Below, in pieces: positions 1 through 64,000 of a stretch of DNA of 64,000 nucleotides. The position numbers and the translations under genes are program-made. The notes beneath the pieces are model-generated. The model had not been told where the DNA came from, did not search any database, and saw nothing but the letters and a program-made list of their open reading frames with translations. Numbering within the stretch: the stretch's first letter is position 1; each line of letters starts with the position of its first letter. Source of the stretch: Deltaproteobacteria bacterium. Lineage in GTDB: Bacteria > Myxococcota_A > Polyangia > HGW-17 > SLPX01. The DNA is taken from the NCBI GenBank assembly GCA_021162935.1, contig JAGGXR010000063.1:10043-74042 (forward strand), read 5' to 3'.

Positions 1-468
1 CGACTCATGACGGACGTGGTATTCGTTTGTCCTCTACGCAGATCGTTGCAAGCACTTTCGCAGGGCAGCCAAAACGTTTTTATGGGCTCCTTCACGAGAG
101 TGCCGCCGAACACCATCGTAGCGCGTGAAAAGCTGGGGGCCATTCATTCTTCCGAAATCAAGTACGTGTTCGGCACCCTGGATGCGGCGGCTCAAATCGA
201 GAAACCGCTCGATCAGACGGACAGCGACCTGTCTGATGCCATGACGAAGGCATGGTTCTCCATGGCCAAACTTGGCGATCCCGGCGCTGCGCAGGGCGTG
301 GATTGGCCCGCCTACGACACGACATCGACTCGATATCTGGAGTGGAACTGGCCTGCAGAGGTCCACGATGACCTCCGTAAAACCCAATGTGATTACATCG
401 ATGCATTTCGAGATTCGGACCTGTGTCGGTCGGGCGGCACGACATTGCCTCTCGCATGCCTCATGTAG
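1..468 (+). CDS. Carboxylesterase (type B) C-terminal fragment; 5' end lies outside the window
   Basis: The frame is open from base 1. The translation ...GAIHSSEIKYVFGTLD... matches the conserved C-terminal His/Glu region of type-B carboxylesterases. Stop at 466-468. Confidence 0.6.
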   Translation, partial: RLMTDVVFVCPLRRSLQALSQGSQNVFMGSFTRVPPNTIVAREKLGAIHSSEIKYVFGTLDAAAQIEKPLDQTDSDLSDAMTKAWFSMAKLGDPGAAQGVDWPAYDTTSTRYLEWNWPAEVHDDLRKTQCDYIDAFRDSDLCRSGGTTLPLACLM

Positions 469-471
469 ACC

Positions 472-600
472 CCCGCTTTTTGGCGCCACAATCCCATCTC
501 CGTCTCCAGTATTTTCCCCAGACCTGGACACTTCTTGCTTCTTGGCCGCCCATCTGGTTACCCCATTACCCGACGATCCGACGCCCCGACGATTGCGGTG
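472..600 (+). repeat. 128-bp intergenic repeat, copy 1 (family R2)
   Basis: About 85% identical to 18739-18870 in the same orientation (ccacaatc..cgtctccagtattttcccca..ggacacttc.tgcttctt.gcc...tctggttacccca.tacccgacga.ccgacg.cccgacgattg). Lies between the carboxylesterase stop and the amidase start. Confidence 0.7.
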
Positions 601-901
601 CTCGTCACCACCTTTCTCTTCCCGGCCTTTTCTGGTATCCTCCCTTTCCATATAGAAGCATCCCGTGTCTCGTTTCGATGGAGGTTGCAATGGCGAAGTC
701 CAAGCTGAAATTGTCCGGGACCAAGCTCAAGATGGTCGCCGGTATGGTCGAATCCGGTCTCGTGGGACCTGCGCTTCGGACCAAGGTGATGCGGCAGATG
801 GGCCTGGATGCCATCTGGGATGCGCACCTCGACGAAGAGGATGCGCCTGCTTTGGTGCTGACGCGTAGGGCGGATTCGTCCGAAGAGAAGGGGGAGGAGG
901 C

Positions 902-2326
902 ATGACCGGATTTCAATTTCGGACGATTTCGGAACTGGCGGATGCCTACCGCGGAGGCCGCACGAATCCAGTGGCGATTGCGAAGAAGATCCTGGATGCT
1001 GTAGCGGAGTTTGATGCGAACAAGCCGCCCCTTCGTGCGTTCATTGCCCAGCGCTCCGAGGACGTGATGGAGATGGCCGAGGCGTCGCATGTCCGGCATC
1101 AGAAGGGTGAACCCCTTTCTTTGCTGGATGGCATGCCCATCGCCGTCAAGGACGAAATTCATCAGAAGGGGTATCCCACCACCGTGGGGACCTCGTTCTT
1201 GGGGACGATTCCGCAGGACCAGGATGCCACAGTTGTGGCGCGTCTGCGGGCCGCAGGCGCTATCTTGGTGGGCAAGACCAACATGCATGAGGTCGGGATC
1301 GGGGTGACAGGGATCAACCCGCATCATGGGCCGGCCCGCAATCCTTATGACCTGGCTCGAATCACCGGCGGGTCGTCGAGTGGATCGGCGGCTGCCGTGG
1401 CTTCGGGGTTGTGCCCCGTGGCACTCGGAGCGGACGGCGGCGGGTCCATTCGGATTCCGTCGGGCCTCTGCGGTGTGGTCGGTCTCAAGCCAACCTATGG
1501 GCGCGTGTCCGAGCATGGAGCTTTTCCCTTGTGCTGGAGCGTGGCGCACCTTGGACCGATTGCCGGGACCGTTGCGGACACCCTGGAGGTCTATCGAGTC
1601 ATCGCTGGCAAGGACAACAAGGATCCAAACACATGGAGTCAGCCCGACCCGGTGTTTTCCGGCATCTTGGATGGTTCCCTAGAAAACATGACGCTTGGCG
1701 TCTGCCCCGAGTTTTTCAACCAGGCCGACGACGAGGTGGTGGCGGCCTGTCGACAGACCATCCATGCCATGGAGGACCTCGGTGCCAGGACCAAGGAGGT
1801 GTCGATTGCCGGCCTGGCGTACGTGCGGCCGGTCCAGTATCTGACCATCGGTGTCGAGATGGCTGCCGCGCTGTACGAGTACCGCAAGGAAGACAAGACG
1901 CGTTTTGGGGCAGACACTCGGGTCTTGCTCCAGGTAGCCTCTTCTGCGCCCGCCGTGGACTATGTTCGGGCGCAGCAGCTTCGGGGGCGAATCATTGCGG
2001 GCTTCGACGCTGCCCTGGCGGGCGTGGATGTGCTCGTTTCTCCCACCACCGGCAGGACCGCCGCGCCCATCAGCGCCCAGGCGGCCAAGACGGGAGAGAG
2101 TGACGAAGCCCTGCTCGAATCGCTGACCGAGTTTTCCTTTGCCGCCAACCTAACCGGTCTCCCTGCCGTGACCGTGCCGGTGGGCTACGATGAACAGGGG
2201 CTGCCCATTGGATTCCAGATCACTGCGCCGGCCTGGCGTGAGGATTTGGCGTTGCGTTGCGCCGCCGCCGTGGAACGTACCGTGGAGCGCCAGCGACCAC
2301 AGCAGTTCATCGACCTGTTGGAGTAG
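902..2326 (+). CDS. Amidase (amidase-signature family, GatA-like)
   Basis: 474 aa. Contains the [14 protein letters not shown] amidase signature with Ser/Lys catalytic context. Strong RBS gggggaggagg precedes the ATG at 902. Confidence 0.85.
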
Positions 2327-2451
2327 GGAGACTTGTTTGATGTCCGCATTCGGGCGACGAGCGTCTGTTGTTTTTTGTGTTTTTCGTCGCGATCGTCATC
2401 AGACTGTGTCGAGGGGGGCGTGAGGTCTTCGGTCGGCATGGCCGATGGGCG

Positions 2452-2733
2452 TTATTTTCGGAATCCATGATGGGTGTCGTCTTCGTGGCGGTGGCCTCGA
2501 ATCAGTTTCAGGACGGAGAGGAACAGGACGGCACCCACGATTGCCACGCCGAAGCTCCATAAATTGAAACCGGTGACGCCCTTGCCGCCTGCCAGGTTGA
2601 ACAGCAGTCCTCCGACCACGCCGCCCAAGATGCCCACCACGATATTCGTCAGGCAGCCCTGCTGCTGTTCGAGGAGATTCGCGGCGATCCAACCTGCAAT
2701 GCCTCCCAAGATAATCCAAGCAAAGAATCCCAT
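2452..2733 (-). CDS. GlsB/YeaQ/YmgE-family small membrane protein (transglycosylase-associated)
   Basis: 93 aa with two Gly-rich hydrophobic segments (WIILGGIAGWIA... GILGGVVGGLLFNLAGG), typical of the YeaQ/YmgE family. Confidence 0.75.
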   Translation of the reverse strand: MGFFAWIILGGIAGWIAANLLEQQQGCLTNIVVGILGGVVGGLLFNLAGGKGVTGFNLWSFGVAIVGAVLFLSVLKLIRGHRHEDDTHHGFRK

Positions 2734-2930
2734 GCTGTGACCTCGTATCCAGTGGCGTGAGTTCTGTGACTCGATGATGCGTTGACATTCGTTCGCCCCG
2801 TCGGTTGATTCGGCGGGCCGCAGCGGCGACTGCTATCCGGGTTGGTCGCTGCTGTCATCTCAAAGTGATGCCTTGTTGGTTGCGATCGGGCAAGAAAAAA
2901 TGGAGCAGTCGGAAAGGGTTCGTGCTGCGC

Positions 2931-3095
2931 CTAAGGAGGCTGTTCAAAATAGAATTGCCAATTTGGGGCGTCGAGGCGCCCGTCTGGCACGAAGCGACGA
3001 GGGCGCGTACCGGGTGGTACGCAACCGACGAGCGACAAAGCCAGGCGGGATGGATCGGCGTTCCAGATGGCAGATTTATTCTGACCAGCCTCCTA
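2931..3095. mobile_element. MITE-like element, full copy A (165 bp) with terminal inverted repeats
   Basis: Ends taaggaggctgttcaaaat ... attctgaccagcctcctaa are imperfect inverted repeats. The whole element is about 93% identical to the reverse complement of 36610-36775. Intergenic. Internal ORFs 2855-3160(-) and 2873-3229(+) are artefacts. Confidence 0.8.
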
Positions 3096-3156
3096 AACAT
3101 TTGTCTGCGTGTTGGGGCCTGCTTTCCGGTTTCGGTGGCCGCGGGGAGCCGAACGC

Positions 3157-4533
3157 TCATGGCACGGAGACGAAGGCCATCTTCATGCGAAAGTTCGGAC
3201 TGTCTCCTTCAGACCAGGCGACCACGTAGACGTCACCAACGACGTGGGCGGCGGCTGGAGCATAGGGCGGAACCAGGGAGTCTGTCACCGCCCGTAGGGT
3301 GCCCAGGGTGAATTGGCTGCCATCGAAGGTAAACCCCTGGGCCGTGAATTGGTTGTGGAATCCGCTGATGTTTCGATACCAGAACACCGCACCACCGTTC
3401 GCAGCGGCGACCACCCTCGGTGCATAGTCCCGCCCACTGGTTGCGCCCAATGTGATGGATGCCGCGCTGCCGTTCATGTCCGTGCCGTCAGTGAGTATGA
3501 TGTCGTCGTTGGAGGCATAGGCCAAATAGAGAAGGTCGTTGGCCGGATCAACGGCGTAAAAGCTGGACGTGTCGCCGGCAACGGTGGCCACGACGCGAGG
3601 CGGTTGGGGCTGCGGGGTCGCATCTCCTGCTGGTATCATGGCCTGAACCACCTCGTTGTCCTGTCCGTTTCCTCCGCGGACGTAGCTCAAATAGATGTCG
3701 CCCTTGGAGTTCGCTGCGATGCTGGGATAGCTGTCGAAGCGACCGTCTTCGACGTAGCCGTCCACCGCGTTACCCACCAGACTACCGTTTTCGTCGAGGC
3801 TCTGTACGAAGGCCTGGAAGCCGGAAGCCACCGGAAGGCCCCTGACTGCAGCGATGGCGAATCCACCGGTGGGCAGAGCGGCCACCTGGGGACTCATGAC
3901 GTTGCCTGACACGGGCGTTGCGTCGTAGGTGGTTTCAAGGAAGCGGTCGCTCGTCATTTGTGGACTGCCGTCCGGGGCGAAGATCCGGTACGCCACGTCC
4001 ATGTTGTCGATTCCGGTTCCGTTGTCCGAAGACCAGACTACGTAGATGGCATCGTCGGCGATGGCGAGGTCCGGGTCCACGTCGTTTCCCTCGGTCGTGT
4101 TCACCTTGAATGGGGCCATGAGCCGGGATCCGTTGCAACCGAATCGGCTGAGGTACACGTCGAAGTCGCCGTTGTCGTTCGGGAGATTATAGACCAGCCA
4201 GACATCGTGACCATCGAAGGCCACCGCCGCGTGAATCTGGCTGTCCGGCCCCTGGGGATCCACCTCGAAGGGCGTGTCGAGCTGAAGCTGCTCTTGGCAG
4301 GTCTGCGGAACGCCTGCGTCGCCGCCGTCCATGTCCATGGTGGCATCAACGTCCATCCCGATGGCGTCGTGTTCGATTCCCGCATCCTTTCCAGGGCCAG
4401 CATCGGAGCTCTGTTGCGAAGGTGAGGAACAGCCAGCAAACAACAAGGGGACGGCGCACGACAAGAGCCAAAGTGACGGTCGAATCCAGGTGGACTCGAC
4501 GAAGAACGAAGAGCGAAGACCATTTCGATTCAT
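3157..4533 (-). CDS. Secreted lipoprotein, repeat-containing (possible beta-propeller), function unknown
   Basis: Start moved to the ATG at 4533 (MNRNGLRSS..., RBS aggaga). Signal peptide ends in lipobox LFAGC. Body is rich in D/G/Y repeat-like segments. Confidence 0.55.
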   Translation of the reverse strand: MNRNGLRSSFFVESTWIRPSLWLLSCAVPLLFAGCSSPSQQSSDAGPGKDAGIEHDAIGMDVDATMDMDGGDAGVPQTCQEQLQLDTPFEVDPQGPDSQIHAAVAFDGHDVWLVYNLPNDNGDFDVYLSRFGCNGSRLMAPFKVNTTEGNDVDPDLAIADDAIYVVWSSDNGTGIDNMDVAYRIFAPDGSPQMTSDRFLETTYDATPVSGNVMSPQVAALPTGGFAIAAVRGLPVASGFQAFVQSLDENGSLVGNAVDGYVEDGRFDSYPSIAANSKGDIYLSYVRGGNGQDNEVVQAMIPAGDATPQPQPPRVVATVAGDTSSFYAVDPANDLLYLAYASNDDIILTDGTDMNGSAASITLGATSGRDYAPRVVAAANGGAVFWYRNISGFHNQFTAQGFTFDGSQFTLGTLRAVTDSLVPPYAPAAAHVVGDVYVVAWSEGDSPNFRMKMAFVSVP

Positions 4534-5186
4534 GTGTCTGTCTCCTGGGAAATACTGCCGAAGGTTGAACATCTCAGTGATGTCCAGGAATACAGATTCT
4601 ATGATAACAGGTTGTGGTTGGTCAGGGAATTGGTTCGAACCACCACCGGCAGGGACAGACCCAAATCCAGCCGACGCCAAAGACCGACAGAGAGCGCGAA
4701 CTCAGTCGTGAGACGATGTGCGATGGGGCGGGCCTGTTTGCGTCCCTGTCACAAGCAAAGGCGTCCATCCGGCGCGAATGCGCCCGAATGTTTCGACGAA
4801 TTGTCATCGGTTGGTTGAGCCATCCTGACAAAGTGGCGCAATGGTTCGTTGGTGTCGTTCTGGAAGATTTTTTAAATGATAATGAAATCAAAGCGTTGCT
4901 AAAGATTTTTCCTTTTGGCACGGGTCATGCTGTTCAACTGGGTACGAGGGCCGAAGGACCCCAACGATGCATAGGAGGTGCTCCCATGAAGACAGCAGGA
5001 CCACTCGCCATGACCATGGAAAACAGCGTGATAGCCGACCTACCGGCGGAACTCATCGCCAACCTACGAGCCAGGATTGCCCGACGCCCAGGCCGATGGC
5101 GTCGTAGGATGCAGCCCAGGAGCAAGCGGAAGCGCGAGGTCGAAGGCCCCATGCCGGCTTCGGTCTGAGGATACGCAACAGCTTCC

Positions 5187-6380
5187 CTACGGCCGTTCGA
5201 GCATCATGGCCTTGCCCATGCCGCCGCCCACGCAGAGGCTGGCGATGCCCCGGTGCAGATTTCGATGCTGCATTTCGTGGAGCAGGGTCACCACGATACG
5301 GCAGCCCGTGGCGCCGACCGGATGCCCGAGTGCGATTCCCGATCCATTGACGTTCGTGATGCTTCGGTCGAGTTCGAGTGCTTTTTCGCAGGCCAAGTAC
5401 TGGGCGGCAAAGGCTTCGTTCAGTTCGATGAGTTCGATGTCCGAGATGGACAGTTTTTGCCGTTCGAGGAGCTTTCGGATCGCCGGGACCGGGCCGTATC
5501 CCATCCGTTCTGGTTCCACACCCGCCACCTGGTGGTCCACGATGTAGGCCAGAGGCTTCAGGCCGTGCTTTTCGGCGAAGCGTTCCGAAGCCAAGACGGT
5601 GGCGGCCGCTCCGTCGTTGATTCCGGATGCGTTTCCTGCCGTGACGGTTCCGTCCTTTCGGAATGCGGGTTTCAGCTTGGCGAGCTTTTCCATGGTCGTG
5701 CCGCGCCGTGGATGTTCGTCCTGGTCCAGGACGATTTCTTCACCCTTGCGTCCCTTCTTGACCACTGGCACGATTTCGTCTTTGAAACGGCCCTCGTCGA
5801 TGGCGGCGATGGCGCGATTTTGGCTCGTCAGTGCGAGTTCGTCCTGTTCCTCTCTCGTGAGGTGAAATTCTTCGGCCAGGTTTTCGGCCGTGACGCCCAT
5901 GTGGAAGTGGCCAACCGGGTCGGTCAAACCTTCAGTGAGCATGTCGGTCGCCTTGCCGTCCCACATGCGCTTGCCCCAGCGCATGTCGTACAGGGCAAAG
6001 GGAATCCGGCTCATGTTTTCCACGCCTCCCGCCAGGATCACCTCCGACTCGCCGGTCTGGATCTGCTGCATGCCGAAGACCATGGCCTGCATGGCCGAAG
6101 AACATTGACGTTGGATGGTGCATGCCGGCACTTGGGGTGGGATGCCCGCTTTGAGCGAGATGACCCGACCGACGTTGATCTCGTCGGTCCGCGACATGCA
6201 GTTTCCCATCAGGACGTCATTGAGTTGGTCGGGTTGGATGCCCGCCCTGGTCATGGCCTCCTGTGAAACGACGCGGCCCAGCTCCGAAGCCGGGACGTCC
6301 TTGAAAATGCCCCCGAAGGTGCCGATAGCGGTTCGTACCGCACTGAGGATGACCACCCGATCCTTACGTTCCTGTGCCAT
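5187..6380 (-). CDS. Acetyl-CoA C-acetyltransferase (thiolase II)
   Basis: 397 aa. N-terminus VVILSAVRTAIGTFGG, the active-site Cys region and a C-terminal GGGMG motif are typical of thiolases. RBS ggagaa upstream. Confidence 0.9.
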   Translation of the reverse strand: MAQERKDRVVILSAVRTAIGTFGGIFKDVPASELGRVVSQEAMTRAGIQPDQLNDVLMGNCMSRTDEINVGRVISLKAGIPPQVPACTIQRQCSSAMQAMVFGMQQIQTGESEVILAGGVENMSRIPFALYDMRWGKRMWDGKATDMLTEGLTDPVGHFHMGVTAENLAEEFHLTREEQDELALTSQNRAIAAIDEGRFKDEIVPVVKKGRKGEEIVLDQDEHPRRGTTMEKLAKLKPAFRKDGTVTAGNASGINDGAAATVLASERFAEKHGLKPLAYIVDHQVAGVEPERMGYGPVPAIRKLLERQKLSISDIELIELNEAFAAQYLACEKALELDRSITNVNGSGIALGHPVGATGCRIVVTLLHEMQHRNLHRGIASLCVGGGMGKAMMLERP

Positions 6381-6394
6381 GTCGTTCTCCTTGT

Positions 6395-6462
6395 TCTGCC
6401 GTAGGCGGAGTTCTGCCGTAGGCGGAGTCCTGCCGTAGGTGGAGTCCTGCCGTAGGCGGACC
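6395..6462. repeat. Tandem array of a 17-bp unit, four copies (tctgccgtaggcggagt x2, cctgccgtaggtggagt, cctgccgtaggcggacc)
   Basis: Read directly from the sequence. Sits 15-82 bp upstream of the thiolase start, inside the 395-bp divergent intergenic region shared with the PMM gene. Confidence 0.85.
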
Positions 6463-6775
6463 CATTGTCGTGTCGTGATCCCGACGGGCCTGTGAGTGCC
6501 GACGCGGTGCGCCCGATTCGCCGCAACTCATGTTCGAGAGTGTTTTTCTTCGCAACCATCTTGTCAAGCCACCGGCATGTCGTCTCAAGCCACGAACCGG
6601 CATGTCGTCATGGGTAGGCGAATGGAAAGGTCTTGCAACGAGCAGGGCAATCGAGCATCTTTGGCACAGCAGACACATGCTCTGCCTGCAGGGCAACTGG
6701 TCCAAGGAAGGACCGGATACGTTGCTCGGAGCGCCTCGGTCGAGGCGGGGCGGGGTAGACAATGAACGAGGAGGT

Positions 6776-8122
6776 ATGATCGTGGCAGATCCGTTCAAGG
6801 CATACGATGTTCGAGGACTCTATGGCAAAAATGTGACCGACGAGTTGGCCTACCAGGTCGGTCGGGCCTTCGTGGCGCACACGGGGGCGCGGCGCGTGGT
6901 GCTGGGGCACGATATGCGGGTTTCCTCGCCGGCTCTGGCTCGCGAATTTGCTCGTGGATTGAGTGAGGCGGGCGCTGACGTGGAGGACATCGGGCTGGCC
7001 AGCACGGACATGCTCTACTTTGCGGTGATCGATCACGATGCGGACGGCGGGATCGAGGTGACTGCGTCTCATAATCCGGCCCAGTACAACGGATTCAAGG
7101 TGACCAGGAAGCATGCGATTCCGCTTGGTCTGGGCAGCGGCCTGGAGGCGATCGAAGAGCGGGTTCGGTCGAACGACTTGGGGCCCAAGGCGGACAAGCC
7201 CGGAACGGTGACCCAGGTGAACGTGCTCGACGATTTCATTGCGTTCATGCATTCGTTCGTGGACCCGTCCAAGCTGGCGCCGTTGAAGGTCGTGGTGGAC
7301 GTGGGCAATGGAATGGGCGGCATGATTGTGGAGCGGCTGTTCGAAGGGTCGCCGGTGCATCTGGTTCCCTTGTTTTTCGAGCTGGATGGAAACTTTCCAA
7401 ATCACGAGGCCAATCCGCTTTTGGAGGAGAACCGGCGCGACCTCATTGCGAAGGTTCGCGAGGTCGGAGCGGACGTGGGCATCGGTCTGGATGGCGACAC
7501 GGATCGTGCGTTCTTCGTGGACTCGGACGGCTCTTTCTGTTCCGGGGACTTCATTCTGGGTCTGCTGGCGCAGCCCGTGCTGAGGAGTCGTCCCGGCGCG
7601 CTCATCACGTATGACGTGCGTTGCTCGAATTATGTACCCGACACGGTCAAGCGGCTCGGCGGCAGGAGTTTGGTGGGCAAGGTTGGCCACGCCTACGCCA
7701 AGAACCTCATGCGCGAGCATCAGGCTGCGTTCGGCGGCGAGGTTTCGGGCCACTACTATTTCAAGCATCGAGGGGCCTATTTCGATTCGGGCAATCTGAC
7801 CTCGTTGCTTCTGCTCCAGACGCTGACCGAAATGAAGGCGTCGCTCAAGGAAGCCATGGTCGAAACCAAGGACTATCATGTGAGCGGCGAGATCAACTCA
7901 CGAGTGCAGGATGCCGACGAGGTGCTCGACCGGATCGAAAAGATGTTCGGTCCGCGTGGGGAACTGCTCAAGATCGACGGCGTGTCGGTGGTGGGAGACC
8001 GTTGGTGGCTCAACGTCCGAAAGAGCAATACGGAACCGCTGGTTCGCCTGAACTGTGAAGGCCCCACCAAGGAGGCGATGGAGCAGCTTCGGGACGAAGT
8101 CTTGGCGGTGATTCGGCAGTGA
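6776..8122 (+). CDS. Phosphomannomutase/phosphoglucomutase
   Basis: TASHNPAQYNGFKV active-site phosphoserine motif and a GLDGDTDR metal-binding loop. Start set to the ATG at 6776 (MIVADPFKAYDVRG) preceded by gaggagg. The track ORF from 6530 is over-extended. Confidence 0.85.
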   Translation: MIVADPFKAYDVRGLYGKNVTDELAYQVGRAFVAHTGARRVVLGHDMRVSSPALAREFARGLSEAGADVEDIGLASTDMLYFAVIDHDADGGIEVTASHNPAQYNGFKVTRKHAIPLGLGSGLEAIEERVRSNDLGPKADKPGTVTQVNVLDDFIAFMHSFVDPSKLAPLKVVVDVGNGMGGMIVERLFEGSPVHLVPLFFELDGNFPNHEANPLLEENRRDLIAKVREVGADVGIGLDGDTDRAFFVDSDGSFCSGDFILGLLAQPVLRSRPGALITYDVRCSNYVPDTVKRLGGRSLVGKVGHAYAKNLMREHQAAFGGEVSGHYYFKHRGAYFDSGNLTSLLLLQTLTEMKASLKEAMVETKDYHVSGEINSRVQDADEVLDRIEKMFGPRGELLKIDGVSVVGDRWWLNVRKSNTEPLVRLNCEGPTKEAMEQLRDEVLAVIRQ

Positions 8123-8209
8123 AGCACGTTCACGACGTTGATCGGCCAACGTGACCGGAAGACGTTCCTGGACAGAGTGACCGGGGAAGACGGCCGAAGA
8201 GAGCGAATC

Positions 8210-8722
8210 ATGAAGAGACGATGGCCGATGTGGCGAACTGGAAGAGCACGAGGAGCGATTCTGGTCGCTGCGTTGCTCCTGGCGGCAGGCCTTTCGGCAT
8301 GCATGAAGCTTTCGGAGTTTCGCGGCACCTGGTCCGGCACGATCGAGCAGTCGGAGGACGTTCGTGCGGGGTTCGGCCCAGGAACGGAACTCACCCTCAA
8401 TATCGAGGGGATCACCGAGCGGGTCATGTCCGGCACGATCTCCACCTGCGTCCGTGGTTTCGAGCAGGATCAATGTCAGCCGGGGCGATTTCAGGATGCG
8501 GTCCTCAATCCGCTCGAAAAGGCGCAAAACGATGACCTGCGGACCATGACCTTCGGTGGTGATCCCTATGCGGTCTATCTGTTCACGGTGCAACCGGCGG
8601 ACCCAAACGACACCGCGATGCTTTGCATCGTCTCGGTGCACAGCGAACATCGCGTCGAGGTCCGGCTCCTGCGGGGGCAGGATGTCTTCGGAGTTTTTCG
8701 TCTGAAGAAACAGAAGAAATGA
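8210..8722 (+). CDS. Hypothetical lipoprotein
   Basis: MKRRWPMWRTG...LLAAGLSAC gives a signal peptide plus lipobox. No recognisable catalytic motif. Confidence 0.45.
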   Translation: MKRRWPMWRTGRARGAILVAALLLAAGLSACMKLSEFRGTWSGTIEQSEDVRAGFGPGTELTLNIEGITERVMSGTISTCVRGFEQDQCQPGRFQDAVLNPLEKAQNDDLRTMTFGGDPYAVYLFTVQPADPNDTAMLCIVSVHSEHRVEVRLLRGQDVFGVFRLKKQKK

Positions 8723-8782
8723 CGCCTGGCCTGGTTGGTCGGCCGACGCCCTGCACGTCCGTCAGAGGACCGGCATTTCTGG

Positions 8783-9115
8783 TCAGACTTTCAGATACGG
8801 AAGCACCTTCTGGAGCTTCATGGCGACCATGGGGTTGTCCACCTTGAGCTTGCCCGTGGCGAAGAGCTGCATTGCCACCGCGAAGTTACCCATCAGTTTG
8901 TCGAAGTCGTCTTGAGCAACGGTGATGGTGCAGTCTGGTTTGGCCCCGTCACCGGCGCCCACGGTGGGTGGATCGGCCTTGAGATCCATGGTCCAGACGC
9001 CGCCTTCTGGGCCCGAGATGTCGAACTTGAACACGGCGCCGACCTTCTTCATCTTGTCAGCGTGTTTGCTCAGCGCTTTGGGCGCCTTTTCTTCGAAGAT
9101 TTCTTTGGGGCTCAT
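8783..9115 (-). CDS. SCP2 sterol-carrier-like domain protein
   Basis: 110 aa from the ATG at 9115 (MSPKEIFEE...). The pattern FKFDISG...TITVAQDDFDKLMGNFAVAMQLFATGKLKVDNPMVAMKLQKV is characteristic of the SCP2 fold. Confidence 0.65.
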   Translation of the reverse strand: MSPKEIFEEKAPKALSKHADKMKKVGAVFKFDISGPEGGVWTMDLKADPPTVGAGDGAKPDCTITVAQDDFDKLMGNFAVAMQLFATGKLKVDNPMVAMKLQKVLPYLKV

Positions 9116-9676
9116 GCGGTCTCCTTGCAAAAATGGCACGGCTGGCTCGAATGGATCGGCGTCACACGGATCCGGCCGCAGTGTCTGGTGATGGTGGAGC
9201 CTGAGCGCCGACGTGGTCGTTGCGATGAGGCCCTCGCGCATCGAGCCGGTGCGCGAGGTGATTCTTACTCGTTTTCGGCTTGGTAAGGTAGAAAAATGAA
9301 GGCATCGGGATGGCCGCCACCGAAGCCTGAACGTGCAGCGTTGGCGCCAGGGAAAAAAGAGTCGGAAAAAGGTTGAAAATGGAGTCGGATTGGAGCAACT
9401 TCACAAAAAATCGACGAACGTGCTCAAGTCGCGTGGACGCGCTCAACAGGCAGTTCCTGGCATCGTCGGAAAAGACTGCATATGATGCTCTCGGAATTTG
9501 TTGTTTGCCGTTCATTTTTGCACTTGCCGTTTGGACGTCCCGTTCCAACCTCCGGTTCGAAACCCGAGATTGGAGTTCAGAATTGGAGCGAGGCGTTTGA
9601 GCGAAAGGCTTGGACCAGAGGTTCGCACTGCACATGCGGGCCTGGCGTTGGAACTTGGTGTTAGGATCTGGAGATC

Positions 9677-10198
9677 ATGACGAACGCAACGAATGCAATG
9701 ACGAAGACAGGGGCGGGAACGGGACAGGACGTGGACCGCTCCGAAGTGGAGCCGATCGTGGCCGCCTTCCAGGGCCGTCAGGGCGCCATCATTCCCTTAC
9801 TGCAGGAGATCCAGCGACGTTTCGGCTATGTACCGAAGACGGCCGTGGACGTCATTTCTGAAAAGATGGGCGTCTATCCGGTGGAGCTGTACGGCATCCT
9901 GACCTTCTATGCGCAGTTCTACCTCGAGCCGCGGGGTAAGCACACGATCAAGGTCTGCCAGGGGACGGCCTGCTACATCATGGGAGGCAAGCTTCTGCTG
10001 GACCAGCTCGAAGAGGATCTGCAGGTCCACGACGGGGAGACGACCGAAGACGGGCAGTTTACCCTTGAGACGGTGGCCTGCCTCGGTTGTTGCGGCATGG
10101 CCCCCGTCATGATGGTGGACGGCGATTTTTATGGATCGGTGAAGACAAACATTTTGGACTCCATTTTGGAGCATTATCGAGAGCAAGACAAACAATGA
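9677..10198 (+). CDS. NuoE/HndA-like [2Fe-2S] thioredoxin-like subunit of an NADH-dependent oxidoreductase
   Basis: QGTACYIMGG...CLGCCGMAPVMMVDGDFYG matches the four-Cys motif of the 24-kDa NuoE family. The stop overlaps the next start (ATGA). Confidence 0.8.
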   Translation: MTNATNAMTKTGAGTGQDVDRSEVEPIVAAFQGRQGAIIPLLQEIQRRFGYVPKTAVDVISEKMGVYPVELYGILTFYAQFYLEPRGKHTIKVCQGTACYIMGGKLLLDQLEEDLQVHDGETTEDGQFTLETVACLGCCGMAPVMMVDGDFYGSVKTNILDSILEHYREQDKQ

Positions 10199-11970
10199 AT
10201 GACCGACGTGAAACGGCTGCAGGCCGCATCATGGTCTGCACGGGTACGAGCGGCATCTCCAGCGGCGCCGAACAGGTGGCTGCCGGACTGGAGCGCGAAC
10301 TGGACAGCAGAAACCTGCGGGACGCCTGGCACGTGGTCCGTACGGGCGACCGAGGACTGTTCCAGGACGTGCTCGTGGACGTGATTCCGCCCGAGGGAGA
10401 ACGGGTCACCTACGTCAAGGTGAAGCCCAAGGATGTTGGGACCATCGTGGAGGAGCACCTGGTCGGCGGCCAGCCGGTCAAGCGTTTGGCGGCCGGCAAA
10501 CGGTACGACGACTTCTTCGCGACTCAGCAGCGGATCGTCCTGACGAACTGCGGCGAGATCGATCCCGAAGACATCGATGAGTACCTTGACCGTGGCGGCT
10601 ATGACGCGCTCAAGCAGGTGCTCGCCATGGACCCGGACGCGCTCATCGATGAGGTGGAGAAGGCGGGGCTACGCGGACGTGGTGGGGCCGGGTTCCCGAC
10701 CGGGACGAAGTGGCGATTCGCCCGCAAGGCGCAAGGGGTGAGCAAGTATATCATCTGCAACGCCGACGAGGGCGATCCAGGTGCCTTCATGGATCGGTCG
10801 GTTCTGGAGGGCGATCCCCACGCCGTGCTCGAAGGCATGGCCATTGGGGCTTACGCCATCGGGGCCAAACAGGGCTTCATTTATTGCCGGGCCGAGTATC
10901 CGCTTGCACTTAAGCGACTGGATATCGCCATCGCCCAGGCCAAGGAGCGAGGCCTGCTCGGTGAGGGCATCTTCGGCACGGACTTTTCGTTCGACGTGAG
11001 CGTGGTCCAGGGGGCCGGCGCGTTTGTTTGCGGCGAAGAGACCGCGTTGATGTCCTCCATCGAGGGGCATCGTGGCATTCCTCGACCCAGGCCGCCGTTT
11101 CCTGCGCAGAGTGGGTTGTGGGGCAATCCCACCAACATCAACAACGTGGAGACCTTTGCCAACGTTCGTCACATCGTGCTGCGCGGGGCCGACTGGTACG
11201 CGGCCATCGGCACTGAGTCCAGCAAGGGCACCAAGGTGTTTGCCTTGGCGGGCAAGGTGAAGAACACGGGGCTCGTCGAGGTCCCCATGGGGACCACCAT
11301 TCGACAGCTCGTCGAGGGGCCGGGCCGAGGCATGGCGGTCAAGCGGCTCAAACCCAAGGCCGTCCAGATCGGCGGTCCGTCGGGCGGCTGCCTGCCCGAG
11401 ACGATTTGGGACACGCCCATCGACTATGCGAGTTTGTCCGAAACGGGCGCCATCATGGGTTCGGGCGGCATCATCTTCATGGATGAGAAGAGCTGCATGG
11501 TGGACGTGGCCCGCTACTTTCTCGAATTCACCGTGAAGGAGTCCTGCGGCAAATGCGTGCCCTGTCGCGTGGGCCTCAAGCGTATGCTCGAGGCCATCAA
11601 CGAAATTGCTCGTGGGGAGGGGACCCTGGCCCATCTCGACTTCCTCGAGGACATGGCCCACACGATCCAGCAGACGGCGCTGTGTGGCCTGGGCCAGACC
11701 GCGCCCAATCCGGTCCTGACCACGCTGCGGTATTTCCGAGAGGAGTATGAGGCGCACATCGTAGACAAGAAATGCCCTGCTCACGTGTGCACCGATTTGA
11801 TCGAGTTCGTGGTGGACGAAGAAAAGTGTACGAAATGTGGTTTGTGCTTCAAGGCCTGTCCGGCTGGCGCCATCACCTGGCAAAAGGGCGAGTTCGCCAA
11901 GATCGACCAGGAGAAATGTACGAAGTGCAGATCCTGCATCAACGTTTGTGACTTTATGGCAATCCGATGA
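10195..11970 (+). CDS. NuoF/HndC-like flavoprotein (NAD(P)H-binding, FMN, 4Fe-4S) with an N-terminal thioredoxin-like domain and two C-terminal 4Fe-4S ferredoxin motifs
   Basis: Contains GRGGAGFPTGTKW (NuoF FMN/NADH signature) and a Cys cluster ESCGKCVPCRVG. The C-terminal domain has CTKCGLCFKACP and CTKCRSCINVCD. Start is the ATG at 10195. Confidence 0.85.
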   Translation: MNDRRETAAGRIMVCTGTSGISSGAEQVAAGLERELDSRNLRDAWHVVRTGDRGLFQDVLVDVIPPEGERVTYVKVKPKDVGTIVEEHLVGGQPVKRLAAGKRYDDFFATQQRIVLTNCGEIDPEDIDEYLDRGGYDALKQVLAMDPDALIDEVEKAGLRGRGGAGFPTGTKWRFARKAQGVSKYIICNADEGDPGAFMDRSVLEGDPHAVLEGMAIGAYAIGAKQGFIYCRAEYPLALKRLDIAIAQAKERGLLGEGIFGTDFSFDVSVVQGAGAFVCGEETALMSSIEGHRGIPRPRPPFPAQSGLWGNPTNINNVETFANVRHIVLRGADWYAAIGTESSKGTKVFALAGKVKNTGLVEVPMGTTIRQLVEGPGRGMAVKRLKPKAVQIGGPSGGCLPETIWDTPIDYASLSETGAIMGSGGIIFMDEKSCMVDVARYFLEFTVKESCGKCVPCRVGLKRMLEAINEIARGEGTLAHLDFLEDMAHTIQQTALCGLGQTAPNPVLTTLRYFREEYEAHIVDKKCPAHVCTDLIEFVVDEEKCTKCGLCFKACPAGAITWQKGEFAKIDQEKCTKCRSCINVCDFMAIR

Positions 11971-14147
11971 TCTCGATAACTATCAACGGCAAGCGTATCG
12001 AAACCGAGGAAAACAAAACCGTGCTGGAAGCGGCCCTTGCCGCCGGCCAGTACATTCCCAATCTCTGCCATCATCCGGAACTCAAGCCCGTTGGGGCCTG
12101 CCGGATGTGCATCGTGGAGATTGAGGGGCTGCGCGGCTTCCCCACGTCCTGCACCACTATGGTGCGAGACGGCATGGTGGTCCGTTCCGAAACGGATCAG
12201 CTCAAGAAGCTGCGTCGCAACCTCATGTGGCTCTATGAGAGCGAGTATCAGGGGACGCCTCCGTCTGGTTCCCAGCTTGAGATGGTCCAGAAGTGGACGG
12301 GTACCGCCGATTTCGACATGGTGCATCCCCAGCCGGCACAGCGTCCCATCCACGACCAGGATCCTCTTTACGTGCGGGACGCGAATAAATGCATCCTGTG
12401 CGGCAAGTGCACCAGGATCTGTCAGGAGGTTCGCGGGATTGGAGCCATCGGCATTTCGTATCGGGGCATCGCAAGTCAGGTGACCACTGCGTATGAGCTT
12501 CCCCTCGTGGACGCTGGCTGCAAGTTCTGTACGGCCTGCGTCGAGGTTTGTCCTGCTGGTGCTTTTTACGACAAGGCCCCCAGGCTCGCCGCCAAGGAGG
12601 TCGAGGTCGAGGCTGCCGAAACCGGGCAGCCGGCCGAGCGCATCGGTGTGGACTGGGACAAGTGGACCAAGGAAGAGGTGGTCATTTCCTGTCAAACCAC
12701 CTGTCCTGCCGGGATCGATGTTCCCCTGTATACGAGGCTCATCGCCGAAGGGAAGTTCCAGGATTCCTTGGCTGTGATTCGCGAGAAGGTCCCGTTTCCT
12801 CACTCGTTGGGGGCCGTGTGTCCGCACCCCTGTGAGGCAGCTTGCCGGCGCGGCGGGATCAACGAACCCATTGCGATTCGAGAGCTCAAGAAGTTCGTCG
12901 GGTCGCTCGACGATGGATCATGGATGTCTCGGCTGACCCGACGTCCCGATACGGGCAAGAAGGTGGCCGTTTTGGGTTCCGGCCCTGCCGGTCTGACGGC
13001 CGCCTGGTTCCTGCGGCTCGCCGGCCACGAGGTCACGGTTTTCGAGGTGATGCCCAAGGCCGGTGGCATGCTGCGGGCCGCCATTCCGCGGTATCGTCTG
13101 CCCTCCGACGTTTTGGACAAGGAAATCGGCTTCATCGAAAAAATTGGCGTCACCATCGAGACGAACAGCTCTAAGATGACGGCGGACAAGGCTTTCAATC
13201 TTGGGTATGACGCAGTTTTTGCGGCCTATGGTGCGCCCCTGGGCACCAAGATGGGTATTTCGGGCGAGGACGATCCTCGGGTCATGGACGGTCTATCCAT
13301 GCTCAAGGCGGTCGCCTTCGGTCAGGAGTTGAACCTGGGCAAGCGGGTGTGCGTGGTGGGCGGGGGGAATGTTGCCACCGATGCTGCACGGAGCGCATTA
13401 CGGTCCGGAGCAGAGCACGTCACCATGCTGTATCGACGGACGCGATCGGAAATGCCCGCCTTTGCCGAAGAGGTGGAGGCTTGCCTGGAAGAAGGCGTCG
13501 AACTGCGGTTGCTCGTCAACCCAGTTGGAATCACGGCGACCAGTGACCACCTCGACGTTCAGTGCATCAAGATGGAACTGGGCGAGCCCGACGAGAGCGG
13601 ACGGCGGCGCCCCGTGCCCATCGAGGGCAGCGAGTTCGTCATCGCAGCGGACAGTCTCATTATGGCCATCGGTCAGAAGACCGACGTGCCGGACGAATCG
13701 AAGGTACCCGTTTCGAAGCGAGGCCGCATCCTGGTGGACGACGAGACCCAGTCCACTGGGACACCGGGCGTGTACGCCGGTGGTGACGTGGTCACCGGGC
13801 CGGCAACGGTGATCGAGGCCATCGCTGCAGGGCGGCGGGCCGCGGCGAGCATCGATCGATATTTGGGCGGCGATGGCGCCATCGTGGATCAGTCGCTCTT
13901 CGTGCGCGAGCGCGAGAATCCCTACTTGGGCCGCCAGGAGGGTTTTGCCCACCAGCATCGACTCGAACCTGCTCATTTGCCGGCCGAGCAGCGGATCCAC
14001 TCCTTCGATGAGGTGGAGATCGTCTACGACGAGAAGACCGCCATGGCCGAAGCGGATCGATGCCTGCGTTGCCGCCTGCGTCTCGAAATGATCCCTCCTG
14101 CGGACAGCACGCCAGGTTCGGATTCGGCCGCCAACGGATCGGTTTGA
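11967..14147 (+). CDS. Fusion of a 2Fe-2S ferredoxin (NuoG N-terminal-like), 4Fe-4S domains and a GltD/NfnB-like FAD/NAD(P)H oxidoreductase
   Basis: N-terminus ISITINGKRIE...CHHPELKPVGACRMC. Cys clusters CILCGKCTRIC and CKFCTACVEVCP. Dinucleotide-binding motif VAVLGSGPAGLTAAWFL plus GltD-like regions. ATGA overlap with the upstream gene. Confidence 0.8.
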   Translation: MISITINGKRIETEENKTVLEAALAAGQYIPNLCHHPELKPVGACRMCIVEIEGLRGFPTSCTTMVRDGMVVRSETDQLKKLRRNLMWLYESEYQGTPPSGSQLEMVQKWTGTADFDMVHPQPAQRPIHDQDPLYVRDANKCILCGKCTRICQEVRGIGAIGISYRGIASQVTTAYELPLVDAGCKFCTACVEVCPAGAFYDKAPRLAAKEVEVEAAETGQPAERIGVDWDKWTKEEVVISCQTTCPAGIDVPLYTRLIAEGKFQDSLAVIREKVPFPHSLGAVCPHPCEAACRRGGINEPIAIRELKKFVGSLDDGSWMSRLTRRPDTGKKVAVLGSGPAGLTAAWFLRLAGHEVTVFEVMPKAGGMLRAAIPRYRLPSDVLDKEIGFIEKIGVTIETNSSKMTADKAFNLGYDAVFAAYGAPLGTKMGISGEDDPRVMDGLSMLKAVAFGQELNLGKRVCVVGGGNVATDAARSALRSGAEHVTMLYRRTRSEMPAFAEEVEACLEEGVELRLLVNPVGITATSDHLDVQCIKMELGEPDESGRRRPVPIEGSEFVIAADSLIMAIGQKTDVPDESKVPVSKRGRILVDDETQSTGTPGVYAGGDVVTGPATVIEAIAAGRRAAASIDRYLGGDGAIVDQSLFVRERENPYLGRQEGFAHQHRLEPAHLPAEQRIHSFDEVEIVYDEKTAMAEADRCLRCRLRLEMIPPADSTPGSDSAANGSV

Positions 14148-14540
14148 TCTCAGGCCGATCGCATCCGCGCCGGCGCATTGCCTCTCTCCGGCGCATTGCA
14201 TCTCTTCCGATCGTCCTTTCTCGATCGTCTTTTTCCTTTTGACACACATTGCCGTTTCCTGCGGCGTCGCCTCGTTGCAAGGCTGTCTTTGACTCCCTAT
14301 CGTTTTCGTATCCGATGCAATTCGGTGATCGCGCGGGCTTCGGGTCGTTTTCGTCGAGGTCGCCAGACTGTGACATTTGTGCCATAGGTGAAGCCTTTCT
14401 TCACATTCGACATTGTTGTGATGCGTCGTAGGTGTTTGAGATAACGCGAAAAAGTAGGTTGGCACCGACCTTGCTTTTGACTTTGGGTGACTGACACGAA
14501 CCACCAAGGCCGCCAGGCCGGAGCCCAACGAGGTGACATC

Positions 14541-15260
14541 ATGACCAGGAATACACAAACAGCGATCGGCGTGGTTATCGGGATGCTCATGATCCATTCC
14601 GGTACGGCTTGGGCCCAGGCCCAGCCGAATCGGGCAGGCAATCGATCGGCTGCCTGCAACGGAACTGAAGTCTGTGTCTGCGTGGGCGCTGCCTGCGAGG
14701 CACAGGTACCCAGGCGGGCTCTGCCACCGGCACCGCCGGCGCCTCCTCCTCCTCCTGTGGCCCCCGCTCCTCCAGTCGTTTATCAGCAGGGTATGGCGGC
14801 ACCTGCGGCCACGGTGGTCAAGCACAAGAAGGCCCCCAAAAAGCTGCATGTCCGCCTGGGGTTGGCCCTGGATTTTCTGCCCCTGAACCTGGACCTTCGT
14901 CTGTCGGATCACTGGGCCCTCAACACGTCGTTTATGCTTGTCGTGGTGGGATCCGGACATGATAAGGGTTTCTATGGCGGCATCATGGGTGGTTTGGACT
15001 ACTACTTCAAGGGGCGCGCCCTGGACGGATTGCGATTGGGTGCTCGGGTCGGAGTCGTCGGCGTCGGGGCCTGGGGCCAGTGGCACGATGTGTTTCGGTT
15101 CGTCATCGCCCGAGCCGTGATTGGCTATAATTGGACGTTCGACGACATCTTTTCCGTGGGCCTCGAAGGCGGCCTCCAGTACATGCGGGTCGGCGACCAC
15201 GAGGATCATATCAACCTGGTCATCCCCCACGCGCAACTGAGCTTCGGTTTCGTGTTCTGA
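14541..15260 (+). CDS. Small outer-membrane beta-barrel-like protein with a poly-proline linker
   Basis: Start at the ATG at 14541 (RBS gaggtga). Signal peptide ...SGTAWAQA, then PPAPPAPPPPPVAPAPP. Alternating hydrophobic strands and a C-terminal ...SFGFVF terminal-Phe motif typical of outer membrane proteins. Confidence 0.5.
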   Translation: MTRNTQTAIGVVIGMLMIHSGTAWAQAQPNRAGNRSAACNGTEVCVCVGAACEAQVPRRALPPAPPAPPPPPVAPAPPVVYQQGMAAPAATVVKHKKAPKKLHVRLGLALDFLPLNLDLRLSDHWALNTSFMLVVVGSGHDKGFYGGIMGGLDYYFKGRALDGLRLGARVGVVGVGAWGQWHDVFRFVIARAVIGYNWTFDDIFSVGLEGGLQYMRVGDHEDHINLVIPHAQLSFGFVF

Positions 15261-15433
15261 GCCTGTCGAACTCAAGGCGCCTCGTTTCGAGGCTCTTCAC
15301 TAAGTCGAATCAGTTTCCAGACCAATCGACACAAACGAAGAAAGCCAGGAGCCACGCCGCAGACAAAGCGCGGCGTGACCATCATCAACATGGCGAGATG
15401 GAGGGAGTCATCCAGGTCAGCGGAGAGGGTGCG

Positions 15434-16939
15434 TCATCGAGGGCGCGCGGGGCGAGTAGGTCGTTTATGGGCTCGCCTTGATCGTGCGCGGCGCTCAGCG
15501 CGTTTTGTGGCTCGTCGTTTCCTGCTGCGATTGATCTGTGCCCTGAGACGATTGATTTCGGTGCGACGCTTCGGGGCGATACGCAGGGCGTGGGTCAGAA
15601 TTCGTTCGGCCCGAGTGAGGTGACCAAGGGCGAGTTCGCTGCGGGCCCAGGCAAGCCACATGTCGGTCCGGGAACGATATTGTGTGCTCCACGCGATCGT
15701 GCGGAAAAGCACGACGGCCTGTTTGTGGCGTCCCGATCGTGCCAGGCGCAGCGCCTTGGAATAGGTGGCCGTGTTTGCCGGCGTCGCGGTTGCCCCCCCG
15801 GCTGTCTGCCTGGTGGTTGGAGCGCCTTTAGGGGCTGCGGCCGGTGCCGGTGCGCTGTTTGCTCTGACGTTCCCCGTCGACCGACGGCGAACGGGCGCCG
15901 GTTTTTTCGACGGTTCGGCGCTTCTGCTCAAGAGACTGGCAAGTGGATCGACCGAGGTCGGAGCGCGTCGGTGTCTCGGTCGGGAAACGACCGCAGCAGC
16001 CCCACGAGGCCGAACATCCCGGCCCGCAGATTCATCGACCCTGCCACGGCCTCCTCTTCCTGCAGATCGTCCGGACCCAGGTTGACTCGGTCGGGCATGA
16101 AGACCGTCGTAGTAGAGATGCCTCATCTTCAGTGCTCGATGTCCCTGACCACTCCTGTTGGCCCTGGTGGTGAGTTGGACCTCGCGTCCCCTCCCTCGTT
16201 TGTCTACGGCGAATTGATTCTTGCCGATCAGACCACGGTCGACCGAACGAATGGTCCGTCGGGCCGTCTCGTCTTCGAGGGCGTCCTGGGGATTGTCTCC
16301 TCCGACGGCTCCAGTCTGCAGCCCATTTTTTTCATGTGCTTTTTGCAGCGTCAACGTCTCCGACTGGGCGACTTGTTTTTTGTCTGTCTGGGTTTCGAAA
16401 TTGTTCTCACTGGCCACGGTTTGGGCTCGTGGGGTCGGCCTGGGTTCGTTCGGTGATCCGGGAATGACGCGCCCTTTCCAGTAATAGGCGCCCAGAGCGA
16501 TGCCGCAGACGAGCAGGACGGAAAACGCCGTTCCCAGGGCGAATCGTCGCTCCGGCGGCGCAATGAAGACCACGAGGCGTGACCACCAGCCGGGCTTGTG
16601 GCCAGAGCCGTTGTCGGTCGTTTCGTCTCTTTGATGTTCCGATACACGCTTGGGTTCGGGAGCCTCGTGGGCCTTGCTCAGGATCGACTCCACGGTCGCG
16701 CTCGATGGCTCATCGGTTGGCAGAGATCGATAGGCGGCAAGGACGTTCTGGAAATCTTGGACCTGTCCGGCGAGTTTCTGGTCCTCGTCCATGGACGCCT
16801 CGAACTCGGCAGTCTCCTCGGGGGGCATCTCTCCGTAGAGATAATCGACGAGATTCAGACCCGAATCTTGGATTTGGTCTCGGCTCATGTCGTCCCCTCC
16901 GTTCCCGGAGGTGGTATGTCGATCCTCGCCGTTCCTCAT
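15434..16939 (-). CDS. Anti-sigma factor (single-pass membrane, zf-HC2-like N-terminal region, C-terminal TPR, highly basic tail)
   Basis: Immediately downstream of the ECF sigma gene (28-bp gap). N-terminus LVDYLYGEMPPEETAEFEASM resembles the anti-sigma N-terminal domain. One TM segment (LVVFIAPP...GIALGAYYW) and a Arg/Lys-rich C-terminus. Start taken as the ATG at 16939. Confidence 0.5.
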   Translation of the reverse strand: MRNGEDRHTTSGNGGDDMSRDQIQDSGLNLVDYLYGEMPPEETAEFEASMDEDQKLAGQVQDFQNVLAAYRSLPTDEPSSATVESILSKAHEAPEPKRVSEHQRDETTDNGSGHKPGWWSRLVVFIAPPERRFALGTAFSVLLVCGIALGAYYWKGRVIPGSPNEPRPTPRAQTVASENNFETQTDKKQVAQSETLTLQKAHEKNGLQTGAVGGDNPQDALEDETARRTIRSVDRGLIGKNQFAVDKRGRGREVQLTTRANRSGQGHRALKMRHLYYDGLHARPSQPGSGRSAGRGGRGRVDESAGRDVRPRGAAAVVSRPRHRRAPTSVDPLASLLSRSAEPSKKPAPVRRRSTGNVRANSAPAPAAAPKGAPTTRQTAGGATATPANTATYSKALRLARSGRHKQAVVLFRTIAWSTQYRSRTDMWLAWARSELALGHLTRAERILTHALRIAPKRRTEINRLRAQINRSRKRRATKRAERRARSRRAHKRPTRPARPR

Positions 16940-16967
16940 CACATTATCCTAACGCTTCGTGCCTGCA

Positions 16968-17600
16968 TCATGCCTCGGCCGAACGCGGTTTGGTCATGTC
17001 TCGAAATTCGGCCAGGTCCGCGCGGAGCCGTTCCAGTGCATACCGCATCCTGCTCTTGACCGTGTTTTCCGGGCAGCCCAAAATAGCGGCGATTTCTTTG
17101 AAGGGCAGACCAGAAGCTTCTCGGAGCAGGAATACCTCCTTCTGTTCGTTGGGCAGCCTGTCCACGGCTTCCTCGATTTTTGTTCTGAGCCGCCCTTGCA
17201 TGACCTGACGTTCGACCCCTGCATTTGGGTCTTGAACTTTTTGTCCAAGGGTCCGCTCATCATTGTCCCTGGACGATTGATCGAGCGAGGTCGTCTTGCG
17301 GTGGGTCATGCGGCGCAGGTGGTCCACGCAGAGATTTCGCGTGATTCGATAGATCCAGGTGGAAAACTTTGCTCGGCCCTCGAATTCGTTTCCGGATCGG
17401 ACGACTTTGAAAAACACCTCCTGGAGGAGTTCTTCGGCCATGTCTCGACGGGAGACGAATCTCAAGATGAACGAGTAGAGTGGTCTCCTGTACCGGGAGA
17501 ACAGCACATCGAATGCCTGGGGGTCTCCCGAGCCGTACCGATCGAGGAGTTCTTCATCCGTCAGATCGTGCAACGACTTCGCCTCGTTTCTGCACAGCAA
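16968..17600 (-). CDS. ECF (sigma-24/sigma-70 family group IV) RNA polymerase sigma factor
   Basis: Region 2 (LLDRY...FDVLFSRYRRPLYSFILRFV) and region 4 HTH (LPNEQKEVFLLREASGLPFKEIAAILGCPENTVKSRMRYAL). The start codon at 17600 is TTG in the track; the exact start is uncertain. Confidence 0.85.
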   Translation of the reverse strand: MLCRNEAKSLHDLTDEELLDRYGSGDPQAFDVLFSRYRRPLYSFILRFVSRRDMAEELLQEVFFKVVRSGNEFEGRAKFSTWIYRITRNLCVDHLRRMTHRKTTSLDQSSRDNDERTLGQKVQDPNAGVERQVMQGRLRTKIEEAVDRLPNEQKEVFLLREASGLPFKEIAAILGCPENTVKSRMRYALERLRADLAEFRDMTKPRSAEA

Positions 17601-17619
17601 ACACCCGGCGCCTCGGCGG

Positions 17620-17655
17620 CCAAATAGGTAATCCTATTTTGAACAGCCTCCTTAG
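17620..17655. repeat. Partial MITE terminus (36 bp) of the 2931/36610 family
   Basis: ccaaataggtaatcctattttgaacagcctccttag matches the right end of copy B. It lies between the ECF sigma start and the tdk stop and contains the tdk stop codon (TAA on the minus strand, 17652-17654). Confidence 0.65.
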
Positions 17656-18242
17656 TCGATACCCAGTCCTTCCTGGTGCGGCCCTTTCCCTTCGGGCACG
17701 AAGCAGCGCCTGCAGCGCGCCTCGTAGGTCTCTCGGTCTCCCACCATGAATCGCGAGGTGCTTTCCACGAGTCGTTGGCTCCGTGACGCTGGGTTGCCGC
17801 AGACGACACAGATCGCGAGCACCTTCTTCACGTATTCGGCCATGGCCATCAGTCTTGCCATGGCTTCGAATGGTTCGGCACGAAAATCCAGGTCCAGTCC
17901 GGCAACGATGACCCGTTTGCCCGCGTTCGCCAGTTCTTCGCATGCTGATACCAGATCGACGTTGAAGAATTGTCCTTCGTCGATGCCCACCACGTCGGCG
18001 TGTTCAGCGCCCTTGACGATATCGGTCGGTCGGTCCACCGACACGCAGGCCAGTCGGACGTCGGCACGGCTCACGATTTCCGTAGCCCCTGCACGGGTAT
18101 CGATGGCTGGCTTGAACACCACGACGTTCTGTTTCGCGATGGTGGCCAGGCGGCATCTTCGAATGAGTTCCTCGGATTTTCCACTGAACATGGGACCCGT
18201 GATTACTTCGATCCAGCCGATATCCCTTGGCGTCGGATTCAT
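17652..18242 (-). CDS. tdk: Thymidine kinase
   Basis: P-loop GPMFSGKSEELIRR, a conserved Asp/Glu region, and a C-terminal zinc ribbon CVVCG...CRRCF. 196 aa. Confidence 0.9.
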   Translation of the reverse strand: MNPTPRDIGWIEVITGPMFSGKSEELIRRCRLATIAKQNVVVFKPAIDTRAGATEIVSRADVRLACVSVDRPTDIVKGAEHADVVGIDEGQFFNVDLVSACEELANAGKRVIVAGLDLDFRAEPFEAMARLMAMAEYVKKVLAICVVCGNPASRSQRLVESTSRFMVGDRETYEARCRRCFVPEGKGPHQEGLGID

Positions 18243-18738
18243 GGTCGCGTCGTCACTCCATCGTGTTTGTGGCGCATGTCCACGTCGTCACCCAGCCCAT
18301 ACGGTTTGCGGGCACGACCCACAGCCCGCATGGAGGTGTCTATCACCAAACAGGTCCTTTTTCAAACCCAGGAATACTTTGTATGACGCAAGTGGGGATG
18401 CCGCGCCGGACAGCCATGGTCAACTTCGCCAACGGTCGAGCCTCAATCGTCGGGTCGATTTCGTAAAAAGACCACCAAGTGATCGAAGGATGGGGGGTAG
18501 CGGCTCTGACGGGGCCAGGAAAACTTCACCCAATGGGTGAAAGATGAGGGAGTTGTAGGCTCCCTCTTGGCCAGGCCGCCCAACGCTCTTCGGGCCTAGA
18601 TCCGCCCCATCACAACTCTTCACCCAGGCAGCAGCCTTCTCGAAAGGGGCTGCAGGGCGCAGCTGTGCCTTGCCCGGTCACGCAGCAACCAACGAACTCG
18701 GCAACTGGGCTATTTTTGCGCGCCTACGGCCCTCTGAT

Positions 18739-18870
18739 CCGCGTTTTGACGCCACAATCTCTGTCCGTCTCCAGTATTTTCCCCACACATGGACACTTCC
18801 TGCTTCTTTGCCCCTTTATCTGGTTACCCCATTTACCCGACGACCCGACGACCCGACGATTGAGGTCGAG
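18739..18870 (+). repeat. 128-bp intergenic repeat, copy 2 (family R2)
   Basis: Paralogous to 472-600. Lies in the long intergenic region upstream of the saccharopine-dehydrogenase-family gene. Confidence 0.7.
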
Positions 18871-19082
18871 TTTCCGCCATTGACAAGCGGGATGGGGCGC
18901 CTGGCTTGTCGATCAATATTCGATTCGTTCTTCCTGCACGTTTTCCTATTCTCTGTTGCCCCTGTCGCTCATGCAGCAGACCCGTTCGTTTTGGACAAAC
19001 AGCTTGACAAGGCAGCGATCCGTGTGTTCGAACCCCAAAAGAGCAGGGGAACGCAGGTCGTGTTCCTTTTGTGGAGGTTGTG

Positions 19083-20219
19083 ATGGCAGAGATCGTGGTA
19101 TTGGGTTGTGGACTGATGGGGCGCGTGATCGCCGAGGACCTTGCAGATCAAGGACGAAACCACGTGGTGGTGGTGGATCGTCGGGCGGATGCGGCCGCCT
19201 TCGTCGAGGGGCTCGATTCGGTGGAATTTCGGCGGGTGGACGTGTCGGACGTGGGACGGACCGGTGATTGGTTCGAACAGGCGGACTTGGTGGTGGGCGC
19301 CCTGCCGGGGGCGGTGGGATTCGCCATGCTGCGGCGGCTCATTCGGGCCGGATGTCGACGCGTGTTGGATATTTCTTTCATGCCGCAGGACCCCATGGAA
19401 CTGGACGCCCTTGCCCGGGAGAAGGGCGCGTGCTGCGTGGTGGACGGCGGCGTGGCGCCTGGCTTGAGTCACATGCTCGCCGCACACCTTTCGAGTCGGA
19501 TCGAACAGCCAGAGGAGCTGCGCATCCTGGTGGGCGGCCTGCCTCAGCGCAGGAGTCTGCCGTTCGAGTACATGTCGGTGTTTTCCCCGAGGGACGTGAT
19601 CGAGGAATACACGAGGCCGGCACGCATTCGGTGGGCGGATCGTGTGGTGGAACGACCGGCCCTGAGCGGCCTGGAACTGGTGGACGTACCAGGGGTGGGA
19701 ACCCTGGAGGCCTTCTTGACCGATGGGCTTCGAAGTTTGCTCCGGGACGAGACGATTCCGTTCATGGAAGAAAAGACGCTTCGCTATCCAGGTCACGCGG
19801 CCAGGATGCAGATGCTGGCCGATGCCGGCTTCTTTGCCGTGGACCCGGTGGCCTTGAGCGATGCGACGGTGCGACCGGTGGAACTGACGGCCAAGCTGCT
19901 CGAACAGGCCTGGCGGCCCAAGGCGGGAGACCTGGATCTCACGGTGCTGCATGTGGAGGTGTCAGGCAAGGACGCTTCGGGCGAGCCCGTACGCTGGCGG
20001 GCCGACATGCTCGACAGGGCGCAGCCCGAGGGACCGAGTTCCATGGCACGGACCACGGGCTACACGGCGACCGGGTTGGCCAGGCTCCTGCTGAACGACC
20101 GATGGACCGCACCGGGTGTGACTGTGCCAGAGACGATTGGTCGCGACTCGGATCTCGTCGAGGCTCTGATCGCCCACATGAAGGAACGGAAGGTTCGGAT
20201 CGACATTTCGGGTGGCTGA
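19083..20219 (+). CDS. Saccharopine dehydrogenase (NADP-binding) family oxidoreductase
   Basis: N-terminal Rossmann motif IVVLGCGLMGRVIAEDL. Length and C-terminal region are typical of the Sacchrp_dh family. ATG at 19083 with ggagg 5 nt upstream. Confidence 0.65.
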   Translation: MAEIVVLGCGLMGRVIAEDLADQGRNHVVVVDRRADAAAFVEGLDSVEFRRVDVSDVGRTGDWFEQADLVVGALPGAVGFAMLRRLIRAGCRRVLDISFMPQDPMELDALAREKGACCVVDGGVAPGLSHMLAAHLSSRIEQPEELRILVGGLPQRRSLPFEYMSVFSPRDVIEEYTRPARIRWADRVVERPALSGLELVDVPGVGTLEAFLTDGLRSLLRDETIPFMEEKTLRYPGHAARMQMLADAGFFAVDPVALSDATVRPVELTAKLLEQAWRPKAGDLDLTVLHVEVSGKDASGEPVRWRADMLDRAQPEGPSSMARTTGYTATGLARLLLNDRWTAPGVTVPETIGRDSDLVEALIAHMKERKVRIDISGG

Positions 20220-20221
20220 TG

Positions 20222-20252
20222 GATGGCAGATCTGTTCTGACCAGCCTCCTGA
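20222..20252. repeat. Solo MITE terminus (31 bp)
   Basis: gatggcagatctgttctgaccagcctcctga matches the right end of MITE copy A. Sits 3 bp after the saccharopine-DH-family stop. Confidence 0.6.
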
Positions 20253-20349
20253 CGTGAATGGCAGGAGTGACTGTGTCCAATAATTTGATGGTCGACGGAT
20301 GGTTGCTGGTTGACTCATTGTCTGGCGGGGATCGGGTAGGAGGTGTAAG

Positions 20350-21312
20350 ATGTCGCTGAATACTGATGGAAGAAAGTGGATCTACGGTCCTGTGCCGTCT
20401 CGTCGGTTTGGCCTGTCGTTGGGCGTGGACCTGGTGCCCTACAAGGTTTGTTCCTATGATTGCGTCTACTGCCAGGTGGGAAAGACGACGGACCGGGAGG
20501 TTGACCTTCGGGATTGGGTGGAGCCTCGCGTGGTGGCCGACGCCGTGGTCGATGCGGTGTCAGGCGACGTGAGGCCGGACGTGGTCACCATGGCCGGATC
20601 GGGAGAGCCGACCTTGTATCGTAGTTTGGGGCTTCTCATTCACGATATCAAGGACCGCACTGCCGGCATTCCCGTGGTGGTCCTGACCAATGGGAGCCTG
20701 TTTTGGATGGACGAGGTGGTCGAAGCGGTCGAAGAGGCAGATGTGCTCGCTCCGTCTTTGGATGCGGGTGATGAGAAGACCTTTCGTGGGCTGAATCGGC
20801 CGCATCCTTCTATCACGTTCGACCGCATGCTCGATGGCCTGGAAAAAGTGACTCATGCATTTGCGGGGACCGTGCGGCTCGAGGTGATGCTCGTGGCCGG
20901 AGCCAACGATTCCAACGAGAGTCTCCACAGGATTGCTCATTGCATGGAGCGTCTGCGCGTGGACGTGGTGGACGTGAACACGGTCGTGCGTCCGGTTCCG
21001 GGAGCCAGGCCCATGGCCTGTAGCCTCGCGGTGCTCGAAAAAGCGGCGGCGATTTTTGGGCCTAAGGCCCATATCGTGCCCGAGGAGGCGGATCTGCATG
21101 GTCGGGAGTCCGAACTGAAGTCTCTGACCGACGCAGCGGATCGGATTCTGGCACTTGTGAGCAGACGACCGGCGACCCCCGCCCAGATCCGGGTGGCGCT
21201 CGGCCTCCAGCCCGTGATCCAATCCAAGGCCCTGGCCAAGCTTCTGCATGACGGTCGGGTCGTGGAGCGGATTTTGGATGGAGATGCGTTTATTGCCGTG
21301 AACAGGAAGTGA
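20350..21312 (+). CDS. Radical SAM protein (COG0731-like Fe-S oxidoreductase)
   Basis: GPVPSRRFGLSLGVDLVPYKVCSYDCVYCQ contains the CxxxCxxC radical-SAM cluster motif. RBS gtaggaggtg. Confidence 0.7.
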   Translation: MSLNTDGRKWIYGPVPSRRFGLSLGVDLVPYKVCSYDCVYCQVGKTTDREVDLRDWVEPRVVADAVVDAVSGDVRPDVVTMAGSGEPTLYRSLGLLIHDIKDRTAGIPVVVLTNGSLFWMDEVVEAVEEADVLAPSLDAGDEKTFRGLNRPHPSITFDRMLDGLEKVTHAFAGTVRLEVMLVAGANDSNESLHRIAHCMERLRVDVVDVNTVVRPVPGARPMACSLAVLEKAAAIFGPKAHIVPEEADLHGRESELKSLTDAADRILALVSRRPATPAQIRVALGLQPVIQSKALAKLLHDGRVVERILDGDAFIAVNRK

Positions 21313-21320
21313 TTGGAACG

Positions 21321-22475
21321 CTATTTCCAACGGGCAATGTTCAGTTTACGTCCTGGCGTGACGGTGATCAGGCGGATCATGGATTTCTTGCCGTCGTAGC
21401 TCCTGAATTCCACCTTGTAGGGCTTGGCTCGGGCTGGGATGCCGATTTCGTTCCAGAGTCCAACGTCCCGGCCGTCCACCCGGATTCGGGCCCAGGGCGT
21501 CAGTTTGACGATGAGGACGCCGATACCGAAATTTCTCTTTGTCACCTGTCCTCGCTTGACGAAGACGCGCATCTTTCTGCCGACATGATACCTGCGGTAA
21601 TAGAAGATGACGGAGTATTCACCCTCGGGTACCAGAAGTTGTTTGATGGGGGTTTTTTTGCCCACGAGAGGCGCCCTGTTGATCCACACCTCGCAGGGGA
21701 ACGATGCCGTGAGGGTGAGCTTGCCCAGGACAGGTGAATTCTTGAGCCGTTTTCTGACCTCGCGTGCATTTTTCCCGCCGGGCATGACGCGCAGATACCG
21801 GACATAATAGGCTTGGGCCTGCTTCGTCTCGTGGAGTTTGGCGTACACCTGGCCGATCCACCGCAGGGCTCCGACCAGGGTCGGGTCCAGCATGAGGGCC
21901 GCCTGGAAGTACTTGATGGATGTGTGGTATCGGTGCCTTCGTGTCGCCTTCAATCCAAGGGTGAACGCTTTGACGCCGAAGGTTCGGGCGGATGCATGGG
22001 CCGCCAGATCCGAATCCACGAATGGAGCCGGCATGGACGCCATGGCCTTGATGGCGGTTTGGGCGGCGGCGATTTTTTTCGCATCCTTGGAGATCTTGAT
22101 GAAACGACGGAACGTTTCTGATGCCTCCACGAACTGTCCTGACATTCGGTAGACCTGTGCCAGCCGATACATGAGTTTGGGATTGTCGCCGGTCAGCGCC
22201 ACGGCGCCGCGGTACAGGACCGCCGCCTTGACGATGTTGCCTTGGTCGATGGCCGCCTCGGCCGCTTTGGTCAGCCAGGTGGCGTTTGGCATTTTTGGGT
22301 TTGAGGTTGCAGCACGGGCCGACGGCCGTGCCATTCCATGCCGACGGGCGTGCCCCTGTCTCGTTCTGGCTACAGCACGGTGGTGACGGGGTCGAGCTTG
22401 GGCCGGAGCAGCCATGAGAAGGGTGCAGACGAGGGAAAGGAGTCCAATGCGGGTTGGAGGAGCAATGCTGTTCAT
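21321..22475 (-). CDS. Secreted TPR plus PEGA-domain protein
   Basis: Start at the ATG at 22475 (MNSIAPPTRIGLLSLVCTLLMAAPAQA signal peptide). TPR-like helical repeats, then C-terminal PEGA-type beta domains (LTLTASFPCEVWINRAP..., LIVKLTPWARIRVDGRDVG...). Confidence 0.6.
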   Translation of the reverse strand: MNSIAPPTRIGLLSLVCTLLMAAPAQARPRHHRAVARTRQGHARRHGMARPSARAATSNPKMPNATWLTKAAEAAIDQGNIVKAAVLYRGAVALTGDNPKLMYRLAQVYRMSGQFVEASETFRRFIKISKDAKKIAAAQTAIKAMASMPAPFVDSDLAAHASARTFGVKAFTLGLKATRRHRYHTSIKYFQAALMLDPTLVGALRWIGQVYAKLHETKQAQAYYVRYLRVMPGGKNAREVRKRLKNSPVLGKLTLTASFPCEVWINRAPLVGKKTPIKQLLVPEGEYSVIFYYRRYHVGRKMRVFVKRGQVTKRNFGIGVLIVKLTPWARIRVDGRDVGLWNEIGIPARAKPYKVEFRSYDGKKSMIRLITVTPGRKLNIARWK

Positions 22476-22680
22476 GACGTTTGCCTCTCGGTCTGGCGTG
22501 CGCTGGGGCGACAACGAACGCTGATGGTGCTTCCAATGGTGATCGTTTCGACGTTTTATGCCTGTTTTCCCGGAGTCGGAAAATTGGCTTTCTTGTCGCT
22601 GTTGTGGAATTTTAGCGTAAATCCGTTGCTTGGCAAAGTTCCTTTTGCTATGGTTATGTGAGCTAGCAGACGAAAGGCCC

Positions 22681-23613
22681 ATGGTTCCCACGAGAATTTT
22701 GTTATTGGAGCGGAACAAGCTCCACCTCCGGAAGCTGACGCGGGTCCTGACCTGCACCGGTGTCGAAGTCATCCCAATGGAGGACAAGTCCGAACTGTCT
22801 TTGCATTTGGACGACCAACCGGCGGTTTTATGCGCAGACGCGGTGGATCTGTCTTCCGTGGTCGCGATTCTGGATGCACGTCAGGACATCCGTGCTGTGG
22901 TCTGGACAGCCAGCCAGGACCGCGCCGTCCTGGAGCGGGCGCTCGACCATCCTCGCCTTAGTCACATTTTGGGGCGAGCGTCACCCGATGTTCCTCCGAG
23001 GGAATGGGAGATTCTATGGACGGTGCGACGGATGATAACCGGCGAGCGTCCGTCGCTGGCCAGCCTGTTGCATTGGGGGTACACGGGCTTCAAAGAGACG
23101 GTTCGTACCCCACGCGATCGGGACCTGTGCGTCGAGGGAGTCGTTCGTTTTTGTGAGCGCCTCAATACGCCCGGTCGAGTTCGGGAGATGCTCGGGGAGT
23201 TCGCGCACGAATTGTTGATGAATGCCATGTACGATGCTCCAGTCGACGCGGCTGGACAACCCAAGTACGCCCATGACCGAAAGGCGCAGATCGAGTTGTC
23301 CGACGACGAAGCCGCGGTGATCCGCTGTGCGTCTGATGGGACGAAAATTCTCATTTCGGTGGTGGATCGGTTTGGGAGATTGCCACGGGACAAGGTGTTT
23401 TCCGGGATGCTCCGCGGATTGGATGGCGGAATCATGGATAAAAGTTACGGCGGAGCCGGTCTTGGGATGGTATATGTCTATAAGGCGAGTGTTGTTTCGA
23501 TATTTGACGTCGAACCAGGCAAGCGAACCGAGGTGACCGGGATTTACGAATTGGACCTGAATCAACGAATTTTTCGAACTTTGCCCAGGTCAGTGCATGT
23601 ATTCATCGGGTGA
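22681..23613 (+). CDS. Degenerate receiver-like domain fused to a GHKL ATPase (RsbW/SpoIIAB-like anti-sigma kinase-like), paralog 1
   Basis: The N-terminal about 110 aa have receiver-like topology, but the acidic pocket is replaced (ILLLERN). The C-terminal domain has an N-box ELLMNAMYDAP, a G1-like VVDRFGRL and G2 GGAGLGMVY. Paralogous to 28957-29955. ATG at 22681. Confidence 0.55.
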   Translation: MVPTRILLLERNKLHLRKLTRVLTCTGVEVIPMEDKSELSLHLDDQPAVLCADAVDLSSVVAILDARQDIRAVVWTASQDRAVLERALDHPRLSHILGRASPDVPPREWEILWTVRRMITGERPSLASLLHWGYTGFKETVRTPRDRDLCVEGVVRFCERLNTPGRVREMLGEFAHELLMNAMYDAPVDAAGQPKYAHDRKAQIELSDDEAAVIRCASDGTKILISVVDRFGRLPRDKVFSGMLRGLDGGIMDKSYGGAGLGMVYVYKASVVSIFDVEPGKRTEVTGIYELDLNQRIFRTLPRSVHVFIG

Positions 23614-23694
23614 GACTTGGGACGACTGCCGTTCAGGGTTCGCGCTGAGAAGTGGAAAATATTCTTGCCGGTGTTCTGAAAGAGGAGTGATGCG

Positions 23695-25911
23695 ATGACG
23701 GGAGCAATGAACCAGGCGGGAGGGCAGCCGAAGCTTCAGATTGCGAAGATCGTCGAAGGCGACATCATGAGCCTTCGATTCATCGGGACCATTGATGAGG
23801 ATTTCGATGGGAAGCAGATGGCAGAGACGGTCAAAGGGACGCTGATTTTGGATCTTGGGCAGGTGCGGCGCATCAGCTCTTTCGGTATTCGTGAGTGGGT
23901 CGACTTCATCGGTGCAGCCAGCGAGAAGTGCAAGGCCATCTACTTCGTCGAGTGCTCTCCGAAGGTGATGGACCAGTTCAACATGGTGGCGAACTTTGCT
24001 GGCAAGGGACGCGTCCTTTCCTTTTATGCCCCGTACCGATGCGATTACTGCGACGACGATCGGGTGCGACTCGTTCAGGTGGAGGACAGCTGGGACGATA
24101 TTCAGAACATGCACCTGCCGGACTATCCCTGCGAGTCCTGTGGAAACCCTGAGTATTTCGATGAAGATCCCCAGAGCTTCTTCAATCACTTGATCAACCA
24201 GCCCAAGGTCGAGCCGGATCCGGCGGTGGCCAATTTTTTGGCCACGAAGCTCAACTATACGGTATCCGATGCCGCGAGGCGGCTTCGCATCGAGAAGCAC
24301 ATTGGTAGGGCAACCTATATCAAGTTGGCCGGGGATCTGGATGCCGACTTCCCGAAGAACAAGATTGTCGAGGGGTTGGAAGGCGATGTGGTGTTCGACG
24401 TGGGAAGCCTCGGCCGCATCGACGACGCAGGAGCTACGGTTTGGGCCAACGCCATGCAGGAGATCGCCCAGACTGCGTCGCGTGTCATGGTCAGACACGC
24501 GACACCTGGTTTCATCGAACGACTCACCACGCCCGAGGCGCTCGCCGGCAAGGTGGAGGTGCTCGACCTCTATATGCCGTTTGCCTGTTCCCATTGCGGC
24601 ACGACGGCAGCGCAACTCGTGGACGTGGCCGAGCATTTCGACGTGCTTAAATTTGCGACACCTCCGGAGATGACCTGCTCGGATTGCGGCGCCAAGACCG
24701 ATTGCGTTGCATCCGAGGAGTTCATGGCGCAGGTTGCCGGGCTGCCGAAGCCCGATCTGTCGTCGGACCTGAAGAAGTTCTTCGACGAGGCGGAAGAAAT
24801 CGTCAACCGTCCTCCGGTAGCTGCTGCACAGGGGCCGCAGGCGGGCCTGCCTTCGTTGGGTGGGGGGGCGGCGCCCATGGTGGCGCCGGCACGGACCATG
24901 GGGCTCGCCGCTCTGATTGCCGTGGTGGTTTCATTGGTCGTGGTGCTCGGTGTGGGGCTCATGGTCTGGAAGTACGTCCAGATGAAGAAGACGAAGCTCT
25001 ACGACGAGGCTGGGACCGTGGTGAAACAGAAGGCGGCCAAGCTGCCTGGCTGGATGAAGAAGGCCAAGACGAAGAGTGTGTGGCGTGATGGGGGCGTCCT
25101 GACGGTGGTGGGCTATTCTCACAGCGCCAGGGACAGCGAGCAAGCTCGTCAGTTGGCGGTGGAAGACGCCCTGGAGAGCATCGTGCAAGAGATTGCCGAC
25201 GGCGTGCAGAACGAGGACTGGAAGCAGGCGGTTATGGCCCAATACAAGGACGTTCGATCCGACAGCATCGAGCGCCTCAAGACCGCCATGACCGCAAAGG
25301 ATGCGGATGCCGTTCGAAAAGCCAGGAAGAAGGTGTGGGAAGCGAGACGCCGGGTGGCCAAGGCGTTTAGGGCCACGGCCTACGAGGTGCCCAAGGAGGG
25401 AGACGACTTTTGGCAGAAGCTCAAGACGTCGGACGGCATTCGTTGGCGGTATTGGGTCATCATCCAGGTGGACGAAAAGAAGATCGAGGGGTATCGCCAG
25501 CACTATACGAAGTTGTACAAGACGCAGGGCGTGATCGTCGCAAACTACTTTCCCGGCTTGGCTTGGGCCTATCCGACGGCGACCGCGGGAGCCGTCGTCT
25601 TGAAGGTGGATGCCGGTAGCCCCTGGCGGGTCCCCGGTTTGGAGCGTGGCAATCTGATCGTGGAATGTCGGCGCCAGCAGATTGGCAGCGGCAAGGTTTT
25701 CGTGGAGTCCATCGATGAGACGACGCGGCTTTTCAAGGATTCGGGCGGTCGGGTCGAGTGCAAGACGCTGTACGGGTCGGTGGTGCGGCCGGTCGGGTAC
25801 GAGATTGCCCGGAAAACCCAGCCAAGGGTCCACAACGGCGGGCGAACGTATCCGCACCATCGGCCGGCCACCACGTTCACCGGAAATGTGTGGGACGATC
25901 CCACGAAATGA
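23695..25911 (+). CDS. Membrane-anchored protein with two tandem STAS-like domains, each followed by a Cys4 zinc-ribbon, one TM helix, and a C-terminal PDZ-like domain
   Basis: STAS module 1: LILDLGQVRRISSFGIREWVDF...ECSPKVMDQFNMVANF then FYAPYRCDYCD...CESCG. Module 2: VVFDVGSLGRIDDAG...LYMPFACSHCG...CSDCG. TM segment GLAALIAVVVSLVVVLGVGLMVW. C-terminal region GLERGNLIVECRRQQIGSGKVFVESI. RBS gaaagaggag. Confidence 0.6.
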   Translation: MTGAMNQAGGQPKLQIAKIVEGDIMSLRFIGTIDEDFDGKQMAETVKGTLILDLGQVRRISSFGIREWVDFIGAASEKCKAIYFVECSPKVMDQFNMVANFAGKGRVLSFYAPYRCDYCDDDRVRLVQVEDSWDDIQNMHLPDYPCESCGNPEYFDEDPQSFFNHLINQPKVEPDPAVANFLATKLNYTVSDAARRLRIEKHIGRATYIKLAGDLDADFPKNKIVEGLEGDVVFDVGSLGRIDDAGATVWANAMQEIAQTASRVMVRHATPGFIERLTTPEALAGKVEVLDLYMPFACSHCGTTAAQLVDVAEHFDVLKFATPPEMTCSDCGAKTDCVASEEFMAQVAGLPKPDLSSDLKKFFDEAEEIVNRPPVAAAQGPQAGLPSLGGGAAPMVAPARTMGLAALIAVVVSLVVVLGVGLMVWKYVQMKKTKLYDEAGTVVKQKAAKLPGWMKKAKTKSVWRDGGVLTVVGYSHSARDSEQARQLAVEDALESIVQEIADGVQNEDWKQAVMAQYKDVRSDSIERLKTAMTAKDADAVRKARKKVWEARRRVAKAFRATAYEVPKEGDDFWQKLKTSDGIRWRYWVIIQVDEKKIEGYRQHYTKLYKTQGVIVANYFPGLAWAYPTATAGAVVLKVDAGSPWRVPGLERGNLIVECRRQQIGSGKVFVESIDETTRLFKDSGGRVECKTLYGSVVRPVGYEIARKTQPRVHNGGRTYPHHRPATTFTGNVWDDPTK

Positions 25912-25953
25912 GGCTCGTGACGCAATGAGGCTCGTGACGCAGCGAGGTTCGAG

Positions 25954-27174
25954 ATGAGGAACTGGATTGCATTCGGGCTGCTTGCCTTGGCGGTCATGGC
26001 TGGCACCCCGGCCCGGGGACAGACGTTCTCCAGCCCCCGACAACGTGCCAAGTACGTACGCCTGTATAACAAGGGGAACGCCTTTTTGTATCAGGGCCAA
26101 TATGTTCCCGCCATTGCTCATTTCAAGCAGGCCATTGCCATCGCCCCCCAGTTGCCCGGTGCCTGGCGGCAGCTCGGGTTGGCCTACGAGGGCATGGAGG
26201 AGTATCGGTCGGCCATCAGGGCCTATCAGCAGTATTTGAAGTATGCTGGCACGAGAGGAAAGTACGCCGTCAAGGTGATGCTGCGCATCAACGTGTGCCG
26301 GTCCAAGGTTGGGCTGCCGCCGAAGAAATTCGAAACCTTCCTGACAGGACGGCCGGGCATGGTCAACGTGACCTGCAACGTCGAGGGTGCTCTGGTTCGG
26401 GTCGACAACGTTCAGCGAGCTTCGACGCCGACCGGTCCCTTGCCAGTCTCCCCGGGGTTGCACACGATCACGGTCTCCAAGGTGGGGCGTTTGCCCTGGA
26501 GTTCCTCGATTGTGATCCAATCGGGGCAGAACGCCTCGGTGAACGCGGTCCTCAAGCCCGATCCCTCGTATCATCTTATCGTAGTTCGTCCGAGAATTGC
26601 CGTTCCCAAGACGACCCGGGCCTCGGTGATCATGAGGGTCAACGTCAAGCAATTCCAGGTGTTCGCCAACGGCAAGCGGGTGGCTTCTGGTGCTACCGGA
26701 GCCTATGAGTTGGGATCGGGGATCTGGCTGGTCGAGGTGCGGGCGCCTGGGATGCTGACCTGGAGCCGTAAGGTGTCTCTGGGCAAGGGAGAACATCGGG
26801 TGTTCGACGTTCGGTTGTACAATCGAAAGCGGCAGATTGCATTCAGTCGATATGCCTGGGCGACCTTGGCGACGGCGGCCGCACTGACCATCGTGGGCGC
26901 TGGATTCGGGTTTGCCGAGGACCATGCTTATGAACGGGTTCGAGATCGGGATGCATCGTCGAGGCAGGAACTGGATGACTTCGCCCGTCGCGGTAAGGCC
27001 TATCGAGCGGTTTCTTTGACCCTGTATGGTGCCGCCGGTGCGGCACTCATCACGTCGGCCGTGTTTTTTTTGCTGCATCACAGGAGTGAGTCTGCGACAG
27101 GCAAAGTCCCTCTGTCGCTATCTGTGGGGCGCAGGGGTGTTTCCCTGTCCTTTACCAGGGAGGTGGATTTCTGA
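25954..27174 (+). CDS. Secreted TPR plus PEGA-domain protein with a C-terminal TM anchor
   Basis: Signal peptide LLALAVMAGTPARGQ. TPR-like AIAHFKQAIAIAPQLPGAWRQLGLAYEGMEEYRSAIRAYQQYL. Two PEGA-like modules (MVNVTCNVEGALVRVDN..., IWLVEVRAPGM...). TM segment WATLATAAALTIVGAGFGFA. Confidence 0.65.
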   Translation: MRNWIAFGLLALAVMAGTPARGQTFSSPRQRAKYVRLYNKGNAFLYQGQYVPAIAHFKQAIAIAPQLPGAWRQLGLAYEGMEEYRSAIRAYQQYLKYAGTRGKYAVKVMLRINVCRSKVGLPPKKFETFLTGRPGMVNVTCNVEGALVRVDNVQRASTPTGPLPVSPGLHTITVSKVGRLPWSSSIVIQSGQNASVNAVLKPDPSYHLIVVRPRIAVPKTTRASVIMRVNVKQFQVFANGKRVASGATGAYELGSGIWLVEVRAPGMLTWSRKVSLGKGEHRVFDVRLYNRKRQIAFSRYAWATLATAAALTIVGAGFGFAEDHAYERVRDRDASSRQELDDFARRGKAYRAVSLTLYGAAGAALITSAVFFLLHHRSESATGKVPLSLSVGRRGVSLSFTREVDF

Positions 27175-27599
27175 TGCGGACAACGGTCTTGTGGTCGCTC
27201 GTCGTCTCCGCTCTCGTCATGGGGAGTGGCTGTCCTCTTGGTCACGACCAGTACGATACGTCCCGGAGTTGCGTCGAAAATAGCCAATGCCCCGGCAGTG
27301 AGATCTGCCTTGCTCCAGATGCATCAGTGGGCGATGGCGGCGGGTTGGCTCAAAGTACCTGCCAGGCCGAAGAGGGGCTGACCCGTTGCGTCTTCGGCGA
27401 TGCCGGAGTTTCCTACTACTGTTCGTCGTCCGGAGCGTCTTGCTATCACCAAATAAGGACCTGTCTCGAATTCGACCGTGATGCGGGCTGTCCAAACGGC
27501 TGCGAGGACGATGCGGGCAATCAATGGGACGCGGGTTGCACCAAGTGGCAGCCGGAGCGTTTTGGATGCCACGAGGCGAAATCCGGGAGGTATCGATGA
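27174..27599 (+). CDS. Small Cys-rich secreted lipoprotein
   Basis: Signal peptide plus lipobox LVMGSGC. 16 Cys in 141 aa. Start overlaps the upstream stop and the stop overlaps the downstream start. Confidence 0.45.
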   Translation: MRTTVLWSLVVSALVMGSGCPLGHDQYDTSRSCVENSQCPGSEICLAPDASVGDGGGLAQSTCQAEEGLTRCVFGDAGVSYYCSSSGASCYHQIRTCLEFDRDAGCPNGCEDDAGNQWDAGCTKWQPERFGCHEAKSGRYR

Positions 27600-28915
27600 C
27601 CATGTCACCACGCGGATCGTCTCGGCAGAGCAGATCGGCCCTTGCTCCGCATGGAGCGGTCCGTCGGGCATTGCTGGGCGGGGCGACATCGTTTATCCTG
27701 GCGGTGGTTTTATTTTGGACCTTTCCCGCCCGAGCAGGCGGTTTCACGAGGGCGACGGGCATTGGAGCCCGGGCATCCGGCATGGGCGGTGGCTTTGCGG
27801 CTGTGGCGAGTGATGCGTCGGCCGTATTTTACAACCCGGCTGGCTTGGTGACCATCCCATCGGATGTGCTGGTGGGGTCGGAGTTGGTCTTCATCATTCG
27901 GAAGTACCAACCTTCCGGGGGCGAGATGGAAAAGGCGTCGACCGTTCCGCTTCCGCTTCCCTATGCCTTCGGGTCCGCTCGGTTCTTGGTGGGACAGGGC
28001 ATCCACATGGCGCTCGGTTTGGGGATCTATGCGTCTCAAGGGGGGGCAATCGAGTACAAGCAGCGGCCCATCACGGAGGGGATCGTCAAGTCCAGGGTCG
28101 GCCTGTATGAGTTCGTTCCTGCCGTGGCTCTCGAATTGAGCCGCAGGGTCCATGTGGGAGCGAGTCTTCGGATTGGACTCGGGTTCTTTTCAGTGAATCG
28201 CGGCTGTGGAGACCTGCTGAGCTGCAACCAAGGACGGATGGCTCAGACATTCACTGTGTTGGACACGATGTACGGGGTGGGATTCGGGTATGCGCTGGGC
28301 ATCCTGGTGGAGCCGTTTGACGGATTCACGGTGGGCGCCACGTATCATTCGAACATCAATGTGACGGCTCGCGGCAACGGTGCTCTGCATGCAGGAGGAG
28401 CCACCTATGATACGTCGGTCCGGCTGCCGTTTCCCCAGAGCGTCAGGCTCGGATTGGCGTACCGTATCAACCCGAAGTGGCTCGTTGCCTTTCAGGCGGA
28501 TTGGGTCGACAATTCCAGCTTTCAGGAACTGTTCGTGGACGTCAAGAAGGTGCATCTGCCGCGTTCTTTGATGACGACGCAGATGGATTGGGTTGACAGC
28601 TACGCCGTGCATGCCGGGGTGGAGTTCCAGCCGTTGTCTTGGCTTCAGGTGCGTTGGGGAATCGTTTACGATTCCAGTGCCATCAAGCTGCAGTATCGCA
28701 GCCGTGACCTGGAGGATGCCGAGAAGATTGGCTTTGACGCGGGCGTTTCGTTCCTGTTCGGTCGATGGCGTATCGAGGCCAGCCTGGATACAATGATGGG
28801 CGATGTGGCCAATGGGTTCAAGTCCGTGACGGTGCCCCAGAGCGCCTTGGCGCCTGGAAAACACTATCCTGGAGGCGCGGTCTACACGCACCTGGCTGCC
28901 GGCGCCCGTTTCTGA
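27596..28915 (+). CDS. FadL/OmpP1/TodX-family outer-membrane hydrophobic-compound transporter
   Basis: GARASGMGGGFAAVASDASAVFYNPAGL is the family N-terminal signature. About 14 predicted beta strands and a C-terminal aromatic residue. Start at the ATG at 27596 (ATGA overlap). Confidence 0.75.
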   Translation: MTMSPRGSSRQSRSALAPHGAVRRALLGGATSFILAVVLFWTFPARAGGFTRATGIGARASGMGGGFAAVASDASAVFYNPAGLVTIPSDVLVGSELVFIIRKYQPSGGEMEKASTVPLPLPYAFGSARFLVGQGIHMALGLGIYASQGGAIEYKQRPITEGIVKSRVGLYEFVPAVALELSRRVHVGASLRIGLGFFSVNRGCGDLLSCNQGRMAQTFTVLDTMYGVGFGYALGILVEPFDGFTVGATYHSNINVTARGNGALHAGGATYDTSVRLPFPQSVRLGLAYRINPKWLVAFQADWVDNSSFQELFVDVKKVHLPRSLMTTQMDWVDSYAVHAGVEFQPLSWLQVRWGIVYDSSAIKLQYRSRDLEDAEKIGFDAGVSFLFGRWRIEASLDTMMGDVANGFKSVTVPQSALAPGKHYPGGAVYTHLAAGARF

Positions 28916-28956
28916 CATTCGATCCACAAAAGACGGGATAGGGGGGCAGTGAGTCG

Positions 28957-29955
28957 TCAGACGGTCGAAACCATGGCTTCAGCGTCTTCGTCCGGATCAA
29001 TGGTGAAAATGTGGAGAGAGTGGGCGTCGTAGTACGGATCCTTGGCGTTCTTGCGGAGGTCGAAGAGGCAGATGACTTCCGTGGTCTCACCTGGTTTCAC
29101 ATTGGCTACGAAGCGGGACACGGATTGCATGACGAAGTAGAGTCCAAGGCCGGCGCCCAAATTCGGGTCGCGGAGGGGCTGGCCTTTTTCTTCGGAGGCT
29201 CGGACGAGCTGATCGAGTACCTTGTTTTTTCTGAGTTGGCCGTAACTATCTTGGACCGAGAGGGCCAGGAATCGACCGTCACAGGCGTATCTGAGCAGGA
29301 CAGATTCGGAGCCTACCGCACCCCCTCCCGGTATCGCCCGCTTCATGAGATCGGCCCTGGACGCCCCCTGTGCCAGGACGGGTGCGTCGTAGAGGGCATT
29401 CATGAGGAGTTCGTCCGCCACCACTTCGATTCGGCTGATGGCATGTCGCCGGATGCCGACGGATTGGGCGAAATCGGCGATTTTCTGGACGGCCGCGCGT
29501 TTTTCGTCGTAGGTCGCAATGGTAGCCTCGTGGGCCACTGTTCCCCAAGTAAGGTATTTTTCCAAACCAAAAATATCGTGGGAAAGCAGCTTGATGCTGG
29601 TGACCACGAGTTCATCCTCTTCGAGAGGCGCTTCCCGGCACAGTAGGTTGTCGCACTGCTCCTGGTAGAGCAGGTTCAGTCCTTCCTCCCAGCGTTCCCA
29701 GTTACCCACGAGCAGGAGATTGGCAGGCCAGGTGACCGAGGCCATGAGTTTGGTCACGGCGTCCGTGTCCGCCGACTGTTGATCCACGATGATGATGGCG
29801 GGGTGAAGTTTACTGAGGTTGGACAGGTCATCACATGAGTCAGCGAAGGTCACTTGCGTTCCGGTGGCCTGGAGCGTTCTGCGGACCATACGGCGCAACT
29901 TGACGTCATTGGTGACGCAGACACACGTATCGATCATTTTCATAGGAGACTTCAT
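28957..29955 (-). CDS. Degenerate receiver-like domain fused to a GHKL ATPase, paralog 2
   Basis: Receiver-like N-terminus (AIIIVDQQSADTDAV, acidic pocket degenerate CVTND). N-box ELLMNALYDAP and G2 LGAGLGLYFV. Divergently transcribed from the 2068-aa TPR gene. Confidence 0.55.
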   Translation of the reverse strand: MKSPMKMIDTCVCVTNDVKLRRMVRRTLQATGTQVTFADSCDDLSNLSKLHPAIIIVDQQSADTDAVTKLMASVTWPANLLLVGNWERWEEGLNLLYQEQCDNLLCREAPLEEDELVVTSIKLLSHDIFGLEKYLTWGTVAHEATIATYDEKRAAVQKIADFAQSVGIRRHAISRIEVVADELLMNALYDAPVLAQGASRADLMKRAIPGGGAVGSESVLLRYACDGRFLALSVQDSYGQLRKNKVLDQLVRASEEKGQPLRDPNLGAGLGLYFVMQSVSRFVANVKPGETTEVICLFDLRKNAKDPYYDAHSLHIFTIDPDEDAEAMVSTV

Positions 29956-30406
29956 CAATTTTCAGTCTACCTGCATTTTTACTATTTCTCAACTTTTTTT
30001 CGCCGTCTTTTTGCGTATCTTTGTCGTTTTTTACTTCGGTTTCTGGCCGGTCATGGGAAACACTGGGCTCGGTCGGTGGAAATACGGGTTATGAGTCCGG
30101 TCGGTTGATGGCATCGGCCCCCATCGAATTGCTGGCTCGTTGACGTATGACTTGCATGCATGCTGATTTTTGCGAGATACCCTGGAATCGTTTGCTTCAT
30201 GGTTGTGGCCGGAGCAGAACGGAGATATGGTGCCCTGGTGACCTATCGGGAGCATGTGAATGTCTGTTGGCGCATCGGGCGTCGGGGTATGTGGCTGACA
30301 AGGAATCGTGCCTGGTGCCACAGATAGATGGCACGCTTCGCCTCGTGGTTGTGATTCTGGTGAATTGTTGTAGTTTTTTGATGCATCAGCCCTGAAGAGG
30401 GGAGAC

Positions 30407-33400
30407 ATGGAGAAAAGAAGGATCGGCCAAGGTAAGGCCATACAGGAGCGCAGCATCGAGGCGGACATGATGGAAGTGTCTGCTTTGCTGGCGCGGGAAG
30501 CACGGGAGTTCCCTGATCGAGACCGTCGTGAGGCGTTGTATCTGAGATTGGCAGTGATCTGTTGGATCCTGTTCGAGGACCTGGATGCCGCTCTTCGCTA
30601 TCTGGATGAGATCGAGTCGCTGTCGGCCGATGGATACCTGTTCAAGAGAAGTTTGTTGTTGGCGGCAGGAGACAGGGTCGGGTTGCGTCGTTTGCTCGAT
30701 TTATCCGTGTCCGAAGGCGTTTGTGCGAGTATTTCTTCGTGTACGCTGGCGGCGGCCGAGACCTTCGCCTTCGTCGAGCAGGATTGGCAAAAGACAGCAG
30801 CTCGTTCGAAGCATATGTTTGGGGGACCGTTCGATGAATCCCTGAACGAGTTGGTCACCTTGGCGCTTGAAATGGCCAAGGACCGCAAGGCCCTCATGCG
30901 GCATTTATCGGAACATGGAGGCATGGCGGGGCATTTCAGGTTGGCGACGATCGTTGGCGACGTGGAGGAACACCGCGAGGAATCCATGCGTATCCTGCGG
31001 GAAATGCTCGATACGCTGCAGGGGGCGGATGAGCATGACTCCTCGACGGAGGCGATGACCAGGTTGGTGTTGGAACGGTTGTGGGAGTTGAACTTCGTCC
31101 GTCCGCCGCTGCGGATTCCTGCCGCTGTGGGCGTCGATTGCCTTTTGGGAAAGAAGTTGGAGCTATTGGGGGACGTGCCCGAGGAGATGTCCGAGGCAAA
31201 CGTGGTGCGGTATCTCCTTGCCCAATGGCACCGGGAACAGGGGGCCCTGGATCGAACGGCCGAGATGCTGGAGTCATTGGCGCAATCCGAGAACCGTTGG
31301 GGGCGGTGTCTCGCGTTAGAGTCGCGCCGTGCGGTCGCCGTGGAGCGAGCCCAGTGGAAGGAACTTTCTGGCTTCTATTCTGAATTGGCAGATGAACTGA
31401 CCGGTTCGTCCTGGAGCGGTGTCTATCGTTTTCGAGCTGCGGAATTGGCGGAGTGCTCCTATTCGACTGACGAAGAGGTGGAAACACTCGCTCGTCAGGC
31501 GCTTGCGGACCTGAAGGATGGAGCACAGGCTCTTGCGATGTTGGAGCGAATCCTGGCCAGGCGCGGCGACGTTGCTGGGCTGGCGGATCTGTTCGAAGCA
31601 GCAGCGGAACGCACGGGGAAGCATCATTACGCCCGTTGGGCGGCACATGTCGTCGAGTTTCAGGTCTCCGACCCGGAGCGGGCCAAGGCGCTTCGATTCT
31701 TTGGGACTACGGATCCTTCGTTTGAGGACCTGTTGGACCGGGTTCGGGTCGAATGGCGGCTCCATCACGCGGACCAGGTGCGGACGTTGTGCGAGACGCT
31801 TGCTGGCTGCGCCATACAGCAAGGGGATGGGGACAGCGGGAAATGGTGGTCGTCGATATGGTCGCTGGCCGCAGGGCTGTCTGCCCTGCGGGTCGAGGAC
31901 GGCATGGAGGCCGAGCGCTTGTTGAAGCAGGCCGTGGATGCGGACTCTTCGGAGCCGGTGGCTTCCATGGCCTTGGCGGTTTTCTATCGCCGTTGGGGGC
32001 AATGGGATGCGGCGATCGAGCGGCTCGAAATGGTCGGAGATCTTCTTAGGTCCACGGCCGCCAAGGTGCATGCCCTGCGAACTCTGGCTCGGGTTGCCGG
32101 GATGCACACCGACCGCACCGACTTGGCCGAAAAGAGTCTGGAAAAGGCGCTGGAGTTGACCCCGGACGATCCGGCTGTCCTCCATGAAATGGCGTTGCTG
32201 GCCGACAAGAGAGAGGATTTCGAACGGGGGCTGCAGCTTCGTCACAAGGCTGCGACGTTGCTCGAGGGCAGCTTCCGTGCCGCCGTCTTGTGGGCTGAAA
32301 TCGGTCGTAGTTATGCGGAACATGGCGACGATGAGGCCGCCGAAAAGGCGTTTGTTCGGTCATTGGATGTGGACGAGAGCCAGATGGATGTTCTGACCGA
32401 TCTCAGTGACATCTACCGCAGACAGCGTCGATGGCCGGAATTGCTCGAATCGGTTCAGCTGCTGCTGGAGCGGGACGAGGAACACGCGGCGGATCTCCAT
32501 GTCGAGGCAGCGCGGCTCGTTCTGAGACAGCACATGGATACGAGCGAGGCTCTTGGCCATTATCGGACCGCGCTCGAGATCAATCCTGAGCATGACAAAG
32601 CCCTCAATGGGCTTGAACGCCTCTGCCGACGAGAAGGGCGTTGGGCGGACCTGATCGACGCGCTTCGCAAGGTGCCCGCAAATGCTGATCGGGTCACCAT
32701 GTTGCTCAATGCATTCGAACGTCTGTCACAGTGGGACGAACTCATCGAGGTGGCGGAGAAGCGCATCGAGGAGACTGGAGATGTGAGTGAGGTGGCTGAG
32801 CTTGCGAGGCGCATCGCCAGCGTCTATGAGTCACAGCTCGGTCAGCCCGATGATGCATTGACCTGGTACAAGAAGGCGTTCGTCGCCAACCCCGGGGACC
32901 GTGAGGTTGCTGCGGTTTACGAAAAGTACTTGAGTCGGGAGGAGCGCTGGGAGGATCTGGCCGAGGCGCTCAAGAGAGAGGTCCAGGTCCTTTCCGACGA
33001 CAAGAAACGTGCCCTGAAGGTGCGCAGGAGATTGGCCGACGTGTTGGCGGACCGTCTTGGGCAGGTTGGGGAGGCGGTTTCCGTTCTGGAACAGGTCGAC
33101 AAGGATGGAGAAGCCAATGAAGATATTTGGCTTCGATTGGCCGACCTGTATGGCCGACTGGGGCGTGTCAAGGATGAACTGGATGTCCTGGAACGGATTG
33201 CTGGGTCCAGTCGAGACCGCGACATGCAGGTGTCCCTGCTCGTCCGGGCGGGAAAGGTTCGAGAGGAGAAAGGGGACGACGAGGGCGCTCTGCAGACGTA
33301 TATCCGTGCCTTCCAGCTCGACCCCGCTCACCGGGATGCTTTTACGGCTGTCGAGCGTCTCTGTTACAAGCTCAAGGTATGGAAGGAGACGTTGGACCTC

Positions 33401-36400
33401 TACAATCGTGCCATCGAGTTGGTGGAACAGCAGGGTAGCAGGGCCTATCGACTGGCGGATCTCTATGCCCGCCGTGGGCAGCTCCAATTGCAGTATATGT
33501 CCCAGCCGGGTGAGGCTGCGGCATCGTATCTCAAGGTCCTGGAGCTTGATCCCAATGAGGACAGGACGGTCAAGTTTCTCGAGTCTATTTTCTCGGAAGA
33601 AGGCGACTGGGAAGGCCTCATGGCGGGCTATGACTATCGTATCAGTCTTCTCGACGATCCAAAAAAGAGGGCCGAGACCTACCGGAGAGCCGCTCGGGTA
33701 GCGGCGGGAAAACTCAACGATCAGAAGCGGGCTTCAGAGTACTACGCGGGCCTGCTCAAGGATGCGCCGGGTGACGACGAGGCACTCGACGCCCTGGAAC
33801 GCCATTATGAACGGAACAGGTTGTGGGAGGAATTGGCGAACATTCTTTTGATGAAGCTGGAGCGCCCGGCTGAGAAAGAAATTCGGGTGGCTCGCTATCT
33901 GCGGCTCGGTCTGATTTATGAAGAAGGGCTCCAGGACGCACAACGGGCCGTGGATGCCTACAAGCAGGGGTTGGAACTCGATCCGAATAATGTGAAAGCG
34001 CTCGAATCGCTTGCTCGCATCTACGAGGCGACCGAGCGTTGGGCCGAGTTCGTGGACGTGGCTCGAAAGCAAATACGGCAAACGGGCGACCGGAATTCCA
34101 AGGCGCTGCTCTACTTCAAATGCGGTTCGGTCATGGAGGCAAAGTTCTCCAAGGAGAACGACGCCATTCGGTATTATAAGGCGGCCATCAAGACTTCGCC
34201 GTCCTGTCTGCCTGCCGTCCACGGGCTTCGCGATCTCTATCTCAGGAAGCAGGAATGGCAGAGGGTCTTGGAGACCCTCGAATTGGAGACGAAGCTGTGG
34301 CAGGAACCTCGTGAAAAGGCCGGTGTCTTCGCCCAGATCGGGAAGGTCTACCTGGATGGCTTGGGCGATTCCCAGAAGGCACGCCGCTATTTCGAGTCCG
34401 CACGAAACCTGGATCCTGAATCCGTTCCTGCTGTGCGTGCCCTGTTCGACATGGCATTCGACTCGCAGAATTGGTCCCGGGCTGTCGAATTGGCTTCATT
34501 GCTCGGACAGAAGGCGATGCGGGAGGGAGAGCCGGCCGAGCGAAGCGAATTTTATCGCAAACGTGGCGTCGTGGCCGAGAAGACGCGGCATTTTCAAGCG
34601 GCGGCGGAGAATTACGTGGCCGCGTTGGATGCCAGGCCCGAGAATCTGGCCGCGTTGGATGCGTTGACCGCGCTGTGTCGCAGTCACCCCTCGGCGTATG
34701 AGTATCAAGATGTGTTCAAGGAATTGGACCACCGATACAAACGCATGGCGTGGCCCGAGGCTCAGGCCCGTATCTTGGTGGCGCGAGGCGCTCTCCAGGA
34801 GCAGTCATACCAGATCGACGAGGCCGAATCTTCCTATCGACAGGCCGTTACCTTGGCGCCTGGCGACCTGAGTGTTCTTGGTTCCATGGTGGACCTGCTG
34901 TATCGGTTGAGACGTTGGTCGGACGCCGTGAAGTTGCTCGAGGAATTCGTACGGCGTTCTGGGGTGTCTCAGGACGATCGGGTGCAGGCTCTCGTTCGTG
35001 CCGGCGGCATCATGTCCGAGGGTGCCATGGACACGAGGGCGGCTGAGAAGTTGTTTCTCAGAGCCCTTCGCCTTCAGTCTCGGAGTCGGGATGCGCTTTA
35101 CGGATTGGCTCAGGAGTTGGTGCTTCAGCGTCGGCTCCAGGAGGCCCAGCGGCGTTGCGCGGAATTGATCGAAGTAGCGGCGGATCCTGCGCATACGGCG
35201 CCGCCGGAAGACTTGGGGCTATACTACTATTACCAGGGCCGCATTTTCGAGGCCATGGGAGATGCTCGAAAAGCTGGCTTGAGCTACAGAAGGGCGGCTG
35301 ATCTGAATCCGGGATACCCACCTCCAGTCATTGCGTTGGGAGAACGGTATCTTCGTGAGGGAGATATTCGTCAGGCGGAGTCTCTGTTGTCGTCCTCGTC
35401 AGTGTCTGCCGAAGAGGTTGGCAGGTTCGAAGAAGCGCTGGAATTGCGCCGTGCCCTCGCGCGCCTCCAGGCCGAAAGCGGTAACCTGGATGCGGCCATC
35501 GGCGAATTGCGCGCCATCGTGGCCGACGATCGCGGAAAGGTCGATGATCGGATAGGCCTGGCCCGATTGTATCTTCGGACCAAGGATGGGTCCGCCGCCG
35601 CGATCGAACAGTTGCTGTCGGCTTTGGAGCAGGAGCCGGCGAACGTTCTGGCGATTCAACTGCTTGCCTCTGTCTGGGCGACCCAAGAACAGTGGGATGC
35701 CGTGCGCCGAGCCTGGGACGTCATGCTGTTGCTCGGACGTTCCGGGGACGTTCCAGAGCAGGCGACAGCCACGGTGCGGCCGAGCATGGAGGCGATGCCT
35801 CATTTGCGCGTCAGCGACGAGGTGACCCAGATTGCATCTCGATTTTCAGGACCGTTCGAGAATCTGTTTCGGGCGATCCGGGGGGGCGTCGACCTGATCT
35901 ACCCCGTGACGTACATTGGCAAGAATCACGTTCCATATACGGATGCGGAAGTGCCAGGTTTCGTCGAGGAGACTCGGTGGCTTCTCAATGCATTTGGTTG
36001 GAAGGATCGCGCGGACGTGTTTGTCGCGGAAGATGTTCCCGGGCGTCTGTCGCTGATGACCAAAGGAGAACGGGTTCAGGTCGTGCTCGATCGTGTGTTC
36101 GTCTCGGGCGACATTGGGATCGTGCGTTTTGCTTTGGCCAAAGCACTTGCGTACGAGCGATTCGGACTGACCGTGTTGGGGCGTCTCGGCCCGAAAGAAC
36201 GCAACGAAGTCGGGCAACTGCTCTTGGGGATTGCGGTGCCTGCAGAGAAGCGTCTTCCTCAAGTTGTGGAGTTCCTCGATGCACTGCCTCGCAAGGAGCA
36301 CAAGGCTGCGGATCGGATTGCTCTCGCCGCCGGGGAAGACATGCTTCTTGCCAGCCCAAGGCAGTGGATGCGGGACGTGGATCGGAGTACCGAGCGACTG

Positions 36401-36613
36401 GCGCTTGCCTTTTTGGATGACATAGTTTTAGCGTTGAAAGCCATGGCTTTGATGCAGGCCGAAGAAATGGTCATCGAATCGGGACAGAATCTGGCACTTG
36501 TTTACGGCGTGGATGGGGCGTGGGAACTGCTTCCATATTATATTGGCCCCGACCAGGCCAGGGCCATCGTGGCACTTTCGTCCGAGCCGGATCAGAAACC
36601 GGTGCAGAATTAG
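30407..36613 (+). CDS. Giant TPR-repeat protein (2068 aa) with a non-TPR C-terminal domain of about 250 aa
   Basis: One continuous ORF. Dozens of 34-aa TPR-like repeats throughout (for example AYIRAFQLDPAHRDAF, ASYLKVLELDPNE). RBS ggggag. The stop TAG at 36611-36613 lies inside the MITE terminus. Confidence 0.7.
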   Translation: MEKRRIGQGKAIQERSIEADMMEVSALLAREAREFPDRDRREALYLRLAVICWILFEDLDAALRYLDEIESLSADGYLFKRSLLLAAGDRVGLRRLLDLSVSEGVCASISSCTLAAAETFAFVEQDWQKTAARSKHMFGGPFDESLNELVTLALEMAKDRKALMRHLSEHGGMAGHFRLATIVGDVEEHREESMRILREMLDTLQGADEHDSSTEAMTRLVLERLWELNFVRPPLRIPAAVGVDCLLGKKLELLGDVPEEMSEANVVRYLLAQWHREQGALDRTAEMLESLAQSENRWGRCLALESRRAVAVERAQWKELSGFYSELADELTGSSWSGVYRFRAAELAECSYSTDEEVETLARQALADLKDGAQALAMLERILARRGDVAGLADLFEAAAERTGKHHYARWAAHVVEFQVSDPERAKALRFFGTTDPSFEDLLDRVRVEWRLHHADQVRTLCETLAGCAIQQGDGDSGKWWSSIWSLAAGLSALRVEDGMEAERLLKQAVDADSSEPVASMALAVFYRRWGQWDAAIERLEMVGDLLRSTAAKVHALRTLARVAGMHTDRTDLAEKSLEKALELTPDDPAVLHEMALLADKREDFERGLQLRHKAATLLEGSFRAAVLWAEIGRSYAEHGDDEAAEKAFVRSLDVDESQMDVLTDLSDIYRRQRRWPELLESVQLLLERDEEHAADLHVEAARLVLRQHMDTSEALGHYRTALEINPEHDKALNGLERLCRREGRWADLIDALRKVPANADRVTMLLNAFERLSQWDELIEVAEKRIEETGDVSEVAELARRIASVYESQLGQPDDALTWYKKAFVANPGDREVAAVYEKYLSREERWEDLAEALKREVQVLSDDKKRALKVRRRLADVLADRLGQVGEAVSVLEQVDKDGEANEDIWLRLADLYGRLGRVKDELDVLERIAGSSRDRDMQVSLLVRAGKVREEKGDDEGALQTYIRAFQLDPAHRDAFTAVERLCYKLKVWKETLDLYNRAIELVEQQGSRAYRLADLYARRGQLQLQYMSQPGEAAASYLKVLELDPNEDRTVKFLESIFSEEGDWEGLMAGYDYRISLLDDPKKRAETYRRAARVAAGKLNDQKRASEYYAGLLKDAPGDDEALDALERHYERNRLWEELANILLMKLERPAEKEIRVARYLRLGLIYEEGLQDAQRAVDAYKQGLELDPNNVKALESLARIYEATERWAEFVDVARKQIRQTGDRNSKALLYFKCGSVMEAKFSKENDAIRYYKAAIKTSPSCLPAVHGLRDLYLRKQEWQRVLETLELETKLWQEPREKAGVFAQIGKVYLDGLGDSQKARRYFESARNLDPESVPAVRALFDMAFDSQNWSRAVELASLLGQKAMREGEPAERSEFYRKRGVVAEKTRHFQAAAENYVAALDARPENLAALDALTALCRSHPSAYEYQDVFKELDHRYKRMAWPEAQARILVARGALQEQSYQIDEAESSYRQAVTLAPGDLSVLGSMVDLLYRLRRWSDAVKLLEEFVRRSGVSQDDRVQALVRAGGIMSEGAMDTRAAEKLFLRALRLQSRSRDALYGLAQELVLQRRLQEAQRRCAELIEVAADPAHTAPPEDLGLYYYYQGRIFEAMGDARKAGLSYRRAADLNPGYPPPVIALGERYLREGDIRQAESLLSSSSVSAEEVGRFEEALELRRALARLQAESGNLDAAIGELRAIVADDRGKVDDRIGLARLYLRTKDGSAAAIEQLLSALEQEPANVLAIQLLASVWATQEQWDAVRRAWDVMLLLGRSGDVPEQATATVRPSMEAMPHLRVSDEVTQIASRFSGPFENLFRAIRGGVDLIYPVTYIGKNHVPYTDAEVPGFVEETRWLLNAFGWKDRADVFVAEDVPGRLSLMTKGERVQVVLDRVFVSGDIGIVRFALAKALAYERFGLTVLGRLGPKERNEVGQLLLGIAVPAEKRLPQVVEFLDALPRKEHKAADRIALAAGEDMLLASPRQWMRDVDRSTERLALAFLDDIVLALKAMALMQAEEMVIESGQNLALVYGVDGAWELLPYYIGPDQARAIVALSSEPDQKPVQN

Positions 36614-36775
36614 GAGGCTGGTCAGAATGAATCTGCCATCTGGAACGCCGATTCATCCCGTCTGGCTTTGTCGCTCCTCGGTTGCGTACCACCCGGTACG
36701 CGCCCTCGTCGCTTCGTGCCAGACGGGTGCCTCGACGCCCCAAATTGGCAACCCTATTTTGAACAGCCTCCTTAG
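36610..36775. mobile_element. MITE-like element, full copy B (166 bp), inverted relative to copy A
   Basis: Runs ttaggaggctggtcagaat ... ttttgaacagcctccttag. About 93% identical to the reverse complement of 2931-3095. Abuts or overlaps the 3' end of the giant TPR gene. Confidence 0.8.
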
Positions 36776-36907
36776 CCAGTTGTGTCGGTGTCTGGAACCG
36801 CACCAGTGAGCTTCTGGACAACAAGAGTTTTTGTGGATAGTATTGCATCATATGTCAACAGCACATGCTAACCAAATACGCGGCGCTTTTGTGACAGCAG
36901 AGGTCCC

Positions 36908-37846
36908 ATGAATCAGAAATTTCAGGCTACGATTCAACAGCGTGACGATGTGACCTACCTAAAACTGTCGGGGGTCATTGATGAAGACAATGAGTTGTTC
37001 GACATTCTGGACAGTGTCGGGCCGGGGTCTGCGGTCATCAATCTGTCCGAAATCGAGCGGATCAATTCCTGTGGCGTTCGCGACTGGGTGAATTGGTTGA
37101 ACAAGCTGGAGAAGAAGGGGTCCAAGGTGGTCTTGGTGGAGTGCAGTCCAGCCATTGTCGCCCAGATTAACCTGGTCAACAACTTCACCGGAAACGGCAT
37201 CGTCAAGAGCTTCTATGCTCCGTATTTTTGTCCGGCCTGCGATCTCGAAAAAGTCCTCCTCGTGGACATGGATGATGTGGCCGGCATGGATGAGCCCAAG
37301 GCTCCCATCTGCCGTTGCGATGAATGCGATGGTGTGATGGATTTCGATGACATGGAGGAGTCGTATTTCGCGTTCGTTTCGACGGCGCACAAAGGGGCCG
37401 TCGACGCCCATGTGACCAAGGTCGTTTCGGAATTGGCCGAGGACGACGGATCCGGCGGAGGTCGGGTCAAGACTCGGAAGTCGTCGAGTTTTTCTTCGGT
37501 GGGTTCGTCGCGGAGTCGGACTGGGTCGCAGGTTTCGAGTGTGTCGTTACCGTCCCTTCCGTCGGTGCCGTCGCTTCCATCTCTTCCTTCTTTGTCCAGT
37601 ATTGAACAATCACGTCCGGGGCACGGTGGGAACTCGGCCCCGATGGCTCCGGCTCCACGTTCCGCCAAGACGAATCTCGTCCTGATCGTGGTGGCCATTC
37701 TCCTGCTCGTTGCTATCGTCATGCTCGCTTACGTGATTTTTGGCATGAACAGCAAGGGCCATGGGTCGGATTCAGCGGCTGTCGTCCTGGGATTGTTGGA
37801 GGCTGGTTCGGCTGCAGGAACCTACAGAAGTAGTTCTTTTTTGTAA
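36908..37846 (+). CDS. Membrane-anchored STAS-like domain plus Cys4 zinc-ribbon protein
   Basis: [21 protein letters not shown]...[22 protein letters not shown] then [11 protein letters not shown]...CRCDECDG. Ser/Pro-rich linker ([19 protein letters not shown]). TM segment [24 protein letters not shown]. Confidence 0.6.
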
Positions 37847-38358
37847 TCCACGAGTTCTTTTTGGACCCCAAGGAGGGCCTCGTTGCTGGACAGGAGTTGT
37901 CTGGTCCGTTCCTGAACTTTCTCGACGAGACGTTCTCGTTCTCGTGCCTCCGTTTCCAGCATTTCTTGGTACTTGATCTGCACCATGGCTTCGTCAGTGA
38001 CGTTTCGGAGAATGACGAGCGCCCCGGTGATGGTTCCGTTGTCATCGCGGAGGGGAATACCGCTCATGATCATGTTGATGGCGTCTTCGGACTCCTTGGG
38101 CTTCCCGACGATTTCATCGAGGCGGACGTGGCGGCCTGCGTCCATGCATTCGGCCCCGATGTCCCGTTCGATTTCCATCACTTGCCCGAGCGTCTTCCCC
38201 TTGAGTTTTCTAGCGATATTTCTCGGGAAGAGACCGTAAAACATACGGTTGAATGCTAGGATATGACCTTCTTTGTCCACGATATAGTAGGCGTCGATGA
38301 TGACGTCACTGAATTTTGCAAAGGTTTCGATCAAGTCCATATCGTCCACACCTTCCAA
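37822..38358 (-). CDS. PAS-domain protein with a C-terminal coiled coil
   Basis: 178 aa. PAS-like core ([25 protein letters not shown]...[13 protein letters not shown]) followed by a heptad-rich tail. Confidence 0.5.
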
Positions 38359-38804
38359 ATCCGAATCAGTTCTAGTGAGACATATCTACGATCCGCGCGT
38401 CCAAAAGTCAAAAGGTAGACGGTTCGATGGGGGCCTAGGAACGATTCATGGTCACGGAGCAGGGCACCGTCGTTCTGCCAGCCTTCCTTGGGGCCATACC
38501 ACTGCTTGGTCTCCAAATCTTGGATCGTTTCTAAGTGGGTGCCCGATAGCCGTTGACCTTTGCCGGTATCGTCCGTAATATCGCCACAGTGAGTGGGGTA
38601 CTGGACTTGGCCCGCTGGATGTGGCGATGAGGTTCGTTTGATAATGGGTTGCTAGGCAGCGACCCTGCTCGCGAGGCTGTCAAGGCTTGAGGAAGGCGCG
38701 TGTCGAGCTTATTTCCATGAAAAGCTGCCGCCTGTTTTGATAGATGCAGCCCCGGATGTTGAGACAATCGTGACCGACTTTTCTAGGTATTGAGGTGTAT
38801 GACC

Positions 38805-40565
38805 ATGGCACGAGGTATGTCCATTAGTGCAAAGATGATTGTGACGACGATGGGGTTGCTGGCCTTCGTCATCGTGTTGTTTGCCTATCTGAACTATCGG
38901 AACGTGACCAAGGTCTATGGTGATTCCACGGAGCGGCAGCGTCAGACATATGAAAAGAGCATCAAGGATGCCGCCGCCGCACAGATCATTGCGTTTGCAG
39001 AACCGAGCAAAGCAGCCATGCAGGAAGAGAATTGGGCTGCAGTGCAGCAATTCGTGGTTCCCATTCGCGAACGTGACCCACGAATTTTGTACATTTGGAT
39101 TGCCAACTCGGCGGGCAAGATCGTTGCCTCTGCCGATGAGAAGGAAAACAAGCGCGTTTCGAACAAAGTGGCCCAGAATTTCCTGCTGGATCCGGTTCGC
39201 AAACAGCTCGTGCCCCATAGGATCATTCCGAAAAAGCCATCGGGCAAGGTGTCTCCTATGCGGGTGGCGGGGAAGGTTCAGTCGTTTCATGGCATGCGTG
39301 TCATGGTCAATGCGGAACGGCTCATTTCGCAAGGTGTCTACGTCGGGGCGGTCGTCCTGGTCTACAGCTTGAAACAACTCGACGATATGGTCGGAAAGTT
39401 GACCAGAAGGAAAGTCCGTGAATCGCGAAAGGCCTTCATTCGAACGGCCATGGTGGGCGCATTGTTCCTTCTCGTCGGTGCCCTTTTGGCCATTGTTCAG
39501 GGCGTGAGTATTTCGCGACCCGTAAAGCGGTTGGCGGACAGTGCGGCCTTGATCGCCCGAGGTGACTTGGAATCACGAGTGGCCGTCAATACCGGCGGCG
39601 AGCTTGGACTTTTGGCTCAGAATTTCAATTTCATGGCCGATCAACTCGTGGTCCTGCTCCACGAGACCGCCACCAAGGCCACCATGGAAAAGGAACTGGA
39701 AGTGGCACGAACCATCCAGGAAGCCCTGGTTCCCAGTAACGAGGTCGTGGACAAGAACGGCGTCCTGCAACTTGCCGGTTTCTTCGAACCTGCGACGGAA
39801 TGCGGAGGGGACTGGTGGAGTTTCTTCGACATCGTCGATGACAAAGTGTTGATCATCATTGGGGACGTCACGGGACACGGCGTGCCTTCGGCTATGATCA
39901 CGGCGACGGCGAAGAGTGCCGTGGACACGCTGCGTTTTGTGAAGGATAATTCCTTGTCCGTGACCTATCTCATGGAGATCCTCAACAAGGCCATCTACGA
40001 GAGTGCGAAGCGTCAGTTCGTGATGACCTGTTTCGTCACGGTCGTGGATCTCAAGGCGTTGACCATTACGTATGCGAACGCGGGGCACAATTTTCCGTAT
40101 TTGTATCGGGAAGTGGATGGAAAGGGGCGGTTCAGCGTCTTGATGAAGAGAGGAAACCGACTGGGCGACCTGGTGGAATCCACGTATGAGTCCAAGACGG
40201 AAAAGGTACAGCCCGGCGATATTCTCGTTTGGTACACAGATGGTATCGTGGAATGTGAAAATGAGCGAGGCGAAGAATACGGAGAAAAGCGGTTCCGAGC
40301 GGCCATCAGGCGGGCTCGCAACGAAACCGTGGGTCCGTTGCGGGACGCAGTGGTGCATGAAGCCAACGAGTTTTTCGGCTCCATGCCGAGAAAAGACGAT
40401 ATCACCATGGTGGTGGGCCGGATCTATGCACCGGGCGAGGCTCCTTCTGTTCCGAGGAAGAGGCAAGCTGAAGATGCAGATCTCCAGGGATCTGAGAGTA
40501 CGCAGGGAGCTGAGAGTCCGACGGGGAAGGACGGCAATGGGGAGTCATCAGATGCGACGGCGTGA
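38805..40565 (+). CDS. Membrane sensor HAMP plus PP2C (SpoIIE/RsbU-type) serine phosphatase
   Basis: TM1, a periplasmic region of about 180 aa, then TM2. HAMP (PVKRLADSAALIARGDLESRVAVNTGGELGLLAQNFNFMADQL). PP2C motifs GDWWSF, IIIGDVTGHGVPSAM, VWYTDGI. ATG at 38805. Confidence 0.8.
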   Translation: MARGMSISAKMIVTTMGLLAFVIVLFAYLNYRNVTKVYGDSTERQRQTYEKSIKDAAAAQIIAFAEPSKAAMQEENWAAVQQFVVPIRERDPRILYIWIANSAGKIVASADEKENKRVSNKVAQNFLLDPVRKQLVPHRIIPKKPSGKVSPMRVAGKVQSFHGMRVMVNAERLISQGVYVGAVVLVYSLKQLDDMVGKLTRRKVRESRKAFIRTAMVGALFLLVGALLAIVQGVSISRPVKRLADSAALIARGDLESRVAVNTGGELGLLAQNFNFMADQLVVLLHETATKATMEKELEVARTIQEALVPSNEVVDKNGVLQLAGFFEPATECGGDWWSFFDIVDDKVLIIIGDVTGHGVPSAMITATAKSAVDTLRFVKDNSLSVTYLMEILNKAIYESAKRQFVMTCFVTVVDLKALTITYANAGHNFPYLYREVDGKGRFSVLMKRGNRLGDLVESTYESKTEKVQPGDILVWYTDGIVECENERGEEYGEKRFRAAIRRARNETVGPLRDAVVHEANEFFGSMPRKDDITMVVGRIYAPGEAPSVPRKRQAEDADLQGSESTQGAESPTGKDGNGESSDATA

Positions 40566-42984
40566 GACAGTAGTTCTGGCTTTGATTCTTGCAGCGATTT
40601 GGTCCAGCACGGTGCTGGCTCAGGGCCGAACGAGCACCGTGACGCAGGCTCAGCAGGCTGTTCGGGCCGGGGACAAGGCCTACGCGGCGAAACATTATAA
40701 AGAGGCCGAGGCCCAGTATCGGCGCGCGCTCGCCTACGACATGTCCCTAGTCGGGGCCGTGGAGAATCTGGCGGCCATTTACTATACGCAAGGAAGACAT
40801 CAGGAAGCCGTAACCCTGCTCAGGTCGGCATTGCGTGCGAATTCGAACAATGCCCATCTGCAGGAGTGGCTTGGTCTGCATTTGATCAAGCTCCATCATG
40901 CTGCCGAAGGGATTCGGTATCTGAAGGCTGCGGTCAAACAGGACCACAAGCTTTTCTTGGCGCAGATCAAGTTGGGGGCTCATTATTTGAAGACGAGGCA
41001 GTGGAAGAAGACGGTCGGGGCTTTTTGGAACTTTTTGAAGTACCGGCCAAAGTCTGCCAGTGCCCCGGATCCCGTGGTGCATCGGCTGCTCGGAGTGGCC
41101 TACATGCATCTGGGCCGATACCCCGAGGCTCAGACACGACTGCTCAGGTCTTTGGCGCTCAGACCAAAGTATGCGAGGGCCGAGTTGGACCTGGCCGAAG
41201 TGTATGTCGATCGCGGTTTTTGCGCGCCTGCTCTGGGAATCTTCCGGAAGTACCGCCGGTTGAGGAATCGTCGACCTCGCCTCATCTACCTCGCCTCGGT
41301 CTGCTACTTCAAGACCAAGAGCAAGGCGCAGGCGCTCAAGTCCATTACCGAGTATTTGCGTCGTCGACCGAACAGCCTGCGAGGCAGACTCCTCCTGGGT
41401 GATATCCATTTGTACTACAAGGAGTACAGCCATGCTCTGGCCGCCTTCAGGCGAGCCGTACGGTCGGCTCCCGCGTCTGTTCCCGCTGCCGTGAAGTACG
41501 CATCGGCACTCATCGGCCTCAGAATGTATGGCAAGGCCATTCGGGTGCTAGAAACGACGCTTCCACGGGCGGGAGACAACCCGGAACTCCTCGAAGCATT
41601 GGGCAAAGCCTATCTGAAGACAAAGAAGTATGCGGCGGCTGCCCGATATCTGCGGCGACTGACAGCCGCTCGGCCGAAGGCCGTGGCGGGTTGGGCCCTT
41701 CAGGGGAACGCCCTGTTCCTCATGGGCAAGACCGAAGATGCCATTACGTCGTACCGGAAGGCCCACGCATTGTCGCATGGCAAGAACAGTATGGCGCGAA
41801 ACGGTCTGGTCGCCGCCATGAATCGGAAGGCAGGGGACCTGCTCAAGGCTCACAATCGGCAAGCTGCTTTGGCGCTTCTCAAAGATGCCTATGGGTTGGA
41901 TCCGAGACGCTTGATGACCCTGCGCAATCTTGGCTTGTTGTATCTCCTGTCGGGCCAACCTCGCAAGGCGGTTGCCTTTCTCGAACGGTGTTTTCGCAAA
42001 GTGCCGCGGGATCTGGTGGTCAATCGATTGTTGGGGCGAATCTACCTCGAGCAGGGGCAACTCAACAACGCCAGGGCGAGCTACATTCGGGCTCGGCAGG
42101 CGGCCTATCGTATCGGAGGCGTGGTGCTCGGCGATGTCCAGACGGAGTTTGCGGTGCTGTTGGCCAGGCAGGGAAAATTGGACGACGCCATTTCGCAACT
42201 GAAGCAGGCTATCATCAATACGCGTGTCGACAAGCGGTCGAATCTCGTGGCTCGACGAGACTTCGTGGCTCTTTCGCTCGTTCTTGGTAGTCGCCTCCTG
42301 GAGGCCGGAAAAGGCGATGCGGCGCTCGCGTATCTCGAACCGGCGATCCAGGAGGCAAAGGGCCTGACGGGAACCAAGGCAGCCATGGTTCGTTTCCTGT
42401 TGGCCATGGCCTATGTCGACGTGGCAAAATGGGGAAAGGCCACCGCGTTGTTTCGAGCCATCGGAAAGGGGGGGGTGTTTCGAAAGGTCCTAAAACCGCC
42501 TTATGACAAGTTGGGTCTGAAGTTTTTCGAGGTCTATGCGGCCTATCGTCAGGGACGGTACGGTTATGCGGCGACATCTTTTCGCAAACTTGCCCGGCGG
42601 GCTAAGGGGACGTTACGAAAGAAGATCCAGGATATTCTGCGCTCCTGCAACGAGTACGACGCCACGAATATGCTGCGAAGCGGGCATTTGAAGCAAGCCA
42701 TTGCATCGTTGAGGGCGGCTGCGCGATATGGAGGGTCCCGGGAGGCCCGCCATAATTTGGCTCTGGCCCTGTACCGGGCAGGGCACGTGGCGAAGGCGAT
42801 TCGGATGTGGCGCTCAGGAGGAATGCCTCCCCAGGCCTGGTGCAACCTTGGTGCGCATTACGACAACATCGGGCAGCCTGCCAAGGCGTATGAGTTTTAC
42901 AAGAAGTGCGTGGCTCGGGGAGGTGGGGGCGCCGAGGTGCGTAAGAGGATTCAGGTCAAGCAGAAGCTGTTTGGATTCAAGTAG
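40552..42984 (+). CDS. Secreted TPR-repeat protein (810 aa)
   Basis: Start at the ATG at 40552 (MRRRETVVLALILAAIWSSTVLAQG signal peptide), overlapping the PP2C gene end by 14 bp. TPR repeats throughout. Confidence 0.7.
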   Translation: MRRRETVVLALILAAIWSSTVLAQGRTSTVTQAQQAVRAGDKAYAAKHYKEAEAQYRRALAYDMSLVGAVENLAAIYYTQGRHQEAVTLLRSALRANSNNAHLQEWLGLHLIKLHHAAEGIRYLKAAVKQDHKLFLAQIKLGAHYLKTRQWKKTVGAFWNFLKYRPKSASAPDPVVHRLLGVAYMHLGRYPEAQTRLLRSLALRPKYARAELDLAEVYVDRGFCAPALGIFRKYRRLRNRRPRLIYLASVCYFKTKSKAQALKSITEYLRRRPNSLRGRLLLGDIHLYYKEYSHALAAFRRAVRSAPASVPAAVKYASALIGLRMYGKAIRVLETTLPRAGDNPELLEALGKAYLKTKKYAAAARYLRRLTAARPKAVAGWALQGNALFLMGKTEDAITSYRKAHALSHGKNSMARNGLVAAMNRKAGDLLKAHNRQAALALLKDAYGLDPRRLMTLRNLGLLYLLSGQPRKAVAFLERCFRKVPRDLVVNRLLGRIYLEQGQLNNARASYIRARQAAYRIGGVVLGDVQTEFAVLLARQGKLDDAISQLKQAIINTRVDKRSNLVARRDFVALSLVLGSRLLEAGKGDAALAYLEPAIQEAKGLTGTKAAMVRFLLAMAYVDVAKWGKATALFRAIGKGGVFRKVLKPPYDKLGLKFFEVYAAYRQGRYGYAATSFRKLARRAKGTLRKKIQDILRSCNEYDATNMLRSGHLKQAIASLRAAARYGGSREARHNLALALYRAGHVAKAIRMWRSGGMPPQAWCNLGAHYDNIGQPAKAYEFYKKCVARGGGGAEVRKRIQVKQKLFGFK

Positions 42985-43010
42985 GCAAGAGGACGAACGG
43001 AGTGGATGTG

Positions 43011-43937
43011 ATGAATGCTCAGTTCAGATCGTCGTCGGCGGGGTTGCTGGCGATTTTGTTGGGAGGCATCGCCGTTCTCGTCGTGGCGTTTGCTGTGAGG
43101 CCGGATGATGCGCGGGCCCAAACACCGGGGGGCGTGACGCAACTCGTGCTTGGAATTTACTGCCCGAATGCGAAGTTCGGTGGAAGCGGCGCCCGCTGGG
43201 GGTACATCAATCGCGTGGCGAAGCACGTCGCGAACATCACGGGCATTCCCACCAAGGGCAGAGCGTTTGGCAGCTCCGGCTCTTTCGGAGGTAGTCTTGG
43301 GCGACTGGATTTTGCGGTGGTTGATCCGATTTATCTCTGTCGACACCGGGGCCGTTTGCGTGTTTTGCTCACCGGCAGGATGGGCGGTGGGTCTCGTGCT
43401 TCCTGGGCCCTGTTTGCACGATCGTCGGGTGGTGTCATGGGGTTGCGTGGCAAGAGACTCATCGTTGCCCAAGCCTCGGGGGCTGAGACGAGCTTTGCAG
43501 AAGGCATGTTTTATGGCCAGATTGCCGTGAGCAAGTTCTTTTCGAGGGTGAAGCGAGCTCCCGATCTCGCTTCGGCTGTGGCAGCTGTACGTGGCGGATC
43601 GGCGGACGCCGTTTTCGCCCCCACTTCCATGGGAGGTGGCCTGTCGCGTGTGTTTTCTGCCGGGAGCGTGCCCAACGCCGGGTTCGTGCTCGTTCGCAGG
43701 AGCCTGCCGGGGGCATTGGTCTCCAAGGTGCGGGCTGCTGTTCGAGGGTACGGTGCCGGCGGTGTCGGTGGCTGGGGGGGCGCTGGTGGCTACAGTTGTC
43801 GATTTGGGCGCAGACACTTCTCCATGGCGTCCGTGAGGCCTCGCCCTGTCCGGTTTTCGGGGGCTTCGGTTCTTCGCTTGCGTTTCGGTATGGACTTTTC
43901 CTTACAAGACGTGCAAAAATACTATTGGCGACCGTAG
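43011..43937 (+). CDS. Signal-anchored protein, possibly PhnD/SsuA-type periplasmic binding-protein-like; Gly-rich C-terminus
   Basis: N-terminal hydrophobic segment LLAILLGGIAVLVVAFAV. The segments LVLGIYCPN...GKRLIVAQASG...GGSADAVFAP resemble a type-2 periplasmic-binding-protein fold. Weak call. Confidence 0.35.
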   Translation: MNAQFRSSSAGLLAILLGGIAVLVVAFAVRPDDARAQTPGGVTQLVLGIYCPNAKFGGSGARWGYINRVAKHVANITGIPTKGRAFGSSGSFGGSLGRLDFAVVDPIYLCRHRGRLRVLLTGRMGGGSRASWALFARSSGGVMGLRGKRLIVAQASGAETSFAEGMFYGQIAVSKFFSRVKRAPDLASAVAAVRGGSADAVFAPTSMGGGLSRVFSAGSVPNAGFVLVRRSLPGALVSKVRAAVRGYGAGGVGGWGGAGGYSCRFGRRHFSMASVRPRPVRFSGASVLRLRFGMDFSLQDVQKYYWRP

Positions 43938-43967
43938 GAGTAGGAATGTAAGCGAGGCGACGTGTTC

Positions 43968-44516
43968 ATGGACGTTGATGTGAATCCAAACGGAAGAGAA
44001 TCTGCTGCCGTGGTACCCATGTCAGCAGGCGGTGGTAGTCAGGCCTTGACCTGGAAGGTCGAGGCAGGCCCGGACGGCCTGATCCGGGTGAGCCTTCGGG
44101 GCGAGGTGGATGAGAATGCCAATCTCGTGAAGTTGGCTTCGGATATGAAGGGGCGTGTGACCTTGGATTTGGCCGATGTTCGACGGATCAACTCGGCCGG
44201 TGTACGTGAGTGGGTGAACTTCGTTCGCAATCTTCCGAATGTCGAGGAAATGGAGTTCGTTCGTTGCAGCCCGACGATCGTCAATCAGTTGAATATGATC
44301 TACAATTTTCGGGGTGAAGCCGTCGTGAAAACGTTTTTTGCCCCGTATTTGTGCGAACATTGCGACGTGGAGGTTGATGTCCTCCTTGATGTGGACGTGC
44401 ATTTTCATGATCGGGATCCCAAGCACGTTCCCGAATTTCGGTGTCAACATTGTGGGAATCTTCTCGAATTCGATGACATCCCTGAACGGTATTTTGCCTT
44501 TGTTGCACAAGTGTGA
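43968..44516 (+). CDS. Soluble STAS-like domain plus Cys4 zinc-ribbon protein (third paralog)
   Basis: VTLDLADVRRINSAGVREWVNF...RCSPTIVNQLNMIYNF then FFAPYLCEHCD...CQHCG. Stop overlaps the histidine-kinase start (ATGA). Confidence 0.6.
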   Translation: MDVDVNPNGRESAAVVPMSAGGGSQALTWKVEAGPDGLIRVSLRGEVDENANLVKLASDMKGRVTLDLADVRRINSAGVREWVNFVRNLPNVEEMEFVRCSPTIVNQLNMIYNFRGEAVVKTFFAPYLCEHCDVEVDVLLDVDVHFHDRDPKHVPEFRCQHCGNLLEFDDIPERYFAFVAQV

Positions 44517-45850
44517 TGCCCCCTGAAATTGGTTTGGAATCAGACGTTGCCCTGCCGGATGTGGTTCGTCAACTTCTCGACGGACTGGCGGATGCTGCGG
44601 TCGTTCTCAGGAGGGATCGGACAGTCGTCTACTGGAATGACGCCTACCTCCATTATTCGGGTAAACGTCGTCGAGCGCTGAAGAGGGCGGCTGACGAGGG
44701 GCGTCCGTGTTTCGAAATTTTCGGGCTCGACATTTGCCACAAGGACTGCGCATTGGAGGCCACGGCGCATCTCGGCCGAGCGGTGCGTATGGATGAAATC
44801 GGTGCTGTGCGTGGCGACGGTGAGCACCTGACGCTCATTGTCACTGCAACTCCTCTCGGTCATGGGCTCTTTCTTGAAACGTATCGCGACGTGACGGCCG
44901 ATGCGCGCATTCAAAGGAACTACAAACTCCTCCTGGAGCGAGAGCGGGAGGCCAAAGAGGATCTCGAGCGGGTGGTGGGGGTCAGGACCGAGGAGTTGCG
45001 GACCGCAAATGCAGACCTCAAGGCCGCCCAGGCCATGCTGGTGCATCAGGAGAAGATGTCGTCACTTGGGCGGCTCGTTGCCGGGATTGCGCACGAGCTG
45101 AACAATCCCATCAATTTCGTTTATGGGAACATCGATTTCGTCGAAGAGTATTTCCAGAATGTGTTCAGCCTCGTGAAACGTTACGAGGAACTCTTGCCCG
45201 ATGATCCGGAGACCAAGGCCAAGGTCAACGCCTTCAAGGATGAGATCGAATACGATTACCTGATGCGGGATGCCACAAAGTTGCTGGCCAGCATTCGGTA
45301 CGGCGCTGAGAGAACGGCCTCCATCGTCCGGGACCTCAAGACATTCAGTCGTGCCGGGGCCGGTCAGATGGCCGAAGCAGACCTCGTTTCTGGAATCCAT
45401 GCGACCTTGAACCTGCTCCATTCGGTCATCAAGGATCGGATCGAGGTGGAGTTGGACATCGAGCCGCTCAAGCCAGTAATGTGCAACGTGGGGCACATCA
45501 ATCAGGTGTTCATGAACATCCTTCAGAACGCGGTGGATGCCATCGATGGTCCAGGCAAGATTGTGATCCGGACCAGAAACATGAAAGATGGCGTTCAGAT
45601 CGTGTTCAAGGACAGTGGGTCTGGGATCCCCTATGGGAATATCAGTAAGCTCTTTGAGCCGTTCTACACCACGAAGGGAGTCGGGAAGGGGACTGGTCTG
45701 GGCCTGGCCATCTGTGATGGCATCGTGCGGAGTCACGGAGGGCGCATCGGAGTGGAGAGTCGGCCTGGTTCCGGTGCCGTCTTTGTTTTGGAGTTGCCCT
45801 ACATGCCACCGGACATGAACGCTGCACGTGGTTCTGGCGAGAACGCGTGA
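44513..45850 (+). CDS. PAS sensor histidine kinase
   Basis: PAS-like N-terminus, coiled coil, HisKA H-box LVAGIAHELNNPINFV, HATPase N box (NILQNAVDA), G1 DSGSGIP and G2 GTGLGLAI. Confidence 0.85.
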   Translation: MMPPEIGLESDVALPDVVRQLLDGLADAAVVLRRDRTVVYWNDAYLHYSGKRRRALKRAADEGRPCFEIFGLDICHKDCALEATAHLGRAVRMDEIGAVRGDGEHLTLIVTATPLGHGLFLETYRDVTADARIQRNYKLLLEREREAKEDLERVVGVRTEELRTANADLKAAQAMLVHQEKMSSLGRLVAGIAHELNNPINFVYGNIDFVEEYFQNVFSLVKRYEELLPDDPETKAKVNAFKDEIEYDYLMRDATKLLASIRYGAERTASIVRDLKTFSRAGAGQMAEADLVSGIHATLNLLHSVIKDRIEVELDIEPLKPVMCNVGHINQVFMNILQNAVDAIDGPGKIVIRTRNMKDGVQIVFKDSGSGIPYGNISKLFEPFYTTKGVGKGTGLGLAICDGIVRSHGGRIGVESRPGSGAVFVLELPYMPPDMNAARGSGENA

Positions 45851-45853
45851 GCG

Positions 45854-48800
45854 TCAGGGGCGCCGTCGTCGTCGTCGGGGCATGCGGAATCCACCTTTGA
45901 ATCGACAGTAGGGCGGGCCGCCAGTGCTCGTTCGATGCAGCAATAGGATGGGAAAGGGGCGTCCGTAGAGGATTTGGGGATCCAGGAACTGCTTTTCCAG
46001 TTGGAAGGAATCCAGAAATCGCCGATGATAGCGCATCTTACGCCAGGAAAAGAAGGAGCGGGGCGCCGACACGATGTAGGCAAGTTTCGTGTGGCAGACC
46101 TTCTCGTAGAATCCTGTCTCGGTGAGGAGGCCGGCGAGGAAACGATTGGTGTTCGTGTCCACGATTTCCGCGGCAATATGGCGATGGGCGAGGAGTGCCA
46201 GCAACGGGGCAATCGCGGACGCCCCCACAATGGTTTCGTCTGGGGTCGTGTGGTCGTGGATGTACGCTGCGATGGTCGGTGCCGAGACGAAGTGGCGCTT
46301 CTTGTTCCAGAGGAATTGCCGGAATCCAGGGACGCTCTCGGCGCGGACCCGATGGTCTTCCCAGAATAGAGCTTTGACAGCAGGACTGAGGGCGTCGGCG
46401 ACCATGGGCTTGTGCCAGGCATAATGCAGAACCTGTCCCTTGCGGCGGAATTCCGACTTGTGGACATGTTGCGCCCAATTTTCACAACTTGGGTAGAGGC
46501 TGACCAGAAAGGTCAGCACGGCTGTCGACCACAAGAGTCGGGATCGATATCCGCCGATAACAGCGCCGACGCCAGACTTGGCCGATGCGCGGTGGGACCG
46601 CTGTGTTTTTCCGGTCTTGCTCCCTTTCGACGCTTTCGGCTCGTCTTTGTGAAGAGCGGATGATGATGGAACGGCCAGCCAGGCGGAGAGGAGCCTGATG
46701 AGACTGTATGCCGTCAGGATGGCCATGAGCGGATACCAGAGCACGAAGTAGAACGAGTAGAGACGGTGGAACATGCTGAATTCCACGACGAGGGCGGCGG
46801 TCACGAGCCACAAGATGGCGATGGTTCCATCGGAGTCGTTCCAGAAGAGTGCGCCCGCCAGGTTTTGGAATCTCGTCCATCCATTCTTGCGGTTGGTCTG
46901 GTGATCGAGTCGGAACCAGCGTTTCAGAAAATCGGCCCAGGGTCGTTCTGGGGCCGGACCGACCAATCCGGTCCTCGGAAGCAATCGTATTTTCACCGCC
47001 AGCCAAATCGGTAGGGCCAGCAGGGTCGTCCAGATCATGTGTCCATGATAGAAGCTGGTTTTCTTGAGGGACTTTCCGCTCATGAGAACGTAGACGTTGT
47101 AGAACAGCGCCTTGATCATGTGAATCGGGCCTTCCAGGTAGGTCATGTGGCGCGGGTCCATCGGCCGTTTTTTTCCGTGATATCGGTATACGCCATTCAA
47201 GAAAGCAGAGCCTGCCAGGCCATAGAACACCAGATTGAACGTGCCCCAGACGCCGAGCAGCCCTATTGCGTATGCGACGCCGAACCGGTTGCTCCGAGTG
47301 AAGGTCAGTATGATGAGCGCTGCTGCTGCTGCCGCCGAGTAGAAGCCAGTCGATAGAGCCGTGCCCATGAGCAGGCCAGAGACCAGAGGCCGACCAGACA
47401 CGAGCGCGTAGACCGACGTCATGACGAACATGACCGTCAGGTTGATGCCCGTCATGTTGACTGCTGCGTTCAGCACGGCGAAGGAATAGGCGTAGAGGGC
47501 CAGGGCCACGAGGGCTCCGATCCGACCGATGAGCTTCTTTCCAATGAGCAGCACCATGATGCCCGATACGAGGGCGGCACCCATCGAGATCATTTTGGCC
47601 AGCAGGATGTGGAAACCGAAGAGGCGGAACAGGAATGCTGGAATGAGGAGATGCACGGGAGGATGGGCAAAGAAGAAGTCGCGGTAGGGCAGCTTGCCGT
47701 GCGCGAGCAGCATGGCCTGGTAGTAGTAGATGTTTTCGTCCGTGGCCGTGTAGCCCATCGCCTGGAGTTCCAGGGCCACGAAACCAGCCAAGAGGGCGGC
47801 CGCCCCGATCCAAAAGGGAAGGGACTCCTGCCACCATGCTGTGGATGCCGAGGTGGCGTCATCCGACAGCGACTCTCCTTGTGCGGCCGTTTTGTCGTCC
47901 TTTTCCCGGCCCATCGACCATCGAGAGAGTGACTCCATGGAAAGCGTCCATGTCGAAGGAGGCTTCATCAGCAGATTCGCAGCGCACCATGCGACCAGGA
48001 GCATCCAGGCGCCTTCTGTCAGGGCGAGGAGCATGATCCCCATAGGACCGTGCGTTCCCGACAGGACGGCGAAGAGGGGACTGGTTGCAAGGAGCACGAT
48101 TGCCACGGCCCACAGCCACCGTACCATTGTTTTTTGCATAACGGTCAGGGCGACGGCGGAGACACCGGCTGCAATCCAGATGGTGAGGGCTGCGATTCCC
48201 GTGCCCACTTTGCCCTCTCCCAATGCGACTAAGGCGGAAACGAATGGAATGTGTCGTTCGCCCAGATGGTAGACTGGCATGACGGCGCTCAGAACGACGA
48301 TCGCCGCAGATGTAAGGCCCACCGAGCGGGCGAGGAGGTTGTCATGGTCCATGATGAAGGCCCAGAGGGCGCCGGACACCAGGGCCGATGCCGCAAGCAC
48401 AGAGCCCCCCCAGGGGGCGGCATTCCAGGCGCCGAAGGGCTGCATCCGCAGCGATGGATTGTACCAGCACAGCAGGGACAGACCAGCCAGACTAGCGGAA
48501 CCGGCAAGGACAGCCGGCCAGGAGCGGCTACGCAGCGAAGGGATCCAGGCGCCCACCGCTGCCAGACCGGACAGGGGGACCAGCAGCAACATGGCGGTGA
48601 TGATACCTGGACTGTCGAGGTGTGGACGGAGCAAGGGAGCATGTCCCATGACGTTCCACAGGAAGGCCTTGTCGGCCCAGGGAAGCAGAGACAAGACCAG
48701 GAGCAAGCCTCCAAGGACGAGGGGTGTCCAGGGAAATGAGAGCGGAGAGCTGAAAAACTCGTGACTCGGAGTCACCTGGATTGTTGCATGCGAATGCGGA

Positions 48801-48997
48801 TGGCTCGACAGTTCGGCTTGCTGTGTTTCTGCGGCCGGGCTGGCATTGGGTTTCTCGTCCGGGGCGGCATCCACATCACAGGACCGTTGCTTGGGGGCGG
48901 ACATCTGCTTAGCTGGTCGCCTGGCCTGTCCTTTGTCCGTTTTCGACTGAGCCTTCGAGTGCGACTTTTTCCCGCTGCTCTTTTTTCCTCGCGCCAT
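45854..48997 (-). CDS. GT-C glycosyltransferase of the ArnT/PMT (GT83/GT39-like) family with an extra N-terminal polytopic membrane domain
   Basis: DENIYYYQAMLLAHGKLPYRDFFFAHPP matches the ArnT/PMT first-loop motif DE..Y...G..LPY....KPP. More than 20 predicted TM helices, about 430 of them ahead of the motif. Start at the ATG at 48997 (RBS gagagg). Confidence 0.6.
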   Translation of the reverse strand: MARGKKSSGKKSHSKAQSKTDKGQARRPAKQMSAPKQRSCDVDAAPDEKPNASPAAETQQAELSSHPHSHATIQVTPSHEFFSSPLSFPWTPLVLGGLLLVLSLLPWADKAFLWNVMGHAPLLRPHLDSPGIITAMLLLVPLSGLAAVGAWIPSLRSRSWPAVLAGSASLAGLSLLCWYNPSLRMQPFGAWNAAPWGGSVLAASALVSGALWAFIMDHDNLLARSVGLTSAAIVVLSAVMPVYHLGERHIPFVSALVALGEGKVGTGIAALTIWIAAGVSAVALTVMQKTMVRWLWAVAIVLLATSPLFAVLSGTHGPMGIMLLALTEGAWMLLVAWCAANLLMKPPSTWTLSMESLSRWSMGREKDDKTAAQGESLSDDATSASTAWWQESLPFWIGAAALLAGFVALELQAMGYTATDENIYYYQAMLLAHGKLPYRDFFFAHPPVHLLIPAFLFRLFGFHILLAKMISMGAALVSGIMVLLIGKKLIGRIGALVALALYAYSFAVLNAAVNMTGINLTVMFVMTSVYALVSGRPLVSGLLMGTALSTGFYSAAAAAALIILTFTRSNRFGVAYAIGLLGVWGTFNLVFYGLAGSAFLNGVYRYHGKKRPMDPRHMTYLEGPIHMIKALFYNVYVLMSGKSLKKTSFYHGHMIWTTLLALPIWLAVKIRLLPRTGLVGPAPERPWADFLKRWFRLDHQTNRKNGWTRFQNLAGALFWNDSDGTIAILWLVTAALVVEFSMFHRLYSFYFVLWYPLMAILTAYSLIRLLSAWLAVPSSSALHKDEPKASKGSKTGKTQRSHRASAKSGVGAVIGGYRSRLLWSTAVLTFLVSLYPSCENWAQHVHKSEFRRKGQVLHYAWHKPMVADALSPAVKALFWEDHRVRAESVPGFRQFLWNKKRHFVSAPTIAAYIHDHTTPDETIVGASAIAPLLALLAHRHIAAEIVDTNTNRFLAGLLTETGFYEKVCHTKLAYIVSAPRSFFSWRKMRYHRRFLDSFQLEKQFLDPQILYGRPFPILLLHRTSTGGPPYCRFKGGFRMPRRRRRRP

Positions 48998-49574
48998 TTG
49001 GTTCCTCTCATCCTGGTGTACGGCCGTGCACATTAGCCTGAAGGCGTCTGGAAGGAAACAGGTTTGACTGAGGTGCAACGAGCCGTCATACAGCCACGGG
49101 CATAGGTGATCGCATCAGCCGAACGAGATGCTGGACCGCAGAGCGTTCAGTTCGACTTGGAGGAACGGGCAGTTGGTTGGGTGGGAGACGGCTTTGCCGA
49201 TGGCAGTTCTCTGGGACGGGCCCCACAGGCCCTTCGGGCCATGTCTGGCCCTCGCCGCCGGTCTTGCAGGCCTTTCGGCCTGAGCGACTCGGCGTATACG
49301 CCCTTTCGAACTGCCACCTGGGCTACGTCGTCTCCCACCGTTTGTAGATGCCGGGTTCTGTTGCCATCGCGAGGTGATGGCAGTTGGGGAAGTGATGGCA
49401 GTTGGTTGGGTGGGAGACGGCAGTGGAAATGGGATTGGGTGACGTGTGGAGTTTGAGGGGGGGCGCGCGCCGCGGGTTGCTGGATTGACAGGTTTATGGC
49501 CGGTGACCTATAAGTCGTAGCGTGCTGCGAACGGATGGAGCAGCCATTGTTGGAATGGAGGCATTGGAGTCATC

Positions 49575-51356
49575 ATGGGTAGCGTTGTGATCGTGATCAT
49601 TGCTCTCGTGGTCTATGGGGGGCTCTATTTTACCTATGGCAAGTGGCTCGAACGAAGGGTGGTGGGATCGGACCCCAAACGGCCCACGCCGGCCCATGTG
49701 CTTCGGGATGGGGTGGACTACGAGCCAGCCAATCGTTTCGTGCTGTTCGGTCATCACTTTGCATCCATTGCCGGGGCTGCGCCCATCGTCGGACCGGCCA
49801 TTGCCATGGCATGGGGGTGGCTGCCTGGGCTCCTTTGGGTGCTGGCGGGCAATGTGTTCATTGGGGCAGTCCACGATTACCTGTCATTGATGGCGTCGGT
49901 GCGATACGACGGCAAGTCGGTGCAGTGGGTGGCGAGCCGAGTGATCGACCGGAAGATGGGCTATCTCTTCGGATGGTTTATCCTGGCAGTGCTCATTTTG
50001 GTGGTGGCGGCCTTTGCGGCGATCGTCGGGGGACTCTTCGTCAAGACGCCCGAGGTGGCCACGTCTTCCTCTGTGTTCATCTTGTTGGCCCCAGTCTTGG
50101 GGTATCTCATCTACAAGACTCGGTTGGGACTCAAGTGGTCCACGTTGTTCGGGCTTCTGTTCATCGTGGTTGCCATCCTTGCTGGATTCTACGTCCAGAT
50201 ACGACTTTCCTACAATATCTGGATGGGCATCCTCTTCGTCTATATCGTGGCAGCTGCATCCCTGCCGGTGACCGTGCTCCTTCAGCCTCGCGACTACATG
50301 AACTCCTGGCTGCTCGTGGTCGGTCTGGCCGTGGGAGCAGCTTCGGTTCTGGTGGCTCATCATTCCATGGCCTTGCCGGCGTTCAGCTCCTTTTCCGTCA
50401 ACATAATCACGAGTCATACTCCGTTCTGGCCGGTGATTCCTTTGATCATCGCCTGTGGCTCGCTCTCTGGGTTTCATGCATTGGTGGCATCGGGCACCAC
50501 GTCGAAGCAACTCGATTCCGAGGCGAGTGGCCTGTTTATCGGCTATGGCGCCATGTTCACCGAGGGATTGCTGTCGTCCATCGTCATCGTCGCCATCGGC
50601 GCCTTTGGATACCAAGCTTTGAGTCTGGCCGGTGTGCCCGCTGATCAGATGCCTCATTCGGCGTCCGCCTTTGGCGTCAGGTATGGTTTTCTCGTCGAGC
50701 ATTACATGGGGGGGTCTCCCGTGCACATGTTCGCCAGGAGTTATGGATTGGCCGCCCACGATGCCTTCGGCTTGCCGATCGCCACCGTTTCCATTATGGC
50801 AGCCCTCTGGGTTTCTGCGTTTGCCATGACGTCTTTGGATACGTCCAACCGGATCGCCCGATATACGTGGACCGAGCTACTCGAACCGCTCAGGTCCAGG
50901 AACGAGTCGCTTCATCGCATTTTGTCATCTCGGCTGATGGGTGCGGTGGTTCCGGCCGTGGCCGGCATCGGCCTAGCCTGGAGTGGAAGTTGGCGCATGT
51001 TGTGGCCGGCATTCGGCGGAGCGAATCAGATGTTGGCGTCCATTGCCCTGTTCACCGTAGCCGTCTGGGTCATCCAGGTGCGCAAGGCGCCTGCCTGGCC
51101 CGTGGTGATTCCAGCGCTGCTGCTTTGGGTGACGGTCACTGCCGCCCTGCTTTGGTACCTGGTCGCTGCAGTGCCCATTCAGTGGGAGAAGAGCAAGGGG
51201 CAGGCCATCGTCATCGGCGGGCTGATGGTCCTCATGCTTGTGATGAACGGAGCGCTCATCGTCGATTTTTTCCGTCGTACCAGAAAGAAGAAGTCGCATG
51301 ATGAGGGCACGAACCCAGAGTCCATGACTCAGTCGAACGACCAGAGGCAGCCATGA
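49575..51356 (+). CDS. cstA: Carbon starvation protein A (peptide/pyruvate transporter family)
   Basis: 593 aa polytopic protein. N-terminus MGSVVIVIIALVVYGGLYFTYGKWL...FGHHFASIAGAAPIVGPAIAMAWGWLPGLLWVLAGNVFIGAVHDY is the CstA signature. Confidence 0.9.
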   Translation: MGSVVIVIIALVVYGGLYFTYGKWLERRVVGSDPKRPTPAHVLRDGVDYEPANRFVLFGHHFASIAGAAPIVGPAIAMAWGWLPGLLWVLAGNVFIGAVHDYLSLMASVRYDGKSVQWVASRVIDRKMGYLFGWFILAVLILVVAAFAAIVGGLFVKTPEVATSSSVFILLAPVLGYLIYKTRLGLKWSTLFGLLFIVVAILAGFYVQIRLSYNIWMGILFVYIVAAASLPVTVLLQPRDYMNSWLLVVGLAVGAASVLVAHHSMALPAFSSFSVNIITSHTPFWPVIPLIIACGSLSGFHALVASGTTSKQLDSEASGLFIGYGAMFTEGLLSSIVIVAIGAFGYQALSLAGVPADQMPHSASAFGVRYGFLVEHYMGGSPVHMFARSYGLAAHDAFGLPIATVSIMAALWVSAFAMTSLDTSNRIARYTWTELLEPLRSRNESLHRILSSRLMGAVVPAVAGIGLAWSGSWRMLWPAFGGANQMLASIALFTVAVWVIQVRKAPAWPVVIPALLLWVTVTAALLWYLVAAVPIQWEKSKGQAIVIGGLMVLMLVMNGALIVDFFRRTRKKKSHDEGTNPESMTQSNDQRQP

Positions 51357-51640
51357 CCATGTGGACCTGGTTGTCGCACGCCATGGAACGAGCGGCGGGG
51401 CTCACCCATTCGCTTCTGGCGGAACAGGCGACCTCGCTGGCTCAGTTCCAACTTGCAGAGATGGAGCGGTTTTTTGCACTCCTCGTGCTTGGGCCTGTGG
51501 TTGGTCTGCCCACGGCTCCACCGGCTCTGGCATTGGACCTGCTGCCCTTGATGGAAGCCGAGCTTACGGATCTCATTCGAAGCACGCCCGACTTGATGGA
51601 CATGCAAGGCCGACTGGCCGGTGTCTTTGATATCACATGA
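51353..51640 (+). CDS. Small hypothetical protein translationally coupled to cstA
   Basis: 95-aa ORF overlapping the cstA stop (ATGA). It occupies the position of the ybdD-type small gene that often follows cstA, but shows no sequence resemblance I can assert. Confidence 0.3.
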   Translation: MTMWTWLSHAMERAAGLTHSLLAEQATSLAQFQLAEMERFFALLVLGPVVGLPTAPPALALDLLPLMEAELTDLIRSTPDLMDMQGRLAGVFDIT

Positions 51641-51860
51641 CGGATCACGCCGTGGCGGGCCACGCCGAGAGGGACCACGCCGAGACGGGCCACGCTGTGG
51701 CGGGCCACATGTGGTTGGTCCAAGATGGATGATTGATGACGGATGATGGACCATCGCAGCGTACAGGGTGACGGCATGCAGCATTGCAGGCGGATCGAGG
51801 TTTGATTCCATGGCCGGACGTTCGAATCGAGAACGGGATGAGAGGCGGGATGATCGAGCG

Positions 51861-52892
51861 ATGGCCGACGACGGGCCCATCGTTGCTTTTTTTCTCGGAA
51901 AGGGTGGGACGGGGAAAACCACGGCATGCCTGGCCATGGGCCTTGCGGCCGCCCGCAGCCATCTCAGGGTGCAAGCCGTTTCTTTGGATATGGCGCACAA
52001 TCTCTTGGATTTGGCGGGATTCGAATCCGGACCTGGACGACATCGCACGATCGATGGGTTGGCTCTGGTCGAACCCGATCTCGATGCGATTCTGAATCAG
52101 GAGGTGGCCCGGGTGCAGCGGCAGGTCGAGGCTGGCTATGCACATCTGCATTCGCTTGGCCTTGGTCGTCTGTTCAAACTGCTTGGCCGCTCTCCTGGGC
52201 TGGCCGAAACCTCGGTGGCCTCGTATCTCTGGAAGTTGCGTCGAGACCTGCGGGACAAGGTGGACCTGTTGCTCGTGGACATGCCCCCGACTGCCACGGC
52301 AATGAGGATTCTGGCCATGCCGGAACTGAATATCGGTTGGCTCGAAGGCCTTGTGGATCTCCGTCGCCGGATTTTGGATCTTCGCGGTGCGATTGCCAGG
52401 GCAAAAGGTCAAGACGTTACCCAAGACGGCGCCGATCGGAATGCAGGCGGAGAGGCCACGCCGGAACGCGTTGGGACACAGACGGTGTCGGAGCAAGCCA
52501 GGATGCAGGCTCTGGCGGAGGAGGCGGGGGCCGGCAGCAGTGTGATCGGTGATCGGGTCATGGATCGGATGGCGGAGTTGGTCGAGCAGAATCGACGTTT
52601 GGCCTCCTGGATCGAGCAAAAGGGCAGGACGGTCGTGCTGGCGGGAGGTGCCGACGTGACGGTTCGGGAGGCGGCCCTGGTTGCCAAGGAGTTCGCCCCG
52701 GACCTGCTCCTGTGGAATCGACAGCGGTTTTCAGGGGCGTTGCCCAAGGTGTTGGCAAAGGTCCCACAGTTGGATTTCGTCGGGTTGGGTGACGAGCCCG
52801 GTCTCGACGACTTGGCACAGGCGGGAACGCCGTTGCTGGATGTCTTGGTGGGGCAGGGGCTCTCTCTTCACGAATCGAATGGAGAGCCCTGA
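51861..52892 (+). CDS. ArsA/Get3-like P-loop ATPase
   Basis: IVAFFLGKGGTGKTTACLAMGLAAA is a deviant Walker A of the ArsA/ParA/Mrp class. DMPPTA is switch-like. Start chosen at the ATG at 51861; an alternative is 51810. Confidence 0.6.
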   Translation: MADDGPIVAFFLGKGGTGKTTACLAMGLAAARSHLRVQAVSLDMAHNLLDLAGFESGPGRHRTIDGLALVEPDLDAILNQEVARVQRQVEAGYAHLHSLGLGRLFKLLGRSPGLAETSVASYLWKLRRDLRDKVDLLLVDMPPTATAMRILAMPELNIGWLEGLVDLRRRILDLRGAIARAKGQDVTQDGADRNAGGEATPERVGTQTVSEQARMQALAEEAGAGSSVIGDRVMDRMAELVEQNRRLASWIEQKGRTVVLAGGADVTVREAALVAKEFAPDLLLWNRQRFSGALPKVLAKVPQLDFVGLGDEPGLDDLAQAGTPLLDVLVGQGLSLHESNGEP

Positions 52893-53692
52893 TGACCGTT
52901 GCGGAAGCGGTTCAGGTAGGGGCTGTTTTGGCCGGCATTTTTCCTGGAACGGTGCTCTGGTTGTGGATGCTCATTTTCTTGGGCTTGGCGATGGCCCTGA
53001 CCTATCTGTGGGGGCGTCGCAGAAACGTGGCACGCATCCAGAGCATTTCGGGGGCCTTGGAACGAACGCTCGCCCCCAAGGACAAGACCTACACCTGGAT
53101 CGGTGGCCTCATCGGTTTTCACGCCACCTACGTGATGTCTGGGGCCGCCATCGCCGACCTTCGGATCACGGCGACGTTGTTGCCGCGGCACTCACTGCTC
53201 TTCCTTCCTGTGTCCAGACTCCTGATGGGCTCCGACCGGCTCTTTTTGACCGCGTATCTGGCTCGACCGTTCGAAGGTGAGCTCCACGTCGTGCGCCCGT
53301 CACATCTGCGATGGCGACTGGGGGGCCTGTCCGAGCGGGGGACGCTCGAGCGTGGAACGCTTGAGCGTGCAGCGCTTGACCATGGCGCCTTGGGCCGAAC
53401 AGTCGGCCATGACTCGTCTGACGCCTCTTCCGGTGGGCGGTCGTCTGGGCGGCCGCTGCCGGAGCTGACCGTCCTGTTCCATTCGCCGTTGGGACCGGAT
53501 TTGGCCAGGATCGGTGTCACAACCGAACTGGCGCGTGATCTGGTTCATTTTGCCGTGGTCCCCGACGAGTCCACCGTGTTCATTCAGATCGTTCCCCGCA
53601 ATGACGCAGTCGTGCGGGCCGCTGGGCGAGCGCTGTTGGCGGTCGTGGAGCAGCTCGGTCGCACAGACGAGGATGAAACGAACCAAAGCTGA
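52892..53692 (+). CDS. Hypothetical membrane protein coupled to the ArsA-like ATPase
   Basis: ATGA overlap with the upstream gene. Two N-terminal TM helices (VGAVLAGIFPGTVLWLWMLIFLGLAMALTYLW). Repeats GTLERGTLERAALDHGALG. Confidence 0.45.
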   Translation: MTVAEAVQVGAVLAGIFPGTVLWLWMLIFLGLAMALTYLWGRRRNVARIQSISGALERTLAPKDKTYTWIGGLIGFHATYVMSGAAIADLRITATLLPRHSLLFLPVSRLLMGSDRLFLTAYLARPFEGELHVVRPSHLRWRLGGLSERGTLERGTLERAALDHGALGRTVGHDSSDASSGGRSSGRPLPELTVLFHSPLGPDLARIGVTTELARDLVHFAVVPDESTVFIQIVPRNDAVVRAAGRALLAVVEQLGRTDEDETNQS

Positions 53693-54131
53693 AAAGGAGG
53701 CAGACGGAAACGAACTGAACGTCGGCAGGTCACATCAGTCGTGAGCGTTGTACAGGAGTCGGTTGGCTGCCATGAGCCATCCCAACCAGAGGACGAGGAG
53801 GAACGCCCAGAAGGGGACGACCGGACGACCTCGCACCGTGGCGCAGGTGGTCACATACGGGTCGTCGGTCACCGGGCAGGTTCCGACATTGTGCGCTCAA
53901 AAACGCTACGTTGTCGTATGGATAGTCAGCAGAGTCCTGGTCCACAGGCTCAAAATCCAGGTCCAGAGCCTGCCTGGATCGAAGGACCCGCCGTGACCCT
54001 GACCGTGTTGCAATTGGACCAACTCGAAACCATTGTGGGCTTTCGACACGAATTTTAGTATCATGCAAGAGTAACCCGGACTCAGCCGTGGGCCAGGTAG
54101 CGGCATTGCCCGGTGGTCGAGATTCAGGGAG

Positions 54132-55430
54132 GTGCTGATGCATTCGAGTCCATGGTTCATGTCCTTTTTCAGTTCATTCCTCGATGGTGATGCTGTTCCA
54201 TGTGGATTGGGGAGTGCCGGCCGGCGGCCTGTCCGGTTCGTCTCGGGATTCTTTGCCGCCAGTCTTGGTTTGGCGGTCCTCCTCCATGGTGCTTCTGCGG
54301 CGGCCGCGCCGTATCACGGTCACTGGCGATCCGGGCAGGTACGACTTGTTCTGCGACCGAACGGAACCTACGTCTTCGGAAACGGACATGGTACCTATGT
54401 GGCGCGAAACGGATTTTTGTTCTTTCGTGCGCCTCGGGTGACCGGGCTGACGCCTTATCGTTATTGGGTGCAGGGCGGTCGACTCAGGCTGCAGGCGGCC
54501 AATGCCGCCTATTTGGACTTCGTGCGGGTGGGGGCGAGCCAAGTAGCGCCGACTTCATCTGCGGCCGTGTCGCCCGTTCAGGGCGCGGGGACGGGTAGGG
54601 TGCTGGCTCGGGCACCGACAGGAGAGCAGTTGACCGATCGGGACGTATCCGTGGGCTTGGCGACTCTCGAGTTCATGATCCACGGAACCCTCACCGGAAC
54701 GGAACGGCGGCTGCTCAAGGGTGCAGCCATCCTTGATTTCAAGGCTCATCCTGTCGTGCAGGTGCAGGGCTATCGCACGTTAGCGGCAAGCCTTGCCAGG
54801 ATTCGGTCCATGACCAATCCCCTCAGGGTTGGACTCTTGCGCCAGGCGCTGCTGGTCACCTTTTACCGCCAGATGCTGGCTGTGAAGTCTCACATCCTTC
54901 CGCCTTTCGTGCGCGTCCTGTTTCATCGGGTTCGGGAGCTCGCGTTCGATGCGGCCAACGGACTGCTTGTGACCTCCAATGATGTGGACGCATACCTGGC
55001 TTATCTGAGCTTTTTGTATCAGTTGGCCTTCCACAAACAGGTCGCCTTTTCGCGACGGGATCACCGCAAAATAGAGCGGGCGCTGCGGGCCAGATTTGCG
55101 AAAATGACAGTGGGGCAGAGGAGGTCTTTGTGCAGCATGTCGTTTTTCTGGGATCATTTTCGACAGTCATGGCGCAGGGCCACGGCTGGTCAGCGTCTCG
55201 CCTTTGCTCGTCGAGTCGTTGCTCGGATGGGCGGGCGTCGCCCTGCCGCAGGTCGATCGCGTTATCGCACCAGGATTGCTCCTCGGTATCGGCGCAGACG
55301 CCGTGGTCACATGAATCAGTCCACGTACAGCACGTTGGTCCATGTCTTGAACAACGATTACGTGGGCACCATGAACGCCATCAACACGGGTTTCGGCTCG
55401 CCCTATCGTTATCACGTCAAGTACTACTGA
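54132..55430 (+). CDS. Hypothetical secreted protein
   Basis: 432-aa ORF with an N-terminal hydrophobic signal-like segment (FFAASLGLAVLLHGASAAAAP) and an Arg-rich C-terminal region. No recognisable domain. Start uncertain. Confidence 0.4.
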   Translation: MLMHSSPWFMSFFSSFLDGDAVPCGLGSAGRRPVRFVSGFFAASLGLAVLLHGASAAAAPYHGHWRSGQVRLVLRPNGTYVFGNGHGTYVARNGFLFFRAPRVTGLTPYRYWVQGGRLRLQAANAAYLDFVRVGASQVAPTSSAAVSPVQGAGTGRVLARAPTGEQLTDRDVSVGLATLEFMIHGTLTGTERRLLKGAAILDFKAHPVVQVQGYRTLAASLARIRSMTNPLRVGLLRQALLVTFYRQMLAVKSHILPPFVRVLFHRVRELAFDAANGLLVTSNDVDAYLAYLSFLYQLAFHKQVAFSRRDHRKIERALRARFAKMTVGQRRSLCSMSFFWDHFRQSWRRATAGQRLAFARRVVARMGGRRPAAGRSRYRTRIAPRYRRRRRGHMNQSTYSTLVHVLNNDYVGTMNAINTGFGSPYRYHVKYY

Positions 55431-55435
55431 ATCCA

Positions 55436-55730
55436 CGACTTCCCCCAAATCCAGGGATCAAAATCAGGATTCCATTATAATTCTGTCTGGATAGGTCTGC
55501 CCACAAGTGAAAATGGGGGATTTCCATACGAGACAAAATGGACCTCCAGTTGGTAAGGAAAGGGGGTTGAACGCCTTATTTTCCTTTGCCAAGACAAGAA
55601 GGTCCATGCCCATGGCACATCGAATCGGTTGGAAATTACGAGCACAAATCGACACTCCGGGCATTTAGATGGGGAGGCTTGTCCTGGCCGGCATAGAAGG
55701 TCAAAATAGGACCGGCCGGACGCGGGGTAG
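55436..55730 (+). repeat. 295-bp low-GC direct repeat, copy 1 (family R3)
   Basis: About 93% identical to 58597-58890. Begins 6 bp after the stop of the preceding gene. GC content is well below the local average. Internal short ORFs differ by indels between copies, so it is non-coding. Confidence 0.8.
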
Positions 55731-55739
55731 GAGGTATTG

Positions 55740-56182
55740 TCAAATCTGGTGTATAGCCGCCTCGGTCGTACCCTGTGATAAGTTTTCTACGCGTTCGCCA
55801 TCTTTGAATTTCACTCCGTCGACTACATCGGCCAAAAGCTTGTGGCCCCGGAGTCGTCGCCATTTGTTCTGCGCCGTCTCCATCAATTTCCAGGCCATCG
55901 CCTGGCAAGCCAATGTGCTCCCTGTATTCCCAGATCCAGCCACTCCATGATTCCCTGCATTTGGTGCCAGGCAGCTCTCTGCAAAAGAGTTCCAAATGAT
56001 ACATAGGCTCCGTGGCTCGCGCATTGTCCATGTTCCAGGCATCTGTGTATCAGGTTGTTGTCGTTTAGGGTGTCGAGCCACAGCAGGGGCGATGCTCCGT
56101 GACGTTTGAGCATGGCAATAACTGCAGCCAGGAACACAAACATGTCCATGAGGATTCTAATGCGTGGGTTCGAATGTTTCAC
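55740..56182 (-). pseudogene. Probable insertion-sequence/transposase remnant
   Basis: Low-GC segment with two overlapping short minus-strand ORFs in different frames (...KWRRLRGHKLLADVVDGVKFKDG... and ...MEWLDLGIQGAHWLARRW...). Frame-shifted and fragmentary. Family not identified. Confidence 0.3.
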
Positions 56183-56307
56183 CGAGCCTCCAATGGCAAG
56201 GCTAATGGTGTGGAAGAAGTCATGTCAACGTGAATCTGGAATGAGTCTGACAATTGGACTATGGTCTTGCGGTAAGCTTGTTGGAGACAGGAGCGATTTT
56301 CGAAGCT

Positions 56308-56556
56308 ATGGAAAGCACCGCACATGAGAAGCGTCAATGGGTCAGACTGACTTACGCATGCAATAACAAGTGCGTTTTTTGTCATGACAGCATTGTGCAA
56401 AGCGGCGAGATGGTACCCCGTGAAATCCTGGAAAAGGAGATATCAGAAGGCCAGGACCAGGATTGTCGCGCGGCCGAGATCTGCAAGCGCTTCAGACGAT
56501 GCGCGGCACGAGAGGCAACCTGCGTGGCTTCGGAACCGGACGATCCGTCACAGTAG
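56308..56556 (+). pseudogene. N-terminal fragment (82 aa) of a radical SAM enzyme
   Basis: WVRLTYACNNKCVFCHD carries the CxxxCxxC motif. The ORF stops after about 60 further residues where it abuts the convergent pectate-lyase-like gene. GC is about 50%. Confidence 0.5.
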
Positions 56557-58443
56557 AGAGTTTATGTAGATTTCAATATTATGGTAACTTTGGTGCGCGG
56601 GTACATGGTGAGCATCCTCGGGATCATTCTTGTCCAATCCATGCGCAGTCTCCCAGACGTCGGGCATGCCATCGTGGTCCGTGTCGATGGGTGCTGTGCC
56701 GGATGCGTAGGGAATGGGCCAGGTAGCGGTTGACTTGGATTCATCATCAATCCACCTGTAGGGAGGGCCTGGTTCCGTCGTTTGATGAGAATACTGATCG
56801 ATCGCCTCGAGGTCGACAGAATCTCTCGGCCAGGCGCCGATGTTCTTCTGTCCTACATAAGCACCTCTGGACAGCATCCAATCGGTGGCAATCGCCAAGG
56901 GAAGAACCGTTGTCTCTGCAGCAGGTTTGGCAAATGGATAGGATGTCGTCATCATGCTGGGATCACTGGGACCAACATTGCACAGAGCACTCGCGCCCGT
57001 TGGGTATGGGTCCACGGCACAAAACACGAACGATTGCGGTTGCGAGTCGGATGTTCGTTTGGGCGTGATGTTGCTGCTCAGGAAGATCTTCGAGCCAGCA
57101 TTGACCCATGTCCCATTGCCCCGATCTTCCGTTTGGAAAATCAACGCTGATGCGCCCGCAGACGCGTCTGTTACTGGAGAATTGTTGTCAGGTCCGAGAT
57201 ATATCTCATTGTTAATGAAGACCGCCAAGGAAGGCCCGGCCACGAAGCCTTCAATGTCGCTATTCTGGGAGCCAGCAACTTCTGTGGAGCCCCATCCAGT
57301 ATTGTATGCGAGGTTGTTGATCACCTCCACATAGGAAGCTGGTTCCAACCCGATGACCCCAACGGCGCTACCACCGCCGCCCATTCTTGGGTTCCTACGT
57401 TTGGAATGCACATATAGATTCCGTGCAGCCGTAACATATTTGGCCCCGCAGCCAATGAGCAAGCTTCTCGCTGCCGCGTTCGTATCGCCGGATGGATACT
57501 CCAGGGGCTCAAAGAAGATGTTGTTGGTCGCACTGAGATTCTGAGCATTGTAGTAACCAAGTGTAAGCAACTTCCCGGTGCTCCAACTGAAGCTACAATG
57601 ATCGACAATGGCATTGCGCATTGTGTGCTTGGGGTTCTCATAGGCACCAATAATGCTTAGAGACCCTGCTCCCTGCTGAAAAGGATTGTTCCCAGATCTG
57701 AATCTGAGACCCCTGATGATAAGTTCTTCGACGTCATAGACATCTAGATCATGATAATCGTAATTGGGGTATTCTCCGGATGGGGATCGCGTGCCAGCAC
57801 CAAAGGATATCCCTCCATTGGTTAGACAAATTCCGTCCCCAGGAGCCGTCTGTCCAGCAATGGTCAAGTAGCCGGTGTAGCTATATATAGGTGGCGAATC
57901 TGAATGATCTGGACGAAATCTCCAGAAAGCACCCAGGTTGATGATACCACCCGTATCAAATACGATGATTCTTGGATATTTCTCTCTCAGTGCCCAGAGG
58001 AACGAACCCGAGTAGCCATTGCCGTCATCCACATAATGCGAGCTGAGCGTGTTGACATGCAGGACCTTCGGCAAGTCGGCTGGATCGTTGGACGATTCGT
58101 ACTTCGCGTACGCGCCCCTCGTCTGAGCGCCAAACCCTTCGGCGCCAGGAAAGGCGAGGGCTGGGCCTGTCTGGCCTGCGTCGGCGGAATCGCCGTCCGC
58201 ACTCGCATCCTGCACCGTGCTCGCATCCTGCGCGGCGTCCGCGTCCTGCACCGTGCTCGCATCGTGCGCGGCGTCCGCGCTCGAGTCGGAGCATGCCGCG
58301 GGGACGAGGCCCGTCCCCAAGAGAAGCGCACCAACCATACCCGTCGCCATGCGGGCCGCCACACTCTGCCGAGCGTGGAACCGTGACTGCGCTTCCCGAT
58401 GTTCTTGCTTTCGACAACGGGATTCGGAGAAAGTCGTCTTCAT
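56548..58443 (-). CDS. Secreted pectate-lyase-like right-handed beta-helix lipoprotein with C-terminal calcium-binding (thrombospondin-type-3-like) repeats
   Basis: Signal peptide plus lipobox LLGTGLVPAAC (an alternative ATG is at 58350). Mature N-terminus ALAFPGAEGFGAQTRG is typical of pectate lyases. Beta-helix repeat patterns. C-terminus IDTDHDGMPDVWETAHGLDKNDPED. Confidence 0.6.
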   Translation of the reverse strand: MKTTFSESRCRKQEHREAQSRFHARQSVAARMATGMVGALLLGTGLVPAACSDSSADAAHDASTVQDADAAQDASTVQDASADGDSADAGQTGPALAFPGAEGFGAQTRGAYAKYESSNDPADLPKVLHVNTLSSHYVDDGNGYSGSFLWALREKYPRIIVFDTGGIINLGAFWRFRPDHSDSPPIYSYTGYLTIAGQTAPGDGICLTNGGISFGAGTRSPSGEYPNYDYHDLDVYDVEELIIRGLRFRSGNNPFQQGAGSLSIIGAYENPKHTMRNAIVDHCSFSWSTGKLLTLGYYNAQNLSATNNIFFEPLEYPSGDTNAAARSLLIGCGAKYVTAARNLYVHSKRRNPRMGGGGSAVGVIGLEPASYVEVINNLAYNTGWGSTEVAGSQNSDIEGFVAGPSLAVFINNEIYLGPDNNSPVTDASAGASALIFQTEDRGNGTWVNAGSKIFLSSNITPKRTSDSQPQSFVFCAVDPYPTGASALCNVGPSDPSMMTTSYPFAKPAAETTVLPLAIATDWMLSRGAYVGQKNIGAWPRDSVDLEAIDQYSHQTTEPGPPYRWIDDESKSTATWPIPYASGTAPIDTDHDGMPDVWETAHGLDKNDPEDAHHVPAHQSYHNIEIYINSLL

Positions 58444-58596
58444 GATGCCCCCTACACTCCATGAGAAAATTGATGGATTCGTAAAAAGTCGGATTTTTTC
58501 AAGTAACTGAAACAATTGATTAAGTTCTCATTTTTGCTTGACATGATATCTTGCTTGTAGCACATTTATTTCATGATTTCAATTCATTACAGGACA

Positions 58597-58890
58597 GAAC
58601 TTCCCCCAAATCCAGAGATCAAAAACAGGATTCGATTGTAATTCTGTCTGGATAGGTCTGCCCACAAGTGAAAATGGGGGATTTCCATACGAGACAAAAT
58701 GGACCTCCAGGTGGTAAGGAAAGGGTGTTAACGCCTTATATCCCTTTGCCAAGACAAGAAGGTCCATGCCCTTGGTGCATCGAATCGGTTGGAAATTACG
58801 AGCACAAATCGACACTCCGGGCATTTAGATGGGGAGGCTTGTCCTGGCCGGCATAGAAGGTCAAAATAGGACCGGCCGGGCGCGGGGTAG
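58597..58890 (+). repeat. 295-bp low-GC direct repeat, copy 2 (family R3), abutting a hairpin and the transposase gene
   Basis: Paralog of 55436-55730. Its last 22 nt plus the following sequence form the inverted repeat ggaccggccgggcgc...gcgcccggccggaggtcc (58869-58922), immediately before the transposase ATG. Confidence 0.8.
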
Positions 58891-58926
58891 TAGCCCCATG
58901 GTTTGCGCCCGGCCGGAGGTCCAAAC

Positions 58927-60012
58927 ATGCTTTCTCTACCCCGTCTCGGTGTGCCCTGCAAGATCGTGGACCTGAAGCCACCCGAAGTCGCGCGATGTCC
59001 GCGATGCAGTGCATGGTCCCCACGTAACGAGATTCGTTTTCGCTACTTATGGGAGCCAGACCTGCTTCATCCAAGCGTCGTCGAACTGGAAGCAGGGGGC
59101 TACTTGTGCCCGGATTGTCCTGAGGGGAGGAAGTGGTTCATGCTGCTGCCGGAGGACTACAAGACGAGCGGCCAGTACAGCGTGCTGGCGCGATTGCTGG
59201 TCGTCGAGTTGGTGCGCGACTACAAGATGTCGGCGGAGCAGGCCGCTGCCTGGGGTCGAGACAAGCTCCATCTGGCGAAGCTTGATGCGAGCACAGTGCT
59301 CGATTGGTTTCGCGAGGCCGGCGACCGGCGAGAGTTTCTCATCCCCTGGACGAAAGATGAGCGCGTGCGTTACCTGGTGCGGCAACGAGGGCACCGGCAT
59401 CTGTTGTACAAGGGAAAGCTCAAAAGCGGCAAGGCGTTGGCCGAAATCTGCAAGACGCCGTATGGCGAGACGATCGTCAAGGAGAAGGACGGCGAGGAAA
59501 AGGCGTGCTTCGTCCACGTCGGCTTCCTCCCGGTTCGTCTGCCGGAGTGTCCCCGACGGCCTTTATGGCTGGTGGTGGCGAAGGGGTTCGGCGAGGAGCC
59601 GATGATGCTTCTGACGACCGAGCCGATGCGACGGTACGGCAAGGTTCTGTGGTGGGCGGTGGCTGCATATCTGACGCGCTGGCGGGTGGATGACACGATC
59701 CTGTTCATCAAACAGAGCTACGGCTTGGAAAACGTGCGCGTGCTGACCTACCGGCGTCTCAAAAACCTGGTGACCTTACTGCTGGCGGTGGCGTATTTTA
59801 CGGCTGTGCGCGTAGGCCTGAACGCGAGGTTGAAAATCTTGGCCCTACATGTGCTGGACGCAGCCAAACGCCTGTTCGGGATTCCCGACTTTCGGTACTA
59901 TGCTTTGTCCGATGGCATGAAGGACATTCTGCACAAAACGGGAAAAGGGACCTTGCACGCACGAAACGAGAAAATTGTATCTGACCCGCAACTCTCCCTA
60001 TTCGATCCCTGA
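58927..60012 (+). CDS. IS4/IS5-superfamily-like DDE transposase (short form, N-terminal Cys4 zinc finger)
   Basis: C-terminal YLTRWRVDDTILFIKQSYGLENVRV...LLLAVAYF matches the Y-x2-R-W-x-I-E-E-F-x-K / LE / IAW signature (YREK region) of IS4/IS5 transposases, but with the first Glu replaced by Asp. N-terminus has CPRC...CPDC. ATG at 58927. Confidence 0.5.
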   Translation: MLSLPRLGVPCKIVDLKPPEVARCPRCSAWSPRNEIRFRYLWEPDLLHPSVVELEAGGYLCPDCPEGRKWFMLLPEDYKTSGQYSVLARLLVVELVRDYKMSAEQAAAWGRDKLHLAKLDASTVLDWFREAGDRREFLIPWTKDERVRYLVRQRGHRHLLYKGKLKSGKALAEICKTPYGETIVKEKDGEEKACFVHVGFLPVRLPECPRRPLWLVVAKGFGEEPMMLLTTEPMRRYGKVLWWAVAAYLTRWRVDDTILFIKQSYGLENVRVLTYRRLKNLVTLLLAVAYFTAVRVGLNARLKILALHVLDAAKRLFGIPDFRYYALSDGMKDILHKTGKGTLHARNEKIVSDPQLSLFDP

Positions 60013-60132
60013 ATTTTTTTTTGGAAGTCCTGCTACTAAATCGGGTCTATTTCCGGTGACTGTTGGCGGTCGTGGTCCTTGGCAGGTGGCGGTCGCTGTC
60101 TTTCTGTTTGTCCGGGGCGAGGCGTCTGGGGT

Positions 60133-61383
60133 CTATTCGAGCACCAGGCTTGCCGGTCCATGTTGCTGCCCGCTGGCGTCGAATACGTACAGATACGCGG
60201 TATCTGCAGCCTGGAACGAGCCTTCGTTCAGCGTAAAGGTGATGGAGCCGTTGCTCCACTGCGTGGCGATCTGCACCTCCAGGTGCCGGCAGTCGTCGTA
60301 GTTCGGCGCGTCTCCGAGGACCACCCGGGCGAAGGTTCCGTCGAGGTAGATGCCACCGTATTGACGATAGAAGACGGATCCGGATTCGTCGAATCCGTAG
60401 TTGCCGCCAAATCGGATGTTGTCGAAGTATTCATTGGGCGTGGATTCTGAATCGTACACGTCGATGTGTTGGACGCGAAAGATGCGCTGATTGTCGATGC
60501 GAAGCTCCATGGAGCCGTCGAAGGTTTTCGGAGCGGAATTGAGGCGGTAGAACAGTTCCACGTGATACCAGCGTCCAATGGGCAGGGCGTAGCTAGACGT
60601 CCAACTCAAAGGTCTGCCATAGAATCCGCCGCCGCCTGGGATATCCAGGTTGGCGTTTTGTTCGTCGTTGGTGTCCCCTGCGATACCGCCCAGGGCGCTG
60701 CAGAGCAGGTCTGTACCGTCATTGATGATCTGCATGGCCTCGTGCGGATTCTGGCCGGGGCTCATGTAGATCCATTTGAAGTTGGCCGCACCGGTCGCCA
60801 TGTGGCTCGCTTCGAATCCCGGCTCGAAGTAGTCCCACCAGGACAGATAGAGGACCTTCGATTCGGGCAGGTTCGTCTGGACGCCGGCGCTGTAGCCGCC
60901 AGCCTCCCAGTTGCCGCGGGCGCTGTACTCGAGTCGAGCATAATATTGCTGCGATGCGCGCCCCTTGACCCTGGAGTCAGGTAGGTCATCGGCCAGATTG
61001 ACCATGATGTCTGCTGCTCCCAGGCTCCAATAGCGGTCGTCGAATGCGCCCATTTCCTGGAATCGTTGGGCCTGGTCCGGATGCTGGTACGAGGCACGAA
61101 ACGGCGCAGCCGGATCCTTTTGTCCGAATCCGCTGCCCGAAACGACGACGGACGAACCATGGATCAGGTCGCCGGTGACCGTGAGGGTGCCGTTCGTGTT
61201 CGTGCCGGAGTCAGCCTGCGAACCGGCGTCCCAGTTTTCGTTGTTCTGGTTCGACTGGTGGTCGTCATCGGAGCAGGCGGTGACGAGCATGGCCAGGAGC
61301 AAGGATGCGCAGAGCCATGGTCTGTTACCAATGAGAGGTTCGGATAGCAAAGATGCAGGCAGTAGGGATGCCGGAATGATCAT
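60133..61383 (-). CDS. Secreted lipoprotein, concanavalin/LamG-like; possible polysaccharide lyase or glycan-binding protein
   Basis: Lipobox LLAMLVTACSDD. Asn/Ser/Thr-rich linker. C-terminal region is paralogous to the next gene (…WIDG/RIDN…NxRFGGNYG / FFENYWNSG). Start uncertain (61383 or 61422). Confidence 0.45.
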   Translation of the reverse strand: MIIPASLLPASLLSEPLIGNRPWLCASLLLAMLVTACSDDDHQSNQNNENWDAGSQADSGTNTNGTLTVTGDLIHGSSVVVSGSGFGQKDPAAPFRASYQHPDQAQRFQEMGAFDDRYWSLGAADIMVNLADDLPDSRVKGRASQQYYARLEYSARGNWEAGGYSAGVQTNLPESKVLYLSWWDYFEPGFEASHMATGAANFKWIYMSPGQNPHEAMQIINDGTDLLCSALGGIAGDTNDEQNANLDIPGGGGFYGRPLSWTSSYALPIGRWYHVELFYRLNSAPKTFDGSMELRIDNQRIFRVQHIDVYDSESTPNEYFDNIRFGGNYGFDESGSVFYRQYGGIYLDGTFARVVLGDAPNYDDCRHLEVQIATQWSNGSITFTLNEGSFQAADTAYLYVFDASGQQHGPASLVLE

Positions 61384-61451
61384 CGATTTTGGTTGAGCGA
61401 TTGGTCTGGTGGCCCATTGCATGTTTCTTTCTCCACCTCGTTTGTGGGTTT

Positions 61452-62546
61452 TTACAGACACCCGATGGGTTGGGTCGAGACGACGATGTTGTCGAAGTAT
61501 CGTTCTTGCTCGACCGGGGATCCGCTATTCCAGTAGTTCTCGAAGAACACCGCGTTGAGCGCGTAGTCCGTGTAGGTCCCTACGAAATTGAGGTGATCCC
61601 GTCTTGCTTCGAGGTTTCCGTCGATCCAAAATTCCTGGACGCCGTTGCTTTGGCCCGGGTCGTTGAGTTTGACATGCGCTTCGATGCAGTACCAGGTGCC
61701 CGAATGATTCGTGGCGAAGATCGGGGTCGTGCCAGCCAGGTTGCCGAGCCATTGGAGGTGACTGAAGTCGTTGTAGCCCTGGCATTGCACGTTCCCATTT
61801 CCGTCCACGCAACTGGCCGGGTCGATGAGCAGGTAATCGCCCTGACTCCACAGGTGCGCGATCATCGCCTGGGACCAATCACTCGATGACGCGAACACCG
61901 TGGCCCGGGATAGCTTGGCTGGGCTGCCCTGCCATCCTGGCTGGTTGCGCAGGTACATGCGATAGTAAATCTCGCGAAAGTCCTCGTTGGATCGGATGCC
62001 CTTGTCCATGTAGGACTGCGGGTTGCGTCCGAACGCGAGCTTGACGCCACCGGCACCCACCTCGCCGGCTTGCCACTTGATTTTCAGGCCACGCGTATTG
62101 CTGTATCCGACTCCATTCGTCACGACGCAGTCGCCATTGTTGTTGTCGTATTCGAAGTAGCGACCTTGGCCCACGAGTGGATCGGTGCTTTCGAAATCGT
62201 CGCAGAAAATCCATGCAGGATGGTTGGCCTGCCAATTTTGGCATTCGGCCGCGTTGACGCCTCCATCGGATCCGGGACTCGCGTCCGCACCGGCGTTCGC
62301 ATCGGATCCAGCGTTTGCATCGCTGTTCGTTTGCGCGTCCTTTTTCGAATTTCCATCCTTTGTTGCGTTGCCGTCATTGCTCTGGTTCGCATCCATGCGG
62401 GACCCGGTATCCAAAGCAGCGTCTGCGTGCGACGATCCCGCCTTGTCAGGGCAGCCAGCCATGGTCAAAGCCAAGGTTGACGCCAATAGAGCTGTCCCCA
62501 TGTGCAGGAATACCTCCAAAGATATCACTGCCTGTTTTTTTTCCAT
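61452..62546 (-). CDS. Secreted lipoprotein, paralog of the preceding gene, with a low-complexity Ala/Asp/Asn/Ser linker
   Basis: Start at the ATG at 62546 (MEKKQAVISLEVFLHMGTALLASTLALTMAGC lipobox). Linker DANAGSDANAGADASPGSDGG. C-terminal domain aligns with 60133-61383. Confidence 0.45.
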   Translation of the reverse strand: MEKKQAVISLEVFLHMGTALLASTLALTMAGCPDKAGSSHADAALDTGSRMDANQSNDGNATKDGNSKKDAQTNSDANAGSDANAGADASPGSDGGVNAAECQNWQANHPAWIFCDDFESTDPLVGQGRYFEYDNNNGDCVVTNGVGYSNTRGLKIKWQAGEVGAGGVKLAFGRNPQSYMDKGIRSNEDFREIYYRMYLRNQPGWQGSPAKLSRATVFASSSDWSQAMIAHLWSQGDYLLIDPASCVDGNGNVQCQGYNDFSHLQWLGNLAGTTPIFATNHSGTWYCIEAHVKLNDPGQSNGVQEFWIDGNLEARRDHLNFVGTYTDYALNAVFFENYWNSGSPVEQERYFDNIVVSTQPIGCL

Positions 62547-62581
62547 GTGGTTTCTTGTCATTGCTCGATATCCCTCCCATT

Positions 62582-64000
62582 TCACTTCGAATCAGGTAAA
62601 AAAAATGGCCACAGGCCAATGTTGACCTTGGTGGCATTCTTGTAGACCGAAGGGTCACCGGTATTCAGGCAAGGCGATCCGGCCAATGGTTTGTACTGGT
62701 CGGATGCATCCAGGGATGGATTTGCCTCCAGCGAATGCGTTTCGCCTGCGTAGGAGGCTCGGTATGTGTCGAGGGTCAAGGGATGGTCGCCGCTGCCGGT
62801 CCAATCGACTCGTGCCACGATGGAGTCGTCCACGTGGAACACGTTGAAGTCGGAATCGAATCCGCGGTTCAAGAACCAATCCGGCCAACGTTTCTCGCCC
62901 GCCGAGTTATTGAAGTAGATCCCCACCCCCGAGCCGATGAACGCGTTGTTGCGGACCATCTGGCCCACGGACCATTGGGACACGTGGATGCCGTGTTTGC
63001 AGTCGATGAACAAGTTATTGAACACGCGGCTTCCGTATTCATTCGACGAGTCTTCGTTGGACGCGTACGCGATGCCCGACCCGCAGCGTTCCAGGATGTT
63101 TTCGCGGATCGTCCAGTTGCCCCCCGGGTAGGTGTGACCCTCGTCGCCCTCTCCGTCGCAGCCCTTCCAGTTGCATCGTGGCCCTGGCGGTTGGATGCAT
63201 TGGCCTACGTCGTGGATCCAGTTGCCCACTACGTGGAGGTTGGATACGCCGCCTTTTGTCGTGATGCCTCCATTGAGCATGCCCCAAACTTCGTTTGAGC
63301 AGGCCCACAGGTCGGCCTCGTCGCCCGACACCATGAACGTGATACCTTTGGAGTTGGACCCGTTGCCGCCCCAATAGCGGGAATCGTGGGCCAGGTTGCG
63401 TCGAACCATCACGCCCTGGCTGTACGCGATGAAAATGCTGTAGGAGTTGTCGTCTCCGTTGGCGTTGTGTCCGAAATCATTGTCCTGCACGAGCAGGTAG
63501 TCTGACCCTTCGAAGTGACTGGCCGAAGGTTGGGTGTATCGGAAGGTCAGACCCTCCATCACCATGTACGGACAGCCGATGGCGCTCAGGAACTGGCCCT
63601 GAGAAGCCTCGAAAGTCGCCTGGGTCATGTCCATCCCGGCTGGCGGGCGAATGTACAGGAAGCAGCCCTGGTTGTCCCGGCCGCACCCGGTCCCTGAATC
63701 GTCGGCCTTGGTCCAGGTTCCGGGGTCCATCACGTCCGACGTGTTCGCATGGGACCGCACGCCGTTGCGCATCTCCATGACGTGGATGATGCGGGTTTCG
63801 TCCGTGGTCCACAACCCAGTGGGATCGAACTCCAGAAACTCGGCGCTCGTGCGCCACAAGCCGTTGCCAGCGTCCTGCCAGACTCCGGCGGCAATGGGCA
63901 CCGAACCAATCAGCACGGGCATTGCCCCCTCGTCGGCACGGATCAGGAAGTAGGCGTCGGCCGTGCCCGGTCGGCTCAGGTGGATGCGGCTTTTCCCCTC
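62582..64000 (-). CDS. Right-handed parallel beta-helix (pectin-lyase-fold) protein; N-terminus lies outside the window
   Basis: No stop between 63922 and the window edge in this frame. PbH1-like repeats (NNAFIGSGVGIYFNNS, HVVGNWIHDVG, NNLFIDCKHGIHV). Stop overlaps the next gene start region. Confidence 0.6.
   Translation of the reverse strand, partial: EGKSRIHLSRPGTADAYFLIRADEGAMPVLIGSVPIAAGVWQDAGNGLWRTSAEFLEFDPTGLWTTDETRIIHVMEMRNGVRSHANTSDVMDPGTWTKADDSGTGCGRDNQGCFLYIRPPAGMDMTQATFEASQGQFLSAIGCPYMVMEGLTFRYTQPSASHFEGSDYLLVQDNDFGHNANGDDNSYSIFIAYSQGVMVRRNLAHDSRYWGGNGSNSKGITFMVSGDEADLWACSNEVWGMLNGGITTKGGVSNLHVVGNWIHDVGQCIQPPGPRCNWKGCDGEGDEGHTYPGGNWTIRENILERCGSGIAYASNEDSSNEYGSRVFNNLFIDCKHGIHVSQWSVGQMVRNNAFIGSGVGIYFNNSAGEKRWPDWFLNRGFDSDFNVFHVDDSIVARVDWTGSGDHPLTLDTYRASYAGETHSLEANPSLDASDQYKPLAGSPCLNTGDPSVYKNATKVNIGLWPFFLPDSK

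Follow-up and report, generated by a model that had tools for sequence, protein, structure and literature searches.

Partner switching is mostly understood as soluble proteins controlling sigma factors. SypE joins an RsbW-like kinase, a central canonical receiver and then a PP2C phosphatase in a single chain. In the SypE-SypA system of Vibrio fischeri, Ser56 of SypA controls biofilm formation (PMC8256260). LvrC of Leptospira interrogans (PDB 9qih) also has a canonical receiver, whose D53 is phosphorylated by LvrB (Nat Commun 2026, PMC13269768). Pseudo-receivers, by definition, have lost any one of the residues DD, D, T and K (PMC12632262); in bacteria, DD2 is lost most often, whilst D frequently remains (Bourret et al. 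2025, PMC12632262). The mechanisms of pseudo-receivers are termed a mystery in that 2025 review, which makes no mention of HATPase, RsbW, anti-sigma or serine kinase (PMC12632262).

Here, we describe two genes in a 64-kb window, the whole stretch of DNA analysed, whose products join a pseudo-receiver to an RsbW-like domain. P1 (22681..23613, + strand, 310 aa) consists of a pseudo-receiver (residues 1-125, nt 22681-23055, +), a conserved linker and a SpoIIAB/RsbW-type GHKL domain (residues 135-310, nt 23083-23610, +; N-box HELLMNAMYDAP). P2 (28957..29955, - strand, 332 aa) has the same layout, with a pseudo-receiver (residues 1-125, nt 29955-29581, -), the linker DIFGLEKYLTWG and a GHKL domain (residues 142-318, nt 29532-29002, -; N-box DELLMNALYDAP). 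Both reading frames lie where the first-pass annotation had placed them. We think that P1 and P2 are probably SpoIIAB/RsbW-type Ser kinases with a built-in adaptor pseudo-receiver, working in a sigma-independent, membrane-tethered partner switch.

P1 and P2 are paralogues over their full length, with 26% identity over ~310 aa (BLASTP, E=3e-24). The GHKL halves share 30% identity over 174 aa (E=5e-20), in line with the 30-35% first estimated, and the N-terminal halves 23% over 132 aa (E=0.007). Their orthologue families are separate, with 647 matches for P2 and 413 for P1, sizes far above chance expectation. As single sequences, neither protein matched the PDB, and an NCBIfam scan returned weak sub-threshold matches at most (RsbA family, 0.0015; NblR, 0.1). 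Neither Pfam nor NCBIfam has a model for the family, so that its present annotation is ‘hypothetical protein’, and literature searches turned up no direct description of it, of the STAS plus zinc-ribbon combination found beside it, or of a pseudo-receiver with RsbW. P1 and P2 are two related cytoplasmic proteins of an undescribed myxobacterial family.

AlphaFold (AF2) models of P1 (pLDDT 91.1, pTM 0.90) and P2 (pLDDT 90.3, pTM 0.89) both show an N-terminal (βα)5 domain with the secondary structure order β1-α1 to β5-α5. In Foldseek searches, the models matched receivers in the PDB at TM 0.7-0.83, and the best solved full-length match was LvrC, which combines a receiver with a Bergerat domain (E=3.6e-12 for P2, 1.3e-8 for P1); the receiver-like character first proposed for the N-terminal domains is borne out by these matches. 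By sequence, the P2-family profile reached the KdpE receiver (E=7.7e-5), placing D58 on the KdpE acceptor Asp. The P1-family profile gave the NtrC receiver at E=0.89 and otherwise spurious de novo TIM barrels; because it did not reach receivers by sequence, the receiver assignment of P1 relies on its predicted structure and its homology with P2. Pfam Response_reg (PF00072) was matched at E≤0.01 by 0/33 P2-family and 0/36 P1-family members (0/69).

Residues of the receiver pocket were equated through sequence-profile alignment and predicted secondary structure. The acceptor Asp at the end of β3 is D58 in P2 (29784-29782), kept in 118/120 family members (98%), and D53 in P1 (22837-22839), kept in 104/116 (90%) with Glu in 7 more. 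At the acidic pair, where DD2 is the residue that contacts Mg2+ directly, P2 reads T15 N16 D17 (29913-29905), with Thr at DD1 in 101/120 members and a variable, non-acidic residue (S/R/G/A and others) at position 16. The corresponding pair in P1 is E10 R11 (22708-22713), with Arg at DD2 in 112/116. The Thr/Ser position at the end of β4 is occupied by Gly in P2 (G84; 112/120) and by T76 in P1 (22906-22908; T or S in 114/116). Lys is absent at the end of β5 throughout both subfamilies: P2 has C106 R107, its family showing S, A, G, T or C at position 106 and D or R at 107, and P1 has G98 R99, with Arg at the Lys position. As read from these alignments, the pocket is degenerate in both proteins, having lost the acidic metal-binding pair and the Lys, and in P2 the Thr as well. 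The N-terminal domains are pseudo-receivers because the pocket loses at least one of DD, D, T and K (PMC12632262). The first-pass annotation had described the pocket’s acidic residues as replaced, and had named an intact Asp pocket as evidence to the contrary; the family alignment finds the pocket not intact, and the claim holds for the metal-binding pair but fails for the phospho-acceptor Asp, which both proteins keep. Such strong conservation of the Asp in both subfamilies, together with the Thr, Glu and Arg of P1, is unexpected for a purely structural domain.

The C-terminal domains adopt the fold of SpoIIAB (Foldseek E=7e-7 to 1e-4, TMt 0.75-0.82 for both models) and RsbW (TMt 0.78-0.86), and SiaB (6kko) was also among the structural matches of both. 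Across 148 superfamily representatives with ≤50% identity to each other, E182, N186, D236, G239, G269 and G271 are kept in 143-148/148, and all are present in P1 and P2; the N-box Glu E182 is found in every representative (148/148) and, by analogy with other GHKL proteins, would be the catalytic base. Fold and invariant ATP-binding motifs agree with the RsbW/RsbT-like assignment made at first pass, and the motifs then listed are all found (in P1 and P2, respectively, HELLMNAMYDAP and DELLMNALYDAP, IRCASDG and LRYACDG, GGAGLG and LGAGLG). Sequence models capture the domain less readily: P2 scored 19.6 bits on HATPase_c_2 (PF13581) against a cut-off of 27.4, and P1 matched none of the Pfam GHKL models. 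HATPase_c_2 was reached at E≤0.01 by 23/33 P2-family members (best E=2.5e-7). An hhalign comparison of the P2 family with a single SpoIIAB sequence aligned the N-box only, placing E182/N186 on E46/N50 in a weak match (E=0.079).

P1 stands at the head of an envelope operon. Divergent from it lies the gene for a secreted TPR protein with a PEGA-like C-terminus (21321..22475, -), whose probable start Met is at 22475 although the ORF extends to 22787; a gene occupies the same position in six related loci, four of them matched by sequence. Downstream of P1 is STAS738 (23695..25911, +), with two cytoplasmic STAS plus 4-Cys zinc-ribbon domains, a TM helix (residues 406-424) and, in the periplasm, a C-terminal region whose end is PDZ-like. 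It is followed by a TPR and PEGA protein that starts with a signal peptide and has two hydrophobic helices at its C-terminus (25954..27174, +), a small Cys-rich predicted lipoprotein whose first 20 residues end in GSGC (27174..27599, +), and a FadL/Toluene_X-type outer-membrane barrel (27524..28915, +; probable start at 27596, overlapping the upstream stop by 4 nt), the last gene of the operon and convergent with P2. This operon is kept in six related loci (L003, L008, L012, L013, L083 and L085). The paralogues do flank the tandem-STAS gene and the PEGA/FadL operon, as first noted, but P2 is no part of that operon, since its conserved partners, the giant TPR, STAS312 and PP2C genes, lie on its other side.

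Next to P2, a giant cytoplasmic TPR protein of 2068 aa (30407..36613, +) is encoded across a 451-bp intergenic region (29956..30406). Among the 49 P2 loci with enough flank to be counted, this gene adjoins the P2 orthologue in 48 and is divergent every time. The spacer had been called a low-GC, 450-bp divergent promoter region; its length and composition (50.5% GC against 58.7% for the window) fit that description, but promoter and terminator sites were no commoner than in shuffled sequence, and the spacer’s single weak -35/-10 match (29992-29964) was not significant. Beyond the giant gene comes STAS312 (36908..37846, +), a STAS plus zinc-ribbon protein with a Ser/Pro-rich linker and a TM helix at residues 259-277, with an orthologue in 47/49 loci, and then a small PAS protein (37822..38358, -; 30/49). 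A membrane sensor phosphatase follows (38790..40565, +), with two TM helices separated by a ~185-aa, presumably periplasmic loop, a HAMP domain and a SpoIIE/PP2C domain (SpoIIE match, E=8.7e-41). PP2C genes occur in at least 19/49 P2 loci, a count limited by flank length, and 26/49 hold a PP2C or HK gene within the available flank. Further on, a third, small soluble STAS plus zinc-ribbon protein (43962..44516, +; Ser at 44193-44195) overlaps by 4 nt the start of a PAS-HisKA-HATPase_c histidine kinase, HK445 (44513..45850, +), and the same small-STAS-then-HK pair occurs in 7 related loci. P2, STAS312 and the HAMP-SpoIIE protein thus supply a kinase, STAS and PP2C triad encoded together in the window. 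A canonical response regulator was found neither in the window nor in six annotated related loci, and scans of the window for tRNA genes and Rfam families gave no match.

The STAS proteins offer candidate substrates. The profile of their STAS plus zinc-ribbon domains matched SpoIIAA (E=1.1e-5), the Ser of the profile aligning with SpoIIAA Ser58, and 55/60 of these domains have Ser at that position. In STAS738, Ser62 of domain 1 (23878-23880) occupies the phospho-Ser position and is invariant (119/119), and domain 2 has Asp there and Pro in most relatives. Ser54 of STAS312 (37067-37069) likewise falls on SpoIIAA Ser58. From sequence and gene order, STAS738 is the predicted substrate of P1, and STAS312, rather than the tandem-STAS gene, is the likely substrate of P2; that both paralogues serve the tandem-STAS gene was ruled out by the position of P2’s conserved partners on its other side. 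The HAMP-SpoIIE protein is the predicted STAS phosphatase.

Under this model, P1 and P2 would be Ser/Thr kinases like SpoIIAB and RsbW (GHKL type), soluble in the cytoplasm, each serving its own conserved module. P1 would phosphorylate Ser62 in STAS domain 1 of STAS738, an inner-membrane protein that appears to be co-transcribed with the periplasmic TPR/PEGA proteins, the lipoprotein and the FadL-type outer-membrane barrel, and P2 would phosphorylate Ser54 of membrane-anchored STAS312, encoded just past the giant TPR gene. The membrane HAMP-SpoIIE phosphatase may then undo the phosphorylation on a signal sensed outside the cytoplasm. The output of the switch would be protein-protein, directed at the giant TPR scaffold and the envelope PEGA/FadL apparatus and not at sigma release. 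The pseudo-receiver would take up no phosphoryl group by normal chemistry and would instead couple an upstream partner to the kinase via the conserved α5/linker.

The conserved Asp invites another reading, in which P1, P2 or both are working atypical response regulators and HK445 phosphorylates D53 or D58, switching the GHKL domain as proposed for LvrB/LvrC. The strong conservation of the Asp fits this reading, as do the T/S, the Glu at DD1 and the Arg at the Lys position in P1; the closest solved structure, LvrC, has a canonical receiver phosphorylated by LvrB, a PAS-HisKA-HATPase_c kinase without a cognate response regulator belongs to the cluster, here and in the 7 related loci, and in one relative, P0250, the pseudo-receiver-GHKL unit directly follows an HK core in the same chain. 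The chemistry fits poorly, however, with Arg at DD2 in P1, a variable non-acidic residue there in P2, no Lys, and Gly for Thr in P2. Across the superfamily, the acceptor position is N, H, S or E in 43/148 representatives, and it is Asn in a Bdellovibrionota operon where the HK is still present. Several relatives add a genuine Response_reg domain ahead of the unit, and the failure of all 69 members on the Pfam Response_reg model points the same way; we regard phosphorylation-driven switching of this kind as quite improbable.

We also consider it unlikely that P1 and P2 act as genuine anti-sigma factors in the manner of RsbW and SpoIIAB, with the sigma factor encoded elsewhere and the STAS proteins as membrane-tethered anti-anti-sigma factors, even though their GHKL domains share the SpoIIAB and RsbW fold and the cluster holds the full kinase/STAS/PP2C triad known from classic partner switching. 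The scanned ORFs of the 64-kb window and the six Pfam-annotated related loci (L001, L002 and L083-L086) yielded no sigma-70 family gene, which leaves the label ‘anti-sigma-type’ of the first-pass annotation unsupported. Such a gene may still lie at an unlinked site. A TPR protein of 2,000 aa, and not a sigma factor, is the invariant neighbour, the STAS proteins are membrane-anchored and sit within envelope operons, and SypE/SypA and SiaB/SiaC set sigma-independent precedents. A third reading, that the GHKL domains bind ATP without kinase activity, so that P1 and P2 would engage the STAS proteins or the TPR giant in a nucleotide-dependent way, as partners or scaffolds, with the Ser serving for binding only, has to accommodate an N-box Glu that is invariant along with all ATP-contacting motifs. 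It has also to accommodate the dedicated PP2C phosphatase conserved in the cluster, which implies that something is phosphorylated, and a Ser that is invariant in STAS738 domain 1 and lost in the non-partner second domain. The poor Pfam scores (none for P1, sub-threshold for P2), the superfamily’s D-x-x-G form of the G1 box in place of the usual D-x-G-x-G, and the pairing of other superfamily branches with PilZ or PEGA instead of STAS lend this reading some weight, yet we hold it to be very improbable.

The adaptor role that our preferred kinase model gives to the pseudo-receiver is consistent with the wider superfamily, which numbers about 930 clusters at 50% identity (E≤1e-30), mainly in Polyangia. 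Its hallmark, and the most conserved N-terminal feature across it, is the α5/linker motif D-I-F-G-L-E-K-Y-L-x-W-G and not the pocket. In relatives, the unit follows genuine Response_reg, cNMP-binding, HisKA-HATPase_c or 7TMR domains in fusion proteins; fusions behind receivers, cNMP-binding domains and HK cores argue for the pseudo-receiver as an adaptor and against a phospho-input, which upholds the earlier proposal of a regulatory module. Other branches adjoin PilZ-like proteins or PEGA instead of STAS, and a universal STAS partner was ruled out by one locus (L086), where the gene after a Rec-unit protein is PilZ-like. The PilZ-like neighbours indicate that STAS phosphorylation is not a superfamily-wide property.

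More tentatively, the family may represent a large unnamed pseudo-receiver-GHKL cassette, whose stand-alone forms run a sigma-free membrane switch on STAS plus zinc-ribbon proteins, with the pseudo-receiver docking the clustered orphan HK or the TPR giant. The P1 module would then control an envelope-spanning PEGA/FadL apparatus and the P2 module a 2,000-residue TPR scaffold, and the stranded conserved Asp, with the DD2 Arg of P1, could form part of the docking interface.

In the P1/P2 family, a pseudo-receiver is combined with an RsbW-type kinase, and the candidate STAS substrates are membrane-tethered through a new STAS plus zinc-ribbon module and linked both to the envelope proteins and to the TPR giant. 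The myxobacterial branch concerned has received little study and is for the most part uncultured. Should the kinase model hold, it would give one class of pseudo-receivers a concrete, testable job and would open a route from cytoplasmic Ser phosphorylation to control of an outer-membrane apparatus.

Among described systems, LvrC shares with P1 and P2 an N-terminal receiver fold followed by a C-terminal RsbW/SpoIIAB-like Bergerat domain, but its receiver is canonical, whereas the metal-binding Asp and the Lys are missing from P1 and P2. Structural alignments give ~15-16% identity, the P2-family profile did not retrieve 9qih at E≤1, so that the sequence relationship is undetectable, and LvrC is not reported to have STAS, PP2C or giant-TPR genes around it. 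Like P1 and P2, the pseudo-receivers surveyed by Bourret et al. have a receiver fold from which one or more of DD, D, T and K are missing; that census was drawn from PF00072 matches, for which the domains of the P1/P2 family are too divergent. With the RsbW-RsbV-RsbU and SpoIIAB-SpoIIAA-SpoIIE systems of Bacillus, the locus shares the GHKL kinase fold, the N, G1 and G2 motifs, the STAS Ser at Ser58 and a SpoIIE/PP2C protein. It departs from them in the N-terminal pseudo-receiver and conserved linker added to the kinases, in STAS proteins with a 4-Cys zinc ribbon and a membrane anchor, one of them tandem with a dead second domain, and in having a giant TPR protein as invariant neighbour, with no sigma factor gene nearby. 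SypE-SypA and the SiaB-SiaC pair of Pseudomonas aeruginosa are among the sigma-independent, partner-switching-like systems, in which an RsbW-like kinase phosphorylates a STAS or STAS-like protein and the output is not sigma. Unlike in SypE, the receiver-like domain here is an N-terminal pseudo-receiver, the phosphatase forms a membrane protein of its own, and the STAS proteins have both a zinc ribbon and a membrane anchor.

The two proteins, P1 (310 aa; 22681-23613 (+)) and P2 (332 aa; 28957-29955 (-)), are full-length paralogues with 26% identity over ~310 residues (BLASTP, E=3e-24). Their paralogy across the GHKL domain, proposed in the first-pass annotation, is borne out by the C-terminal halves alone (30% identity over 174 aa, E=5e-20), and the motifs quoted there are all found in the ORFs; the N-terminal halves alone share 23% identity over 132 aa (E=0.007). 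A collection of 5.8 billion proteins holds 647 matches to the orthologue family of P2 and 413 to that of P1, the few with an organism name being myxobacterial MAGs; the 'Deltaproteobacteria bacterium' MAG contig that matches the window carries locus tags J7M25_07800 and J7M25_07825. Neither Pfam nor NCBIfam has a model for the family, and literature searches did not find it described in any paper.

AlphaFold2 models built from family alignments (P1: pLDDT 91.1, pTM 0.90; P2: pLDDT 90.3, pTM 0.89) show β1α1 to β5α5 up to about residue 125, followed by a short helix and an α/β sandwich. The top PDB match of both models in Foldseek is LvrC of Leptospira (9qih), aligned over the full length (P2 E=3.6e-12, P1 E=1.3e-8), with SpoIIAB next (E=7e-7 to 1e-4, TMt 0.75-0.82); RsbW and SiaB are further matches, as are numerous isolated receivers (TMt 0.7-0.83). 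The receiver-like N-terminal domain suspected earlier is thus recovered as a (βα)5 fold, and comparison with receivers and RsbW-type kinases, as had been suggested, returns both. By sequence, the P2-family profile matches the receiver KdpE (E=7.7e-5), and the P1-family profile reached no receiver. Pfam matches on P2 are limited to a sub-threshold HATPase_c_2 (19.6 vs 27.4 bits), and a Pfam scan of P1 gave no domain match; among relatives, HATPase_c_2 is present in 23/33, HATPase_c in 5/36 and Response_reg in 0/69.

Receiver pocket positions were assigned from the KdpE profile alignment, predicted strand ends and family alignments (P2, n=120; P1, n=116). Within the acidic pair after β1, DD1 is T15 in the P2 family (101/120) and E10 in the P1 family (104/116, plus 8 Asp), and DD2 is variable in the former (S/R/G/A and others) and R11 in the latter (112/116). 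The acceptor Asp is retained as D58 in P2 (118/120) and D53 in P1 (104/116, plus 7 Glu), the Thr position is G84 in P2 (112/120) and T76 in P1 (T/S in 114/116), and the Lys is gone from both, replaced by S/A/G/T, then D or R, in P2 and by G98, then R99 (106/116), in P1. Neither a Pro at D+4 nor an aromatic residue at K-3 can be read from either sequence. The first-pass annotation, which held the phospho-accepting acidic residues to be replaced, correctly recognised a degenerate pocket but misidentified the missing residues, the acceptor Asp being among the best conserved in the domain. Since a receiver that lacks even one of DD, D, T and K counts as a pseudo-receiver (PMC12632262), both N-terminal domains are, judged by sequence, pseudo-receivers, and not aspartate-less ones. 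Two cysteines also stand out in the P2 family, Cys13 in β1 of the pseudo-receiver (nt 29919-29917; 117/117 aligned sequences) and Cys296 in the GHKL domain (nt 29070-29068; at least 90% conserved in a 33-sequence alignment), neither being kept across the wider superfamily.

An exhaustive profile search yielded 929 clusters with the cut-off at E≤1e-30 and 2,450 when it was relaxed to E≤1e-10, from which 148 representatives at ≤50% identity were taken. The ATP-site residues E182, N186, D236, G239, G269 and G271 (P2 numbering) are each kept in 143-148 of the 148; apart from the ATP site, the signature is strongest in α5 and the linker (E115...T119..K122....D127-I-F-G-L-E-K-Y-L-x-W-G138), including F129 (141/148) and G130 (145/148). 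With connector and ATP site both conserved, the pseudo-receiver and GHKL domain therefore constitute one conserved unit. The pocket drifts over the same set, with N, H, S or E at the acceptor position in 43/148.

Fusions surveyed among the 150 best representatives point to this unit being a mobile cassette. It is preceded by genuine Response_reg domains in six checked cases, by cNMP-binding domains in three, by a HisKA-HATPase_c core in one and by a 7TMR-DISM domain in one, and it also stands in front of a PilZ domain, a CheX-like domain and, in the scanned proteins P0267 and P0272, three or four PEGA domains; some ten further ~700-aa proteins with an N-terminal unit may share the PEGA arrangement, which echoes the PEGA proteins in the P1 operon. 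A genuine receiver ahead of the pseudo-receiver argues that the latter is an internal adaptor rather than a phospho-input. Fusion proteins outside the window comprise P0267, P0272, P0300, P0245, P0343, P0349, P0344, P0363, P0250 and P0382. A STAS partner for every superfamily branch was rejected, the gene after the Rec-unit protein in locus L086 being PilZ-like. Eukaryote-like Ser/Thr kinase (Pkinase) genes directly adjoin P1- or P2-like genes in 5/7 Pfam-annotated related loci (L002, L083, L084, L085, L086; exceptions, L001 and the 3.7-kb contig of P0267), and none is present among the window ORFs scanned.

Scanning GTDB, with each species represented by a single genome, gave 433 loci, of which 80 were kept, nearly all labelled Myxococcota or delta-proteobacterial (chiefly Polyangia, Haliangiales and Kofleriaceae), plus one from Bdellovibrionota and one labelled Acidobacteriota. 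Gene context was read by tblastn of window proteins against these loci and counted in the 49 with at least 9.9 kb upstream. The divergent orientation of P2 and the giant TPR gene (30407-36613 (+), 2068 aa), remarked on previously, recurs in 48/49 loci, and the low-GC ~450-bp spacer reported between them measures 451 bp (50.5% GC vs 58.7% for the window). The giant protein, matched along its length by TPR-type repeat models only (Pfam), is P2's most constant neighbour and is divergent wherever present. After it comes an orthologue of STAS312 (36908-37846 (+)) in 47/49 loci and then a small PAS gene in 30/49, past which lies either a HAMP-SpoIIE phosphatase gene (38790-40565 in the window; SpoIIE E=8.7e-41) or a small STAS gene with a histidine kinase, PP2C and kinase counts around P2 orthologues being bounded by the 10-kb flank.

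In the window, the gene for the small, soluble STAS protein (43962-44516 (+)) ends 4 nt into a PAS-HisKA-HATPase_c kinase gene (44513-45850 (+)); such pairs follow the STAS312 orthologue in L011, L015, L022, L031, L039 and L041, and directly follow a P2-like gene in L057, from a Bdellovibrionota genome. The listed ORF of a 932-aa TPR protein (40186-42984 (+)) overlaps the end of the phosphatase gene (38790-40565 (+)); its true start is probably the Met at 40537, ahead of a signal-peptide-like stretch, in which case it would encode a secreted TPR protein right after the phosphatase. Next comes a gene (43002-43937) for a Gly-rich protein whose N-terminus carries a hydrophobic helix and which no Pfam model matches.

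The P1 module consists of a TPR/PEGA gene (-), then P1, a tandem STAS gene (~750 aa), TPR-PEGA, a small protein and FadL, and recurs in L003, L008, L012, L013, L083 and L085. The two modules are adjacent in the window and four other loci; in most loci the P1 module is not beside P2, and P2 is therefore not part of the adjoining PEGA/FadL operon. Elsewhere, at 55000-58600, a stretch of lower GC (0.51-0.53) holds a 655-aa minus-strand ORF (56548-58515) whose product looks secreted and appears unrelated to P1/P2.

Four STAS domains with a four-Cys zinc ribbon are encoded in the window; STAS738 (23695-25911 (+)) contributes two of them, and STAS312 and the small protein at 43962-44516 one each. 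Their profile matches SpoIIAA (E=1.1e-5; R-I-N-S-C-G on M-D-S-S-G-L), aligning Ser54 of STAS312 with Ser58, the phosphorylated Ser of SpoIIAA. This Ser is kept in 55/60 such domains (nt 44193-44195 in the small protein) and the four Cys in 59/60. In STAS738, Ser62 of domain 1 is invariant among 119 homologues, and the equivalent position of domain 2 (residues 186-375) is Pro in 97/119 and Asp/Glu in 22/119, so that domain 2 appears to be a pseudo-STAS that cannot be phosphorylated; the zinc ribbons of both domains are fully conserved. A simple hydropathy scan places P1, P2 and the giant TPR protein in the cytoplasm and predicts a single TM helix past a cytoplasmic STAS region in both STAS738 and STAS312, with a periplasmic part beyond it in STAS738 (PDZ matches there in relatives); for the phosphatase it predicts two TM helices flanking a ~185-aa loop, then HAMP and SpoIIE.

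From the observed fold, motifs, synteny and Ser position we infer, as the best-supported reading, a partner-switching-type phosphorylation cycle, in which P1 would phosphorylate Ser62 of STAS738, P2 would phosphorylate Ser54 of STAS312, and the membrane HAMP-SpoIIE enzyme would undo both. The pseudo-receiver would most likely relay input from a bound partner, via the conserved linker, to the kinase domain; that partner may be the clustered orphan histidine kinase together with the small STAS protein, the giant TPR protein or one of the eukaryote-like kinases encoded beside relatives. Neither a sigma factor nor a canonical response regulator was found among the window ORFs scanned or in six Pfam-annotated related loci, so the output is more likely protein-protein and would act on the TPR giant as a scaffold and on the PEGA/FadL proteins of the envelope. 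Less probably, P1 and P2 are anti-sigma factors for an unlinked sigma factor.

The conserved acceptor Asp, the Thr retained in P1 and the LvrB/LvrC precedent would fit atypical yet functional receivers fed by the clustered histidine kinase; however, DD2 is Arg, the Lys is missing, a Bdellovibrionota operon still carrying the histidine kinase has Asn at the Asp position, and the fusions provide a true receiver. That P1 and P2 bind ATP without being kinases sits poorly with the invariance of the N-box Glu, with the conserved PP2C in the cluster and with a Ser whose invariance is confined to the STAS domain that should be the substrate.

Compared with known systems, a Rec joined to an RsbW-like Bergerat domain, as in the P1 and P2 models, has been known since 2026 in LvrC, whose canonical receiver is phosphorylated at D53 by the kinase LvrB, with an anti-sigma output proposed (PMC13269768); the pockets of P1 and P2, in contrast, are degenerate. 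SypE/SypA and SiaB/SiaC, SiaB being itself a structural match, are sigma-independent precedents for the proposed switch. The kinase/STAS/PP2C logic is classic and pseudo-receivers occur widely; the novelty lies in how the parts are combined, namely a pseudo-receiver welded onto a kinase through a family-specific linker, predicted STAS substrates bearing a zinc ribbon and membrane anchor, an invariant giant TPR neighbour, an envelope operon, and no sigma factor nearby.

Follow-up and report, generated by a model that had tools for sequence, protein, structure and literature searches.

How did two 295-bp direct repeats come to stand around a pectate-lyase-like gene, and is the repeated unit a functional element or the debris of mobile DNA? 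For the 64-kb window (the whole stretch of DNA that was analysed), the original prediction had proposed that the unit is the left end or leader of an insertion sequence (IS), within an arrangement produced by serial insertion and decay rather than one intact transposon. The explanation developed below combines nested IS ends, the fates of the two repeat copies and the arrival of the whole block; taken overall, we hold it to be very probable.

The direct repeats in the window and in other assemblies

Both copies are present, at 55436/8-55730 (copy A) and 58597/9-58890 (copy B), and they resemble each other more closely than the roughly 93% predicted: identity is 95.6% over 293 columns, with 12 mismatches and 1 one-base gap (4.4% divergence). 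Their GC content, 0.50 in each copy versus 0.587 for the window, is low as had been stated, and their similarity ends directly past GCGGGGTAG, in agreement with the predicted divergence after ...gcggggtag. The repeat period is 3160/3161 bp, the bracketed segment between the copies spans 55731-58596 (2.87 kb), and the 64-kb window holds no third copy.

Several JGI contigs end inside the repeat (L004, L005, L009, L010), as might be seen if a repeat-induced misjoin in the metagenome-assembled genome had created the arrangement, and a 67-bp patch in L007 and L008, where copy B has turned to the copy A state, could be read-mixing. However, L007 (ENA) covers the whole block and both flanks, L008 reaches the first ~270 bp past copy B, and L011 (JGI) goes from the left flank into copy B; these independent assemblies from other samples are 99.8-99.9% identical to the window and cross or reach the two copies in unchanged order. 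Furthermore, the copies differ at 13 positions and are therefore resolvable in assembly. We consider an assembly artefact hardly credible, and the 67-bp patch shows, or at least mimics, continuing exchange between the copies.

Two layers within the repeated unit

Family alignments place the following features in the two copies:

55434..55650, plus strand: copy A, left end of an IS4-family element, aligning with the left ends of seven full-length relatives of 1458-1459 bp (L006, L015-L020); left inverted repeat (IRL) CACGACTTCCCCCAAATCC; leader with an internal motif like the right inverted repeat (IRR) at 55507-55527
55612-55650, plus strand: copy A, transposase codons 1-13, MAHRIGWKLRAQI
55651..55730, plus strand: copy A, first 80 bp of an ISL3-like element (X); left terminal repeat GACACTCCGGGCA; truncated at 55730
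58595..58810, plus strand: copy B, IS4-family left end, 87% identical to L006:2869-2957; IRL CAGAACTTCCCCCAAATCC; leader; internal IRR-like motif at 58668-58688
58772-58810, plus strand: copy B, the same 13 codons, with the start codon mutated to TTG
58811..59325, plus strand: copy B, 5' part of X, comprising left terminal repeat, leader and ~133 codons from an ATG at 58927

In both copies, similarity to the IS4-type relatives ends exactly at 55650/58810, and the homology of L002 to the window begins exactly at the first base of X (55651 in A, 58811 in B). The left inverted repeat of X opens with GACACTCC, and the junction between the IS4-family element and X reads CAAATC followed directly by GACACTCC. 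These alignments show that the unit evidently consists of the ~216-bp left end of an IS4-family element plus the first 80 bp of X, and that X evidently landed behind codon 13 of the transposase gene of that element. The earlier idea of an IS left end or leader thus holds for the first ~216 bp, which belong to the IS that has the 3' half of its transposase gene after copy B; the remaining 80 bp come from X.

The position of the unit upstream of a transposase-like ORF could also be that of a functional non-coding RNA or regulatory leader (e.g. an IS-encoded guide/bridge-like RNA or a small-RNA family), with usefulness as the reason for its duplication. The IS4-type leader, with its internal terminal-repeat copy, is strongly conserved among relatives, and on either strand the fold of the unit is more stable than that of shuffled sequence (z -3.7 and -3.8). 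We attribute this stability to inverted repeats, which in DNA give it equally to both strands, and do not count it as evidence for RNA. Moreover, the unit divides at 58810/58811 into the ends of two unrelated ISs, each found separately elsewhere. At the gathering threshold, Rfam gives no match anywhere in the window, and its sole match within 55000-60500 at E <= 5 is a chance miRNA outside the repeat. The predicted hairpin exists at 58876-58920, and belongs to the X leader of copy B; RNAalifold on six X leaders returns essentially no consensus structure (-0.24 kcal/mol), and a hairpin conserved across the X family was accordingly rejected. Nor does the window hold the unit at many loci unlinked to a transposase, the finding that had been named as fatal to the IS interpretation; it has two copies, each joined to IS debris. 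An RNA or regulatory role is therefore very improbable. A gene for a conserved peptide was rejected as well: the copies differ by a one-base indel that puts every ORF out of frame, whichever strand is read, and nothing is conserved beyond the 13 N-terminal IS4 codons.

The 295-bp repeat, then, is a two-layer IS scar, apparently without function of its own; annotation should mask it as the ends of ISs and should not treat it as a candidate for an RNA or a regulatory element.

The IS4-family element

The remainder of the first layer lies to the right of copy B:

59326..60032, plus strand: 3' part of the IS4-family element, transposase codons ~189-420, stop codon 60010-60012; 78% amino acid identity to P0005 residues 187-419
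60013-60032, plus strand: degenerate right terminal repeat, ending ..TTTGGAAGTCCTG

At the right end, 9 of the 10 terminal nt agree with the IRL in reverse complement. Common to both window copies and the seven full-length relatives are the IRL (ATGRASTTCCCCCA), the leader, a ribosome-binding site and transposase codons 1-13. In L006, the stretch that directly precedes a full-length PF01609 transposase gene (420 aa) is 87% identical to 58641-58728. On PF01609, P0005 reaches 36.1 bits (cut-off 23), and the same domain is precomputed on nearly all of the 120 matches listed; the window remnant itself has no Pfam match.

The IS4 family, in the sense of De Palmenaer et al. 2008 (PMC2266710), is defined by a Y(2)R(3)E(6)K signature, terminal inverted repeats and a target duplication of about 10 bp; in overall features our element lies nearest its ISH8 and IS4Sa subgroups. 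Like members of that family, the relatives encode a DDE transposase with PF01609 in a single ORF, carry a complete YREK box (YLTRWRVEDTIRFVK; YLTRWRVEDTIRF[VI]K in P0005 and P0025), measure 1.46 kb and have short terminal inverted repeats. Their target duplications, of about one helical turn, are 8-11 bp long: TCGGATTTAC in L018 (10 bp), GTGTCTCATAA in L019 (11), TCTGATAAT in L020 (9) and ATTAAATG in L006 (8). The window copies share the 5'-CA tips of the family, whereas their relatives have 5'-ATG tips. A further difference lies in the left end: 94-95 bp in from its tip, the right terminal repeat recurs as a conserved internal copy. The NCBIfam equivalog cut-offs are missed, the best scores being 43.2 bits versus 152 (transpos_IS4_2) and 41.9 versus 160 (transpos_IS4_3); with about 43 bits against cut-offs of 152-160, the element represents a divergent, uncurated lineage within the IS4/IS701 superfamily. 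The window copy also departs from the family in being a dead remnant: the N-terminal 186 residues are gone and the catalytic Glu is replaced by Asp, the D at the E position of its YREK box (YLTRWRVDDTILFIK) being consistent with a decayed copy. A genome pattern scan with the IS4-type left end, in a collection that excludes the window's own genome, found only two copies, in one Myxococcota MAG.

The ISL3-like element X

Copy B carries 430 bp more of X than the 80 bp in the repeat, the first 515 bp of the element altogether; in DNA sequence, L002 is 75% identical to it, and L001 and L003 are 95% identical. The right end of X is absent from the window. The N-terminal part of its protein has a zinc ribbon (CxxC-36 residues-CxxC), after which comes a stretch alignable with the helix-turn-helix part of ISL3-type transposases, and the window fragment stops ahead of the DDE_Tnp_ISL3 domain. 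Tblastn of ISL3-like proteins matched only 58927-59385 in the window.

The classification of X rests on full-length relatives from an exhaustive HMMER search. A profile of the N-terminal part retrieves ISL3-like transposases of ~450 aa, with 23 matches among 1.84 billion cluster representatives, so that the family counts as rare; direct profile searches with the N-terminal part of the chimeric ORF (see below) and with the C-terminal piece of L001 gave no matches. Full-length relatives score above the cut-off of 23 bits on Pfam DDE_Tnp_ISL3: P0134 (46.7 bits), P0135 (32.6), P0139 (31.9), P0127 (29.1) and P0132 (28.5). They miss the NCBIfam transpos_ISL3 cut-off of 180, the best score being 79.7 bits (P0139). 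A metagenome scan yielded 54 loci encoding relatives of the X protein, and a metagenome pattern scan with the X leader gave 0 matches. Terminal inverted repeats starting GACACTCCTG or GAGACTCCTG (GASACTCCTG) were seen at about 15-17 of the 34 loci examined, and the 12 elements with both ends defined measure 1.6-1.7 kb. Two of these 12 have clean 8-bp duplications (gatagaca in L034, cctcttcg in L035); the other 10 show none, and many of the contigs barely exceed the element. An 8-bp target duplication together with terminal inverted repeats is a trait of the ISL3 family.

X, at ~1.65 kb, thus resembles the ISL3 family in its ~450-aa transposase with a two-CxxC zinc ribbon and helix-turn-helix-aligned segment at the N-terminus, in the DDE domain of its relatives with a C-terminal N..ER.NR..RKRQ motif, and in their terminal inverted repeats; the 8-bp duplications at two loci may be a further likeness. 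It differs in falling below the NCBIfam cut-off, with comparably weak matches to IS256 and MULE models, and in its GASACTCCTG terminal repeats; the window keeps only 515 bp (B) or 80 bp (A) of it.

Two uncurated IS lineages are hereby defined: a 1.46-kb IS4-family group with a conserved internal right-end copy, and a rare ~1.65-kb ISL3-like group with GASACTCCTG termini. Both elements belong to known kinds, the block is ordinary transposon wreckage, and known transposition mechanisms are unchanged by these findings.

The chimeric ORF after copy B

An IS4/IS5-like transposase gene had been predicted next to the hairpin. The ORF at 58903-60012 is IS4-like over its C-terminal 63% only: its residues 136-369 share 78% identity with P0005 residues 187-419, while residues 1-135 are unrelated to P0005 and match X-family proteins only. 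The two parts meet at the following feature:

59320..59325, plus strand: deletion junction with GGCGAC microhomology, located by comparing the window with L003 (where X goes on) and L006 (IS4-type gene)

GGCGAC is common to X (..GCT GGC GAC ACG..) and the IS4-type gene (..GGC GGC GAC CGG..), and the two are joined in frame. Structurally, the comparison shows what appears to be a 6-bp microhomology deletion in which X lost its remainder and the IS4 transposase gene its first ~188 codons, so that its last 234 are left. The product is a dead chimera and not an IS4/IS5 transposase: it lacks the region of the first catalytic Asp, and its catalytic Glu is replaced by Asp. J7M25_07910, annotated as 'hypothetical protein', is hence a fusion of two transposase fragments.

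The bracketed segment

Three features lie between the repeats:

55740..56200 (end approximate), minus strand: frameshifted C-terminal remnant of an IS256-family transposase gene (tblastn E 3e-9)
56254..56556, plus strand: short ORF of 100 aa with a CxxxCxxC box (YACNNKCVFC); Pfam Radical_SAM E 0.059, several NCBIfam radical SAM models E 0.007-0.07
56548..58515, minus strand: intact gene for a pectate-lyase-like secreted protein of 655 aa, the putative cargo (PDB 9buj, NCBIfam PelZ)

The frameshifted IS-like remnant of the original prediction is here assigned to the IS256 family. Its tblastn matches against plasmids fall under features annotated 'IS256 family transposase' (E 3e-9); the likeness covers the C-terminal ~60-90 residues, with up to 55% identity. 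Blastn against plasmids gave no match. Unlike an intact member of that family, it is a fragment of about 460 bp with its reading frame split over three frames and without a profile-HMM match: two remnant ORFs, tested for PF00872 (Transposase_mut) and transpos_IS256, gave no Pfam match at E <= 1 and no NCBIfam match at E <= 0.1. The 3' end of the remnant adjoins the truncation point of copy A, a structure that shows copy A beyond the 80 bp of X to have been, by all appearances, replaced by IS256-family DNA. With these remnants and the nested IS ends, serial insertion and decay of mobile DNA is borne out.

The radical SAM fragment, predicted at 82 aa, corresponds to the 100-aa ORF, which is possibly an N-terminal fragment of a radical SAM enzyme, a weak assignment. 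The predicted pectate-lyase-like gene is present and intact: its 655-aa product matches PDB 9buj ('Pectate lyase', E 1.8e-15) and NCBIfam PelZ (E 5.6e-16, far below the cut-off). A GC and codon-usage profile had been proposed as a check; by GC3, this gene (0.579) ranks below all others among the window's 34 listed long ORFs (0.59-0.78). PL14-like and Beta_helix/NosD genes, polysaccharide-lyase-like or of the beta-helix type, adjoin it.

Arrival of the 4.6-kb block

The outer ends of the block, the start of the copy A IRL at 55434 and the end of the IRR at 60032, are flanked by:

55424..55433, plus strand: left target-site duplication, 10 bp, CTACTGAATC; abuts the family-defined IRL tip and includes the TGA stop codon of ORF 54132-55430
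60033..60042, plus strand: right target-site duplication, 10 bp, CTACTAAATC

These match at 9 of 10 positions, with an empirical chance of 9e-4, and the flank of the copy B IRL has no matching partner. A 10-bp duplication outside 55434 and 60032 suggests that the whole 4.6 kb entered in one transposition event. We therefore infer, with somewhat better than even confidence, that 55434-60032 arrived as a single IS-bounded unit with the compositionally atypical pectate-lyase gene; its empty site would join 55433 to 60043 and read ...AAGTACTACTGAATC followed by GGGTCTATTTCCGG.... The phrase "rather than one intact transposon" would then be half right, as the ends at 55434 and 60032 are paired by the duplication and the block was probably once a single unit.

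In the proposed sequence of events, X would first have struck an IS4-family element behind transposase codon 13. Two IS4::X copies in direct orientation would then have formed a compound transposon around the pectate-lyase gene, which would have entered the intergenic spacer between two convergent genes (flanking ORFs 54132-55430 and 60133-61461) and decayed in place. Both flanking transposase genes were already disrupted, so that an intact IS4-type copy would have been needed to mobilise the unit in trans; IS4-family enzymes, the Tn5 and Tn10 transposases among them, have a preference for cis action. The claim of a single event rests on one 9/10 duplication, because neither an empty site nor a second composite copy was found (of the 6 contigs with the upstream neighbour, every one has the site filled or ends within the repeat) and that neighbour, an orphan protein, occurs in this organism only. 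Metagenome and genome pattern scans likewise produced no further copy. The polysaccharide-lyase-like neighbours could also mean that the pectate-lyase gene is native, not cargo. Its arrival on IS-bounded DNA is a plausible, unproven case of gene transfer.

The outer duplication would also be accounted for if a single IS4::X insertion had made it, and a 3.16-kb circular or incoming DNA had later integrated by homologous recombination in the shared segment (Campbell-type). The donor would have carried the homologous 295-bp left end of IS4::X beside the IS256 remnant, radical SAM fragment and pectate-lyase gene, so that integration left two direct repeats. A 3160/3161-bp period with the identical segment in both copies is what a single crossover is expected to give, the 4.4% divergence fits recombination between diverged alleles, and the 67-bp patch in L007/L008 shows or mimics exchange. 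However, the donor must already have fused the IS4::X left end to the cargo, which presupposes a compound-type structure elsewhere. The data do not separate this route from transposition of the whole unit; we regard it as possible, though doubtful.

Two independent IS4-type insertions could instead have come to flank a native pectate-lyase gene, X having struck each at the same nucleotide, or gene conversion having homogenised them, and the duplication being due to chance. The neighbouring PL14-like and Beta_helix/NosD genes, as in a native cluster, the gene-conversion-like exchange between the copies and the imperfect (9/10) duplication all speak for such a history. Nevertheless, a duplication-like match is expected by chance at about 9e-4, the left flank of copy B is without a partner, and the window contains neither a right end for copy A nor any other IS4-type or X remnant. 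Moreover, the flanks of X are unrelated in L002 and the metagenomic loci, showing no specificity for this target, and by composition it is the pectate-lyase gene that stands out in the window. Two separate insertions are thus unlikely.

Returning to arrival as a single unit, the block resembles compound transposons (Tn9 with IS1) and IS26-type pseudo-compound transposons or translocatable units, in which IS copies in the same orientation bracket a non-transposition gene; the target duplication lies outside the outer ends, and direct repeats permit loop-out and re-integration by homologous recombination. Quite improbable, in our estimate, is the joint reading in which the block is a true compound transposon of transposase-dead, doubly nested IS copies mobilised in trans, and the fusion ORF, intact and in frame with its ISL3-type zinc-ribbon N-terminal region and crippled IS4 C-terminal half, is not a neutral pseudogene but was retained as a DNA-binding regulator or transposition inhibitor. 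If that were true, the pectate-lyase gene would have moved between uncultivated Myxococcota/'Deltaproteobacteria' genomes, a case of IS-mediated spread of carbohydrate-active enzymes. Unlike in known compound transposons, no second instance or empty site shows the mobility of the block, both IS copies are already inactivated by the same nested insertion, copy A is reduced to a stump of about 295-297 bp, and the cargo is a carbohydrate-active enzyme gene, not a resistance gene.

Composition of the repeat

The original prediction described two direct copies of about 93% identity and low GC that diverge immediately after a shared end. Repeat search, MAFFT and BLASTN bear this out and agree in placing copy A (left) at 55436/8-55730 and copy B (right) at 58597/9-58890, a period of 3160/3161 bp, with 95.6% identity over 293 columns (12 substitutions and one 1-nt gap) and a GC content of 0.50 versus 0.587 for the window. 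The last sequence common to both is GCGGGGTAG, directly after which similarity ends; no third copy exists within the 64-kb window. Several JGI contigs end inside the repeat. Since contigs from other samples and assemblies show the features in the same order (L007 covers the whole block; L008 and L011 reach into both copies), misassembly as the source of the repeat is ruled out. L007 and L008, from other samples and 99.8% identical overall, differ from the window at only 8 positions within 55300-60200; all 8 fall in a 67-bp stretch of copy B (58711-58777) and change it to the copy A state, through either gene conversion between the repeats or mixing of reads during assembly.

BLASTN against L006, the locus of a full-length IS4-type gene (encoding P0005), gave an unexpected second match: window 58641-58728, which belongs to the repeat, shares 87% identity with the stretch just upstream of that gene. 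In a left-end alignment of both window copies and seven full-length relatives (L006, L015-L020), the repeat starts as the IS4-type left terminal inverted repeat (IRL; ATGRASTTCCCCCA in the relatives, CACGACTTCCCCC and CAGAACTTCCCCC in the window), and the alignment runs on through a strongly conserved leader, a ribosome-binding site and transposase codons 1-13 (M-x-H-x-I-G-x-K-L-R-A-Q-I). Past 55650/58810 all similarity to these relatives is gone. At 58811 (GACACTCCGGGCA...), homology to L002, a divergent copy of an ISL3-like element (X), starts exactly, placing the X insertion point at codon 13/14 of the IS4 transposase gene. The unit thus has two parts, ~216 bp from the left end of the IS4-type element and 80 bp from that of X, in keeping with the earlier idea that the repeat is the left end or leader of an IS. 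Nested, decayed insertion sequences fully explain the whole observation, as the proposal of serial insertion and decay of mobile DNA had anticipated, and nothing in the data suggests an RNA or a new kind of element.

Copy B and the reading frame that follows it

58903-60012, after copy B: chimeric ORF, 369 aa

Pfam gives no match to this ORF, and NCBIfam no more than a weak IS4/IS701 signal at its C-terminus. Homology search returned more than 1000 PF01609 proteins of ~420 aa whose match is confined to the final ~63% of the query, and by BLASTP residues 136-369 are 78% identical to P0005 residues 187-419, the upstream part being unaligned. The N-terminal 135 residues carry a zinc ribbon (CxxC, 36 residues, CxxC). 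A word-indexed database held only three relatives of this part, all fragments, while exhaustive HMMER search found 23, among them proteins of 449-464 aa; X is thus rare. Because these full-length relatives match ISL3 models, passing Pfam DDE_Tnp_ISL3 and aligning end to end with NCBIfam transpos_ISL3 at a score under its cut-off, we assign the N-terminus to X. The ORF is a chimera of an X N-terminus and an IS4-type C-terminus; the IS4/IS5-like transposase originally predicted here is IS4-like over its C-terminal ~63%, and the remainder comes from X. The hairpin into which copy B was said to run is present (58876-58920) and lies in the X leader; it is found in L002 as well but is not conserved across the X family.

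After the leader, ~133 X codons extend to 59319-59325, where X (as in L003, ...GCT GGC GAC ACG...) switches to IS4-type sequence (as in L006, ...GGC GGC GAC CGG...) across the 6-bp GGCGAC. The junction is a microhomology deletion, in frame by chance, that took out the remainder of X together with IS4 codons 1 to ~188. In the IS4-type remnant, the YREK box (59665-59709; YLTRWRVDDTILFIK) is kept, with Asp for the catalytic Glu of P0005 and P0025, and a degenerate right terminal repeat (IRR; 60013-60032) closes the element.

A profile scan of metagenomes with the X protein gave 54 loci. Terminal inverted repeats starting GACACTCCTG or GAGACTCCTG occur in ~15-17 of 34 X loci examined; both ends could be defined for 12 elements, which measure 1.6-1.7 kb and two of which have clean 8-bp target duplications. 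Another X remnant in the same metagenome (L001 2660-3434, 95% identical to the window X) lies in an unrelated setting, with a GH123 gene on one side and an oxidoreductase gene on the other. Truncated at its 5' end, it shows a tandem duplication of 28 bp where it breaks off, a further duplication of 11 bp and a large internal deletion, and keeps a recognisable right end (...CCCGGGAGTGTT).

Copy A and the bracketed segment

Copy A ends after 80 bp of X and adjoins the predicted frameshifted IS remnant, a minus-strand, C-terminal, multiply frameshifted transposase piece of the IS256 family (tblastn E 3e-9 against annotated IS256 genes; no HMM match in Pfam or NCBIfam). Of the radical SAM N-terminal fragment proposed next, a 100-aa ORF with a CxxxCxxC box is present, its assignment to radical SAM being weak. 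The pectate-lyase-like gene follows, as predicted, and is intact. Its GC3 of 0.579, the lowest among the window's long ORFs (others 0.59-0.78), fits a foreign origin. Three tandem repeats at 18-bp spacing (58204-58275) in its N-terminal linker encode reiterated D-A-S-T-V-Q-D-A units. With IS4-type and X proteins, tblastn found no other remnants of either anywhere in the window.

One insertion or several

With element tips set from the IS4-type family alignment, the 10 bases left of the copy A IRL (CTACTGAATC, 55424-55433) and right of the IRR (CTACTAAATC, 60033-60042) match at 9/10 positions; the flank of the copy B IRL has no match. IS4-type relatives have target duplications of 8-11 bp, and about one helical turn is the usual duplication length of the IS4 family (PMC2266710). 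Most simply, 55434-60032 (4.6 kb) would have arrived as a single insertion, precisely at the stop codon that ends ORF 54132-55430 and within the ~100 bp that separate two convergent genes. Independent insertions with a duplication arising by chance are improbable, such a flank match having a chance of 9e-4 (random position pairs in the window; n = 8-11, at most one mismatch).

We lean towards compound transposition, in which two directly oriented copies of the nested pair would flank the pectate-lyase gene. Both IS copies were already inactivated, and hence the transposase had to be supplied in trans. A recombination variant, in which one resident nested pair took up a 3.16-kb circle by Campbell-type integration, predicts the same picture, and we consider it rather unlikely. 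Neither an empty site nor a second copy of the block was found in contigs with the upstream neighbour or in pattern scans of metagenomes and genomes.

Relation to known families

The IS4-type element falls within the IS4 family as defined by De Palmenaer et al. (PMC2266710): its PF01609 transposase is encoded by one ORF and has the complete YREK box, and the element has terminal repeats and makes ~10-bp duplications. Its scores lie far under the IS4 equivalog cut-offs of NCBIfam, and it thus represents an uncurated lineage; a genome scan with its left-end pattern matched only one Myxococcota MAG, with two copies. X relates similarly to the ISL3 family, passing the Pfam domain model and missing the NCBIfam cut-off. 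The block's overall architecture corresponds to a decayed version of the textbook compound transposon with direct IS repeats. What is new is confined to further representatives of known IS families and a pectate-lyase gene plausibly carried in on IS-bounded DNA.

Other features of the IS4-type left end

55507-55527 (copy A) and 58668-58688 (copy B): internal IRR-like motif, right-end orientation
55503 to 55474 (copy A) and 58664 to 58635 (copy B), minus strand: outward-facing sigma-70-like match

The internal motif (GTGAAAATGGGGGATTTCCAT; IRR consensus TGAAAAATGGGGGAACTCCAT) is also present in L006 and L015-L020; in all full-length relatives, 94-95 bp separate its end from the IRL tip. It may serve as an additional binding site for the transposase or form a mini-element of 95 bp within the left end. 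The sigma-70-like match reads TGGGCA-18-TATAAT in copy A and TGGGCA-18-TACAAT in copy B, the latter directed at the pectate-lyase start codon (58515); L006 does not conserve these hexamers. L015 and L017, carrying the same IS4-type element, have reciprocal flanks: the left flank of L015 (GGGTACAATC) is the right flank of L017, and its right flank (GAAAGGGTTTT) the left flank of L017, which points to two copies separated by short spacers or else to a circular or tandem arrangement.

Neighbours of the block

The upstream neighbour (54132-55430; J7M25_07900, 432 aa) is an orphan: a search among 5.8 billion sequences found no protein other than itself, and neither Pfam nor NCBIfam gives a match.

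60133-63922, minus strand: three successive genes for secreted proteins

One of these has a Polysaccharide lyase 14-like region, under the Pfam cut-off, and another has Beta_helix/NosD domains; hence, the IS block lies at the edge of a polysaccharide-degradation cluster.
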